This document shows, in pieces, positions 1 to 64,000 of a stretch of 64,000 bases of DNA (positions within the stretch are counted from its first letter, which is position 1; each line of letters opens with the position of its first letter). The position numbers and the translations under genes were made by a program. This stretch comes from Octopus vulgaris (Eukaryota): positions 59,768,001 through 59,832,000 of the forward strand of contig OX597821.1 of NCBI GenBank assembly GCA_951406725.2. The letters run 5' to 3'. The notes below the pieces were generated by a model. That model ran no database searches, had not been told where the DNA came from, and saw only the letters and a list, made by a program, of their open reading frames with translations.

Positions 1-2082
1 CAAATGTAAATAATGTACATAATTACTCATCTCTTAAATATAGAACTGTATTTCAGAACTGCTTCTCTATAAACATTGAGTTTGCTTTGATGAGGTTTTG
101 GAACTTTTTATTTTTCCACAGTCATCACCATCATAGCCCTCATCATCATTTTAATGTCCACTTTTCCATGCTAGCATAGATCAAGGAAAATTTTGTTGAG
201 ACAAAGTGTCTATAGTTAGATGCCCTTCCATTCTTCAACCCTCGCCTGTTTCCAGGTAAGGTAATATTTTTTCAAGACCAAATGTGTTTCTATGAAAGAC
301 TGGGAATAAAGGACACTGCTTGATGGAGACATTTGTTTAAAACCATAACATGATGTCATGGCAAGGAGAAAGTAATGCACACACACGCACGTGCACACAC
401 ACACACACAAAATAGGCTTCTTTTAGTTTCTATCCACCAAATCCACTAACAAGACTTGGAGCTTGAGCAGAAGACACTTACTAGCCCAAGGTGCTACATA
501 GGTGGATTGAAACTAGAAACATGTGGTTTGGAAGCAAACTTCTTACAATCACACCTACACCTATATGTGTCATGATGTGTCATATATCAATTCTGTAAAT
601 TAATACAAAAAAATGAAAAAAACCTCCCTGTAAGCTTAAATAAAAGGAACAGGTAATCATTGTATGATCTCTTAGGACTTGCATTAGCCACAGTATTTTA
701 ACTTTGGTCGCAAGCAGTTTCCTGCGTTGATGTCTAACAATACAATCCAACTTGGCTTTCTTGTTGTGATATCACACATTTATTTCATTTTAAGTTGAGA
801 AAGACTTTCTCAGACAAACTAAAGAAAATGAAGGAGAATGTAATATTGTTGACTCATTACATTTGTAGAAATTTAATCTGGAGGTGGGTTGAAATTTTTT
901 TTTTTTTGTTAATATTTATTGTTTAGAGTAGTTTTCACTTTCATGTCTCTAGCTATTTTTAGAATGTCTCAACAAGATATCTTATCTTGAGAAAATCATT
1001 ATGCCAATAATAATAACAACACATGCACAGGTTCAATTCCACTTCTTTCATTTGTTTAACTTATTGGTTAAACAGCCAGGGGTTTTTTTTTTATGTCAAG
1101 GTTCTTTCATTGCCATTCGTAACCTTCTCAGCCTGTATTGAAGGTTGCTATTGCCTATCTGAGATCTGGTCCTATGACCTAATTACATCAACAAGATATT
1201 TTATTGACACATGATCTATAATTGCAATCAATAATCTCATTTGTATTAAAATATGTTGCAGTTGGCATTTAACAACAAATAATATGAGTGCACATTTGTG
1301 TCAAGTGGTTGTAGAACTTGTGGACCTTGGTATAGAACGAGTCCTGTTTGAGACACGGCAAAAAAGTGAACACCTCCATAGTTTTATATATTTTCATATT
1401 GATTATATATTTGTGTATGAAGGTGCATGGCTTAGTGGTCGGAGTGTTTGGTTCATGAGTGTACAGACATGAGTTTGATGCCCAGTAGCATGTGTCCTTG
1501 AGCAAGACACTTTATTTCACATTGCTCTGGTCCATTTAGCTGGCAAAAGTGAGTAGTATCTACATTTCAAAGGGTCAGCTTTGTGATTGTCTGTGTAACA
1601 CTGAATCTCCCCGAGAACTACGTTGACCCTTTTGTTACCATATTTCTTTTGAGATGCTCTGTTCTTCTTTCAATTAATTTTAAATATAACAAAGAATTTA
1701 GTAAAATAACTTAGTTATCATTAAACTAGTGTTAGGAACATCAATTGTGACTAAGTTTTGATGGCAGATATTAATTCAGAACTTCTTAAAACAAGACATT
1801 TGTACTATAGGGCCAGAGGTGATTTCAACCAGGTTGGTATCAAAAAGGTTAAAGGTATGCTTGTCTGTGGAGTACTCAACCACTTGCTCATTAATTTCAT
1901 GAGCAGACTGTTCTGTTAATCACCTCAACTGGAACACTACTCATCATCATAACCAATGATGTACCAGTTTTATATATTTGTGTATATGGTGAAGCTAGTG
2001 AACTGTGTCTCTGTATTTGATTGGTGTAGTAACTAATAGTAGAAGACAAAAGGGTTTTTTTTATGATAAGAATGCTTTGATT

Positions 2083-2312
2083 AAGGCAGTGAGCTGGCAG
2101 AAACGTTAGCACGCTGGGCAAAATGCTTAGCGGTATTTTGTCTGCCATTACATTCTGAGTTCAAATTCCGCCATGGTCGACTTTGCCTTTCATCCTTTTG
2201 GGGTCAATAAATTAAGTACCAGCTATGCACAGGGGTCAATGTAATCGACTTAATCTCCATGTCTGTCCTTGTTTGTCTCCTCTATGTTTAGCCCCCTGTG
2301 GGCAATGAAGAA
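2083..2312 (+). mobile_element. tRNA-headed SINE with Meta/MESC-like central domain; many copies (e.g. 6740-6940, 7540-7750, 12300-12510, 12885-13217, 13440-13650, 18703-18905, 41038-41271)
   Basis: GGCrGyGAGCTGGCAGAA head, GCCTTTCATCCTTTCGGGGTCGATAAATTAAGTACCAG core, 17-bp target-site duplication at 2066-2082 and 2313-2329. Confidence 0.85.
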
Positions 2313-2400
2313 ATAAGAATACTTTGATTGGCTTGTCACCAGTGTAATGAAGATATACGATTAAGTCAAATGCTTCTTTTGGCTCTCACCACACATATAC

Positions 2401-3068
2401 TCAGCCGATAGTTAGAAATAAGGTAAAGGATAACTCGTCCAAAAAAATAACATTCTTCCACTGCTCTAGGGACCAATTCTGTAGGTTTTTACTCCACTCT
2501 AAACACTTTGCAACATTTGTTTTTGAAAGTAGTGGTTTTATGATTGCAGCCCTCCCATGAAATCTGGCTTTGTGCAGCTCCCAGCGAACAGTTTTTTGTG
2601 GAAACTGGGTTCTTGAGGTGGTCATTAAGCTCTGCAGTAATTTTGGGAGCTGTACTTTTGTGATCCTTTCAAACAATTCGCATTAGATTCCCTATCTGAA
2701 AGTTTGGGTTTTCTTCTGGAGTTTTGTTTCAATGAGGAGGTTTTTACTCTCTTTCTCAAAGGTTGTCATTACTTTCAAGACAGTACTTCTTGATACACCA
2801 AACATTTCGGCTGTTTTCGTTATGCTAGCACCTGCCATATGAGCACCAACAATTTGACCTCTTTGAAAGTCTGATAGATCTGTCATTTTAATGAATTTTA
2901 ATTACCTTTTTCTGATGATATTTGAAAAGAAACAGCAATTTTAGCAAAACATTAATCAACAATAATAATAAATTTAAAAAAACATAAAAATAAACAGGCT
3001 TTTGACGGTTTTATAGATATTTCAAAATTATGATGCTAGGTGTTTCCATTATTTTGTCCAACCCATGT
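2401..3068 (-). mobile_element. Tc1-like transposon, 5' part with frameshifted transposase
   Basis: HTH N-terminus MTDLSDFQRGQIVGAH...GVSRSTV, KPLLS and WKNVIFLDE; TIR-like end at TA; shorter copy at about 19390-19610. Confidence 0.85.
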
Positions 3069-3095
3069 ATGTGTGTATACACACACACACACATA

Positions 3096-3959
3096 CAGGG
3101 TACATTGAAAGAACTGTCGTCTAAATTACACTAAAATGAAAATAACACTGACATCTCATTTTAATAGATATATTACCAAAACTACATAAAAACATCTAGA
3201 AATACTAAGGAGTAAATTTATTCAATAAAATCACCATTGGCTTCAACCACGGCCTCCAGAAAACTTCAGAATCTCCTGCAACTCTTCTGGACAGTCTCCT
3301 TGTTTAAATTGCTGAATGTTGCTATAATCCTTGCCTTCAGTTCATCTTTGGTGTTACAAGGAGTTTTGTTGATCTCTCGCCCAACTGCGCCCCACACATA
3401 AAAATCAAGGGGATTGCAGTCTGGGGAGTTAGGTGGCCAGATGTTAGGGGTGATGTGGTCGCAGAAATTGTCTGACAGCCATGACTGGATTCTCCTGCTT
3501 GTGTGGCACGGTGCAAAGTCCTGTTGCCAGACATAGGGTCTTCCAGCAGCCATCCTCTTGAGCAAGGGCAGCCATATCTCCTCCAGACACTTGCTGTAGG
3601 CCTCCGTGTTGAGTCCAAGGCTATGTGGGAAGATGAATAGAGGTATAATGTCACCAGCACTGGTAATCACTCCAAACACCATGATGTAGACTGGATGTTT
3701 GACTTTTATCACTCTTGGTACATGTTTTGGGGACAATCTGTCCTCAGATTGACACAAACACTCTGAAATGCTTGTATTGGAGCTTCTGGCATGAATACCA
3801 AGTAGTACAGCATGTCGTTTCCAAATTTCTGGCAGAGTGAATCACAGCATGGTGCTGTTTTTCTTACCGACAGTGCCCAACTGACTCTACCATAATGTGT
3901 AGTTGACAAAATCAAAAACAAACGTGCACACTCAAAATTGAAATATAAAATGCACCCTA
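3096..3959 (-). mobile_element. maT/DD37D Tc1-mariner element, internally deleted
   Basis: ORF 3266-3757 has WQQD...WPPNSPDCNPLD with 37 residues between the last two catalytic Asp; ends CAGGGT...CACCCT next to TA. Confidence 0.85.
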
Positions 3960-4964
3960 TATGTGTATGTATGTATGTATGTATGTATGTATGTATGTAT
4001 GTATGTGTATATATATATAATATTAGGGAGTATAACTCCAAACTTACAGGGAAAAATTCAATTTAATATCAAATCATATATATATGATTTGATATTAATA
4101 TATATATATATTAATAGTTTTATAGTCAGTTTGATTACTGTTTGTGTAACACTACTTTTATGTTTCCTATTTGGGAATAGATAATAAATATATTTTACTT
4201 TTGAAGTAGGAATATATATTGATAAACACGTCACTTATACCTTACTTATAAGTGTTATCATTATACATAAATTCTGACTCCAGCTACATAAACGCCATAT
4301 CGAGAAATATATACTCTGAAATGCTAGTGGACATTTTATGCGTGCATGTATGTTGAAGATAAATAAATTCGTGTTCTTTTGACCGCTATAAAAAAATACA
4401 CAGTTTCATAATTGCAGAAATAAATTTCATTAACAAGTTGAAGAACGAGAAGAAAGAGAAAATAATTACTACATTATTTTATTTATGTACATTTAGCATT
4501 TATAGTATAATTGGAAAGTAAAGTCATTTTGTCATAGAGAATTACAACTTAAAATTCACACTAGCTAATCCTTCATGCTAACTACTAGAGTTCACAACAA
4601 TTCAAATAAGTCTTATTGGATTTTTATCAAAGACATGGCATAAAAATTAGCCAATATCTCAATGGGTGATTGTTGTGGAGTTTAGTAACATCCAACGATC
4701 ACCGATTAATTTCCCCAAAATCAGGGTTTTTATAACTGCTCATACCTGAATTCTAAGAACCGTATTTCGTGAAAGAATACTCTTTGACAAAAGTTTAGAA
4801 TTCAAATATGGGCAGTAATTTTAACCAAAGGGATTACCAACAATTATGCTTGTTTGGACAAACGACCATTACGTCATATTGCTGCCTTTTATGACTTTCT
4901 ACAATAGTAATGGTAAGACAACAAAAGAACGAAAGAGACCTCGATATTATGTAAATAGAGGAAT

Positions 4965-5534
4965 TTATCTGTAATATAATATGTGACAATTATTCAGTTC
5001 CCATAATAAAACTCTGAGTTTTGGATGTCGGAGCAGAAACCTGCACCGACATTTCTTTAGTTATTGAAGCAATCAAAATATGCCGCTTTTTAATGATAAA
5101 GTAGGCATAGGCAATCTCATATTTTGTTTGCCTCAATAACTGAAGAGATGCCAGTGTAGGTTTCTGCCCCGACATCCAAAACTCGGAGTTTTATTATGGC
5201 AACCGAATAATTATCACATATTATAAAGACCCCCTTCAGTCATGAATGACCATGGGATTGCACCTAGAAAGTTACCCTCCTAGACACAAGTCCGGGCAAG
5301 GTTGTTTATGGAAGGCCAGCAGTCGCCCATGCATACCAGCCTCCCCTCTCCACGCCACCAGTGTTATCCAAGGGAAAGACAAAGGTCAATACAGCTTGGC
5401 ACCAGTGACGTCGTAACTCATTTCTACAGCTGAGTGAACTGGAGCAATGTGAAATAAAGTGTCTTGCTCGAGAACACAACACGCAGCCCGGTCCGGGATT
5501 CGAGCTCACAACCTCACATATTATCTTACGGATA
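4965..5534. mobile_element. Fold-back element (about 118-bp inverted arms carrying hammerhead-like motifs), interrupted by a SINE at 5225-5514
   Basis: 4965-5082 pairs with 5118-5224 plus 5525-5534; the SINE is flanked by a CACATATTAT target-site duplication. Confidence 0.7.
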
Positions 5535-7909
5535 TATATATATATATATATATAGATATATATATATTATGAGAGAGAGATGGTGTTAGTATGCATGTAT
5601 TTGTATCATGTCTTGACATCACATGATTGTTGCAAATGAATGTCATTCACTTCCCTTATTCTGTGAAAACCTGTCTTGCTATGATTGTAGGCGATCTATT
5701 TCTAGCATATTGGATGTCCACTTAGTGGTCATCTCTTCTTATATGTATGTAATACAATATTTCTGAATTTTCAGATTTTTTATATATGCTAGGCCACTGG
5801 TTTTAAATTGATGTTAATTAAATTAATATTCAATTTATCACCCTCATTATTTAAATATATATATACATATATATATAATTTAAAAACTACAAAGTAACAT
5901 ACCGTTAACTAGACAGACTATAAACGTTTTAAATGGAATGTCATGTTAACAATCCCTCCAATGTTTATCATGTGAACTTAAATAATCAGTTCAGATATGT
6001 GTGTGTGTGTGTGTGTGTGTGTGAGTGTGTGTAGTTATCTATCTCTTATTATAATCTCTTATAAAAACTAAACATTGGTGTTTTCAAAAGTATTTCTACA
6101 ATCTCTGAATCAACAGTTTTGGCTGCTATTTAACAAAACTGAATCAATAAAGCATTATTGTTTGAAGTTGTGTCATTATACATTTCCTGTCACTGATATT
6201 CTCTCAAAGGTAGTTGATCTTCCTAATTCCCACAACAGTGAACAAGCTCAGTAACATACTCAGTTGAGTCATGATTGAACCAGTTTTCTTGCATGAAACA
6301 AAGAATACAATGGCAAATGCCTATGATTTTTTTAATATATATTATTTAAGCAACTTGGGTGTGTAAAATATTTTATATCTATAAATGAAGCATATTTTTG
6401 TAGGTAGGGCTAGGTTATTTAGTAGTAAAGTTAAAAATTGCTCTTTAGTACAAATATATACTGGCAGTGTAGTTTATTACATCTGGGGTGGTGGTAATTG
6501 TTGTATTTATGATAAAAGATATTTATGGGTATATTGTGTATGTGTGTGTATAAGAAAAATGTGAAATGAATGTTTAAGAAAGATGTCAAATTAAAAAAAA
6601 ATACATGTAATTTTCTGGAATTTGAAGGTCCAGCATATTAAACATGTAATTATACACAAAATAAGTGAAATTATTTGTCACTTTAACTAACTCCTTAAGA
6701 ATAACTTATGGAAGAATACTTAATAATAATAATAATAATAATCTTTTCTACTATAGGTACAAGACCTGAAATTTGTGGGGAGGGGTAAATCAATTTCACT
6801 GCTATTTAATTTATTGACCCCGAAAGGATGAAAAGCAAAGTCGACCTCCGCAGAATTTGAGCTCAGAATGTAGCAGCAGATGAAATACCACTAAGCATTT
6901 CACCCGGCATACTAATAATTCTGCCAGCTCACCACCTTAATAATATTAATAATAAAACTGAGCTTTCTTTCACCTGGGAAATTAGATTATGTCAGACATA
7001 GTAGAATTGTTTTCATTCAAAGCATGTGTCAATCTCTAATTGTAAATTCGGTTTTGATACTGGCTTGAAATATTTAATTTCAAACTTATGTAGCCTATAT
7101 TTGCTTAGAGAGAGAGGGCATTGTCAGCAGTAACTACCTTATTTATAACTTAACAATGACTCACAGGATAGTGTTACTGCATCTCCAATGCATTACTCAA
7201 CTTGTTTAGGAATCCTGAATCTGGTTGTAGGTAGGGCTAGGTTATTTAGTTGTTGGAGTAGTGAGGGGTACCACCCAAAAATCATTCTGATATTCCTTTG
7301 CATTCTTTTACATTTATCATCATCATCATCATTTAACATGTTTTGCATGCTGGTATGGGTTGGACAGATTGACAAGATCTGATGAGCTGCAGGGCTGTGT
7401 CAACCTCCAGTATCTGCTTTTTGCATAGTTTCTAAGACTAGATACCCTTCCTAACGTCAACCATTTTACTGTGAGTTCAAATCCCATTCAAAATCAACTT
7501 TGCCCTTTCATCTATCTCAGGTGAATTAAATATTGGTTTCAAATTTTGGTACAAAGCCAAGCAGTTCAGGGCAGGGGTTAAGTTGATTACATTGACCCCA
7601 GTGCTCAGTTGGTACTCATTTTATCAACCCCAAAAGGATGAAAGGTAAAGCCAACCTTGGTGGAACTTGAACTCAGAATGTAAAAATAGATAAAGTACCG
7701 CTAAGCATTTTGCCCAGTGTGCTAACGGTTCTACCAGCTCGCTGCCTTAAGATCAATTAAATATTCACCAGTCAGATAGAGTTAAACTGACCATAACCTT
7801 AAACCACATCATTTTTGGCCATGTACCAGTCGAACTTATGAGGAAACCATGGTGCTTATTCCCTTTGTTTTATTCTTAAATAATTGTAACTTTTTTGTAC
7901 AACCATGAT

Positions 7910-7964
7910 TAGTAGTAGTAGTAGTGGTGGTGGTGGTGGTGGTGGTGGTGGTGGTAGTAGTGGC

Positions 7965-8003
<39 letters not shown>
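7910..8003. repeat. Compound (AGT)n/(GGT)n microsatellite
   Basis: Seen directly in the sequence. Confidence 0.95.
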
Positions 8004-9435
8004 TATTTAACTCCAACCACACCCATCTCATCTTTTTGCTATCTAAGAATACCATATCTTGACCCTGGTGAAGATTTATCTCTCAACTGTTAAAATGCAT
8101 GGAAATCAGAGATAACCACCACCCACTGAGAGCCTTCAAGGGTGGTACTCCAGCATGGCTGCAATCGAATGACTGAATCAAGCAAAAGCTAAAAGATAAG
8201 GTGATGTTAACATAAACACCTATTTGAAACAGAAAAGAGAAACAAACTTACTAACAGTCAAGATCCAGGGTTCAGATCTTGTCACATGACATTTCTTATT
8301 ATTTCTCCGCTCTGTTTCAAACTGGTGCTTTTTTACAATGTCTAGTATTTAGGTGATACTTAGTACTAGATTCATAGTATTAACAAAACAAATTATGGAT
8401 CTTCAACCATCTGTTGTAGATAACACGCTTAGAAAAATTGCATGTAATGCAAATAACTGGGTGAGGTAATGTATGAAGATCTTAATTTAAAAGAAATACT
8501 TTAATAGTGGCATAGCTTCATTATCTGCAAAAGAGTTGAACCTTATACTAGTAATCTATTATCTTACCGACTCTCTCATTTTACTGTCACTATTGTACAG
8601 GGGACTTGTGTACTGAACGCGGAGCTGAAAAATGTAGAAACTAAAAACGAAAGACTGAATACATTTTACCTAAGAGATAAGACTGACATGAAATAAAACA
8701 TTACATTTTTTTATTTTTTTGAAGGAAGGCTTTTTCTAAAGCAGATGTAAATTGTGTGATTCGGAAATGTGCTTCCCAACCACATCGTTTCAGGTTCAAA
8801 CCTATAGTATGGCACATTAAGCAAATGTCTTCTATCATAACCTTGGACTGACTAAAGCCTTGTAAGTGAATTTCATAGACAGAAACTCTGTAAAGTGGTT
8901 GGCATTAGGAAGGACATCCAGCCATAGAAATCTTGCCAAAACAGACAATAGGAGCCTGGTGGAGCTCACTCCAGCTTGCCAGCTCATCTCAAACTATGAC
9001 TCATGCTAGCATGGAAAACAAACATTAAATGATGAAGATGATGAGGATGATACACAGAGACACACACACAAACACAAACATTTGATTAATGAGAAAGATG
9101 GAAGATACGAGAATGTTTTGATCATCTAATGTTGATTCCTCATGGGTGGGAGATTGAACATCTTTTAACTGAGGAAGGTTTACGTAATAGATGCATTTCC
9201 TATTACATATTATGCAAACCTGAAACATACGTATTAAATAATTTTAAAATATCACTATTTGGTTTGACTTCATTATTACAACTTATATGACTCGATGCCA
9301 GTACAGACTGATCAGTCTAGACTCCACTTATGTGGATACTCTAACAATGATTTGGAATAGTTTGTTATATTTGACTCAAGTTGAAAATTCTGGTATTGTG
9401 CAGTTCTTCCTAGCATAACACAAAATATACGTGCA

Positions 9436-9471
<36 letters not shown>

Positions 9472-9714
9472 TAATGTATATCTGTGAGTGTGTATATGTT
9501 TTTGTTTCCTTGCCTTGGCATCATATGATTGTTGTAGATGAATATAATTCATTTCCAATGTTCTACTTAATCATGTCTGACCATGGGGAAATATTACCTT
9601 GCTTGGAAACAAGAGAGTTTTTGGTGACAGGAAGACCATCCAACTGTAGAAAATCTGAACTGCATCCAATCCATGCAAGCATGGAAAAGTGGATGTTAAA
9701 AATCATGACAAGGG

Positions 9715-9747
<33 letters not shown>

Positions 9748-11451
9748 ACACTTCATTTTTTGTAAAAAGTGAGTGTTTGATAAATTTTGTGGACAAGAAC
9801 TGTATTAATCAAACAACTAACCCATAGTAGTTACTAATTTTTCTGATTGTAATCAAGAAAGGAAATTATCAAATATTAAGAGAAAAACCATCTGTTAGTT
9901 TTACAATATTCTTCTGGTATGTTACAACAACAAAGGAGAAATACTGAAAGGTAAAGACAGGCGATGAAAGAAATGTAAAAAGAATATTCATTCACATGTT
10001 TTTCAAAATAAGTTTTGTATGTAGGGTGACACACTTTCAACTATGAAGTAAGAGTGACATACATTTTTTTGGATATGTCTGGCAAACTAAAGATACAAAG
10101 TTATGTACTTTAGCCATTGTTGCAGCTTGTTAGTTCTGGTTCAAATTCTTTTATCTTTTACATACTTCTGTCATTGGTTTGTAGCTATTCTGGGACACCA
10201 CCTTAAAGAGATTTAGTGAAATAAAAAACTTACTCTTTTACTTGTTTCAGTCATTTGACTGTAGCCATGCTGGAGCACCACCTTTCGTCGATCAAATCAA
10301 CCTCAGGACTTATTGTTTCTAAGCCTAGTGCTTATTCTATCGGTCTCTTTTGCTGAACCACTAAGTTACGGGGACGTAAACACACCAGCATCGGTTGTCA
10401 AGCAATGTTGGGGAGACAAACACAGACACACAAATATATGCACACACACATATATATATTTATATATACATATATACGACAGGCTTCTTTCAGTTTCCGT
10501 CTACCAAATCGACTCACAAGGCTTTGATCAGCCCGAGGCTATAGTTGAAGACACTTGCCCAAGGTGCCACGCAGTGGGACTGAATCCGGAACCATATGGT
10601 TCATAAGCAAGCTATTTACCACACAGCCACACCTACACCTATTTCTGTACTTATTCTTTAAGTCTGGTGTTTATTATATCAATATCTTTTGCAGACCCTT
10701 TAACCCTTTAAATTATGGGGATATAAATAAACAAATACTGGTTATCAAGCTGTGGGAGTAACACACACACACCACCACCACATAAAAAGCACCCAATACA
10801 CTCTGTAAAGTTGTTGGTGTTAGGAAGGGCATCAACCTGTAGAAACCATGCCAAAACAGACAACTGGAACCTGGTGCAGCTCCCCAGGTGGCCAGTTCGA
10901 TGTCACATCATCCAACTCATGCCAACATGATGTTAAATTATAGTGATTATGATGATGATGATATGATTGGCTTCCATGCAGATTCCATCTGCCAAATTCA
11001 TTCACAAAGAATTGATGAGTCTAGGGCTATAGTAGGCAGCACTTGCCCAAAGTGCCATCCAGTGGGACTGAACTAGTGCAGGATTAACCATTACACAAAA
11101 TAAGCATGTGCTTTGGACATCAAAGGAAGTGGAGTACCACAGAAATATTAAATGGTTTACAACTTAGCATCAGCATGCAAAATAAGCATTATTTTATCCA
11201 ACTTACTCTTAGTTTTGTATCATTTTGAAAAATAAAATTTTATTTTATGGTGTATTATTGTTTATATTTTGAATTACGTATATATGGGGCACCAAAATCT
11301 TTTAAGTACTTTGGGCCTCTATAGTTCTTAATCCAGTGCTGGATTGAACCTTGTGGTTACAAAGCAATCTTTTCAACCACACAGTGTCCCAATCATTATC
11401 ATTTTGTAGATCAGTGACTAGTTCTCACTTTGAAAACTATATATTTCGAAC

Positions 11452-11700
11452 AGGAATTTGGCAGTGCCACCTCTAGCCGAACAATTATTCTGTGCTGATG
11501 AAGGGAAATAACCTGGAAATCGCAATACACAGATATTGTTTTAAGCTGGGTGGGGGTGCTAAATGCCCTTGTTCAAAAATATAAGGATACAGATCATGTC
11601 ATATAGCCAGCTGGAGACAATGTCTCCTGGGGCTAAATTACAGCAACATTTGTCCTAAACCAGGACTACCATGTTATGTTGGCAAATAATCTTCATTATC
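11452..11700 (+). mobile_element. Second copy of the retrozyme-like element
   Basis: Shares, in the same order, TTGGCAG, the hammerhead, AGCTGG(G)TGGGGGTGCT, AAATATAAGGAyACAGA, an AGCC...GGCTA hairpin and GTTATGTTGrC with the reverse complement of 27121-27392. Confidence 0.55.
11489..11533 (+). ncRNA. Type I hammerhead ribozyme motif (diverged)
   Basis: UCUGUG-CUGAUGA-a GGG aaauaa CCU g-GAAA-U cgca A-UA-CACAGA: 6-bp stem I, intact core, minimal stem III. Confidence 0.65.
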
Positions 11701-11949
11701 AGTTATGATTATATTCAATATGTGAAGACGCATGGCTTAGTGATTTAGGCATTCGGCTCATGATTGTAAGGTCGTGAGTTCAATTACCAGCGACGTGTTG
11801 TGTCCTTGAGCAAGACCCTTTATTTTACATTGCTCCAATCTACTCAGCTGGCAAAAATGAGTAGTACCTATATTTAAAAGGACCATAGTTAACTATCAGT
11901 ACTTCCTTATAGCCTGACACCATAATAATATTACATACGCAAAAGTGAT

Positions 11950-12275
11950 TATTATTTTTATTATTATTTTACTTCTCAGAGCTCTCAGTCTTACTTGCTC
12001 TGGTTGATTCTATGAGAGCAGACAGTAACCTTTTGGTAGAGGTTTCAAGGGTCTCTTTCTGCAAATTGTAAGCTTTGGTACTTAGATGTTAACTTACCAT
12101 GGAAGACACTCAACACCCAAGCACCAATCTCAAAATCCTAGCTGTTCTCAATAGAGCGTTTTTTTGGGTCTGCTCTGCCCTCATGTCAATTCCAATTTCT
12201 CCAACATATTTTTCAAACTTGGTTGTTTGTGCTCTGAGTGCTCCTACAACTACTGGGATAACAGTTATTCTCCTT
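11950..12275 (-). mobile_element. R4/Dong-like (REL endonuclease) LINE 3' end
   Basis: Minus strand TVIPVVVGAL...QKNALLRTARILRLVL* followed by a TAA-rich tail. Confidence 0.65.
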
Positions 12276-14711
12276 GTTTTGAGTGTTCCCTATTATTATC
12301 TAAAGTGGCAAGCTGGCAGAACCATTAGCACACCAAGCAAAATACCTTGCAGTATTTTGTCTGCTGCTGTTCTGAGTTCAAATTCCACTAAGGTCGACTT
12401 TACCTTTCATCCTTTTGAGGCCAACTAAATAAGTACCAGTTACGCACTGGGGTCAATGTAACGATTTAATCCCTTCCCCAAAATTTCAGACCTTGTGCCT
12501 ACAGTAGAAAGGATTATTATTATTGTTGGTGTTATGGCAATGAGCTGGCAGAACCCTTAGAGTGTCAGATGTATGTTTTGCTTTAAAGGATCATTAGCAG
12601 AAAGGATCATTATTATTATGGCAATGAGCTGAAAGAATGATTAGCACGCTAGACAAAATAACTGGTGGCATTCCTTCTGGCTTCATATTGTGAGTTCAGA
12701 TACTGCCAAGATTGATTTTGCCTTTCAATCTTTCAGTGTTGATAAAATAAGTACTAGTTGAGTATGGAGGAGGGTGATGTGATCAAATTCCCCCTCCCCT
12801 CAAAAAACTGTTGGCCTTGTACCAAAATTTGAAACCATTATTATGATAACAATAACAAGGACAGTGGATTGTCAGAATCATTAAAGGGCGGCGAGCTGGC
12901 AGAAACATTATGTTCTGAGTTCAAATTCCGCTGAGGTCAACTTTGCCTTTCATCCTTTCGGGGTCGATAACTTAAGTACCAGTTACACACTGGGGTTAAT
13001 GTAATTGATTTAATCCCTTTGTCCTCTCTGTGTTTAGCCCCTAGCATGGGTTGGATGGTTCAACCTGGATCTGGAAAGCCAGGAGGCTGCGCCAAGATCA
13101 GACTGGAGCCTGGCGCAGCCTCCTGGCTTCCCACACCCCAGTCAAACCGTCCAACCCATGCTTGCATGGAAAACGGACGTTAAACGATGATGATGATGAT
13201 GGGCAATAAAGAAATAACAATCATTAAAGTATCTGGTCAAATGCCTTATGGTATTTGTTCTGCTACATTCCAAGTTCAAACCCCACATGGTCAAGTTTGT
13301 CTTTCATATTTTCAGACTGAATAACGTAAAGTACCAGTCAACTACTGGGGTCATTAGTATAGACTAATCTCTCTTCCAAATTTCAGTCCTTATCTAAGCA
13401 AGAAACATTAATAAAGCTATTAATATTTTTATAGCTGTAAGGCAGTGAGCTGGCACAAACATTAGCACGCTGAGCGAAATGCATAGCAGTATTCCGTCTG
13501 TCTTTATGCTCTGAGTTCAAATTCCGCCAAGGTCAACTTTGCCTTTCATCCTTTCAGGATCAATAAATTAAGTACCAGTTGTGTACTGGGTCGATCTAAT
13601 CAACTGGACCCTCCCCCAAAATTTTGTGTCTTGTGCCTAGAGTAGAAAAGAATATTTTTATAGCTGTACTATAAGTACCATTTGAACACTGGGGCCAATG
13701 TAATCAACTACCCTTTCCTCCAAAATTTCTGGCCTTGTGCCAAAATTTGAAATCAATACTTTTATGGCTGTGATTACATCATTTATTGGTTCTTAGAAAA
13801 TTCTGAAATGATTTGCTCTTTTCCACAAAAATCTATTTGTTTTTATACACTCGTAACATTTATAACAATCATCAACAAGTTTGTATTGTCAGTCTAGATT
13901 CTAAGGTAAAATACTTTATGTAAAGAATTTAAGAATATATAAGTCAATAAACAAACTTGGTTACGTGTTCTTAAGCATATATTTATTCAGCTTTCTAAAT
14001 AAAGTTGTGTTTAGTTTCAGTGAAAAGGTATTGATTTCTGGGAAACATTTCAAGTTTAGTTAAATGTATCTAAGCTCAGAAACTGCGCCTTCTATGTCTA
14101 TTTTAGTTATTTCATCAGTCTCCTCAAAGTCACTCGAGTACTTTATGTCTAAACAGTTTTTTACCCCTACAGAGGCCAGTTGTGAGAATTGGTTCAAGAT
14201 GACTCAACAGAGTTTTCTCAGATTACCACCTTCATATATTCAAAAGAAAGGAATGTTATGTTTCTGATAAATCCTCTTTTATTGACATTTCTCTGTGCAG
14301 CTGCTTGTCTTTCTCAAACAGCAACCAAATCTCATCTCATGCTCTCTGACTTTAAAAGAGGAAGGTATACATTGAATAATGTAGTCTTGGACGTACAGTG
14401 GATTGTCCCATTGACTTCAACATATGAGAATCCACCAACCAATATTATAACTGTTGGATTACTTACACAAATTATTTGTTTTCAGTGGTGAAAGCTTATG
14501 TATGACCAACTACACATTTCGGAAGTACTGATAGCAGAACATTGGTGCAAACGTTAGTCACAAGCTTGATGAACAACATATCTTAGGCTGTTTGCTTGAA
14601 CTCGACATCTACTTAGTTAGTTGCCTTCACCACAGCTTAAAATCCAACACACCTGCACAGGTTAAATGCACACCTGGTCATCAGACCAGAAATTTAAGTC
14701 CTAAAGCATGC

Positions 14712-14758
<47 letters not shown>

Positions 14759-14826
14759 TATGTGTGTGTATATATATACACACACACACATACATACACT
14801 CACACACATACACACACACACATACA
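14712..14826. repeat. (TA)n/(TG)n/(CA)n compound microsatellite; similar tracts occur throughout (e.g. 3960-4020, 17710-17765, 56775-56823, 58120-58161)
   Basis: Seen directly in the sequence. Confidence 0.95.
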
Positions 14827-17268
14827 TAGTAGTTGTCACTTGGTTTTTGCCCTGGTTTAAACTGTACTCAAATGTATTCATAAGACATCTATCATAATGG
14901 CCATGTGTCAGAGTGCATTTAAAGGCTGCTTGTCACCACACTTCCAACTCAACTTGTTGCTCTGATGTTTCCTGTTCTCTGGAGCAAGCATTTTTGGCTG
15001 CATCACTTTGAAGTTTTTCTGTTAACGCCTGTTATCTTAAGTGGGCTTTTCTAATCGCTTGAGACTCTAACCTCTGTTGTTTCTGCTCTGGTGTTTCTTG
15101 TTCCCTCAAGCAAGCTTTCCTGGTTGTTTCAAATTGAAGTATTACTTCCTGCTGCTCTTGTGTCTCCATGGCATTTTGTTGCCTCTGATATTGGAGTCTG
15201 TCCTGCCTTTCTTATTTTTCCCTAGCCCTTCAGCTTCCAGAGTGTCAGGCTTCAGATGATTGAAAAGTGTTATGCTCTCTTCTATGCATCATATTGAATG
15301 GTCTAAAATAAAATATCTGAAAAATCAAAAATAAATCCCGTTACATTTAATTCATTTTATTTATTTATTTTTTTGTTTCTAAATTCATTTATGTATCTTT
15401 ATTTCATCCAAGTATCAAGCTTCATATAAATCGGTCCAGTGTAACAATTATACTTTCTATAGATACCATCAAACTTTCACAAAATGAAAATACAATTGCT
15501 TCAAATCATAGCACATGTAACACGAGGAATGTTCAAATTATGATATAGTAGAAAAGCATGGAAGACAGACATTAAAAGATGATGATGAGGTTATAAAATA
15601 CTTGGAGGGCCATTGACTCTCTTGAGTTCATTCGCCCTTTGCTGGACCTTATTTTTCCTCTTGAAGGGTATCCAAAAGGCTTGGTGGTGTTAACAGTTTA
15701 GTATTTAATGGCTCAGCCTTGCAACAGGTTGCACTAAGCTACATGTTACCAGTGGCACACAAAAGCAACCTGACATACTTGGCTACATACTGCCTGCAGA
15801 AAAAAGGCATAATTGTCATGGCTGGAAGTGTTTTGATCACATGTCTGCTCAGTCAGTACTAGCTTGGAGCTAAACAACAATCTTTTAACCTTGACTTGGC
15901 ATTTGTTCTTTTTTAGTCTGTGACACACCTCCCCAGATTCCTCTACTATGAGCTACCAATAAACTTTAGCAAATTCCACAACAATTTGCTACTACTACCT
16001 TCATATCAAACCAATCCTGAAATGCCCTTTTAAATCTGTCAGATGTGTCTCCACATTTTTCTTTTGATCGGTTAAAACTAAAGAATATCATTTTTTTCTT
16101 TTTCGGTGTGGCTGTATGGTTAAGAACCTTGCTTTTCAAACCATGTAATTTTGGGTTCAGTCCTACTGCACAGCACCTTGGGGAAGTGCCATCTATTATA
16201 GGTGATATTTGTTGACATTCCCTGTCCTTTAGTGCTTATATTTTTGAAGACAAGTGGAATAAAAAATTCCTTACTTGAGAAATAGTTACGGGTTAACAAC
16301 AGGAAGGGTATTTGACCATGAAACAATGCCTCAATGCTAGGTCTTCCTCAAACTCATGCTGACATGTAAAAATATGTAAAATGAACCAATTAACTAACAA
16401 TTACCACAAAGTACAAATTGCAGAAAGGATTGTCACTTGGATGTAACATGTTTTTAAAATGCTTTGATAAATAATAAATGCGCCCTTTTAAAGCCTAGCC
16501 AGGCTCATGGGACCGGTTTCCCAGTGTATGTGTTCTCCAGCTGGACGGGACGCTAGTCCTTTGCAGCGTTACTCATTTTTGCCAGCTGAGTGGACTGGAA
16601 ATGAAGTGAAATGAAGTGTTTTGCTCAAGAACACAACACGTCGCCAAGTCCAGGAATTGAAACCACAATCTTACGATCATGATGCTGACACCCTAACCAC
16701 TAAGCCATGCGCCTCCACTATTAACTAATTAAAGTTGATAAAATAGGAACTAATAATATATTAAGGCTTATTTTAATTACTTTCTTTTACCTACATTTAC
16801 TTGTTTCAGTTGTTGGACCATGACCATGCTGGAGCACTGCCATCAAGAGTTTAATCGAACAAATTGACCCTTGTACTTGTTTTTCATAAGTCCAGTACTT
16901 ATTCTATTATTGGTCTCTTTTGCCAAACCACTTAGATGTGGGGATGTAAACAAACCAGTACCAGTTGTCAATTAGTATTGGGAGACAAACACACACACAC
17001 ATTCACACATGTATATATGACAACCCTCCACATAGTTTCCAAGTACCAAATTCACTCACAAGACATTGGTCAAATCAGGGCTTATAGCAAAAGACACTTG
17101 CCCAAGGTGCTGCACAGTGGGATTGAACATGAAACCACAGGGTCGCAAAGTGAGCTACTTAACCATGCAGCCGTGTCTGTGCCTATGAATTATATTAACA
17201 TCTTAACCTCTTTTATTGTCTGTAGCTGAATGAAATCATAATTAATTGAGTTTTTGTATTTATTTCAG

Positions 17269-17454
17269 TGAGCCAGAATATCAAAGACATGAATTTAATG
17301 GATTATGGTATGTGGATAACTGTCGTGGTTCTGCATTTATTGGCAATTGTTTGGGCTGTTGTGGCTGCTGGATTTACATTGTTCAATTTATTTGGTAAAC
17401 CAATAGAGACTATCACCGGACCTTTTGGTCTCTACGTTTGGAATGGGTGTGCTG
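17269..17454 (+). CDS. CLRN: Clarin-family tetraspan membrane protein, internal exon
   Basis: TTTCAG acceptor, G|GTAAGC donor; transmembrane segment followed by FNLFGKPIETITGPFGLYVWNG, which resembles the clarin KP.ET..GP.GLY signature; paralog identity unresolved. Confidence 0.88.
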
Positions 17455-17706
17455 GTAAGCTTATCACTTTATTGCTTGTTGTTCAAAGTTCCAAAGTTTC
17501 AATATGTAAAATGTTCGTTCACTCACACACATTTATAACTCAATAAACTGAAAGCAAATATGAATTGCAACTACTTCGCTGCTAGTCATTCATTGTGCTG
17601 AAGTATTCCCATGACCTTATGACAAACAATTCATCTCGTAATCTCTCTTATCTTTGATTTGTTTCAGTCATTGAACTGTGGCCATGCTGGGGCAATGCCT
17701 TGAAGG

Positions 17707-17752
<46 letters not shown>

Positions 17753-20304
17753 CACACACACACATATCAAGAATTTAATTTAAGAACAAACATAGAATTC
17801 AGGTTAACAAACTTTATATATCCACGCTTCTACACTTCATTACATATAAATGATACCATGGGTTTAAAATGTTAAAAAAAAAACAACACCAGGTAAAAAT
17901 ATAAAATACACAGGATCCACCCAGAAAACATATATAAAATTCAACTAAAAATTATCTAAAAAAGATTATTACAGTAAGTAAATCGACTAAAAATTTAAAG
18001 AGAAAAGTATATAAAATAAAGTTATACCCAACCATGAAAATTATATATAAAATGTAAATGTCAATATAGTTGTAGTCCATGATAATTGTAGGAGCATGAT
18101 ATGAATCCAATTGGGTAACTAATCTACATCTTCACGAATCATTCCAAAACATCCAACAACAACATATATTGTGAATTCTCTTGTCACTTCGATGAATGAC
18201 GGTTCAGCAAGACACAAATGCCCAGCATTCTGATACTGAAAAGCTGCTCTATGAATATTATTGTAGTGGGCATGGTTTATGCAGATCCAGTCCCATACTC
18301 GTGACCTTTAGTCTTGTATTGGTCTGATGCAGTAAATGCTGTGAGCCCAGTAGTTATTAAGATGCAGGATTTGTATGGAGTTTTCTTCTCTTAGATGTGT
18401 GGCTAAAGAGCTGAAAGGTTTCATCTGCCTTGAGTCTACTGGGCTGCTTGTGACTGTCTGTCTTTTGGAGGCAATTCCATGACATGTTAATTAACCTTTA
18501 CCTGAAACCCTGATAGGGACTACTACTTAGGGTCAGAAGAGACCTAAGAACAAGTGTGGCTAAGAGGTGGTTCCACACTTCTCAAAACCCTGGAATTTCT
18601 GAAGCAGGGCCTCACTACTGGATCCAGTATTAAGTCACACCCAGAAAAAAATATTTGCATATACATAGACACAGGCGTAGCTGTGTGGTAAGAAGCTTGC
18701 TTTAAGGTGGCGAGCTGGCAAAAACGTTAGCACGCCAGGCGAAATGCTTGGCAGTTCTGAGTTCAAATTCCGCCGAGGTTGACTTTGTCTTTCATCCTTT
18801 CGGGGTCGATAAATTAAGTACCAGTTACACACTGGGGTCGATGTAATCGACTTAATCCCTTTGTCTATCCCCTCTATGTTTAGCCCCTTGTGGGCAATAA
18901 AGAAATAAGAAGCTTGCTTCCCAACCACATAGTTCCAGGTTCAGTCCAACTGCATGGCAACTTGGGCAAGTGTCTTCTACTACAGCCTCGGGCCGACCAA
19001 AGCCTTTTGAATGGAGTTAGTAGACAGAAACTGAAAGAAGCTCATCATACATATGTGTGTGTGTGTGTCTGTTTTTGTCCCTCCACCACTGCTTGACAAC
19101 TGGTATTGGTGTATTTACATCTCTGTAACTTAGCGATTCAACAAAAGATACCAATATAATAAGTACTAGGCTTAAAAGTCCTAGAGGTGATTTGTTCAAC
19201 TAAAACCCTTCAAGACCGTGCTCCAGCATAGCCACAGTCAAATCACTGAAACAAGTAAAAGAATGTACTGGTCAAGTAAGATTTGGGTAAAAACCTTGTA
19301 GTATGCTATGCAAAGCATGGCCATAGTTGTTGGCATCATACAGCAGGAATGATCCTGCTACTGGATATACATCAAGAATTCCATTGTATCCAACAATTTG
19401 ACCTCTTTGAAAGTTCGATAGATCTGTCATTTAATGAATTTTAATTACCTTTTTCTGATGGTATCTGAAAAGAAACAGCAGTTTCAGCAAAACATTAAGC
19501 AACACTAATATTAGATAAAAAAAATATGAAAATGAACAAGCTTTTGCTGGTTTTATAGATATTTCAAAATTTTGATGCTATGTGTTTCCATTAATTTCTC
19601 CAACACCTGTATATCATCATAATCACCATCATTTAACGTCCGCTTTCCATGCTAGCATGGGTTGGACGATTTTGACTGAGGGCTGGTGAACCAGATGGCT
19701 GCACCAGGCTCCAATCTTGATCTGGCAGAGTTTCTACAGCTGGATGCCCATATATATATATATATATATATATATCAAAATTTCTTACCCCCCCCCCACT
19801 ACTGCTTGACAACTGGTACTGGTGTATTTACATCCCTGTAACCTAGCAGTTCAGTAAAAGAGACTGATAGAATAAGTACCAGGCTTTAAAGGTATAAGAG
19901 CTGGGATCAATACATTTGACTGAAAGTTCTTCAAAGCAGTGCTCCAGCATGGCCACAGTCCGATGACTGAAACGAGTAAAAAGAGAAAATAGCACTAGTG
20001 GTGCTCCAGCATTAGGGCTGAAACATGTAAAAGAATATAAAAAAAAAAGTGAGTCAGGATATAAATTTAAAATTTTGTAAACAGTTCTCAGCTTGCAAAG
20101 TAGCTAAAATCTCTATAAGAAATGCAGGTAGTAACTCTACTGAAAAGGTTCTGTGTCATTAATGAGCTGGAGGAGGTGCCCTTTTGGGGTTAAAAAAGAG
20201 TAGTAATATTGTTCCGTATGGAACAGCCATGTTAAAGTGGTAACAAACATTACAGTTCTTAGCTTCTTTATTTAATTATTTCTTTTTTCTTTCTTTTTCT
20301 ACAG

Positions 20305-20570
20305 CATCATTCACTCTGCTTTCAATTGTGATCTTTCTCGTCCTCTTCAAAACAAGTATCTACGACAAAAATATCTTTGAACAGGCTGAAATTAATACTG
20401 GGTGGAGATCTGTTGGACTCTCTCACCCAAGCTGGTCATTTTATATAAACCTGGGAGCCCTTGGGTGTTTCCTACTCAATATTTTGTTGCTCAAGATATC
20501 AGATGTGAGACCTTGTCGCCCCAGACTTACAAAAGAAGAGAAAGCAACACAAGATGATTTTATATACTAA
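20305..20570 (+). CDS. CLRN: Clarin-family protein, last coding exon (...SWSFYINLGALGCFLLNILLL...DDFIY*)
   Basis: Long polypyrimidine tract plus ACAG acceptor; phase joins the previous exon (G|CA); two transmembrane segments; C-terminal D.hY like the clarin DLMY tail. Confidence 0.88.
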
Positions 20571-20841
20571 ATATTCACACTATTTTCTGTATTCAGAAGC
20601 ACTAATACTCTTTCTTTCTGGTCTAATCATGCCAAAAGAACTCAGGAAATATTACTGTTAAATTACTATTGTGTTTTGAAAAAAAAAACTGTCTCAGTTT
20701 AATATTTACTCTTAGCGTTCATTGCTACTTGTAACATTAGACTATATAACTTTCCATCCACACATATTTCTTCCTGTTATTCTTAGACTTCTACTTTCAC
20801 AACTTCCATTCATTTCATTGTAACCATGATTATGTTCCATC

Positions 20842-20882
20842 AATAAATTGTATGCTTAAAGTCTTTTGGTAAATTAAATAAA
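20842..20882 (+). promoter_or_regulatory. Candidate polyadenylation signals of the clarin gene
   Basis: AATAAA at about 20842 and 20877, roughly 270-310 nt after the stop. Confidence 0.5.
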
Positions 20883-22613
20883 GACAAACTCATTGTATTT
20901 TACAAAATGTATTCTTTTAATGTTACCTTGAGAAAACTTAGACAGAGAGGAGAGGGACGATGCTTTATTTACTAAAAAGTACAACTTTGGAATTAGCGAT
21001 TCCTTCTTGGAATCTGCCCCACTACCTTCTTGCTTACCTTAACCTCCATCTCCTACTATAAAGCTTAGGTTTTATTGTCTTGTGAGGTCGCCAGGCTGCT
21101 CACTAGTGCCAAAACAGACTGAACGACAATCCATTCGATCCTGTTAAACCACCCAACCCATGCCATCATGGATCGCAGATGACTTCAAGTGGAACCCTTC
21201 TGTAAGTGAGCACTAACTGTCCTTGTTGGCCTACTCAGGTGAAGTGTACAGACTAAGGGGCAAAGTGCTTGTTACCCAGAGATACCTGATATTGGATATG
21301 GAAGTGTTTCCAACATTGCAATGGATTTAGAAGAGCTTGCAAAACCTCTGAGTAAATCCTGCAGTTTCTGCATGGGTCAAAGCATTTCTGACGCTTATTT
21401 CACCTTCAGCTGTTGATGCTTTATCAACTCTGAAATGGAAGCGACCAAAATGAGAGTCAATTACTCCAAAATATGTTTTCAGCTTTCAGTGTATCTGATG
21501 TGTGATTTTCTTTGCCAGTTTCAGTCAACCTCATATGCCGTAGAAGATATTTTACCCAAGGTGTTGCAGAGTAAGTTCAAACCCAGAGTGACATATCACA
21601 TACCCATACCCTTTAGATGTAATTTTTAAAAATCTGTTAATAGCGTAGTTTTAAATGAGCTTACTTTTATTTGTCTAGGAGTACTATACCTTTGCTAAAA
21701 ATAGCAGTTAAATATCTCTCAACTCAAACATGTCTTACAACAATGGATACATTCAGTAATGTGGTTCTAGACAGCGCTAAAAGAAAATGGGATGGCCATG
21801 GCTGGAATGAAGGTTTTTCAGTCGAGGTGGACTGGCAACTGACAACACTACAATCAACAGAATCTTGATATTAACTAGGGAATCATTTTTTACATCAATT
21901 ACTCATTTCTGGTCAAAAATAAGGCATTTTATAACCAATACCCAGAACGCAGGAATCCGGTGTCCAAAACTTTCCCTAAATTATTTCCATCATACATAAG
22001 TTAAAGGAAATGGAAACAGTATAGTCCACTATTGAATGTTGATTTCTGAAGCATCAGATAGGAAAGCTATTCCAAGGGAGGTAATAAAGGCCATCAATAT
22101 GAATTTACCAGTTGTCTTCCCATTAACTAGTTTGCAACATTTCTGATATTCCTACCCTCCTATACTGGAAATATCTTGCTATGTATAGGCCATAGAAAAA
22201 GGTCAGCGTTTTTTATTAAAAGCATTTCACTACAAGCAGTAATGCCCAATGGAAGAAAATGAACGTCACTCACACATTTAAGTCCAGAAAAGAAAATACC
22301 ATAAATTCTTTCATTATTATTTTCCCATGGCTGGACATGTTCTCACAGAATATTCAAAATGAATAACAGCTTGATAATTGGAAATGAGTGTCAATTATAT
22401 AAAGCTGTATTAAAACAGGGACACACATAGGGTGTTCATAAATCCTTTTTACAACTTCCACAATTTATTGCATTGTACCATCCAGATATGTTGCATGCAA
22501 TCAATAGGCCCTATGTGGAAGTGTTAATATTTCTAATAAAATTTTGTTTTCCAATAGACTCTTTTTGAATTTTTCTAACTGTAAAGGTAAATTTATGGAC
22601 ACCCCGTATAGAT

Positions 22614-22649
<36 letters not shown>

Positions 22650-23169
22650 CATCATCGGAGAACGGACGTTAAACGATGATGATGATATATATATATATAT
22701 ATATATATATAATAATAAGAGTAAATAATTTCTATAATGGTTTTTAAAAAAAGACCACAATTATTTACTGGTAGAATTCGGTATGTAAATATAGCCGATT
22801 AACAGTAGGAACTTCTGTAAAGTTCAGTATATATATTGTATATAAGAAAAAAGGGACAGGCAACAGGTTGCTTGACCGCATACCGAAAAAGTAGAAATAG
22901 CAGTCAAGAATGCTTATTTCTATTTTCCACAAGTGGGGCTCCACACACGACAAACCCTGCAATTCACATATGCAAAACAGAAGGAATATATATATAGATT
23001 AAAGTAGAAATTTAAAAAAAACTGTTTGGCATCATTTGAATAAGACAATTTAGAATAAGAATATAGATATACAGTCTCTTGCAGATGTTTCTAGAATAGC
23101 CAACATGTGGATTATCATACTGCACTCATAGTACATACTTCAAGTCAGTTGATGAAAATTCCTTACAAG

Positions 23170-23739
23170 TGATGAGAATCAAACATCTAGTCAACATCAT
23201 GGTGTTTGAAGTGATCTCTAATGATGGCAACATTCATCTTCCCACCCAGCCTGGCTCAACATGAAGGCCTACATCAAGTACCTGGAGGAGGTAGTGCTGC
23301 CCTGAGTCAAAAGGGTGGCTGCTGGAAGACCCCTATGTCTGGTAACAAGACTGTACCATGGAACGTGAGCAGATCCCAGCCATGGCTACCAGACAATTTC
23401 TGCAACCACATCACCTTAAACTCCCCAGACTGCAACCCCTTTGATTATTATTTGTGAGGTGCAGTTGAGCAAGAGACCAACAAAACTCTTTGTAACACCA
23501 AAGATGAACTGATTATGGTAGCATTCATCAACTTACACAAGGAGACCGTCCAGAAGAGTTGCAGGAGATTCCAAAATCATCTGGAGGGTGTGGTTGAAGC
23601 CAGTGGCGATTTTTCTGAATAAATTTACTCTTTAGAATTAAAATATTTTTATGCAATTTTGGTAAATATATTTTAAGATGAGATGTCTAAATTACACAAA
23701 AATGAAAATAACAGACAACAGTTTATTCACCACACCCTG
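23170..23739 (+). mobile_element. Second, more decayed copy of the DD37D element
   Basis: NSPDCNPFDYY motif; nucleotide match to the reverse complement of 3096-3720; ends CACCCTG-TA. Confidence 0.8.
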
Positions 23740-23745
23740 TATGTT

Positions 23746-23799
<54 letters not shown>

Positions 23800-25619
23800 G
23801 GTTTTAGGAAAGGCATCCAGCAGTAGAAACCATGCCAAAATAGACATGGAGCCCAGGCAGCTCTCCGAACCATCCAACCTATGCTGGCATGAAGAACAGA
23901 CATTGAATGATAAATATGGTGTGAAATTCTACAAGTTTTTTTCAATCTGTTTATTTTGTTATTCTTTTCTGTTGAAGAGCTTATGCTCAAAACATAAGCA
24001 ACTTCATTTTCTCCGAACGTCAAACTAATATACTTGCTTGTTGTTCATACACCTGTCTTCTTGCTTTTCTATAAATTTCAACATTATATTCTTTTACTTA
24101 TTTCAGTCCTTTGACTGCAGCCATGATGGAGCACCACTTTTAGTCAAGCAATTCAGCCCCAGTACTTATTCTATTGGTCTCTTTTGCCAAGCCACTAAGC
24201 TACTGGACATAAATGAGGTGATAAACCTCTTACATTCAGATAGACTCCACGTCCTTACAAAATGAGGCACTAAGCCTCTTACCTTTTTGTTTCCAAAAAA
24301 GGAATTACAATTCGAGGCATTAAAGCCTCTTACTTCCATGCCCAACTAGGCACACTGCCTCATTCAAGCACCTGGACAGTGCCAAGTCAGGACATTTTAG
24401 TAGAAATTTAAATATGTCCTTGGGGAAGGAGTTCATTATCCTGCACAAGTCGGTTTACCCTACGACCGCTGCAACCACCTGCGAAGGCCAATCAGGGCCC
24501 TCAATGCAGAACAGAACCCCTTCCCTCTGGCTTTATATTCTCACCTTCTTTACGAAGTTTTCTAAAGCCCCTCCCTTGTGAGGCTTTAAACAACTACAGG
24601 CAGACAATTTGCCAGGAGCTCAGTGGAGATTTCTTATTCGGCAAAATAAACACGAGCAACAAACCCCCAATGAATCCAAGAAAAAAAAAAAGTCTTACCT
24701 GGTAATTGTGCTTCACTTGTTCAATAATTCACGACATTGCATTGCTAGGAGTCATGACACCAAAGAAAACACTGACCAACGCATGCGCAGGGAAGAAGCA
24801 AGCTTCTTACCACACAACCACACATCTATACCTATATGGCAGGCCTCTTTACAGCTTTTGTTGGCCTGAGACTATAGAAGACATTTGCCTAGGAATCTTC
24901 AACTACAGGCCAAAGAAAGCCAAATTTTAAATAGCACAAACCTGTTAATGAATAGTAAATTACGTTGTCTAAAATCAGATGTTTTCAAATCCAGTACAAA
25001 GATACTTATCTCAACTAATATCCTGGATGGATTATCTTTAACATCACAATAGAAATATAGAATTCAGTTAATCAAAGGTATTCTTATCCTCTGCACTCAA
25101 TAAATGCAAGAGATATCTAATGTGTTTGAACTGAATAACTTCAATGCTCAGCTTGATGCTAAAGACAATTCTCTCATCTCACTGGCATCTGTGTGGCAAG
25201 AAGTTTGCTTCACAACCACGTGTTTCTGGGTTCAGTCCCACAGTGTAGCACCTTGGCAAGTGTCTTCTATTATAGTCTCAGGCTGATCAAAACCATGTGA
25301 GTGGATTCAATAGACAGAAACCAAAAGAAGCTCATTGAGTGGGTGGGTGTGTTTGTTCACCAGCATCACTCAACTATTGGTGCTTGTGTGCTTATGTTCC
25401 TGTAACATAGTGGTTTGGCAAAAGATTGATAAAATAAGTACCAGGCTTACAAGAAAAAATTCTGAGGTCGATTCATTTGACTAAAAATTCCTCCAGCTAG
25501 TGCCCCAGTATGGCTGCAGTCCAATGACTGAAACAAGATATAAGAATATCTAGTTAATCACCACTGCAAATGTTGAAAAGGCCCATTATTTATACAATCT
25601 CGTATCACCACCATTTTAA

Positions 25620-25826
25620 CCCTTTCCTTACTGTATTTATTTTGAGATGCTCTGTGTTTCTTTCAATTATTTTAAATATAACAAAGAAAAATAACTTAGT
25701 TATGATTCAGCTAGTGTTTGGAACATAACTTGTGACTAAGGTTTGGTGGAAGATTTTAATTCAAAACTTATGAAAACAAGACATTTTACCACAGAGCCGG
25801 AGCCAGGTTAGTAACAAAAGGGCTAA
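25620..25826. mobile_element. Second piggyBac-type MITE family; another copy at about 1624-1852 inside a SINE
   Basis: TTAA-CCCTTT...AAAGGG-(C/T)TAA ends; the two copies share internal sequence. Confidence 0.7.
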
Positions 25827-27120
25827 TGTCCCCTTTTCTATACCTGCATAGGTTAGATAGAATTTGTTTTGATATATGGAAGTTTCAAATTGAAGAAAAT
25901 ATCTCAATAAAACAGTCTGACTTATGCATAAAAAGTGGATGTTAAAATGACAAAAGCATCTTAGCATCCAGCTGCTAATTTGAAAATTAAAAAAAAAATC
26001 AAGAATTACATATTAGTTTACATTAAATGAGAAAAATCAAACCCAACAAATTTTAGCACATATTTATTACGGAATTCCAACAATTTGAGAGATAAGAAAA
26101 ACCAGTTTTCTTTCTCAAAAGTCCAGAGACAGTCAGACACAGACAGACAGACAAAACAAGTGTAGTTTACTTGCCACATTAACTTACAACAATAATTGCT
26201 ATAAGTAAATATTACAAATTTTAATGTTTTTCATTAATTGAACATATTTTGCTGAATTGGAATAACAAGAAAACACCTCAAATATCAATTAAGAACAATT
26301 ATTTTGTTTTCCACTATAACGCAATGAAAGAAATGAAATGATCAAATAGATAAGTTACCGAACTTGTCTCGATGTGATTTCAAATTTCATGCAATTTTAT
26401 ATGAAATGTGTGTGTTGTTTTTTTTTTTAGGTAGTGGTGGCTGAATACTCAGATGCATTCTCATTTGCTTCAGTTTAACCAAGTTGCTGTGGGTTAGGGT
26501 ACTTAGATTTCAAAGGAAAAGTCAATACAGTTGACCCTCCATGATACCCAAGTGCAGTTAAGAAATGTTAGACATTGGATAAATAATTTTATAGCACAAT
26601 AGTCACAGCTGGCCAGAGAGGGGGGAGCTTATTGGTTAAAATATCACTAATTCATGCTGATTATATCCAAGAAAAAAAAAAAAAAAATCAACTCGTATTT
26701 ACACAAACTTCAAGATGAGTGAAGGTGTCAGTGGCTATGCAGATAACAATGTTTTTTTTTTAGTTCAAATATGTTAATATTTACACAATTTATGTACATC
26801 AGTTCCTTACACTTCATAAATTAATAAAAGGAAATGATTCTGAAAAGAAATTCATAATACTTTGTAACAAAATTACATGTTGAAGGATTTACAAATTACT
26901 TGAATGTGATGCAAGGCTAGCTGGTTTTTTAAAATTTATTAGAAAATTTCTTTACATGATGGCTACTTTATGTGTAACAGTTTCTAAATATCCTAAACAG
27001 TAATATCAAGATAATTTCACAATATTACAGAAAATCCTGGCAAATATCAAAAAGTTAAATTTTATCAAAAATAATTTTAATTTTAGAAATATTGAATTTC
27101 TAAATGTCTCAAAGAGACAT

Positions 27121-27392
27121 GAGCAGTGGTGGAGCGATAGAGTGGTTGTATACTGTCAACATAACGTGACAGCCCCGTAAAGGGAATTACACCACCGCTT
27201 TATAGCCCTAGGAAGCATCGACGCTTCCTGTCGGCTTTGACACATTTTCTGTGTCCTTATATTTGCGAAGGGGAGGTAAGCACCCCCACCAGCTAGGACT
27301 AGCAACCTGAAGACATGCATGTTTCTGGGTCTTGCCCGTCATCAGTTCAGGGTAGCAAGTCCTGCTAGTTGAGATACCTGCCAAGCCTTCAC
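27121..27392 (-). mobile_element. Retrozyme-like, hammerhead-containing non-coding element (about 270 bp)
   Basis: GC/CpG-richer island in AT-rich DNA containing the hammerhead and several hairpins; homologous to 11452-11700. Confidence 0.6.
27306..27351 (-). ncRNA. Type I hammerhead ribozyme motif
   Basis: Minus strand reads CCUGAA-CUGAUGA-c GGG caaga CCC a-GAAA-CAUGCAUG-UC-UUCAGG: 6-bp stem I (imperfectly extendable to about 20 bp), intact core, palindromic stem III, UC cleavage site. Confidence 0.8.
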
Positions 27393-28616
27393 AATTTTAA
27401 TTTTGTGGAGTTGAAATTTCTTATTTAACATCCCTGAAAATTATTCACTCTTAAACTAAAATAAAGTAAGCATTTAAAACGGGAAAATATTTGCATCGTT
27501 TATAACTAATAATACTCTGAGAAGTTTCATTTTATAATAATATGGGCACATTTACTGAAATTAAAAGTTGAGCAAGACTTAATGACTCTTGTTATATTCT
27601 TTTCAAGAAAAACAAATCTGGAAATGTGAAATCAGACTAAATTACTCACAAGTTAAATTTATAGATAGCTTAAAAGTTTCCAAGATAATCAAGTGGATTT
27701 GTTATAAAATTGTTTCCATTTCTTGAGCGATTGAATTTCATCTTCCAATAATTTACAGATATTCCAACAAAAATTCATTAATCTAATTTAACTTTGAAAA
27801 TTAAATTGCAACTAAAATCTCATCCCATTTGAAAGGCTTCAATTGTCCAAGTTGTGGCAACAATTTGCTTTTAGATATAAATTTCATGAACTAAATAAAC
27901 ATGAAAATTTACTAGAAAAGCTCTAATTGATTTCATTGATAAATAGCTTTTACTAAAAAAATTATTTACATTAAAAATATATATATAAAGATGAATGATA
28001 ATGGTGTGAAAAGTTTGAATTTAAAAAAATTATGGTTCTATTCATTTGTTTGATGAAAACTTTGTAAAGATACTAGAAAAATATCCAAGAAATATTCAGA
28101 GAAAAACCACATTTGTTCTGAAAATAAATAATGTGATTCCAGAATTATAAGAATAAAAAGCCATACCTCTTCAACATTGATTCATATCACAAAATAATTA
28201 AATTCCAGCCAACCCACAGAAAGGGAGGTTCTACTGACTGTTATATTCTTTTGCCACCTGACATAGATTTAGTTAAGTTAAAAAATATATGAAGCTCTAA
28301 TAGTTAAATAGATGGTGAGTCTCCATCAAACATGTATTTAACTAAATATAAGATCATACATTGATAGTAAAATTTTCATTTCTAACCGACAACATGATAA
28401 AATGAAAGAAACAAAAATTTTTTACAATTCAATGAAGAACATAATTGAATTTCCAAATAGATGATTCTTTTGATTCTTTGCTAACGCAATACTAACATTC
28501 CACACAGCACTTATGTAATAATGACGCAGTAATACTTTTTCCAATAAGTCGTTTTATATCTTTCAGCAAACACTCAAACACACACAAAAATGAATATTTT
28601 AGTGAATCTGTAACAT

Positions 28617-28754
28617 CTAAAAGTTTAACTGCCGTAAACCACTTCGATGAGTTCTTTCTCCAGCCCATGACTTAGATTTTCCTCTGAAGTGTTTCAAATC
28701 ACTGGAATGATCACTGTGTAACATTGGCTTGTAGGTTTGAGGTTCACAAAATTC
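28617..28754 (-). CDS. cdc25: cdc25 last coding exon ([13 protein letters not shown]...KSKSWAGE...LNF*)
   Basis: TTGCAG acceptor; CEP..Y.PM and KS.SWAGE C-terminal motifs; TAG stop at 28617-28619. Confidence 0.96.
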   Translation of the reverse strand, partial: EFCEPQTYKPMLHSDHSSDLKHFRGKSKSWAGERTHRSGLRQLNF

Positions 28755-30204
28755 CTGCAACATAAGAAATAACTTATTAACTACAATTTAGAATTAGCTG
28801 CATTAAAAACTACTTTATATATATATAGCACTTACATAGCATTACATTCCAACTTGGGTCTTCTGGATACCAATACCTCTCATATATCATCAGCATCGTT
28901 TAACATCCGCTTTCCATGCTAGCATGGGTTGTCCTCAGTCAAATCGTCCAAAGCGGACGTTAAACAATGATGATATGAGAGGTATTTGTATCCAGAAGAC
29001 CCAAGTTGGAAGGTAATGCTATGTAAGTGCTATGGAAGGACCATAGTTAAGCTATCAGTTCGATTATGATACGAGTGAGGAGTAATGTGGATCTTGTATG
29101 AGCATGTTAAATATATTGAGACAACAAAGCAAAAGCTGTGTGGAATTTTCAAGACATTTGTAAAGAGAAAGTCTTACAGCTGTTTCTGGGATATCCCTTC
29201 ATCAGAGACAATGTGAGATGGTTAAATAGAGAGAAATATTTGAGTTCAATATAAGGAGTTATTTTGGAAAAGGAAGGAAATAAGGAGTATATAGGGAAAT
29301 AGGAGAATGGATGTAGAAAAAAAAGAAAAAATTAAAATATATAAAGATGTTATAGTTGCAGTTCTATTATCCAAGGAAAGTGGTGTGTAGAAGTGGTAGA
29401 AATGCTTCTTGTCTGTGGGATGTAAATTCCAATAGGAGTTCATATTTTGTCGTTACAAATGGAAAGTGTAGAGATGAAAATTCCATGTACTGTTCATTCA
29501 AAGGGGTCTTGTGGTGTGAATGAAAATTTGAGAATGTAGTGGTAGTATTTAGTGGATAGAGAGGGGAGAATCATCATCATCATCGTTTAACATCCGCTTT
29601 CCATGCTAACATGGGTTGGACGTATGACTGAGGGCTGGCAAACTAGTTGGCTACACCAGGCTTCAATCTTGATCTGGCAAAGTTTCTACAGCTGGGTGCC
29701 CTTCCTAACGCCAACCACTCCGAGAGTGTAGTAGGTGATTTTACGTGCCACTGGCACGGAGGCCAGAGAGCCGCTCTGGCAATGATCATGTTAAAATGAA
29801 GAGAGAGGTCAAAAGGAAATGGTGAGAAAAGAAGGAAAGAAAGACGAAGAGAAAATGAAAACTAGAAAATAAGACAAAATATTAAAGGAGTGTTTGTTGG
29901 TGATCAAGATAATATGAGGGGGAGACGAGAGAAGAGTAGGGGAGGGGTAGGAAGAGATAACAATGTAAGTAATGAATATAATGAGGTGGGGGTGATGATA
30001 TGTTAGAATGGTATTAAGGGATGGGTACAGAAAAAGGTATAGGGGTGGTTCTAAACCACAAAACAGAAGGGAAGAATACTAAGAATGGTCAAGTTTCTAT
30101 ACATAGACTTATGTCTATTGTACTGGCTAATGTGATAGTGTGGGTAGAGGAATCAGAAAGAAAGAAGTGTACATTGATATACGCACACATGCACAAACAT
30201 GTTC

Positions 30205-30242
<38 letters not shown>

Positions 30243-33200
30243 ACTATTACATAGTTGTTTGAATTGAAACTGAGCTTATGGTATGAAGGCAAAGTTATTC
30301 TGACATACCTATTATCTGTTATTTGTTTTAGCCATAGGACTGGCCATTCTAGAGCACTGCTTTGAAGGACCAAGATAACCCCCCCCCCAGTACTTATTCT
30401 ATCAGTCTTTCTTGCTAAGCTACTAAGTTACAGGATAGAAACAAACCAACACGAATTGAGGACCAAGTGAGAGAGACAAACACAGACATGCAAACATGTA
30501 AGTGACGGGCTTCTGCATTGTTTCCACCTACCAAATTCCTTCACAAAGTTTTGGTCAGTTTGGGGCTATGGAAGACATTCAACCAAGGTGTCATGCAGTG
30601 GGACTGAACCTGAAACCATGTGGTCAAGATGCAAATTTCTTAACCACACAGCCACAAAATTTAACAAACTTGAAATTTAAAAAAAAAAAAGGGTAACTTA
30701 CAAGTAAACATAAGAATCTATTATGAAGTGAAATACAAAATTAAATTTTAAACATTTTAACTCTGGCATTTAGCAACGTATCTACCAAAATCTGGTATGA
30801 TTCCATTTCTTCTTGAAACACTTAACCTCCTAAGCTTTTGTCTTTAATCACAGTAATTTCTGATTTAGGGTACATGGCCAGCATTTTTTGAAAGAACGGG
30901 TACTTGATGATAGTGTAGATTATTGACTCTGAAAGAATGAGCCGACCTCAATGAGATTTGAACTCAGAACAAAGAACCAGAAGAAATACTTCAATGGACT
31001 TTTCTATGTGATGCTCTAACATTTCTGCCAACCCATTGCCCATAAAAAGAAACATAGAAACAATTACCATGCATTTCTCGAAGAAAGCTTTGTAACCACC
31101 ATCAAGAATATAAATTTCGGGGTAATACAGATAAGGATAACAGCTCTCATTTGCATTTCGGTCTCTGCTTCTTAGGAATTTTGCTCTGAAATTTTAGAAG
31201 TGAAAAATATTAGAAACTTTAGGAAAAAGGCTGATTTACAAATACAACACATGGTATTGCAATTTAATCCTTTAACATAAACCTGACAGGTCCAGCCTAA
31301 ATATTCTACCATGTTTTATGTTCAAACCATTTGGATCTGGCCTCTTACTCCTATCCTACAATATCCTAAAAATAAATAATCTCACCATTGAATTCTCAAA
31401 GCTATAATGTAAATAAATTAGCATTACATTTGACAGAGTAACCTGAATACTAAAGAATTAATCCTCAACCATTCTCATAACATTCATGAAACTCAAACCT
31501 CGGTAAAGCTTCCACCATCATGTATTTTTTTTTTCTTTTTCATCATCCCTACTTTTCCCAGTAGAGAACATACTCAAGCTGTGTCATTTGCTAGGATCAG
31601 ATGCCTTCATATTTTTTCCGTTCACTGTTTTAATGTTGATGAGTACAAGCAGTACATCTATATGAAAAATGCACTGCCTTACAGCAGTCAAAAAACAGCA
31701 AGCAATAGTCAGTGCATTTGGGGTAGCTGAGCACACTGGGTGGTGGCTGGGGTGTGTTTTTGTAGCACAAAGAGAATCTTTGATCGTTAACCTTGTTATC
31801 ACAGATCAATCCATGCTAAGTGTAATATGGTTTGCAATTAAGCATACCATGTTATCCTAGGTCAATGATAAACAAAGCCACATATATTCAAATATAAACA
31901 TAACACAACATGGTTCTGAATTACATGTTAGCATAAAACTAGAAGCATCCTGAAGCAGGTTGATATGGAAAGCATAAATATTGAAATTCCGAATTATTAA
32001 CACAAATTAAAACCAACTATCTATAGCAGCTATTGAACAGCTCATCATCATCATCACTTTTCTAATATCTGAAAAATAAAGCTGTCTCTTAGCAAGACAA
32101 ATTAAATACTCATGGCACCCAATATCAGAAGAGTGAAAGACTCAGGCAGAATATAAACCCAAACCAGAAAAATTACATTAACCCTTTACCATTCAAATTA
32201 CTCTGACAAATGTACGGATTATTTGTTTAGTTTTGAATTAATCATACATTATCTCAGCTTTAAAATTTCAATGATGTGATTATTTTTACAGTAACAGAAT
32301 AGTAGGCATGAAAGGCTGGCACTAGCTGGTTTGAACATATAAGGTAAGGATAAAGACCCCCTTCGATCATGAACAATCATGGGATTGCACCTACAAAGTT
32401 CCCATCTGAGGCACAAGTCTGGGCATGGTTGTTTTGTAGAAGACCAGCAGTCGCCCTTCCCCACATCACTGATGTTATCTAAGGGAAAGGCAAAGGCTGA
32501 TACAGCTTGGCACCAGTGATGTTACAATTCATTTCTACAGCTGAGTGAACTGGAGTAACATGAAATAAAGAGTCTTGCTTAAAAGAACACAATGCACAGG
32601 CCGATCTGGGAATGGAACTCACAACCTCATGATTATAAGCCCAGCCATGCACCTTCAATGAACATGTAATTGTTAGAATATTTGGGCCAGATATGGCTGC
32701 TTTAAAAGCTAGAGGACTAACACATTCAGTGCTAACATACTGCTCCAGTCATCTCAACATTCTACAAAATTTAAACAAAGAAAAAAACCAGTCCTACAAA
32801 ATTTAAAATAAAAGCACAATTACTTACAACTTTGGTGCTCTTTCAGAAGAAAATTCGCAATGGAATACAACAATATCTCTTTTTGCAGAATCACTCATTT
32901 TTGGAGGATTTTCTAAAAATTTCTTATAAATGCTGTTTTCATCATAAAGATTTTCTGCTTTCTGAAACAAAGATTTCAATATTGAAATATTTCACATGAA
33001 ACATACTCAAATCTCACTAATATTTAAATATTTCACAATGAAACATACTCAAATTTAGTCGGAAGGGAAAGAAACAATGTGCATCCTCTTCCGATTCCAT
33101 AATCAAATTAGAAGATAAGCAGATCAGAAGTTTGGAAGAAGAAAATGGTAGGTTATATTGACCCAAGTGTGTAGCTGAGTGGTAAGAAATTTGCTTCCCA

Positions 33201-36200
33201 GCCACATGGATTCTGGTTCAGTCCTACTGCATGGCACTTTAGGTAAGTGTCTTTAACTACAGCCCTGGGCTAATGAAAGCCTTGTGAATGGTTTTGGAGA
33301 AGAGAAACTAAAAGAAACCTGTTGTATGCATGTTATTATCCCCTTGCCTTGAAATAGCCTGATTGCTGTAAACAAGTGCCATTGTCATCCAAGTGGTGTA
33401 TCATTTCCAACCTTCCATGTAAAAATGTCTCATCATGGTGGGAAATATTATAAACAGGCAAGGGTTTAGCATTCAAATTACTCTGTCAAATGTATGGACT
33501 ATTTGTTTACAGCTTTTAATTAATCCTAGATTATCTCAGCTTTGAGATTTCAAATGAGGTGATTATTTTTACAGTAACATAGAATGGTAGGTGTAGAGAA
33601 TCTGTTTCAGCAAATTTCATCTGAACCATGCGAGCATGAAAAATTGACGTTAAAAATGATACTGATGTAGGACTTGTATTTTATTTTACCAACCTCAGAA
33701 GAATGAATGGCAAAGTAGGCCTTGGTAAAATTTGAACACAGATACAAAATGACAACTACTAAATTCCGCAAGGTATTTTATCAAATGCTCTATAATTCTC
33801 AACCATTACAGGCACCAAGATCTGAAATAAGACTGTGTCATATATATATATATATATATATATACGAAGGCAATGACCAAGACCTTTGGCATTATGTCAT
33901 GCTTTGGAAGAAGACCCATCAAGCCGAGCAAAATCGTAGTTGTGACATACTGGTGTCACGCAAATTGACACCCATACTGGTGGTACGTAAAAAAAGGTGA
34001 AATAATCCAACAGCAGGAAGGAAATTTGTTAACAACTGCATAGAGATAAGAGGCAGATAAATTTTCTCTCTACCGGTGCACAACCATGTGTAGATGGAAA
34101 TGGCACCTCGTTTGTGAACCTCGTTTATAACAGGTACATGGGCAGTGTGGATCAGCTGAACCAAATGATGAGTTATATTATCCAGTTGGTAGACCAGGTA
34201 ATAAATGGAGATATTTGGTTTGATATATAGTGAACATGAGCATTGTAGATGCATTTATATTATGTACCAAATCAGGAGGGGCTCTCAAACTGTGACCATC
34301 TGCAGTTCCAAGCAGATTATTCCTTCAGAAAAATGACTGCAGGAAGGAAAAGCAAAACCTGCCAGAGAGATATCCCTCTGAGTTCAGCCGATCTCCATAA
34401 ATCAGAAATGAATCAGGGGTTGCAAAAGGCAATGCCATTAGTGTCTACATCAACAAAGAAAAACTCCCAATGGACAGCCAGTTGAAACTTCTTTCTGATT
34501 TGCATTCTGCAAGGTTGCAATATGTAAGGTGGGATGTTTTACAAGTTTCCATGATAGAAATATTGTGTGAATATTGTATATATGTATGGTTAGATTGTAT
34601 ACTTTTTCAAATTTACTTCACTTTTATTTTTTATTTACTTGTAATTTTAATTTGCCTGTAAGGTGAGTGACAAGTTTTAATTTGATTTCTATTGTAAATC
34701 TTTATTATATATGTTCTTGTGTATTCATGTATATGTGTGAGTATATTTCATTTAGTTGATGTATTTAATTTTCTAGTTTTCTTCAAAAACAAATTCCAAT
34801 CTTTCAGTTTATTTTACCTTTATGGTACACCTGTTCTTCTATGTATTAAATTCAACTGATAATCTAGTGATGTGCACAACTCTTCTTTATTTAAATTTTG
34901 TTGTATACCTAATTGAATATTAGCTGATGACTCATTTTCTATGGTGATGTTTAAACAAAATTTTAATATTTTTTATATTTTGCTCAATTTACCTGTATTT
35001 ATCTGTAATTAGAGTTGCTTTGAGACAAAAGTTATGCAATAGAATTGAATAAGAACCCTTTCTTCAATTATGTTCCAAATATCACGTTAATATGTTGATA
35101 AATAAAAAAGTTACAGTTGTTTAATGAAACTAGTCTACATTCATGATTATTTTGGAATTAAATTGAAACTCACGAGGTGTATTTTGGTCAGAAATATTGT
35201 AATGAAAGGGTTAAGGCAGTGCTCCAGCATGGCCAGTCTAATGGCTCCAAACAAGTAAAAAAAAGAAAAGATAAATAATGACTCGAGAGCAGATATAGAA
35301 GATCACGTGGGATCAGATGTGCCACCCAAATACCTTAAGTCACAGAACTGAACACAGATCTTGAAAGGCAAAACTTACCTTAATATGTCCACCTTCAAAT
35401 TCATACGGATAGCGACAATCTATTATGGAGTAAGAATTTATTTCATTATCATAGTGCCCGTGTAATAATTCTTTTACCTGTCAGCAAAAATAAAAAGGAA
35501 AGAAGTGTTTGACAAGAAACCATTGAACTCAACCATCTAAAAATGAAAATAGCATGCCATTTGTAAATTTTTCCAGCAATGAGGAGGAAACCAGGTTGCT
35601 AGAGTTCTGCGGTGCAAATTAACTTATGGCTTGTAATACTAACATCAGGAAACCTGCCAGTCCCCTATTCACCTACTGGTCTGGTGGACACACTAGTCAA
35701 TTTGACTACGTCCTCGCCAAGAAATGGGAAACATGGCTACTTATAAATGCTAAAACCTTCCAAAGTGAAGAATACACCCCACAACATAGATTAGTTGTTA
35801 GCAACTTCAGGATCAGAAGACAACCAGCATGGAAAAGAAGGGTCTGGAAGCTTAAGGATCCTGTGAAAGGACAGATTTAGTAACGTATTACTCAAAGCTT
35901 TTGACAAAATAAAGGAGGATATAGCATCGCATGATGTGGAAGACAACTGGAGGTTCCTATGAGACAACCTGTTGAGAGTTGCTGACCAGATTTGTGGATG
36001 GTGCAAAGTCCCCTCTTGACCCAAGGTAATGTGGTGATGGAACAATGTAGTTGTCAGGGCCATTAGGAAAAAGAAATAGGCCTGGAAGAACAGTGGTAGC
36101 AGAGAATTGTATCAGATTGCAAGAAGGGAAACTAGGAAATGGGTTTATTTAGCCAAAAGGGAAGCAGATAAAAAAAAATTTGCCAATGTTCTGCATTGTG

Positions 36201-39200
36201 AGGACCAAAGACTTGAAGTGTTTCATGTTGCAAGACAGTGTGCGAGAGAGAATCGTGATGTAGGAGAGAAATGTGTCCACATGGATGATGGCTCGCTTGC
36301 ATTTAATGAGGCTGCAAAGCAAGCAACTTGGAGATGCCACTATGAAAGGTTGCTAAATGAAGAAAATCTGCCAAATGTCGACTCAACAGAGGAACCAGCT
36401 ATCTGAATTGACAGATAAAGCAGTTCAGGGTATGAAGACAGGGAAAGCTCTCGGCCCATCAAAAATCACCGCAAAGATGCTTAAAATACTTAGCAGTGTC
36501 ATCTAGAGCCTAGTCACTCGTATAGTCAATCAGGTGATACATGAAGGAGTTGTAGTGATGCTACTGTGCAGGGTTTGGCGCACATGCGCAGAATGGGACT
36601 ACTTCCGTGTGGCCACCGGAAGTCTTCCCCATGCGCATGTGCGGGAAAACGTCCCTCGAGCCCGCGAACCTCAAATCTCTCTCTTCGGCTGAGACAGCAT
36701 TGCGATCGGTCACGAATTCTCGGCTCTGACCGCCACACGACCAGCAACCAACTTCAACGACCAACACGAAGCAGTATATCAGAGGCTGTCTTTCCCCCCA
36801 CCAGACAACGTACTACACTGAATTGGCCCAAGAAACTTTCAAAAACAATCTACATTTAACTTTCTTTAAAATGTTTTTCGTTGTATGATATCATGTACCA
36901 AGTCTTCTGGGGGATCGGCAAGCCTTCTGTTTTCTGCAGCACCACCACAATATTCTTGTTGCCGTACTTCGCACTCGGAGGGGAGCCCTGTAGTGATGCT
37001 ACTGTGTAGGGTTCAGCGCGCATGCGCAGAATGGGGCTACTGTGTAGGGTTCAGCGCGCATGCGCAGAATGGGACTACTTCCGGGTGGCCACCGGAAGTC
37101 TTCCCCATGCGCATGTGCGGGAAAACGTCCCTCGAGCCCGCGAACCTCAAATCTCTCTCTTCGGCTAAGACAGCATTGCGATCGGTCACGAATTCTCGGC
37201 TCTGACCGCCACACGACCAGCAACCAACTTCAACGACCAACACGAAGCAGTATATCAGAGGCTGTCTTTCCCCCACCAGACAACGTACTACACTGAAATC
37301 AATAAACCAAACTACTGTCTGTTCACCCTTTTAACCTGTGTTCGTCTGTATTGTTTTCTGGAAGAATTTTATATGTGACTAGAAAGGATCTCGACACCCT
37401 TCCAGTGCTTCGATAATAGATCCTTTCACGTTACTGAGTCATACGCAATAACTGGTGTAGCAAGACCATAGTCAACTGCTACAAAGGTAAAGGTGATGCA
37501 TTAAATACAAATAATTACAAAGGTATCAAGTTGTTGGATCAGGTAACGAAAGTCATGGAGAGGGTCATAGCCCAACTAATTATGGAAAGACTTTAGACGA
37601 AATGCAGTTTGGGTTCGTGCCAAGGAAAAGCACCACTGCTGCTACATTTCTGGTAAGACAACTGCAGAAGAAATACCTAGCTAAAGATAAACCTTTGTAC
37701 CTGGCTTTCAGTTATGAAATTACCTGACTAAATCCAGAAGCCATTTAATCCAGGATACCAAATATAAAGTTTTAAGATATATAAAATGGACATTTATATA
37801 TATGTGAAATATATTTTACAAGAGTTAATCACTGCAATTCTTGCTTTAATTTTTCACCACCATCATTTTAATTTCCATTTTCCCATGGAGTGGACAGAGC
37901 GGATGGTTACCACCCGTTGCTAAGTGTCACCTGTTCCCAAGTAATGTAATATTTCCTCATAATCAGGCATGTTTTCACAAAAGGGTGGAAACAAAGGGAC
38001 ATCATTTGTATGACAATGATACATGTTTACAACTATAACATGAAGTCAAGGCGAAGGGACAGTCACACACACCCGCACAAAAACATACGTGTATATATGT
38101 ATATCATGTGACCGACCAGGCTATCAGATGTTGCTACACACCGCCAGTTACAATGCGCTTCGCATTGTTTGTCATCAATTGACGCCAACCTGCTGGCTAA
38201 GCGAGCAGGCCAACAGAAGAAAGAGTGAGAGAAAGTTGTGGCGAAAGAGTACAACAGGGATCACCCACCCCCCTGCTGGAACCTCATGGAGCTTTAGGTG
38301 TTCTCGCTCAATAAACACTCACAATGCCTGGTCTGGGAATCGAAACCGCGATCCTACGATCAAGAGTCCACTGCCCTAACCACTGGGCCATTGCATCTCC
38401 ATGTATGTATGTAAGTATATAGAAATAAAGAAGTCAGATCCTGTACACTATAGATCTCTATTGCAAGCAGACCTGGACACAATGCAGCAGTAGATCATGG
38501 ACTGGCAACTCAAGCTGGCTGTGGATAAATGTACCACCATGCATTTTGGGAGGGGAAACCCAGCGTCCACCTACTCCCTCCACAACACTAATCTCAAAAT
38601 GTCTTCGTGTGAACGTGACCTGGGTGTTATTGTCGACAGTGATTTGCGTTGGACAAAACACATCGCTAAAATTGTCAAGAAGGCTGAGGGTGTCTTGGCA
38701 TCACTCACCAAATCCTTTGTGAGTCGCTCTCCGACTATATATCTGCGGCTTTATATAGCTATGGTAAGACCTCACCTGGAATTTGCATCACCAGTCTGTA
38801 ACCCCTATCTTGCCCAGGATATCAATCGTCTGGAAGCCGTTCAGCGACGTGCAACCAAAAGAATACCCTCCATCAGGCATTTGCCATATTCTGAATGCCT
38901 TACTTCCCTGGGCATGGACACATTGAAACTCCGACGTCTGGCAGCTGACTTGGCAGACACCCATAAAATTATCAACCATCTTACAAACAATAACTCTGAG
39001 CACCTTTTCAAACTCCACCCGTCTAACACCCGTGGACATATTTACAAAGTCAGAAAACAGCACAGCTCCCATGACTTTAGGAAACATTTTTTCACGCTGA
39101 GAGTTGCTGAAGCATGGAACAAACTGCCGGCATCAGTTGTTAGATGTCGGAGCACTGCATCCTTCAAAACTTCCATGCTTTCTGAGATTCGCCAACACTA

Positions 39201-39348
39201 CACCTGATTTTCTCCCCTCCATACACATACAAGCATGTATCTGACTCATACATTGTTCGCTTTCCAGACATTTGTACATTACTGCATATATTTTATACGC
39301 ACTTTCTGACAAGTTGTGGTGCACCTGAGCACTGTATACAATAATTTC

Positions 39349-39389
<41 letters not shown>

Positions 39390-42300
39390 TTGTAGAAACC
39401 ATGTCAAAGCAGACAGCAGTGATTGATGCAGTTTTCTGATCTGCCAGTTCCAGTCAAACCACATGCCAGCAAGGGAAACTGACATTAAGTGACGAGATGA
39501 TGACATATACACATACAATGAGCTTCCTTCAGAATTCATCTACCAAATACATTCACAAGGCTCTGGTTTATCTGGGGTTATTGTAGGAGACACCTGCCCC
39601 AGTTGCCATGCAGTTAAAAAGCAAAATTCTTACCACACAGCCACACCTGTGCTTATAGCCATACCTGTGCCTATATTGATTTTAATATTGATTTCAAATT
39701 TTGGCACAAGGCCAGAAATCTTAGGGGAAGAGGTAAGTTGATTACATCAACCCTAGTATTTAACTGGTACCTATTTTATGTGGCACCAGCACCAATGCTA
39801 TTACGTGACACTGGCATGGGTGCCTTTTGCATGGCACCAGCAGAGGAGCTTCACATCTAGGATCCTAAAATCATGAAAGGTAAACTCAACCTCAGCAGAA
39901 TTTAAACTCAGAACAAAAGAGACAGACGAAATGCTAAGCAATTTACCCACCATGCTAACAAGTCTACAGGCTTGCTGCTTTATAAATTTTTAATATTAAA
40001 ACATGTAAACTAGCTCTGTAATATTTGAGTTCTTCTAATCTTTAGTGAGGCAATATTACCTATCAAATCAACACCTCCCGCACTTAAACCCAACATCAGA
40101 CAAACTGAATACAACAAAATAAGGAATTTTTTTTTTTACATACAGTTTGAGGAGTAACTGACTTCAGATATCCATGTTTTCCGGTTATTGTTGGTAAGCA
40201 GTATGTCTGAAGAGGAAAAAAAAATGAAGGGGTTGGAAAATTTAGTCTAACAACAAAGACTTTCTCTGAACAAAATTCAACAAGAAGTGTATACAACTTA
40301 ATCATTTACCTTTGATGCATCGCCAATTAAAGATGGATTATGTGATATTCTCTGAACAGCTGCCTTGATCTGCGCCTCTGTCTCTGAGTGAGAACGTTTT
40401 AAAATTGGGGATACCTATAAGCAAAAATCAGAAGATTACTTTCACTTGGTCACAGAAATGCCACTCATGTATTACCATCATGTTCTATCCCATGAATTTT
40501 CTGTTTTATTTCTACAATAATTATTCAGTTTCAGGTATTTTAAATACTAGATTAGTTGGCTCCATTATCAAACTAGGAACAGACATAGCTGTGTGGTTAT
40601 GAAGCTTGCCTTGCAACCAGTGTCTTGTGAGTGGATTTGGAAGAAGGAAACTATGTGGAAGCCCATTGTGTGTGTGTGTGCATAAATATACACACATACA
40701 TATATACAAGAGGGTGCTGGTAAGTTCTTGACTTTTGGTAAAAGAAAACACAGAAGAATCAGTTAATTATGATTGTATTCAACACATCTCCCTCTCAGAT
40801 TCACACACTTATTGCAGCAGTTCTTCAGTTTTCCTAAGCCCTGTAAAAGAACTCAGACCCAATCAGGCCTTCCACAATATATTTAAAACCAGGAACTTTT
40901 CAGCACCTCCTCGTGTGTGTATGTGTATACCATGTATACTTGTGTAAAAGTCAAACATTTTCGACCATTCTTTAAGGTCAAATATTACACGGATACCACT
41001 TTTGAGAGGCTGAAATTCAAGCTAGAATCTGAAGAATCTATTTCATTATTACTCACAAGGGGCTAAACACAGAGGGGACAAGCAAGGACAGAGACACGGA
41101 TTAAGTCAATTACATCGACCCCAGTGCGTAACTGGTACTTAATTTATCAACCCCGAAAGGATGAAAGGCAAAGTCGACCTCGGCGGAATTTGAACTCAGA
41201 ACGTAACGGCAGACAAAATACCACAAAGCATTTCGCCCAGCGTGCTAATGTTTTTGCCAGCTCGCCGCCTTTCTGAATCTGAAGTACCGTATCAATAGCA
41301 GAAATCCAACTGATCTCTAAGCGAATAAAAACAAAAACACAATGAATTACAGTAATATTACCAACTAGCTGACCCTGTGACATCAAAAGTGACGGCTGAT
41401 TGTAGTATTTTATATATAAAAATGGTACAGAAAGGTGAAAAAAACGAAACAGTGCTTCAACTGTGTTCATATGTATACATTTATATGTTTGAGTAGCACA
41501 GTCTGTGGCAAACTCAGCTTTCTATACTTTGTCACATTGTTTGTTCGTTTGCTTGCAATTATCAGTAAATATCCATAATGTGGTGTAGAGTTGTTAATCT
41601 GGAGCAAGGATTCCCAAAATGTGTTCTAGTTCCTTGAAAGTTATCAAGGTTTCCAATTTTTTAAAAATAATGTCAAAGGATTCTGTGGCAAAAAAAGTTT
41701 GGAAAACATTGATCTAGCAATCAACTAAATGTCTTTATTTCTTTATTGTCCACAAGGGGCTAAACATAGAGGGGACAAACAAAGGAATTAAGTCGATTAG
41801 ATCAACCTCAGTGCATAACTGGTACTTAATTTATCGACCCCCGAGCCTTCTTAATGAAATATTTGTAATAGCTATAGAATTGCCCTTCCAGTATGTAAAC
41901 TTCATTGTTGCATTTTTAATTCATGACCAATGCAGAAATTATATTGTGTGGTGAAATAAAATTCCACCAATTGTTCAGGAGTGTTGGGCATTCATTATAT
42001 ACAACTAGAACACAACCACTTGTATCTCACATCTTTCATTTTTCGACCATCACAACTTAAGTACCCCTTATGGCAATTATATCACACCAGCTAATTTCAT
42101 CAAAATTCATGCAATAGTTACATTTTCATACAGATATAATTGCATTTCTTTAAAATTTTTAGTTTCTAAAATGACTAGGAATGTATGTTGAGAAAACACT
42201 ACAAGACTTTTGTAAGAGTTAAAACAATATATATCAAATTCTTACAAGTTATTAAAGAATTTTAAAATTTTACCTTTCCATTTGTTGGTCTCCGCCGTTT

Positions 42301-45300
42301 TTGATAGACAGGTGTATTTTCATCTTTTATTCGATCACGCTTGTTTATGGAACGCCTTCTGATGTCGAAGGATTGTGTGCGGAATATGGATTTTGCAACA
42401 CGCATAGTCTAATAAATGAGAAGAAACAGTAACAGATTAATGTATGGAAACTTACAGATGAGAAGTAATTCAACATCCAATGATCCAGTGAATAGAACTT
42501 ACAGTGCACCTGTATGAAGGTCGAAATGACAGCACAACACAAAATTAGAAAAATTTCAGTTAAATTACAAGTGAAATTCTATTCTTTTGGCTGTGTAGTT
42601 AAGAAGCTCACTTTGCAACCACAGCATTTTGAGTTCAGTCCCAATGTACATCACCATGGGTAAGTATCTTCTAGTCCCAGGTCAACCAATGCCTTGCTGG
42701 TGAATTTGGTAGATGGAAACTGGAAGCTCATTACAAGTGTGTGTGTGTGTCTCCTCTACCCATTTGATAACCGGTATTGGTTTGCTTACGTCCCCATAAC
42801 AATTTGGTAAAAGACACTAATAGAATAAGTACCAGACTTAAAAACAAAAAAAAAACGAAGTACAGGAGTGGATTTATTCAGTCAAAACCCTTTAAGGCAG
42901 TGCCTTAGCAGATCTGCAGTTTAAAGACTGAAAGAAGTAAAAGTTCTACGACAAGGAAATTGGAGATTGAACAGTTGCAAAATCAAATGCAATAATTTTT
43001 AAATGCTCAACATTTAGTTTGTAAGCCTGTGCTTTCATCAAGTCTTTCTCGACAAAATAAATTGTAACTAAACTACCACAAACTCATAGTAAAAGGACGA
43101 ATCCTTTTCAGCAGTGATTTCAACTAAGGCAAGTAACAAACTGATATTTACAATAACTTGTAAAAGAAAAATTTTCACTGACTGAATATTCATTACCTGG
43201 CCCATATTTTCCAGCAAAAAAGTTGAATTTTACAATCAAAGAAGGTATATTGACTTTTATTCTAAGATAAGTTTGGGGGACCAAAATTTCCATATGAAAT
43301 GCAGCAGGATTGGGAAAGATAATGACAAGCTTTGAATGTTTACATGGTATTCATGTAGAGATCTAGCTTGACCCTGCCTAAGATTTGAAACCAAATCCAC
43401 CTGCTTATTGCTTCTCAAAATGAGCGAGAAATCCTCTCCACACCAGATGATTGATGAAGAAACACTCAACGCCCTAGGGCCTGTGCTGTCAAGGAAAGGT
43501 CAGTCCTTTAATTAATGTTTGACCTACATAACTGACCATAGTCTATATAACAGAATTTCTTATCTCTTCTTATGTGTCAGCTATGACCAAGGAGCAACAC
43601 GCTCTTTTGCATCAGCCATGACCAAGAGCAGCACTTTCCTCGGCCACAAGAATGACAATGCCACCTCTATCCTTTCTAGTCAGCACCATGCATTCCTTAC
43701 TCTTTCACTCTCTATTGACAGACAACCTTTTTCTACACTATCAACTACTAACCAGCGAGCCATCCTTGTTACTATCACTAGAATTGCTACAGCCTCTTTA
43801 CCTGTCGGGCAAACAAATAAACATAGGTAAATAATATTTCCTCCTTCTTGGTGTTGATTCTTTGATGTTTACTAGTACACTGACATGAGAACCTTGAAGC
43901 ATTACATCTATATGCTACATTCAGTCGTGGGCTACATCATATCATCCTGATAAGGGACATCACATCCAGCCCGCTACGTGCATTCAACTTGAATGCCAGA
44001 AAATATGGTGTTTTTTCAAATGGGAGGAGCCTTAATTTAGAGATTACCAATATATTTTTTATCCAAATTTCATGGATCTGACCCTTTAGCATTTAAACCA
44101 ACCGTGTTGAGCCCAAATAGTCTACCTATGCTACCAGATCTGACTTCTCACATTTACCTTACAAAGTCATTCTAAAAACAAACAATGACGTCTTTGAAAT
44201 CTCAAAGCTATGAGATAATGCATGATTAATTCAAAGCAAGATGGATAAATAAGTATTATGTTTGACAGAATAATCTAAATGTTAAAGGGCAGAAAGCAAA
44301 CTGTGCATGTTTTCTTTCAATAGTGCAGACAATATGAAGCAATGAAGAACAATTTCCAATGCCAACTTTTAAACTATAATAAAATATATCATTTGTAATG
44401 TTTTATCTAAACCTGTAGAGCCTCGGTAGTCAAGTCTAACCATGCATCTGTATACATATGTACAGGCCTGGGAAAGCTTTTTTTGAGGAAGATCAGTGTT
44501 TGTCAATGCATGCAAGCCTCTCCTCTCCATGTCACTGATGTTCATCCAAAGTAAAAGCTGCAGACTCGAACTGATGTAGCCTGGTTCCAGTGTAGTCACA
44601 GGCCTTGCTGTCAGAAGGCTTCTCACCTGACACTCCAACAGGTATTAATTCATTGCTCTGGATTTATCTTTCATCTTGTACTTGATTCAGTCGCTGAACC
44701 GTGACCATGCTACAGCACCACAAGTGATCTACTCTATTGATCTCTTTTGCAGAACCCCTAAATCATGGGTACATGTAGAAATCCACACTGATTGTCTAGC
44801 AGTGAGGGACAAAGACACAGAGTGACACTTATTGAGTCTGAAAAGATGAAATGCAAAGTTGACCTTGGTGGGATTGGAACTCACAACAAAGAGATTCAGA
44901 ACAAATATCGTGGTGTTCTGTCACTTCCTCATTTAAAATTCGTTTTCCATGTTGGCATGGGTTGGACAGTTTGACAGAAACCAACAGGTCAAAGAAATAT
45001 GTCGAGCTCCAATGTCTGATTTGGCATGGTTTCTATGGCTGGATGTCCTTCCTAACACTAACCACTTTACAGAATGGTGGGGGGGCTTTTTATATGGCAC
45101 CAGCAACAGTGAGGTCACCAATTAATTCACAAAGCAAAAGCTTTTCAACTGAGAGGTATGTTGTATTGAGGGAGCTGGCTTTATGCGAGGTGATGTGCAG
45201 TTAAAGTACATTAAAGGGACAGAAATGGGCATCTTGCAGTAAAGGAGATGCCTAAAACTCATACAAAAAGAACTGTCTTAGAATAAATGCTTTTTAGTAT

Positions 45301-48300
45301 TTAAACACGCTGCACTCAGCCAAAATATTCCAACTATTATGTTCAACCCAGCCAAATCCAGCATCTCGCACCTTCTGTACAAATGTCATACTAAAAATAA
45401 GCAATAAGGTGTAGGAGTGGCTGTGTGGTAAGTAGCTTGCTTACAAACCACATGGTTCTGGGTTCAGTCCCACTGCGTGGCACCTTGGGCAAGTGTCTTC
45501 TACTATAACCTTGGCTCAACCAAAGCCTTGAGTGGATTTGGTAGACGGAAACTGACAGAAGGCCGTCATGTGTGTGTGTGTATATGTTTGTTTGTGTGTC
45601 TGTGTGTGTATATATGTTTGTTTGTGTATCTGTGTTTGTCCCCCCAACATTACTTGACAACCGATGGTGGTATGTTTAAGTCTCCACAACTTAGCGGTTC
45701 GGCAAAAGAGACCGATAGAATAAGTACTAGGTATCCAAAGTATAAGTCCTGGGGGTCGATGTGCTCTACTAAAGGTGGTGCTCCAGTATGGCCACAGTCA
45801 AATGACTGAAACAAGTAAAAGAGTAAAGAGTAATCACATCACTGAAATCTCAAAGCTATCTGATAATTCACGATTAGTATGAAGCATTGTATTTGACAGA
45901 GTCATCTGAATGCTAAAGGATTAATTTTTAAAACACTTAAATATAAGCCAAGATGTATCAAAACAAAACGAAATAAAACCAGTTTTACTTACAGTTGGTG
46001 TGTCTAAGGAACTTCCATATGTGTAGCTGTTTGTGTTTTCAGTATTCTCCAGAGCTTGTGAAGATAATGGTGCTTCAATGAGGCTTTTGATGCTGTCTGA
46101 TACCGTCTATAAAGCAAAACAATTACGGTACAAGAGTTTGCAGAAGACAGAAGAAAATATAAATGAATTAAATACCACCACAGAGCTAACCATAATTTAA
46201 ACATGGATATAAGCATTACCTCTGCTGCTGTGTCCATTGTTTCCAAATGATCAGAGAAACCATCATCTCTTTCATTCTCTGGTTTTTTGGGGCTGTTATC
46301 TCGTTGCAAAAATTCAATATCCTGCAGGTAACAAATGGCACTTCACTATTAAACAGGTTGTGGAAAATTATCAACAATGACATAAAAAAAAAAAACCGAA
46401 AAAACAAAACGACCTAGAAGCAAAATTTCTAAAGCAAAAAAAAATGAAAGCCTAATAATTACAACAGGCAGAATGTTTAAGCCTCGCATACCTCTTTCTT
46501 TATTAAAGGAGCGGAGAGAGAGCGATGAAATTTTCGATTGATTTGGAAGTCCAAACTGTCCTCAAACATTTTCACTTTACGTGGTGGCATTCCCAAGGGT
46601 GGCACAAACTGAAACTGGTCCTCCTATCAATGGAAGGAAGGAGAGGGAGGTCAGACTAGTGCACACACACAGCCTTACAGTTAGTAGTGACGAGTATGTC
46701 AAGCTTGGAGTGTATTCCAACTGAACAACCAAGCTAACATTAAGCCCTCATAAACACTTGTTTATTTATTTTTTTTTTTAAATAAAAACATTTGCAATAT
46801 GCTTCAAATATAATTACCTATGTAAACCAAATATTCTATAGGAATTTCAACAGAATTCCATCCAGCTAAGTGAATAAATTAAAAATTTCAAATATAGAGT
46901 TAGTTCATCCTCAGCAACACTGAGAATATAGAAATTTCCAAACTTTGACAATTGATAAATTATAGCTAATTAAAATGTTCAAACCATATTTACATTTCAG
47001 GTTAACTTATGTCCTAAAATTAAAAAAATAAAAATTATATAAATATCAATGAAATTCTTACATTATGTCTGCATATATACAGGGTGGGTGAAAAGTAAGT
47101 AGGCATTAAAAATTGGTAATAAAATCCATATTCTTTTCACAAATTTATTGAAACAAATGATCTCTATTACATGAGAAAACGAAAGTAAATCTTCCTATTT
47201 TAACATACGCACTGGTGGCATCAACCAGTTTCCTCAAACGGCAATGAATGGAATTTACAAACCTTCTGAAGGACATTGTCAGGGATATCATCAAGAACCT
47301 CCTGAATCCATGTCTCCAAGTCCTCCAGCATGTGAGGTTTTGTCTTGTACACCACCTCTTTTGTGCTATCCCACAGGTAAAAAAATTCACATGGAGCAAA
47401 ATCTGGACTTCTTGGAGTTCTGGACTCAGTCTTCGGGTTTTGGTTCCTGCACATACTGGGGTTTCCATGGATGAAAATTCAATTCTTTACTCAACACCGT
47501 ATGTATTGTCTTGTTAGTCCACTCTCATGAGCTACTTGACGAGATGAATTTTGTGGACTGCGATTAAACATTTTCTACACTGTTGCCATGTTCTCCACTG
47601 ATCAGGATCACTTCTTGCATCGTTCACAGAACCTGTGGTCATCAGCTTTGTATGACAACTGTCTCTGGACATAGTGTTTCATGCTTACCTTTCCATGGAT
47701 GCCACCATCTCTGAACAAAACAGAATTCCACACTTCAAAGTGACTGGCCATCAGGAAAATAAGAAATCCCCATTAGTGTTGTCTGTTTAAAAAATTGTTT
47801 TCGTCATGACCTCAGTGATACTAAACATTCTATAAGCAATTTCTAATGCCTAGTTACTTTCCAACCACCCTGTAGACATCATATCAAACAAGAGAAAATA
47901 AATAAAAGAAACATTCAAAAACATAATTCCATGAGTTTTAATTACTCACCCTTTCTTTTTCATAACCCAAGCCACTGTCTCTTGAATTGCTATCATCTTG
48001 TTCAGTCTCCAAAGAACTACCCACGTATTCAAGGTTTTTCACATCAAATAGTGGAGGTGTTTCACTATTTGTAAGAGAACTCTGTTTTAACTAAAGAAAT
48101 AAAAATATAACAGTTAATTTTTGACAACAAAATTAGCCCATTTACAAAATACATATAAATGTGACTGGAAAGAACATGTGGTAAATATGTCTTTCAGTAA
48201 AGTTGGGTTCTCAAGGCCTAGACCAATGATTCTCAACCATTTTTGCCTATGGATCCCACTGATTCCCATTTTACTCTGCTGGACCTCCATGTGACAAAAA

Positions 48301-51300
48301 AAATCCCATTATACTGGCACTCGTGTCCATGGCACGTAAAAGCACCCACTACACTCTCAGAGTAGTTGGCATTAGGAAGGGCATCCAGCTGTAGAAACTC
48401 TGCCAGGTCAGATTAGAGCCTGGTGCAGCCATCTGGTTCACCAAACCTCAGTCAAATCTTCCAACCCATGCTAGCATGGAAAGCACACGTTAAACGATGA
48501 TGATAATGATTGGCTATATGCTGTACTTGAGAAGATCTGTCAAGCCAAGTGAAATTGTAGTCATGGCTGATGATGGTGTCACATAACCAGCACTGTGCTG
48601 GTTGCATGTAAGGAGCACCTTTTGAGCATCACGAAGGCAATGACCAAGACCTTTGGCATGATATTGTGCTTAAGAAGACCCATCAAGCCAAGCAAAATCG
48701 CAGTCATGGCAGGTGCTGGTGTCACACAAATGACATGTAAAAGTACACATTACACTCTCAGAGTGATTGGCGTTAGGAAAGACAAATCAGACTAGAGTCA
48801 GGTGTAGCTTTCCAGTTTACCAGCCCTGGTCAAACTGTCCAATCCATGCTAACATGGACAACGGACATTAAATGATGATTTTTATTATCAAATCTTAGGA
48901 ATTGCATATAAAAAATTGAATGCTTTGTGTATTATAGAAGTATAACCAATTTATTGCTCCTACACCAATCTTATATGGACCCTCAAGGGTCATGTGGATC
49001 CCAGTTGAGAACCACTGGCCTTCAAAGTCTCAGATTATTTATAATTACAGCACCCACTACACTCTCAGAGTGGTTGGCATTAGGAAGGGCATCCAGCTGT
49101 AGAAAAGACTGCCAGATCAGATTGGAGCCTACTGCACCCTCCAGGCTACCCAGACCCCCCAGTCAAACCGTCCAACCCATGCCAGCATGGAAAACGGACG
49201 TTAAATGATGATGATGATTGGAACCTCACTTTACACATTTAATACATTGCTGAAACTATTTTTTCCCCCTTAAGAAATTCAAAACAAAGCACAGTGAATT
49301 CCAGCAGGGATGTGCACTGAGCGAAAGTTAAACAACAACTGCTCTCCTGCTGATAATCTCAGTTTATTACCAACCATTGTTGCTGACATTGGAGAGTGGT
49401 TAGTGACAGGAAAGGCATCCAGCTATAGAAACCATGCCAAAGCTGACACTGGAGCTCGATGCAGCTCAGCTGCTTGCTGGATCCCATCAAACTGTCCAAT
49501 CCATGTCAGCATGGAAACATTAAATGGCCAAAAACTGATCAAATTTTCAAGGGTTTCTTTCAGCATAAGTTTCGCAACGAATTTACTTTCAATGCTCAGA
49601 CATGAGTGCTTTTAGCAACATCAGAAGACAAAGAAAATTAGACATAAAAAGTTACACACATATCAACATGGGGAAGAGCTTTTAGTTCTATGTTTAATTT
49701 ATAACAATGAACAACTAAATCTCCAAATCATTCTCAGCCAACATTTTTACATCTGCCTTTTTATGTTGGAATGGGTTACATGATTACTGAGGCAATATTC
49801 TGTAGCCAGATGCTCTGCCTATTATCAACAATTACTTTCCTAGTAAGGTTTTCTTCTAATCTATTAGTCTTCATACATGACAAAAACTAAAAGCAATCAT
49901 TATCATCATTTGACATCCATTATTCTATGCTTGCATGAGTCTGAGAGAATCTGTTGAGGTAGCTTTTTCTATGACCAGATACCCTTCCTGTTACCAGCCA
50001 CCACGTTTCCCTGGAAAGTAATATTCCCAGTCACCATGTTTACTGCAGAAGATTGGAAATAACATAGCTTGAATGATGATGAGACATTTACTACCATCAC
50101 ATGATATCAGGACAAGGATACATAAAGACACAGACACATATACATATACTATGGGCTTCTTTCAGTTTCTATCAACCAAATCCACTCACAAAGCTTTGAT
50201 CAGTTCAGGGTTATAGTAAAAGACATGTTCCTAAGCTGATGGGCAATGGGACTGAACCAGAGATCACGTGATTGGGAAGTAAACATCTTAACCATACACC
50301 TATGGGACGTTTACAAGACAATATGGTTACTACTTTCGCTTACACAGTGACAGAACTAGCGAGACACACACAATAAATCTCCATACAGTTTGTTGCCTCC
50401 TTAATTTCACATTCAATGTATTGGTCAGTGTGAGGCTAATGTAGAAGCCACTTGTCTGTGTAGCGGAATGTAATCCAAAGCCACATGACTGGAGTGAACT
50501 TTGACTGCACTGCACAACCTTCTCTGGGCCACTTTAAAGTGTGTGTGTTGGGGGGGGGGGCAGATCCACTAAATCCGGGCTGACTATGACTACAGAGCTC
50601 AGATATTAAAAACAATGAATTGAAAACAGTGTTCCAAAAGCACTAAGAACCTATGGAACAACATTTCAAACTATTTATAAAGATACAATAGATACACTGA
50701 AAAATGCAAAAGAAAAAAATTTTATTTTTAACAAAGCACAGGAGTGGCTATGTGGTAAGAAGTTTGCTTCCCAATTACATAGTTCCAGGTTCAGACCCAC
50801 TGCATGGCACCTTGGGCAAATGTCTTCTATAGATTTGGGCCAACCAAAGCCTTGTGAGTGGATTTGGTAGACAGAAACTGAAAGAAACCCGTTGAGTATG
50901 TGTGTGTGTGTGTGCATATATATATATTATTTGTGTGTGCCCTCACCATCACTGACAACTGATGTTGGTGTGTTTATGTCCCTGTTACTTAGCGGTTCGG
51001 CAAAAGAAACCAATAAGTACTAGGCTTACAAAGAATAAGTCTTGGGGTTGATTTGTTCAACTAAGGGCTGTGCTCCAGCATGGGCTCAGTCAAATGACTG
51101 AAACAAGTAAAAGAATAACTGTCTACATTATAGCAACTTGTAAAACCTAATGAATCTGGCTACTACTGTAAATGTTTATCAATCATTTTAGTACAACCAT
51201 TGAATACAATTCCTTTCAAAATCTAATTCAATCTAGTCAAATACAAGTTTAATCATTCACTATAAACCAAGACTTACAGGTTTTATTATAGCAATAACAT

Positions 51301-54300
51301 TTTGAACTTGAGTCTTGCTTTTAAGGGATAACAGATTCACACAGACAAATATGTACTGAATAGAAATACAAATTTACATTACTACACTCATGCGTATCTG
51401 CCTCGATAAACTCATCCATACTCATTCTAAATTCATTCAAAAAGAAAACCCTCTCACTGTAAACCTACAACCCACATCATCATTTAACATTACTTTTTCC
51501 ATGCTGGCATGGGTTGGACAGTTTGACAAGAACCAACAAGCCAGAGAGCTGCAGCAAGCTCCAGTGTCTCCTTTGGCATGGTTTCTACTGCTTACAGCTA
51601 GATTCTCTTTAAAATGTCAACCATTTTACAGAGTGTACTGGGTGCTATTTTTCCATGGCATCAGCACTAGTGAAGTCCCTAAGTACCCACACGACAATAC
51701 TCCTCAACTGAGTGGAACATGTACTTATTGAAAGATGTGAAAGTAGGAGAGGGACAGGAACAGGTGTCTTGCTGAAGAGGGGAATATATGGCTTGCCCAT
51801 CTGCAAAGGGAGAGGGGAAATGGTGATGGCATATTCTCAAAGTACAAAGTGAATACTAGAGAGAGAATAGGGACAGAAGAAGCTATAGGGGATGCTGAAA
51901 AGTCCATGCTTTAAGGGTATTGTGAAAGGCCTGTTTGGAGGCTCAACCTTCCGAGTTCTTTTACAGGGCTTAGAAAAACTGAAGAATTGCTGCAATAAGT
52001 GTGTGAATCTGAGGGGGGAAATATGTTCAATAAAATCATAATTAACTAATCCTTCTGTATTTTCTTTATCTAAAGTGAGGAACTTTTCAGCACCCCCTCA
52101 TACATTCCTTCTAACCTGTCAACATTGTACCTTTGATGAACCCACTTCTTAAAGCCTAACCCACAGAGAAAAGTGTCCACTTACATTTTCCTCATCACAA
52201 ATCCTCTATAATTGAAATCAAATAGTCACTACACTAGTCTCATTCATTTACCCCCACTTTTCACAAGTAACACACTCAGTAGCACAGTCTCCCTCATCTC
52301 AAACCAAGACCTTCCAATGCACTGCCACTCACTACTTTTCCTTGAAATGCCAAATATCAGAAGTAAAAACTCTGGACAATTTTGTTTGTTCTCCAATATC
52401 CATGAATTTCATTCCAATCTCAATCCCACTTGTCACTTCTAAGAACTCAAAGATACACACCACACATCTTTTCCCTTTCCAATACACAAATGTCTCAAAC
52501 CCTGGCTCCAGCTCATCTCAGCTGTCCAGGTCACACTTTGTTCTAACTTCATTCCAAAAGGAAAAGTTTGTGCTTACAAAGACCACAATCTCCTTTCTCC
52601 CTTACATATCAGCAATAATGACTCCCAGTTATTCTGGATCAAAATATCTCTCCCTCATACATCTGCACTATCTGTCACTCTCTTAACTCTATGAATCGAC
52701 AATCTCTCTTCAATCATAATTCCTTGCTTTGAACGTACATTTAACTTCCCTCTTCTCCCAAGTCGCTATTCTTGGTGACTTCAACATTCATCACCAGCTA
52801 TTTATTGCTCTCCCTTACTTACCTCATACTGAGGCTGAAGCCAAGTCTTTTGCAATCCTCTAACTCCGGCCTCAACAGGTCTCATCCCTTACACACATCC
52901 CACTCAAATATCCAAACACCCTTGATCTCTTTCTCACCTCCAAATCTAATATATACCAAGCCATAACCGTTTCCACATCTATTAGGTCATCTGACCACTA
53001 CCTCACAGCAACTTCCAAACCACCCAGTCTAATCAAAGCATTATGAATGAATCTGGTAGATGGAAACTGAAAAAAGAAAAAAAAAAACCCATCACACTCT
53101 AATCATAGGCAATACTGTTAGAGGCTTCAAAATTGCTTCAATTGTTGAATCTCACTATTATTGAGCGATCTCTCCAGGTTAAAGACTATCCTTAACATCA
53201 CTAGGGCAAGGTCTCAATGACTAACCCACCTCTTTAGGTCTAGAAATGACTTAATCTTCCAACAATTGATATTTCCTGAAGCTCAGATGAAGGCCATAAT
53301 AGAATATTGCCCTCACAACAGACGGTGCTGTTACTGCTGCAAACACAAACTGCATCCAGAAAAGGGACATCTAACTGACCAACATAAAGTTGTTCACACA
53401 TGCATTCCAACCTCTGGTCCACAGGTATGTTATCTCATCTCAGGCTTTTCAGCTATAATGATCTTAGTTCCTCAGTGCTGACTGGGCTCATGTGCTCTCT
53501 TCTACTCAGGCATTCCTGACCCATTTGTCTCCCCTCCCACTACCCTTGCCCCACACCCAGCCTCTCCTTCACAGAACTGAGCCTCTAGAACTCCCTTGGT
53601 TATATCTTTTTTGAAGACATTCATCATCATCATCGTTTAACGTCCGTTCTCCATGCTAGCGAGAACAATTAATGCCATCAATTTCACCAGAATGTGAAGG
53701 ATCCAAGCAATGCCATTTGTCAAACAAAGTAAAAAGCAAAGAAAAAAAAATTACTGTTTCAGAATTTACTAATTATTACTTACAAAGGAAGGATTCTGTG
53801 GTTTGATTCTGAAATCAAAAATAAAATATGCTGTTATTTAAAGGAGTGAGTACAAGACAAAATTCTGACATAGCTTCAGTATTACTTCTTTAAGAAAAAT
53901 GTTTTTTTAATCCTTAAAGTTATAGTAGCCTAATAGAATCAACAATCAACTATGTCTGGATCCTAGCTGCTGTTACTTTTTATTGCTCCTTCAAAAAAAC
54001 AATATGATTTATACTGAATGAATGTATCACAATTTCATATTTTGAAAAAGATGAAATATAAAAATTGCAAAAATAATGCTTTGAAAAACTGATTACACTA
54101 ATTGGGATCAGAAAAACCTAACTGGAATACTTCATAATGAATATCAGTCATAAAATGGACAACTTTTTGTAAATATTAGCATATCTGGCTGTTTTGAATT
54201 TTAAAAAACTAGCAGCATGGCTGTGTAGTTAAGAAGCTTATTTTGCAACCAAATAGCTGTGGGTTCTGGCCCACTGTGCATTACTTTGGGCAAGTATCCT

Positions 54301-56771
54301 CTACTATAACCCAAGGCCAACCAACACCTCTGAGTGAATATGATAGGCAGAAATTGTGTGGAAGCCCATCATGCATGTATGTGTGTGCGTGTATATATGT
54401 CTTTGTAACTTTGCAGTTTTGTGGGGAAAGAGACCAATAAAATAAGTACCAGACTTAAGTACTGTGGTCAATTCAATTTGACCAAAACCCTTCAAGGTGG
54501 GGCCCCAGCAAGAGTACAAGGATGGAAACGAGACATTTTCTAACTTTCAAATAAAACTTGTAGGAAATCAAAATGACATTTTGATATTCAATTAAAGTTT
54601 ATAAACAAGAAATAGAATGTTTTATAGAAAGCTTAACCCTTTAGCATTTAATCCGGCCCTATTAGGCCAAAGTGGAGGCGCGTGGCTTAGTGGTTAGGGT
54701 GTCAGCATCATGATCGTAAGATTGTGGTTTTGATTCCTGGACCAGGTGATGCGTTGTGTTCTTGAGCAAAACACTTCATTTCACATTGCTCCAGTCCACT
54801 CAGCTGGCAAAAATGAGTAATGCTGCGATGAACTGGCGTCCTGTCCAGCTCGGGAACACATACGCCATAGAAACCGGACCCATGAACATGGCTAGACTTT
54901 AAAAAGGGCACATTTATTTTTTATTAGGCCAAAAATATTCTACCGGCTTTATATTAAAACAGGCCAGATCTGGCCTCTTGCACCTACACTACAATGTCAC
55001 AAAAATAATCACATCACTGAAACTTTGAAGCTACAAGATAATGTATGTTTAATTCAATAGAATGTGAATAACTAAGCAATACATTTGAGAGAATAATCTG
55101 AATGCTAAAGGGTTAAGCCATTAAATATTACTTGGTGAGGAAAAGTGGATATCATTTAATGTCCATTTTTCCATGCCGGCATGGGTCAGATAGAATCTGA
55201 TGAAGCAGATTTTCTATGACTGGATGCCCTTCCAGTTTCCAAGCAAGGCAATATTCCCCCATGGCCAGGTAAGTTTTCCATAGAAGACGGAAAATGAACA
55301 ACATCACCTGAATGATGGCAATACTTGATTATAACCATCACAGGACATTAAGACAAAGGTATACTCAAACATAAACAGGCGTCATTCAGTTTCCTCTGCC
55401 AAACCCATTTACAAGCCTTTGGTTTGCCCAGGGACATAAAAAAACACTTGCCCAATGTGTTGCACAGCAGGATACAAGGACCATCATCATCATTTAACAT
55501 CTTCCATGTTAGCATGTGTCGGATGGTTTAACAGGAGCTGTGTCTGTTTTGGCATGGATTTTATGGCTGGATGCCCTTCCTAATGCCAACCATAGATATT
55601 AAATGATAATTTGAACCCTCTACTTTTCCCCGCCTGCATGTCATCATCGTCGTTTAACGTCCGTTCTCCATGCTAGCATGGGTTAAATCCACTGTGACAC
55701 ATTTTCTAAAGTCGGATGTTCTTTTTGTCATGGATTATCACTCGACACCAAGCAAGGTAACATTTTCCCTTAGTCTGGATGAGTTTTTACAAATGTTACA
55801 AACAAACAACACTTCTTGTATGACAAGGACACACACACACAAATAACAGGCTTCTCTTCAGTTTCCATGTACTAAATTCACTCACAAGACTTGCTTGTCC
55901 AGGGGTATATTAGAAAACATTTGTCTCCCACCCCCACTCCTGTGTTGCATCATCATCATCACTTAACGTCCGTTTTCCATGCTAGCATGGATTGGACAAT
56001 TTTGACTGAGGGCTGGCAAGCCAGATGGCTGCACCAGGCTCCAGTCTTGATCTGGCACAGTTTCTACAGCTGGATGCCCTTCCTAACGCCAACCACTCCG
56101 AGAGTGTAGTGGGTGCTTTTTACGTGCCACCTGCATGGGGGCCAGTCAGGCGGTACTGGCAATGACCTCGCTCGAATCTTTTTACACGTGCCAGTGAAGC
56201 GACGTTGGTAACAATCACGCTCAAATGGTGCCCTTTTACGTGCCACATGTATGGAAGCCAGTTGGCTGCTCTGGCAATGATCACAACGATCACGTTCGGA
56301 TGGTGTTCTTGGCACCCTACTAGCACAGGCGTAAGTGCCAGTAAGGCCACTGGAATTAAACCCCAAGCTATGTGGTTGTGAAGCAAACTTCTAAACAACA
56401 GTCATGCCTGCATCTACATACAGACATTTACAAGGAAAAGGCTGACCGCTATTTTGAGGCCTTGTAAGACTGATGAAGCTGACAGACAGCTAAACTTTTA
56501 AAGTCCCCATCACCTTTTTTTTTTTGGTAAAAATAGATTCAATACTCTGTATAAATGTGTTGAGGGATCCTTTAGTTAATGCTTTAGTTTCCATGTATAA
56601 CCAGACAGAGCACACAGTCATTTGACTGCAGCCATGCTGGAGCACCACCTTTAGTCGAAGAAATCAACCCTAGGACTTATTCTTTGTAAGCCTAGTACTT
56701 ATTCTATGGATCTCTTTTGCCAAACCATTAAGTTACGGGGATGGGGGGCAAGGATACAAAGACACACACAC

Positions 56772-56826
<55 letters not shown>

Positions 56827-56999
56827 CTTTCTACCAAATCCACTCACAAGGCTTTGGTTGGCCTGAGGGTATAGCAGACACTGGCCCAGGGTGCCATGCA
56901 GTGGGACTGAACCCAGAACCATGTAGTTGGGAAGCAAGCTTCTTACCACACAGCCACGCCTAATTATATATATATATACACACATATATATATACATAT

Positions 57000-57040
<41 letters not shown>

Positions 57041-58116
57041 GCAATCACCATTTAATGCTCGTTTTCCATGCTACTACAAGTTGGTCAGAATGGAGCTGGT
57101 GAATTAGAAGACTGTGCCAGACTGCTCTGGCCTGGTTTCTATTGTTGGATTCCCTTCCTAATGCCAATCACTTTACAGAGTGTACTGGGCATTTTTTATG
57201 TGGCACCAGCACCAGAGATCAAGTAACTTGCAAGACAAGGCTCCTCTCAAATGAGTGAGGAACAGTGTGATTACATGTTAGAAATATATTTTGATTTAAA
57301 AACTCGTCTTGGTTTGTGTAAACTCAAAATTAAAATATAATTAAATGTAAGAAATTTCGAATAAAAAATCTGTAAGATCAATTTAGTGATTTGATGTATA
57401 TAAAGAAAAAATTAGACATAGGAATTTTTCCTCATGTTCTTTGTTTAAATAGCAATGGTATAAATGTTTATTGTATGAGAAGGGGGGAGTGAAGAAAAGA
57501 AAATATATTAATAAGCTTGTCTACTCCCCTAAGGAATCTTTTCTTTAGAAAAAAGAAAATAGCCACCAGCTGGTTGAGGACACTATTCTAATCTTGCAAA
57601 GCATCTCTCTCTACCCATGTCCACAGCATTTGGCTATAGCAAGCAATTCGATTGGTTGCTCTAACAATAGGCTAGTTTCTAAAGTGCATGCCCTGTGAAG
57701 CCTTTGTCCTCTGCCTCCACTACTTACATGATTATAGTAAAGAAGTAAAGAACAGCTGAGATAATGTGAATAGAATCAGCTGTCTCCTAGAAAAACTAAG
57801 GGAGGGGACTAAGTAACAACACTAATTTAATAAACAACACATAGGTTATAAATATTGGGTTCCACTTTGAACAAAACCATTATTCTCCATTCGTTCAAGT
57901 TGCTAAACCTTACTCCGTTACTAAAATTCATGAAAACATTTACTAAAACGAAAAAATTACTGTTAAAGAATTTAATACAAGTTTTTTATTAAAATTATAC
58001 AATTCTTCATTCATATATAATTATTATACTATTAAACAGTTTGTACAAATAAACTACATGCTATAGAGTTCAACAAAAAAGCAGGGGTTAATACAATATT
58101 GTTAATTCATTATTGA

Positions 58117-58165
<49 letters not shown>

Positions 58166-61100
58166 ATTATATAATGTAAAAATACCTAGATATGAAAATA
58201 TAAAATCGTTTCTCATGGGAGGGCAATCAAACTCACCTATATTCCTCGGAAGGTGAATAGAACGGAGTCGGAGAGTCTTTAAAACAACCTGAGAAATACA
58301 ATTATAAGGAAAGAAAAATTAAATTCTTAAAGCTAATTTAAAATGAAATAAATCGTGAAGAAAACAAATGAATTTCCCCTAGTGTAGTTAAACCACACTA
58401 AGATATCTAATACATTATAAACATCAATCATATAGACTCATGCAAGCAGATGAAGCCAATACCATACAAACTACTTAGAATATCTTTCTTATAACAAAGA
58501 AACTCTAGAATATATTGTCATAAAAGACACTTTTATTAAATCGATAACGCTGAAAAAAAAATTTTTATCATTGATCACAAAAATTTGAAAATGATATTTG
58601 CAATGTAAGAAGTTCGCAATTCAAAAACTGAATTCTTGATACCTGTCCCACTTTAAAATCTTGAAGAAATTAACATTAAAATTACCTGATAATATTGGCC
58701 CACTGTCCACGGTATTTAGCGATAAACGTCTTTTGGGAGTTGACCTGCAAACATAAATTAAACCATATTCACTCTGTAAATAAATAATCAGTTCGAAAAA
58801 GTCAGAATATTTATTTATTTTGATCTAAATCGTTAGCGCGCCGGACAAAATGTTTAGTGGCATTTCTTCCGGCTCCTTACGTTCTGAGTTCAAATACCGC
58901 CCAGGTTAACTTTAACCGCATCCTTTCGGAGCCGATAAAATAGGTAACAGTTGAGCACTGGGGTCGATGTAATCGACTAACCTCTTCCCCATACAACTGG
59001 CTTGCCTTGTATCGAAATGTAAAGGTATTGACCTTTTCAAACATATACTCCAACAATTAAATCCGCCTTAACAGAACAGTAAACTACCGAAGCGTTTTGT
59101 GAGGTTACAGCCATCGGTTACCTCTCGATATCAGATTTGAAAATCGGGATAAAATTTCAAGTATTGCTCGGTGACAACGCATAACCGGATACAAACTCCC
59201 ATTGCTTAAAGGGCGTCATAACCGTTTCGGCAAGATCGTTCTTTCAATTTAAATTACATATGCTAGGAAAATAATTTTACTGGCAATTTACTAAGTTCCT
59301 ACAGTGTTGTTTCAGTAAAAAGAAATTTTAAAAACTGCCTTCAAAGTACCACGATTCATAAAATAGGAAAAGCGTATTTTTTTAACCATAATTTTTTTTT
59401 TAAATACTCTCCAAAGTTTTCGGGCTTTCCCCCCCTTTATTTCTTTTTCTTCTTTTACAATTTTACCTCCTCCACTTTCATAACCTTTTCTTTCCCATAA
59501 AAGTATGGGACTTCGAAGGACAGACAGCCATTCCAAAAATCTACCATTCATACTAACAGCTATAACTTAATCAAAATCAGGAGATATAAAGAACCAGTTT
59601 AATTGTCCAATAAGATTTCAAAAACAGAATGACTCTTGTTAACAGCATCTCTTAAAAGGACAATGACCCCGAAAGAAACGCATAAAGACTGACGTTACTC
59701 AATGCAAGTGTCTCTTGAATAAAACTTTAAAATCTGAAAGAATTTTCTTTTGTTCAGTTGTCTGTGGTCATGCTGGAGCATCGCTTTAAAGGGTTTTTAG
59801 TCGAAGAAATCGACCCTAGAGCCTATTCCTAGGCTCTAGTCATAAGTACTAGAGCCTAGTACTTATTCTATCGGTCGCTTTTGCCAAACCGTTAAGTTAC
59901 GGGGATCTATTCAATAGATCCAGTTACGGGGGCACACACACACACACCAGCGATTGTCAAGCGATAACAGGGGGACAGAAACACAGAACACGTTTTTTTT
60001 TTAAATTCTCTATTTATTGCCTCTTCTTTCTTTCTGCCGAAGAGCGTAAGCTGGAAACGTAAGACTTGCCATTTTTTCCCGAGTGTTAAAAACTAATACG
60101 CATGCGTTGCTACAAATGAAGGAATGCTACACACATGTATATACATACACACACACACACACACGGCGGGCTTCTTTCAGTTTCCGTCTACCAAATCCAT
60201 TCGCGAGGCCTTGGTCAGCCACGCAATGGGAACTGAACCCGGAACAATGTGATTGGGCAGCAACCTTCTTACCACACAGCTACAATGTCTTCCAGTCCTT
60301 CAAATGAAGGACTTAACTGGCATTTAAGCTTTTATGAGCAAAAAATTTAATAAAAAATACACATTTGAACAAATTTTAAGGAATTTCAATAAATGTTAAA
60401 CCAATAATGTGGAGCAACCAGAAAGTTCATAGTTTTAAGTTGAAAATAGCGAAGTTTGCCTTCAACGAAATAGTCAAACCGATAACAATTTCATCCCCCA
60501 CCACCTACATTCTGAATTTCTAAAATTCAAAACATATAAATCTGAAGAAACTACAAAAAAGGTTCCCCGATGGTGGGGGTAATACATTCGAAAACATAAG
60601 TGCGAAGGTTTGGTTGTTATTTCTAGGAGGACCAACAGCCACATATAGGTTCCCTCGCAAGGATCGTATTTGGAATGCGGTGAACAGGGTGCGGTAATGG
60701 CGAGTTTTCAATTGCAGTACTTAGCGAATGTTTAATCTTTTACTTGTTTCAGTTAGTTATCTTTTACTGCAATCATACTGAAACACCTTGAAGGGTTTAA
60801 AGTCAAATAAATCAACCCTGTACTTATACTATCGCTCCCTTTTTGACAAACAGCTAAGTTACGAGGTGCGTAATAAGAGGTGGGGGGGGAACAAACATAC
60901 AGTCGCTGCCCCAGGATAATATTTACACAAAGTGCCGCGCAGTGAAACTGAACCCCGATACCTCGTAACTGTAAAACCAGTTTCATAACTACATAGCCAT
61001 GCCTGCGCCTGTTAAATCACTCAGCTTCATTGTTCGACATTTTAATATTTCTAGTGCAAAAGGCGGTGGAGCTGATTGAATCGTGAGCACGCCAGATAAA

Positions 61101-63733
61101 ATTGCTTAGCGGCTTCTCCAACATCAGGTTCTGGTTCAAATTCTACTGAGAGTCGATGAAATAAGTACCAATTGAGCACAGGAGTTGATATACTCCTCTT
61201 TCCCCCTCCCTCAAAATTTCAGGCTTTGTGTCCAGACTAGAAAGGTTTATTTCTAGTCCAATTACTTTTCATTAGATATGAACTTACATTCCACAACTCA
61301 TTTTACATGTATTGCTCTTTATTGTTTGAATTTCATAACAGATTACAATACTAGCTTTTTAAGATATATATAGGTCATGACCATGGCAAGTTCTGTTCAG
61401 AAAGATTCCTGCACGACGAAGTTGATGACAATAAAAAAAGTGTTCATTTTGAAAAACGTGAAATAAGAGCACAATGCGTGATTTTTTTAAACAGTAACAT
61501 CAAATAAATGGTAATGTTAAAATAGATTTATAAGTATAATGTCCTGAAATGAGCCATTGGATGACCAAGGTGATCAATTTGAGTAGCAAGTTTTCCAACG
61601 GGAGACAAATTGTCATAAGGCTGAGAGACCACTGGAAGAGAGGATATCTTAAACAATTACACCTATACAGCTGCTAATTTACCATTCTCTTATCATTTAT
61701 CTTGGAAATTGTGGTTAAAATAATTGCTCATTCAATGCAATGTTCTTTAGGGACAAAGTTTCAAATCAAGAGATTCTAGTTCAAATATTAATTGGTGAGC
61801 AATTTCAAATTTGAGCCGGAGGAGTTACTCCATTGCTCAGATATCAATTGAAACTTTACAGCAACTTTTACCAATTTACGAACGTAGTCGACGTTTATGG
61901 CGCGAATTAGTTATTTAAACAGGTGACATAATTACAAGTGCATGTAAATAGAGGACAAAACTGGATATGTACAATTCGTCATCAGTTAAGAGCCGACTTG
62001 TTCAGTAGCATATATACTCACAAGTCATGGTCCTGCATGAGAACACGACTTCATTTACTGACGGATGCTGAACAAAAAGGAAAATGACAGTAAAATATAA
62101 AAAAAGTTTAAGACTGAAAGTTAGTCATGACTGGTTATGAACCCTAACGGATTGTTCTTTCTTTAAATCTTACAAGTAAGCTTTGCAATATAAAAAATAT
62201 ATATTTCCTCCCAAATTCGTCGTTTTTGAAGAACGGGTTTATCAAAATATTTTGTTTCCAAGCTGAGAAACAAAGAAAGCAATGATTAAGCCGGTTATAT
62301 GAATCAGTACATAGTAATAGATGGGATATTTTTTTAAAAAAAGTAGTTTCAGCAAAAAAATAACTAGGAAATTTTTTAAATTTAGCGAATTACTTTTGAC
62401 TAAAGAAATTCAATTTTTTAATGAATTTTCATTTGGCAATAAGTCAAGAATAATAATACAGAACACGAGACCAGAGAATTTTTAAAGCCCTGCTCAAAAC
62501 TAGATCTTGAGAAAAATATTGCATCACTTAATGTTAATCAACTTAGTTATGAAATATACCAATTGTATTTCGTTAGAAAGGGTTTTTATATTGCAAAATA
62601 GATAACTTCAGAGTAATTAGATTTGAAATCAATATACATAATAAATTCCGATATTTAGAAAATACTAAACTTAAAAACTAAGGACAAAAAAAGAGAAGGC
62701 TGGATTTTCTTATTTAATATTTTATTGGGTGATTATTATGTGGCCAAGAAAGTAAAGCGCTCCGGTTAACTCAATGTATTTCAACATCTATGTTCCTCTC
62801 CAAATCCTGCCGAGATCGACTTTTTTTAATTTTATTTTTAAGCGTCGATAAAGTAGAATCGATCCAACTGACTTGAACCATTTAGTGAACTAATCAATTT
62901 TCAAACTTTGATAAGCTACATATAGGGCAGGCGGAGATGGGGGGGAGACAATTTCAAATTTGAAACCCTGACATTGTTTGTCGGTATTCCGAAAACAAAC
63001 CACTGGTGAGAGGACAGTAAAGCAACACTTTCCTGGAGAAATGGAAAGAGAGAGAACGAGAGAGAGAGAGAGTAAAGCAACCCCCTTTATATCCAAGACT
63101 TAGGCCAGAACTAATTGAAACGTGATCAGTGTCAGTAGCGAGAGAGAGAGTGAGAGGAATTCACACCGATTGGTTGACACCAAACAAACCAACAACTTTA
63201 AATTCGTTGTCTTTAGGGAAATTAATTCACACATGCAACAATAATACACCAAATAAAACGTGCTAAGACACGTGAATATAACACTTTCCGTTTATGAATG
63301 TCCTCAAATTAATTTTACTCAAAATAAATATACAAAACGCAACTAAAAATAGAAAAACAACGCTAGAAAAAAGTTTAGTGTCCAAAATTAAAAGATATAT
63401 TAAACAGGTAAATCATGCTAATTTATAAATTACTTTTGGTAATTATACAGTAAGCGTTAGACATACAAGGAATGAAATAAAAATTATTCGTCAATTCTAA
63501 ATAATTTCGAAGAGTTTCATCAAGAGAGGCAACAAAAAGAAAACAAAATTAAACACCATATGATGAAGTTTAATTATAAAAAGAAAAATAATTTACCTGT
63601 CAGTTCTAAGTTCACTTAGGTTCATCGCCAGATTTGTAACAGGGGAATGCAAGTTTCCATTGTTTTCGCCTTTAGTTATCGACGAATTACAATCTAAAGC
63701 CATTAGTTGTAACGATCTTCCAAAATTAGACAT
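28617..63733 (-). CDS. cdc25: Cdc25 / M-phase inducer phosphatase, whole gene model with 15 coding exons (63733-63597, 58744-58686, 58288-58237, 53808-53784, 48090-47950, 46623-46492, 46321-46220, 46106-45993, 42408-42274, 40414-40310, 40206-40144, 35477-35379, 32961-32828, 31185-31068, 28754-28617); 1554 nt, about 517 aa
   Basis: Every exon is bounded by GT-AG and the phases join into one open frame. The product has the N-terminal SPVTNL and TPKRRLSL motifs and a rhodanese-type catalytic domain ([48 protein letters not shown]). Further unrecognised phase-0 exons cannot be excluded. Confidence 0.95.
28825..29033. repeat. Near-perfect inverted repeat with about 85-bp arms
   Basis: 28825-28913 is the reverse complement of 28950-29033 with a few mismatches. 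Confidence 0.9.
29034..29568 (-). mobile_element. Penelope-like element 3' remnant (pseudo-LTR with hammerhead)
   Basis: Degenerate coding-like tail followed by the minimal hammerhead and a fold-back end; class assignment is an inference. Confidence 0.45.
29171..29209 (-). ncRNA. Minimal Penelope-type hammerhead motif
   Basis: GUCU-CUGAUGA-a GGG auau CCC a-GAAA-CAGCUG-UA-AGAC with palindromic stem III. Confidence 0.65.
31068..31185 (-). CDS. cdc25: cdc25 exon 14 (AKFLRSRDR...[24 protein letters not shown])
   Basis: CH2B motif; AG/GT boundaries. Confidence 0.97.
32828..32961 (-). CDS. cdc25: cdc25 exon 13, catalytic loop ([14 protein letters not shown])
   Basis: HCX5R active-site signature; AG acceptor and GTAAGT donor. 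Confidence 0.97.
34000..35210 (+). mobile_element. piggyBac transposon 3' remnant
   Basis: Degenerate [13 protein letters not shown]...KW motif and Cys-rich tail; terminates AGGG-TTAA at 35207-35214. Confidence 0.75.
35379..35477 (-). CDS. cdc25: cdc25 exon 12 (...[16 protein letters not shown])
   Basis: CH2A motif DCRYPYEF; AG acceptor and GTAAG donor. Confidence 0.96.
35580..37710 (+). mobile_element. RTE-clade LINE fragment (endonuclease end to RT start), disrupted and split by an LTR insertion
   Basis: LLEFC..N.L...NT...FTY.SG...[25 protein letters not shown]...NYKGIKLL and QFGFVP motifs, with stops and frameshifts. Confidence 0.85.
36551..37435 (+). mobile_element. Young, internally deleted LTR retrotransposon (Gypsy-like): truncated 5' LTR 36551-36822, short internal remnant, PPT, 3' LTR 36989-37435
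   Basis: Near-identical direct repeats starting TGTAG; purine tract GGAGGGGAG before the second; 4-bp GAGT duplication at 36547-36550 and 37436-37439; CpG-rich. Confidence 0.85.
38417..39358 (+). mobile_element. CR1/L2-type LINE, 5'-truncated 3' end
   Basis: 236-aa ORF with [31 protein letters not shown] and FF..RV...WN.LP; 3' UTR ending in a (TAT)n tail. Confidence 0.9.
40144..40206 (-). CDS. cdc25: cdc25 exon 11 ([21 protein letters not shown])
   Basis: AG acceptor, GTATGT donor, 63 nt; GKH..LK motif. Confidence 0.93.
40310..40414 (-). CDS. cdc25: cdc25 exon 10 ([11 protein letters not shown]...LIGDASK)
   Basis: AG/GT boundaries, 105 nt; LIGDxSK motif that precedes the catalytic domain. 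Confidence 0.92.
40707..40913. mobile_element. Mariner-type MITE; second copy in opposite orientation at about 51886-52101
   Basis: TIR CrAGrGGGTGCTG..AAGTTC / GAACTTTTCAGCACC..CTCr in TA context. Confidence 0.7.
42274..42408 (-). CDS. cdc25: cdc25 exon 9 (...IFRTQSFD...KR...TPVYQKRRR...)
   Basis: AG/GT boundaries, 135 nt; RxxS site followed by a bipartite NLS-like KR...KRRR. Confidence 0.88.
45408..45831 (+). mobile_element. Major tRNA-headed SINE with CORE-like CCTTGGGCAAGT motif and internal (TG/TA)n; many copies (e.g. 10231-10640 -, 16797-17185 -, 18672-19263 +, 25185-25545 +, 42587-42943 +, 50735-51117 +, 56616-56960 -)
   Basis: A/B-box-like head, shared body and GAAACAAGTAAAAGAG tail recurring across the window. 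Confidence 0.88.
45993..46106 (-). CDS. cdc25: cdc25 exon 8 ([14 protein letters not shown]...LDTPT)
   Basis: AG acceptor, GTAAGT donor, 114 nt, open in frame. Confidence 0.85.
46220..46321 (-). CDS. cdc25: cdc25 exon 7 (...[13 protein letters not shown]...)
   Basis: CTGCAG acceptor, GTAATG donor, 102 nt; DDGF motif typical of Cdc25. Confidence 0.88.
46492..46623 (-). CDS. cdc25: cdc25 exon 6 (EDQFQFVPP...[13 protein letters not shown])
   Basis: AG/GT boundaries, 132 nt; RSLSAP 14-3-3-type motif. Confidence 0.88.
47080..47872 (-). mobile_element. Tc1/mariner element (rosa/DD41D-like), deleted and degenerate
   Basis: Matching TIRs CAGGGTGGxTGxAAAGTAAxTAGGCATTA at both ends with TA duplication; [15 protein letters not shown]...KEVVY motif. 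Confidence 0.8.
47950..48090 (-). CDS. cdc25: cdc25 exon 5 (...[16 protein letters not shown])
   Basis: TTTAG acceptor, GTGAGT donor, 141 nt; DSG degron-like motif. Confidence 0.88.
48223..49018. mobile_element. hAT (MER5-like) MITE interrupted by SINEs
   Basis: Ends CAATGATTCTCAACC and GTTGAGAACCACTG. Confidence 0.55.
52690..53030 (+). mobile_element. LINE APE-endonuclease fragment
   Basis: Degenerate [17 protein letters not shown] and SSDH motifs. Confidence 0.6.
53784..53808 (-). CDS. cdc25: cdc25 exon 4, 25-nt microexon (IKPQNPSF)
   Basis: Pyrimidine-rich TTTCAG acceptor and GTAAGT donor; supplies the phase 2 to 0 change needed between exons 3 and 5. Confidence 0.75.
54637..55112. mobile_element. 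piggyBac-type MITE with an internal SINE; related copies at about 31267-31461, 32180-32722, 44081-44290 and 45290-45924
   Basis: TTAA-CCCTTTAGCATT...AATGCTAAAGGG-TTAA. Confidence 0.8.
54672..54921 (+). mobile_element. tRNA-headed SINE with V-domain-like motif; relatives at 16473-16719 -, 1422-1970 +, 5225-5514 -, 38108-38400 -
   Basis: GGCGCGTGGCTTAGTGGTTAG head, CTGCGATGrACTGGCGTCCyGTCCAG motif, TATTAGGCCAAA target-site duplication. Confidence 0.8.
55948..56340 (-). mobile_element. SINE family ending in GGACGTTAAAC(GAT)n; many truncated copies (e.g. 13042-13200, 19622-19750, 29570-29790, 48323-48510, 49050-49217)
   Basis: Recurrent GTTGGCGTTAGGAAGGGCATCCAGCTGTAGAAA...CCAACCCATGCTAGCATGGAAA.CGGACGTTAAACGATGATG. 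Confidence 0.85.
58237..58288 (-). CDS. cdc25: cdc25 exon 3 ([18 protein letters not shown])
   Basis: TTTCTCAG acceptor, GTGAGT donor, phase 1 to 2; rich in SP/TP sites. Confidence 0.85.
58686..58744 (-). CDS. cdc25: cdc25 exon 2 ([19 protein letters not shown])
   Basis: TTGCAG acceptor, GTAAT donor, phase 2 to 1; TPKRRLSL motif. Confidence 0.88.
62930..63280 (-). promoter_or_regulatory. Candidate regulatory region or alternative promoter in cdc25 intron 1
   Basis: CCAAT (63169-63173) and TATAAA (63086-63091) on the - strand, palindromic double CHR-like TTTCAAATTTGAAA near 62952, CACGTG at 63269; repeat-poor region that retains CpG. Confidence 0.35.
63597..63733 (-). CDS. cdc25: cdc25 coding exon 1 ([46 protein letters not shown])
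   Basis: ATG at 63733 with an in-frame TAA shortly upstream; second possible ATG at 63703; conserved SPVTNL motif; donor AG|GTAAAT. Confidence 0.85.
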
Positions 63734-64000
63734 TTGAAGAGTTTAAACGATGGTGCTCAGCTGAAATTCGATATATTTACGATATAACAAGCAAGAACTA
63801 CTCAAACTAGACTTTCTGGTAAATATCAACAGAAATTTCTTGTTAACGCTGTCCTCGTGTCTCTAAATCTCTCCAAGAGGGTTTAATACCGATTATTTCA
63901 ACCACAAAGAAGTGTTTAGTAAATAGCTGTAGGCGTGATTAAATAATTTTTTTTTAAAAAACTCATTCAACCTTATTTTTTTTTCTACAAACTAAAGAGG

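Follow-up and report, generated by a model that had tools for sequence, protein, structure and literature searches.

The 64-kb window of Octopus vulgaris DNA analysed here (the whole stretch, at its full length) contains two diverged hammerhead-bearing repeats on opposite strands, and raises the question of what kind of element left them there and which machinery copies it. In an earlier note they were taken for two diverged copies defining a possibly undescribed retrozyme-like family with selection on RNA structure. It is likely that the element is a non-autonomous, retrozyme-type one, mobilised by Penelope-like elements (PLEs).

Element copies in the window

When the 64 kb were scanned with a descriptor on either strand, exactly two type I hammerhead folds came to light, with cores at 11495 (plus strand) and 27345 (minus strand), where the earlier note had placed its copies. 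The elements proved to be longer than described there, each with its own target duplication, and both are 5′-truncated pieces of units of about 350-356 nt rather than whole elements (Table 1). Nor are they two copies of one small family: they belong to two high-copy subfamilies, A and B, with a consensus identity of about 59%, and a third, older relative, itself a member of subfamily G, lies between them. Copies 1 and 2 match each other with an nhmmer E-value of 3.8e-14 (BLASTN, 70.5% over 95 nt) and their own consensuses with identities of 94% and 97%, respectively. Copy 1 stops at the upstream 3′ site E1 and has no tail; copy 2 stops at the downstream site E2 and carries the tail, the E1 position (~27137) lying within the AC-rich 3′ part of its multi-branch junction. 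The subfamily G copy retains the 3′ domain only, ends near E1 and has lost the hammerhead, and all three window copies are 5′-truncated.

Table 1. Coordinates of the element copies and their parts within the window
Feature	Position	Strand	Detail
Copy 1, subfamily A	11403..11693	+	unit positions 1-291 of 350
Copy 1 type I hammerhead motif	11489..11533	+	predicted cut after 11527
Copy 1 TAGCC...GGCTA stem	11604..11635	+	inner GGAGAC/GTCTCC hairpin
Copy 1 target duplication	left 11393..11401, right 11693-11701	+	TCATTATCA
Copy 2, subfamily B	27083..27394	-	unit positions 43-354 of 356
Copy 2 type I hammerhead motif	27306..27351	-	predicted cut after 27312
Copy 2 AGCC...GGCT stem	27204..27236	-	inner AGGAAGC/GCTTCCT hairpin
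Copy 2 conserved multi-branch junction	27122..27199	-	closing stem AGCGGTGGTG/CACCACTGCT, inner hairpins
Copy 2 ~55-nt 'tail' between preferred 3′ ends E1 and E2	27083..27136	-	
Copy 2 target duplication	27393..27404, other copy 27073-27084	-	AAAATTAAAATT
Third, older member, subfamily G	20146..20255	+	profile E 4.5e-16

The hammerhead of copy 1 consists of a 6-bp stem I, CUGAUGA, a 3-bp stem II with a basal A.G mismatch, and GAAA; the stem III loop of its family is the palindromic AUCGCGAU, from which copy 1 differs by one change. Copy 2 has a 6-bp stem I, CUGAUGA, a 3-bp stem II with a C.A mismatch, the triplet GUC and the palindromic stem III ACAUGCAUGU. The stem I pairs reported earlier, UCUGUG/CACAGA in one copy and CCUGAA/UUCAGG in the other, are exactly so in the letters, and the two downstream hairpins within AGCC...GGCT are supported by fold z-scores of -4.5 and -6.3, with 0/200 and 0/100 shuffles equally stable. 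One sequence block described as shared needs correction, as copy 1 reads AGCTGGGTGGGGGTGCT and most subfamily A copies AGCTGAGT. No hammerhead model of Rfam matched the window (E<=1) or any of four loci (E<=5), so the ribozyme call is based on the descriptor and on covariation; the Rfam matches were below-cut-off miRNA hits driven by microsatellites. The statement that the element has neither an ORF nor a tRNA head also holds: the longest ATG frame is 20-74 aa across the subfamily units, no tRNA gene was detected in the window at default score, and tRNA-like matches at relaxed score are inconsistent among subfamilies as to position, strand and anticodon.

Subfamilies, common fold and insertion marks

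At least eight subfamilies (the eight found here, A-H, are 51-76% alike) occur in the genome, making up a superfamily of ~350-nt non-coding units with an estimated 40,000 or so insertions in 2.8 Gb. The first look gave 2629 candidates for subfamily A and 2980 for B, of which 40 each were scored (full-length matches 84-94% and 89-95%), and 505 for G (best 80-91%). The units are 350-362 nt long, with a GC content of 41-46% and a TATA-like tract at unit positions ~33-42. The majority of copies are 3′ fragments, scattered and lacking the ribozyme; the tandem arrays seen are short, of up to ~3 units. A unique internal region between repeats, as in an LTR structure, was found in none of 98 copies.

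All eight subfamilies have one fold in common: a hairpin is followed by a long rod with the type I hammerhead at its tip, then by two more hairpins, a four-way junction and a final hairpin. The consensus fold scores -114, against -33 ± 4.6 (best -45) in 100 phylogeny-keeping column shuffles, and strictly supported double changes affect 36 of the 89 pairs, against 5.7 ± 2.2 (maximum 12) in column shuffles. This strong covariation among the eight consensuses bears out the proposed selection on RNA structure. The hammerhead core, its three stems and the covariation are present in the eight subfamilies; stem I varies in sequence yet pairs in every one, and in the core of subfamily C U3:A8 replaces C3:G8. 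In A, B, C, D, F and G (read from the alignment for G) stem III is perfectly palindromic; E and H depart from a palindrome by one or two changes. The hammerhead is atypical, having a 3-bp stem II with an A-rich loop of 5-6 nt, a mismatch at 10.1:11.1 in six of eight subfamilies and, in subfamily A, an AUA triplet. The consensus core deviates in H (CCGAGGA) and E (CTGATAA), possibly through CpG decay in old families.

Penelope-type insertion marks, absent from the earlier note, name the likely mobilising machinery. Target duplications measure 8-15 bp; in non-simple sequence, duplications of at least 8 nt flank 29 of 98 copies, compared with 5.4 (maximum 9) in 30 mismatched pairings. A (TA)n tract adjoins the end of 46/98 copies, an adjacent inverted arm accompanies 42/98, and 41/98 are longer than one unit, the longest reaching 1082 nt. 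The two 3′ ends, E1 and E2, lie ~55 nt apart and account for 29 of 30 subfamily B copies (eight at ~300-305, 21 at ~354-3). Both ends were classifiable in 44 of the 59 inverted insertions in A-F, and the two arms end at opposite sites in 42 of these 44 (Fisher p 1.4e-7); the A, C and D queries held one particular 3′ end, which biases the forward-arm ends, not the site choice of the inverted arm. The starts of copies fall at any phase of the unit, copies extend across the predicted cut site, and no pile-up of 5′ ends at this site was seen among them. Five D copies begin 6-18 nt before it, which is explicable by the query. Non-consensus bases are common to tandem units of one insertion more often than to separate loci in A (1.2 vs 0.6%), B (1.1 vs 0.3%) and C (0.8 vs 0.1%), and at 0 of 151 sites in D tandem units; variants shared within arrays fit homogenised source arrays too.

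The marks match the descriptions of PLE insertions (PMC8557442, PMC3846280, PMC11167929), and it is therefore likely that the copies were made by PLE enzymes. Endonuclease-bearing PLEs share with the octopus element 5′ truncation, partial tandems, an adjacent inverted copy and a tail at one end, as well as 8-10-bp target duplications, AT-rich or (TA)n targets, a TATA-like motif, a type I hammerhead including the U3:A8 variant, and two internal sites near AC-rich RNA at which reverse transcription begins (PMC3846280, PMC8557442, PMC11167929, PMC4209133). The octopus element differs from them in having no ORF and a tail of ~55 nt instead of 30-40 (the same four sources), and its unit has no sequence relationship with the terminal repeats of the PLE families sampled from the octopus genome. 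Non-autonomous Chlamys PLEs, such as MRC1 of Chlamydomonas, are likewise ORF-less and form head-to-tail multicopy insertions with PLE-type ends, but generally resemble the 3′ end of their autonomous partner, whereas no partner similarity was found here; PLE clades with an N-terminal endonuclease are described without canonical hammerheads, unlike the octopus element (PMC8557442).

The retrozyme class itself is already known, and the sequence definition of non-LTR retrozymes fits (non-coding, hammerhead, ~350 nt, short tandem arrays), so that part of the earlier claim stands, with the ribozyme as a predicted one. Non-LTR retrozymes have a unit of 150-450 nt (350-390 nt in mussels), one type I hammerhead, GC below 50%, no ORF, tandem copies, target duplications above 4 bp, co-occurrence with PLEs, and a palindromic stem III, a feature of amphibian motifs that act as dimers (PMC7229834; 10.64898/2026.07.22.740005). 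Compared with the retrozymes of these sources there are differences: cleavage and circles were demonstrated for retrozymes, whereas the octopus element is known from its sequence; the octopus arrays are short and its copies mostly dispersed ribozyme-less 3′ fragments; and eight lineages with one multi-domain fold outside the ribozyme are unlike the retrozymes described. No paper describing this family was found in the literature on octopus retrozymes and cephalopod hammerhead ribozymes. The available parts of PMC7229834 and 10.64898/2026.07.22.740005 contain no cephalopod example, although the supplement of the former and file 1 of PMC4209133 may list cephalopod motifs. Ribozymes are not mentioned in the available parts of PMC8967140, nor in those of the O. 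vulgaris repeat paper PMC13282606, whose library, like Dfam and Repbase, may hold the units as 'unknown', SINE or Penelope.

Partner search, RNA reads and rival explanations

It is improbable that the copies are 5′-truncated 3′ ends (pseudo-LTRs, pLTRs) of still unfound autonomous Penelope-like elements, even though every insertion mark is a PLE mark and type I hammerheads occur in pLTRs (PMC4209133). Long open frames with reverse transcriptase and GIY-YIG domains occur in the genome, and one of them shares a (TA)n tract with a dimer of the element; 150 of 6136 GIY-YIG candidates were scored, and the absence of Naiad-type elements, reported in Octopus, from those retrieved speaks for this explanation. 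A profile of the eight families detected no unit-like terminal repeat in 60 GIY-YIG loci (59 of them in 16 groups, Naiads not among them), so it is the insertion marks by themselves that link the element to PLEs. No similarity to an autonomous partner's end was seen in the 16 groups sampled, and a pLTR common to the sampled PLEs was rejected, the unit being absent from their end repeats. Three short conserved motifs compared with the supplement of PMC8557442 gave one chance-level match, a squid Naiad. In none of 98 + 60 + 30 loci (the last set including 13 from earlier ones), nor in the 60 GIY-YIG loci, was the unit attached to an ORF, and a pseudo-LTR of a Penelope ORF, the case that the earlier note had set against itself, was encountered in no copy examined. 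Every copy longer than one unit continues head-to-tail into the previous unit and never into an ORF. Among copies sought with the first 102 nt of B (13 overlapping an earlier set), 25/30 run into the previous unit and 5/30 stop at the unit start, with no upstream flank in common, and 0/12 unbiased insertions adjoin an ORF. Two copies do follow PLE ORFs, one at ~400 bp from a decayed same-strand ORF (L321) and one at 1.3 kb from another (L121), but sister copies of both PLEs are without the unit, and the PLEs at L210 and L098 have end repeats of their own. PLE fragments flanking copies at L321, L121, L101, L117, L037, L053, L267 and L314 are mostly downstream or on the opposite strand, and at none of these loci is the unit the repeat of the ORF. 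At L290 a dimer of the element and a truncated PLE ORF share one (TA)n tract; a template-switch chimera was rejected there, since the tract lies between the two, which indicates that they inserted separately into a single target.

The view that the element is a conventional SINE dependent on LINEs, or a satellite multiplied by duplication of DNA, and that its hammerhead-like motif is incidental, is very improbable and largely refuted. SINE-like repeats are plentiful in the genome, and LINEs too produce 5′ truncation and target duplications, but the element has no tRNA head, no fixed start and neither a poly(A) tail nor a simple-repeat one of its own. Its opposite arms use two alternative 3′ ends while holding the same 3′ sequence, unlike the arms produced by L1 twin priming; the copies are dispersed and carry target duplications, and covariation extends to the catalytic core.

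Three RNA runs of one study, perhaps from another species, were considered (~6% of each run read, subfamily A only mapped). Across all mapped runs, of which these three belong to one organism, subfamily A appeared in two organisms only. The strands are equally represented, depth peaks in the 3′ part, as in truncated genomic copies, and 59-66% of the mapped reads extend into unlike sequence. Read ends do not pile up at the predicted cut site in the three runs, though such libraries may not reveal cleavage. End-to-start joints were found in 13, 14 and 18 reads, on both strands; genomic tandems would give such joints too. This pattern resembles passenger transcription rather than an abundant circle. 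A>G and T>C differences in the reads, for which there is no matched DNA, may reflect editing or a diverged subfamily.

The silence of these runs about circles agrees with another reading, possible but doubtful, in which the element is PLE-mobilised from an uncut linear array transcript and the hammerhead only trims, or cuts only with the PLE protein, no circle being formed. The short arrays (at most ~3 units) and the weak stem II point the same way, as do anole PLE hammerhead mutants, which insert normally, cleavage requiring protein, with uncleaved RNA as the main template in vitro (PMC11167929); among Xenopus retrozyme dimers, 1/9 were cleaved (10.64898/2026.07.22.740005). However, retention of the core in lineages so diverged, with a compensatory core swap, implies its use in each cycle, and the variants shared within arrays in A-C also argue against that reading. 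So do copies that begin at any phase and span the cut site; as copies cross this site and reach ~3 units, the template cannot be a linear monomer cut once. Besides, small circles may escape ordinary paired-end RNA-seq.

Proposed cycle and its meaning

Overall, it is probable that this protein-free superfamily depends for its copying, in trans, on a PLE reverse transcriptase/GIY-YIG endonuclease, whose template would be multimeric or, somewhat more likely, circular RNA. The cycle would begin with transcription of an array of 2-3 units. Neighbouring hammerheads might then pair via the palindromic stem III and release 350-nt monomers, closed into circles by a host ligase, a step to which we give about an even chance. 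A PLE protein would bind the conserved 3′ domain, nick the two strands of an AT-rich target at positions separated by 8-15 nt, and prime one cDNA at each 3′ site, E1 and, 55 nt further downstream, E2; the involvement of PLE machinery in this is very probable. Mostly one cDNA would be retained, giving a 5′-truncated copy; retention of both would give joined inverted arms, one tailed and one tailless.

A more speculative suggestion, put forward tentatively, is that the superfamily represents a long-lived, viroid-sized circular RNA lineage parasitising Penelope enzymes by shape alone. The 3′ junction might mimic the protein's binding site without homology and set the active sites of a PLE dimer at the two start points, one per nicked strand. 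If so, the PLE 'tail' would be explained, and the fold would be the first map of a PLE recognition structure drawn from covariation.

The mover of animal retrozymes was a hypothesis in PMC7229834 and was argued from co-occurrence and homology in 10.64898/2026.07.22.740005; the PLE link made there through co-occurrence and pLTR homology is made here through the insertions themselves, which bear the PLE signature, pLTR homology not having been found. The element also provides this genome with a plentiful source of inverted double-stranded RNA. The opposite-ends rule is a quantitative genomic counterpart of the two internal start sites of the anole PLE measured in vitro. The eight diverged lineages together delimit a small RNA fold with no ORF, whose helices can be mutated one at a time in the in vitro assay that already exists for PLEs, and the choice of RNA and start sites by PLEs thereby becomes testable.

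Copies in the window and family size

The two copies described in the earlier note are confirmed, with a relationship that chance does not explain (within the window, nhmmer E 3.8e-14), and a descriptor scan of both strands found type I hammerhead folds in the window in these copies only. The named stems pair as stated in both. The locations proposed for the copies stand; the extents do not, both elements being longer than first given.

Repeat superfamily members and other features in the window
Feature	Position	Strand	Remarks
Copy 1 (subfamily A)	11403-11693	+	9-bp target duplication
Copy 2 (subfamily B)	27394-27083	-	12-bp target duplication
Third, older member (subfamily G)	20146-20255	+	Same superfamily; 3' domain only
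237-aa frame	38494-39207	+	No Pfam match; presumably similar to the C-terminal region of CR1/L2-type LINE proteins
Fragment with DDE_3 transposase match under cut-off (E 5.5e-5)	3266-3841	-	Probably a decayed Tc1/mariner element
SINE-like families (examples)	45413-45502; 18684-18865; 2082-2263; 55946-55998		Many, dispersed, both orientations
Long near-perfect inverted repeats	4975-5225; 28847-29010		Arms of 108 nt, 89% alike; hairpin of ~160 nt; may be insertions of MITE-like or fold-back type
Direct repeat, 239 nt, 97%	36560-37274		Spacing 476 nt, inner 38-nt tandem; duplicated locally in recent times, or else a small LTR-like element

In the assembly searched (2.80 Gb, 227 contigs), each copy retrieved its own subfamily, with 2629 first-look candidates for copy 1 and 2980 for copy 2; among the 40 scored per copy, full-length matches were 84-95% alike. 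The tandem arrays that the earlier note had proposed to look for are present, with a full unit of 350 nt in A and 356 nt in B. Six further subfamilies, C-H, were reached via relatives seen at other loci, and identity among the eight is 51-76%. A four-family profile matched 12 of 80 evenly placed, content-blind 10-kb stretches (12-13 insertions) and gave zero matches in the reversed sequence of the same stretches. This density, ~15 insertions per Mb, corresponds arithmetically to roughly 40,000 genome-wide (Poisson range ~22,000-73,000). Most sampled insertions are 3' fragments, and about 2-4 of the 12 extend as far as the ribozyme. At another retrieved locus (L210:159-3596, minus strand), an open frame of 1146 aa was seen that contains endonuclease-like and RT-like regions; we take it to resemble an L1/Tx1-type LINE.

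Common RNA fold

All eight consensuses share one fold. A hairpin at the 5' end is followed by a rod of ~140 nt that carries the hammerhead at its tip; next come a GGACAC/GTGTC hairpin and an AGCC...GGCT stem, then a multi-branch junction and a final hairpin. The H consensus was recovered only up to the first 3' end, and that of G with no 5' hairpin. The score of the alignment fold is -114 versus -33 ± 4.6 in 100 column shuffles preserving gap pattern and conservation. Stem I varies in sequence across the subfamilies with its pairing intact in all. The stem covariation claimed in the earlier note is borne out by strictly supported double changes at 36 of 89 pairs, versus 5.7 ± 2.2 in shuffles. 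The evidence for covariation is strong, coming from eight lineages of partly shared ancestry (A/E 76%, D/F 74%) compared by column shuffles, not R-scape.

Subfamily C carries a U3:A8 core swap, known from hammerheads of Penelope-like elements (PLEs) according to PMC4209133. In six of the eight subfamilies stem III forms a palindrome, a layout that in amphibian retrozymes is cleaved in dimeric form (PMC7229834). The motif is otherwise weak, with a stem II of 3 bp and a mismatch at its base in 6/8, and an Rfam search gave no match to it.

Insertion marks and relation to PLEs

Among the 98 best-scoring A-D loci (100 minus two duplicates), chosen by query similarity so that forward ends are biased, 41 are longer than one unit, with further units joined head-to-tail to a length of at most 1082 nt; an inverted arm adjoins 42 of the loci, and 46 end in (TA)n. 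Their 5' ends are scattered, and target duplications of at least 8 nt in non-simple sequence occur in 29, versus 5.4 expected. The copies stop at either of two 3' sites separated by ~55 nt: E1, within the AC-rich stretch on the 3' side of the junction, and E2, past the last hairpin; both sites, as well as TA targets, recur in an unbiased sample. When 15 of the 59 inverted insertions in A-F were set aside for an unclassifiable end, 42 of the remaining 44 had their two arms at different sites, E1 for one and E2 for the other (p 1.4e-7). PLEs, as described in PMC8557442 and PMC3846280, likewise show partial tandems, a neighbouring inverted copy and a tail confined to one end; the PLE tail is, according to PMC11167929, the stretch separating two internal reverse-transcription start sites. 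These insertion marks make mobilisation by the PLE machinery very probable. A single autonomous-type PLE (L093:733-3983) was seen to have a ~27-nt tail on the inverted arm and none on the forward arm, in keeping with the rule seen for the non-coding family.

The earlier note had itself raised the alternative that the sequence is the pseudo-LTR of a Penelope family. PLE ORFs are numerous in the genome, some with 781-aa open RT and GIY-YIG frames, and one of 30 loci retrieved by searching with B positions 1-102 lies ~400 bp past a decayed same-strand ORF; sister copies of that ORF are without the unit. The end repeats of the genome's PLE ORFs carry other minimal hammerheads, and the eight-family profile matched 3 of 60 GIY-YIG loci, each time as a separate insertion. 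Of the 30 B-start loci, 25 run on into a previous unit and 5 end at its start, and no upstream flank is shared among them. The pseudo-LTR reading is rejected for the sampled PLE ORFs. No autonomous partner was found among the 150 scored of 6136 nuclease candidates, a sample that includes no Naiads.

Going by PMC8557442, a cysteine motif ahead of the nuclease may point to the Neptune clade. An apparently full-length PLE was observed at L091:1-5172 (G000:C16:20835000-20842000), with a 4787-bp period, 385-bp end repeats 99% alike, a separate 359-aa frame ahead of the 781-aa RT/GIY-YIG frame and a U3:A8 minimal hammerhead. The many near-identical 781-aa frames in the genome suggest that these PLEs were recently active.

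Transcripts and the template

From a single study (organism C, perhaps another species), three raw RNA-seq runs, of which ~6% each was used, gave 1930, 1607 and 1493 reads on an A monomer, equally on both strands (the libraries may be unstranded) and with depth peaking in the 3' part. Of the A-matching reads, 59-66% pass into unlike sequence, and no pile-up of read ends was present in the three runs. End-to-start joints occur in 13, 14 and 18 reads, which genomic tandems would give too. The runs thus lend no support to an abundant circular RNA, yet are compatible with one. At L012:1114-1463, the raw RNA runs X21-X23 differ chiefly by A>G, at 24-29 places, and by T>C, at 13-15, which is not so in X1 contigs (6 and 5); inverted copies may have undergone A-to-I editing, or a diverged subfamily may be the source.

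Since copies run across the predicted cut site and beyond one unit, the template is either a multimer left uncut or a circle formed by religation. The hammerhead core is kept across deep divergence, and variants common to units of one insertion are 2-9 times commoner than between loci in A-C, against an inexactly matched control; in subfamily D, none is shared within an insertion among 151 sites. Because of the kept core and the shared variants in A-C, the two templates seem about evenly balanced, with circular RNA slightly ahead of the uncut multimer.

The element was not found described in the literature searched, a search outside which repeat libraries and two supplements lay. The retrozyme-like family under selection on RNA structure that the earlier note proposed holds up, given the covarying fold: judged by its sequence, the element falls within the definition of a non-LTR retrozyme, and it is real, abundant and structurally selected.

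Follow-up and report, generated by a model that had tools for sequence, protein, structure and literature searches.

The 3′ UTR of the octopus cdc25 gene carries a type I hammerhead ribozyme motif on the minus strand, in sense to cdc25, in the 64,000-nt stretch of the Octopus vulgaris genome analysed here (contig OX597821.1, positions 59,768,001 to 59,832,000; hereafter the window). The motif is real, and it is the tip of a multicopy non-LTR retrozyme that arrived as one of hundreds of copies; the retrozyme copy sits in sense inside the ~2.5-kb UTR. Our preferred reading, to which we assign a probability of roughly 0.6, is that this is a tolerated retrozyme insertion that cuts a fraction of cdc25 messages and is probably not selected regulation. 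To our knowledge, few host mRNAs contain a natural hammerhead that cuts. The locus bears on the role of animal genomic hammerheads in host genes, and it offers a clean test case in that the gene acts in the cell cycle, the cut base is known, sibling copies in the hundreds can serve as controls, and public runs already hint at cleavage.

Anatomy and folding of the hammerhead

The hammerhead occupies 27351-27306 (minus strand), as established by direct reading of the sequence, folding and covariation, and its predicted cut falls between 27312 and 27311. Stem I consists of six Watson-Crick pairs (CCUGAA, 27351-27346, with UUCAGG, 27311-27306), CUGAUGA lies at 27345-27339, GAAA at 27325-27322 and the cleavage triplet GUC at 27314-27312, which bears out the description in an earlier note on this DNA of a CUGAUGA/GAAA core, a perfect 6-bp stem I and a UC cleavage triplet. 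The core positions C3-U4-G5-A6-N-G8-A9, G12-A13-A14, A15.1-U16.1 and H17 are all present, and three helices surround the core with helix I open, as in type I. The GGG/CCC stem II recognized earlier does enclose the loop CAAGA with three G-C pairs, but its base is a C.A mismatch that had gone unmentioned; similarly, the palindrome ascribed to stem III is there, but it is 10 nt long and leaves a stem of only 3 bp with a 4-nt loop. The C.A base is family-wide (C in 46 of 48 copies, A in all 48), such that the highly conserved G10.1-C11.1 pair is absent from the window copy and its family alike; we do not take this pair as defining type I, active exceptions having been published. The Rfam check proposed earlier returned no model matching the motif: nothing in the whole window matched at gathering scores, and no hammerhead family appeared at E<=10 in 27000-27500, a model match being treated here as convenient rather than defining for the hammerhead class. 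The loose core pattern alone, taken without its stems, matches 13 places in the window. Like the canonical metazoan type I motifs described in the cited passages of PMC4209133 and PMC3088659, the octopus motif has a helix I of 6 bp, a helix II of four positions, a short helix III, a palindromic loop and a predicted dimer; unlike them, it lacks the G10.1-C11.1 pair and a match to an Rfam hammerhead model.

In the predicted fold, an internal loop directly follows the 6-bp helix I, and stem I is extended by an imperfect 40-bp rod (27394-27263, minus strand; predicted, with covariation in its inner part) in place of the ~20 bp claimed previously. The rod would keep both cleavage products together. 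Two-dimensional prediction, which ignores tertiary contacts, gives the active monomer fold of the window copy a penalty of 4.4 kcal/mol in five sequence contexts and a share of ~0.001 in all five; the competing fold joins the GUC cleavage triplet to the GAC at the base of stem II. Over 49 copies the penalty ranges from 3.7 to 11.5 kcal/mol, and the window copy, at 3.8 kcal/mol in this comparison, belongs to the lowest group. Two strands are predicted to cofold via the 10-nt palindrome, forming a 10-bp intermolecular stem III with one complete hammerhead left, in keeping with the earlier suggestion that the palindromic stem III favors dimers and with the palindromic dimer folding described for metazoan type I motifs (PMC4209133; PMC3088659, in part).

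Across 71 distinct copies, 95.8, 94.4 and 99.1% of helix cells are paired in helices I, II and III, respectively, as compared with 26-44% of cells in slid controls, and stem I shows double changes with pairing kept at three of its six pairs. Double-change cells number 57 vs 23.5 in shuffles, a count that none of 500 shuffles reaches; double-change pairs number 7 vs 7.5, a value reached by 378 of the 500, so by this measure the shuffles are not beaten. The copies are related, however, and helix III is nearly invariant and partly fixed by copy selection. The ribozyme is probably under selection at the level of the family.

The retrozyme family and its relatives

The window copy is a 5′-truncated retrozyme of 312 nt (27394-27083, minus strand) corresponding to monomer positions 43-352 of a natural 352-nt unit, with a GC content of ~0.48 vs 0.10-0.30 in its flanks. 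A 12-bp target-site duplication brackets it on the same strand, the upstream copy at 27404-27393 containing ATTAAA (27401-27396) and the downstream copy at 27084-27073 containing a second ATTAAA (27081-27076). When 27100-27400 was compared with its own genome, 39 other loci at 90-95% identity were found among the 40 scored of 3000 candidates, and exact genome matches number 126 for a 34-nt core and 518 for a 26-nt 3′ motif, with 0 for the reversed control in each case. Because the core has 126 exact matches vs 0 for its reversed control, and because stem I is kept through double changes, the core lies beyond chance. Summed DNA depth in run X15, which is not a copy number, suggests thousands of copies. 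Tandem hammerheads occur in 3 of 60 fetched loci at spacings of 355, 353 and 349 nt, and these tandem units are predicted to fold as circles (z -6.0 to -6.9, 40 shuffles each); Tandem Repeats Finder reports nothing at the cdc25 locus because the window copy is a lone partial unit. The unit is non-coding, with only two short stop-to-stop frames of 60 and 62 aa, has no LTRs and has a GC content under 50%. It thus displays the features of non-LTR retrozymes, namely a type I hammerhead in a multicopy unit of 150-450 nt, tandem copies and a target duplication of >4 bp. The motif had been likened to the Clec2 hammerheads as a host element, but it is instead the cargo of a multicopy retrozyme, as the 126 and 518 matches, the tandems and the 12-bp duplication attest.

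Copy anatomy points to the route of insertion. One common 3′ point ends 18 of the first 20 loci, often against TA runs, while 5′ ends are variable and partial tandem and inverted pieces occur among the copies. Flanking repeats of 10-14 nt that are not microsatellites were recognized, by eye and with no null, at 8 of 53 other loci, many others lying within TA runs. Since copies continue uninterrupted through the cleavage site and are longer than a single unit, we infer a circular or multimeric template. Penelope-type insertion structure, as described in part of 10.1101/2021.04.23.441226, matches this anatomy. There is also a second preferred 3′ end at monomer positions 297-303, usually against TA/TC microsatellites, which suggests that microhomology allows priming from two or more points of the template. 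Full monomers (e.g. L047, L054 and L057) have a TATA-like run ~30 nt before an initiator-like motif (positions 34-70), motifs that we take to be a possible internal promoter; the window copy, starting at monomer position 43, has no TATA-like run.

A candidate helper is present in the genome as a young Penelope-like family (L081-L090) with many intact 781-aa frames encoding reverse transcriptase (RT) and GIY-YIG domains; in its copies these are accompanied by a Cys-rich linker and, upstream, by a frame of 479 aa. A pattern search found no hammerhead common to the L081-L090 copies, and 34 GIY-YIG loci of Penelope-like elements (PLEs) resemble the monomer at the DNA level in AT runs alone. Judging from the insertion pattern and the presence of PLEs, the retrozyme is probably mobilised by a Penelope-like element: the family would make ~352-nt circles by cleavage and ligation, and these would act as templates for target-primed reverse transcription where AT-rich DNA is nicked.

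Non-LTR retrozymes are known as 350-390 bp repeats in Mytilus galloprovincialis and as Rtz_353 in axolotl (Cervera and de la Pena 2020, PMC7229834, in part). As presented there, they resemble the octopus family in carrying a type I hammerhead in a highly paired non-coding unit of ~350 nt with a GC content under 50%, in their tandem copies and duplications of >4 bp, and in the presence of Penelope-like elements in the same genome; the hammerhead HHR_Amex2 also has a mismatch at the helix II base. In contrast to these retrozymes, the octopus family consists mostly of scattered monomers, partial tandems and 5′ pieces in inverted orientation, and not of long arrays, its mismatch is C.A, the window copy lies in a host mRNA, and the circles and cleavage are here predicted only. 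The retrozymes of Xenopus, viewed as non-autonomous Penelope-like derivatives (Li, Clavereau and Pollet 2026, 10.64898/2026.07.22.740005, in part), share with the octopus family the solo monomers spread over chromosomes, the co-occurrence with PLEs, and the few exonic copies, mostly in 3′ UTRs, but no sequence link was found between the octopus monomer and a PLE pseudo-LTR; the word octopus is absent from the main text of that paper, and its cited passages report no test of host-mRNA cleavage. The rodent Clec2 hammerheads in 3′ UTRs are built discontinuously, are conserved among mammals and lower the output of a reporter by 80% (Martick et al. 2008, in PMC2950038, in part). Like them, the octopus motif lies in sense in a 3′ UTR and would in principle be able to remove the tail; unlike these discontinuous, single-locus elements conserved across distant species, it is continuous, belongs to a mobile family with hundreds of copies, and is common to three very close organisms. 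The main text of PMC13282606 contains neither 'ribozyme' nor 'retrozyme', and in literature listings outside subscription journals and supplements we found no cephalopod retrozyme and no title on host-mRNA cleavage by a retrozyme.

The cdc25 transcript and signs of cleavage

Two upstream exons match human CDC25A/B/C chains in a PDB sequence search (E 1e-8 to 5e-9, both exons tried); Pfam searches with three single cdc25 exons matched none of the three. The coding part of the last exon (28755-28617, minus strand, with the stop TAG at 28619-28617) is spliced to an exon ending near 31068, and the 3′ UTR extends from 28616 to 26050 on the same strand, ~2.57 kb to the tail in run X14 and 2.41 kb to the end of the X6 contig. 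The distal poly(A) site (26068-26050, minus strand) comprises AATAAA at 26068-26063 and an X14 end with oligo-T and adapter at 26050, 13 nt past the hexamer. The predicted cut lies 1305 nt past the cdc25 stop, in agreement with the 1.3 kb given earlier. Of the polyadenylation signals in the earlier note, the AATAAA regarded as the first does exist at 26940-26935 but is read through, the tail being seen at 26050, and the ATTAAA at 27401-27396, proposed as an alternative signal, is correctly placed but forms part of the target-site duplication, with no end or tail there in any run. The coupling of polyadenylation to cdc25 turnover that was drawn from these signals is unsupported, the window copy giving no sign of selection; regulation of cdc25, like an influence on Cdc25 or on the cell cycle, is hypothetical. 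Elsewhere in the gene region, a 237-aa stop-to-stop frame resembling the end of a LINE ORF2 (38494-39207, plus strand) lies between the mapped and unmapped cdc25 exons, and two similar GC-rich repeat copies occupy 36507-37330, with a 38-nt tandem at 36998-37079.

The unique UTR stretch is present in 20 of 24 listed public runs under three organism labels, and X6, X8, X14 and X15 were examined in detail. In X6, X8 and X14 (three of three) the previous exon is attached as a loose end at 28755, so these runs contain spliced RNA; this status is a guess from the spliced ends, no listed run being on record as RNA. The earlier note had asked whether cdc25 transcripts read through the element or always end before 27392: one X6 contig runs from the spliced coding region across the cut site to 27218, and further X6 contigs extend to 26206. 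In X14, depth is 23-24 upstream vs 171-237 downstream of the cut, a ~7-fold difference, whereas under a smooth 3′-bias decay, fitted to both downstream contigs, upstream depths of 109 and 45 would be expected; X6 needs no step, as a depth of 69.5 is seen where 56 is predicted. The bin 27314-27414 has only the low upstream depth in both runs, which places the start of the excess at or after the predicted cut. An X8 contig (depth 3.3) ends at 27312 plus one unmatched letter, with no cover downstream, the reverse of X14. As the 30 nt preceding the cut are common to 52 genomic copies, an assembly fork is possible at this end; those copies observed to carry a different letter past the cut, however, also diverge inside that 30-nt stretch. 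The absent cover downstream in X8 and at 27314-27324 in X14 is not counted as evidence by itself. As read from assembled contigs, which cannot show ends or levels, the observations on self-cleavage 3′ of H17 comprise a single contig that ends on the base, a depth step in one run and a read-through in another, and partial, variable cleavage of cdc25 messages, in the cell or during handling, is likely. A broken allele at 27325 in organism B was considered and rejected, the loose X14 letters belonging to G000:C1 near 276382, an unrelated locus that makes this contig end a chimera, and the contig variants listed include no editing in the rod, although contigs drop rare variants.

The insertion is present in all three organisms (A, B and C), with junction-crossing contigs in X6, X14 and X15, and no empty-site joint was found in any of the four runs. 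Only 7 listed substitutions in ~1360 nt of UTR separate the three organisms, which are therefore too close to show constraint. The window copy departs from the commonest letters of the family at 1 of 46 hammerhead positions and at 10 of 312 overall; among siblings (loci L002-L040 only, pieces over 230 nt), 21 of 45 have at most one hammerhead difference and 38 of 45 an intact core. The single hammerhead change converts a G.U pair to A-U, a difference as compatible with selection as with chance, and by sequence comparison the window copy bears no sign of special constraint relative to its siblings. If UTRs are assumed to make up 1.5-2% of the genome, 4-5 sense 3′ UTR insertions are expected by chance from at least 518 copies.

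Under our preferred reading of a tolerated, partially cutting insertion, the lone hammerhead would be mostly misfolded and would cut better as a palindrome dimer, with partial cleavage as the predicted outcome. The cut would leave a capped, tail-less coding fragment, which would decay, and a 1.26-kb polyadenylated 5′-OH fragment, which would linger; exonuclease preference would underlie the different fates of such fragments. A 40-bp hairpin can itself block reverse transcription, and it is conceivable, if unlikely, that the cdc25 message is not cut at all, with the X14 step and the X8 contig end arising from hairpin-stalled reverse transcription and repeat-induced assembly breaks. The very low predicted share of the active fold, the C.A at the stem II base and the X6 contig spanning the site all agree with such a silent passenger, and the X14 contig end at 27325, a chimera, attests that artefacts occur at the locus. 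However, the X8 contig stops on the exact base and its next letter departs from the genome, X14 depth stays level across 3 kb upstream before a step confined to about 200 nt, two-dimensional folding takes no account of tertiary contacts, and the monomer of an axolotl retrozyme hammerhead with U.U in the corresponding position reaches 22% cleavage in one hour (PMC7229834, in part). If the insertion proves to be a passenger, it would show how much a 3′ UTR tolerates. The chance that the downstream excess is instead a separate transcript, initiated within the element or shortly past it and terminated at the poly(A) site of cdc25, appears remote: downstream depth does exceed upstream depth in X14 and X6 and full monomers have the TATA-like run and initiator-like motif, but the window copy is without that run, and the low bin at 27314-27414 means that the excess begins at or after the cut.

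Selection could also have kept the insertion because cleavage limits cdc25 mRNA, perhaps with trans-activation by abundant retrozyme RNA via stem III. The sense orientation in the UTR, the presence in all three organisms, the rarity of exonic retrozymes in Xenopus (0.24-0.32% of copies; 10.64898/2026.07.22.740005, in part), the X14 step with the exact X8 end, the 10-bp intermolecular stem III and a monomer penalty among the smallest of 49 copies are consistent with such exaptation. It is nevertheless distinctly unlikely in light of the closeness of the three organisms, the intact core in most siblings, the number of sense insertions expected by chance under the assumed UTR fraction, and the absence of any sign of ATTAAA use. 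We consider highly doubtful the further proposal of a cdc25 switch in which a self-blocked hammerhead would be activated in trans by circular RNAs of the family through the palindromic stem III; were it true, retrozyme expression would determine how much of a mitotic-entry mRNA is present and would free a stable polyadenylated UTR fragment of 1.26 kb.

A LINE-like element within the retrozyme family

In members of the retrozyme family, the hammerhead is also closely preceded by a LINE-like element of 1.65 kb that has ORF1 only (L059:2861-4497; L126, L127, L131, L139; L095-L124). It has a zinc-knuckle frame with an E of 0.0009, just under the Pfam cut-off, no RT frame was found in the copies read, and we take it to be a non-autonomous element of L1/Tx1 type. 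Among 30 loci with its 3′ end, the sequence that follows is the retrozyme at positions 62-87 in 17, the core of a related hammerhead in 4, only a short piece in 4 and neither of these in 5. Retrozyme arms overlapping by 11-23 nt on both sides, as would a target duplication, are present at 4 of 18 loci read further (11 of the 18 with a full-length copy) and at two others. The element, which inserts at one site in the 5′ arm of the rod in several retrozyme subfamilies, is likely a site-specific parasite of the retrozyme, and its read-through RNA could be ended by the hammerhead. Literature listings showed no case of a LINE-like element targeting retrozymes, and this parasite is possibly more novel than the cdc25 hammerhead itself. 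Directly after the LINE-like 3′ end at L108, L115, L118 and L120 lies a second hammerhead family. It shares the C.A at the base of stem II, but its stems and palindrome differ from those of the first family, and BLAST does not match it to the first monomer.
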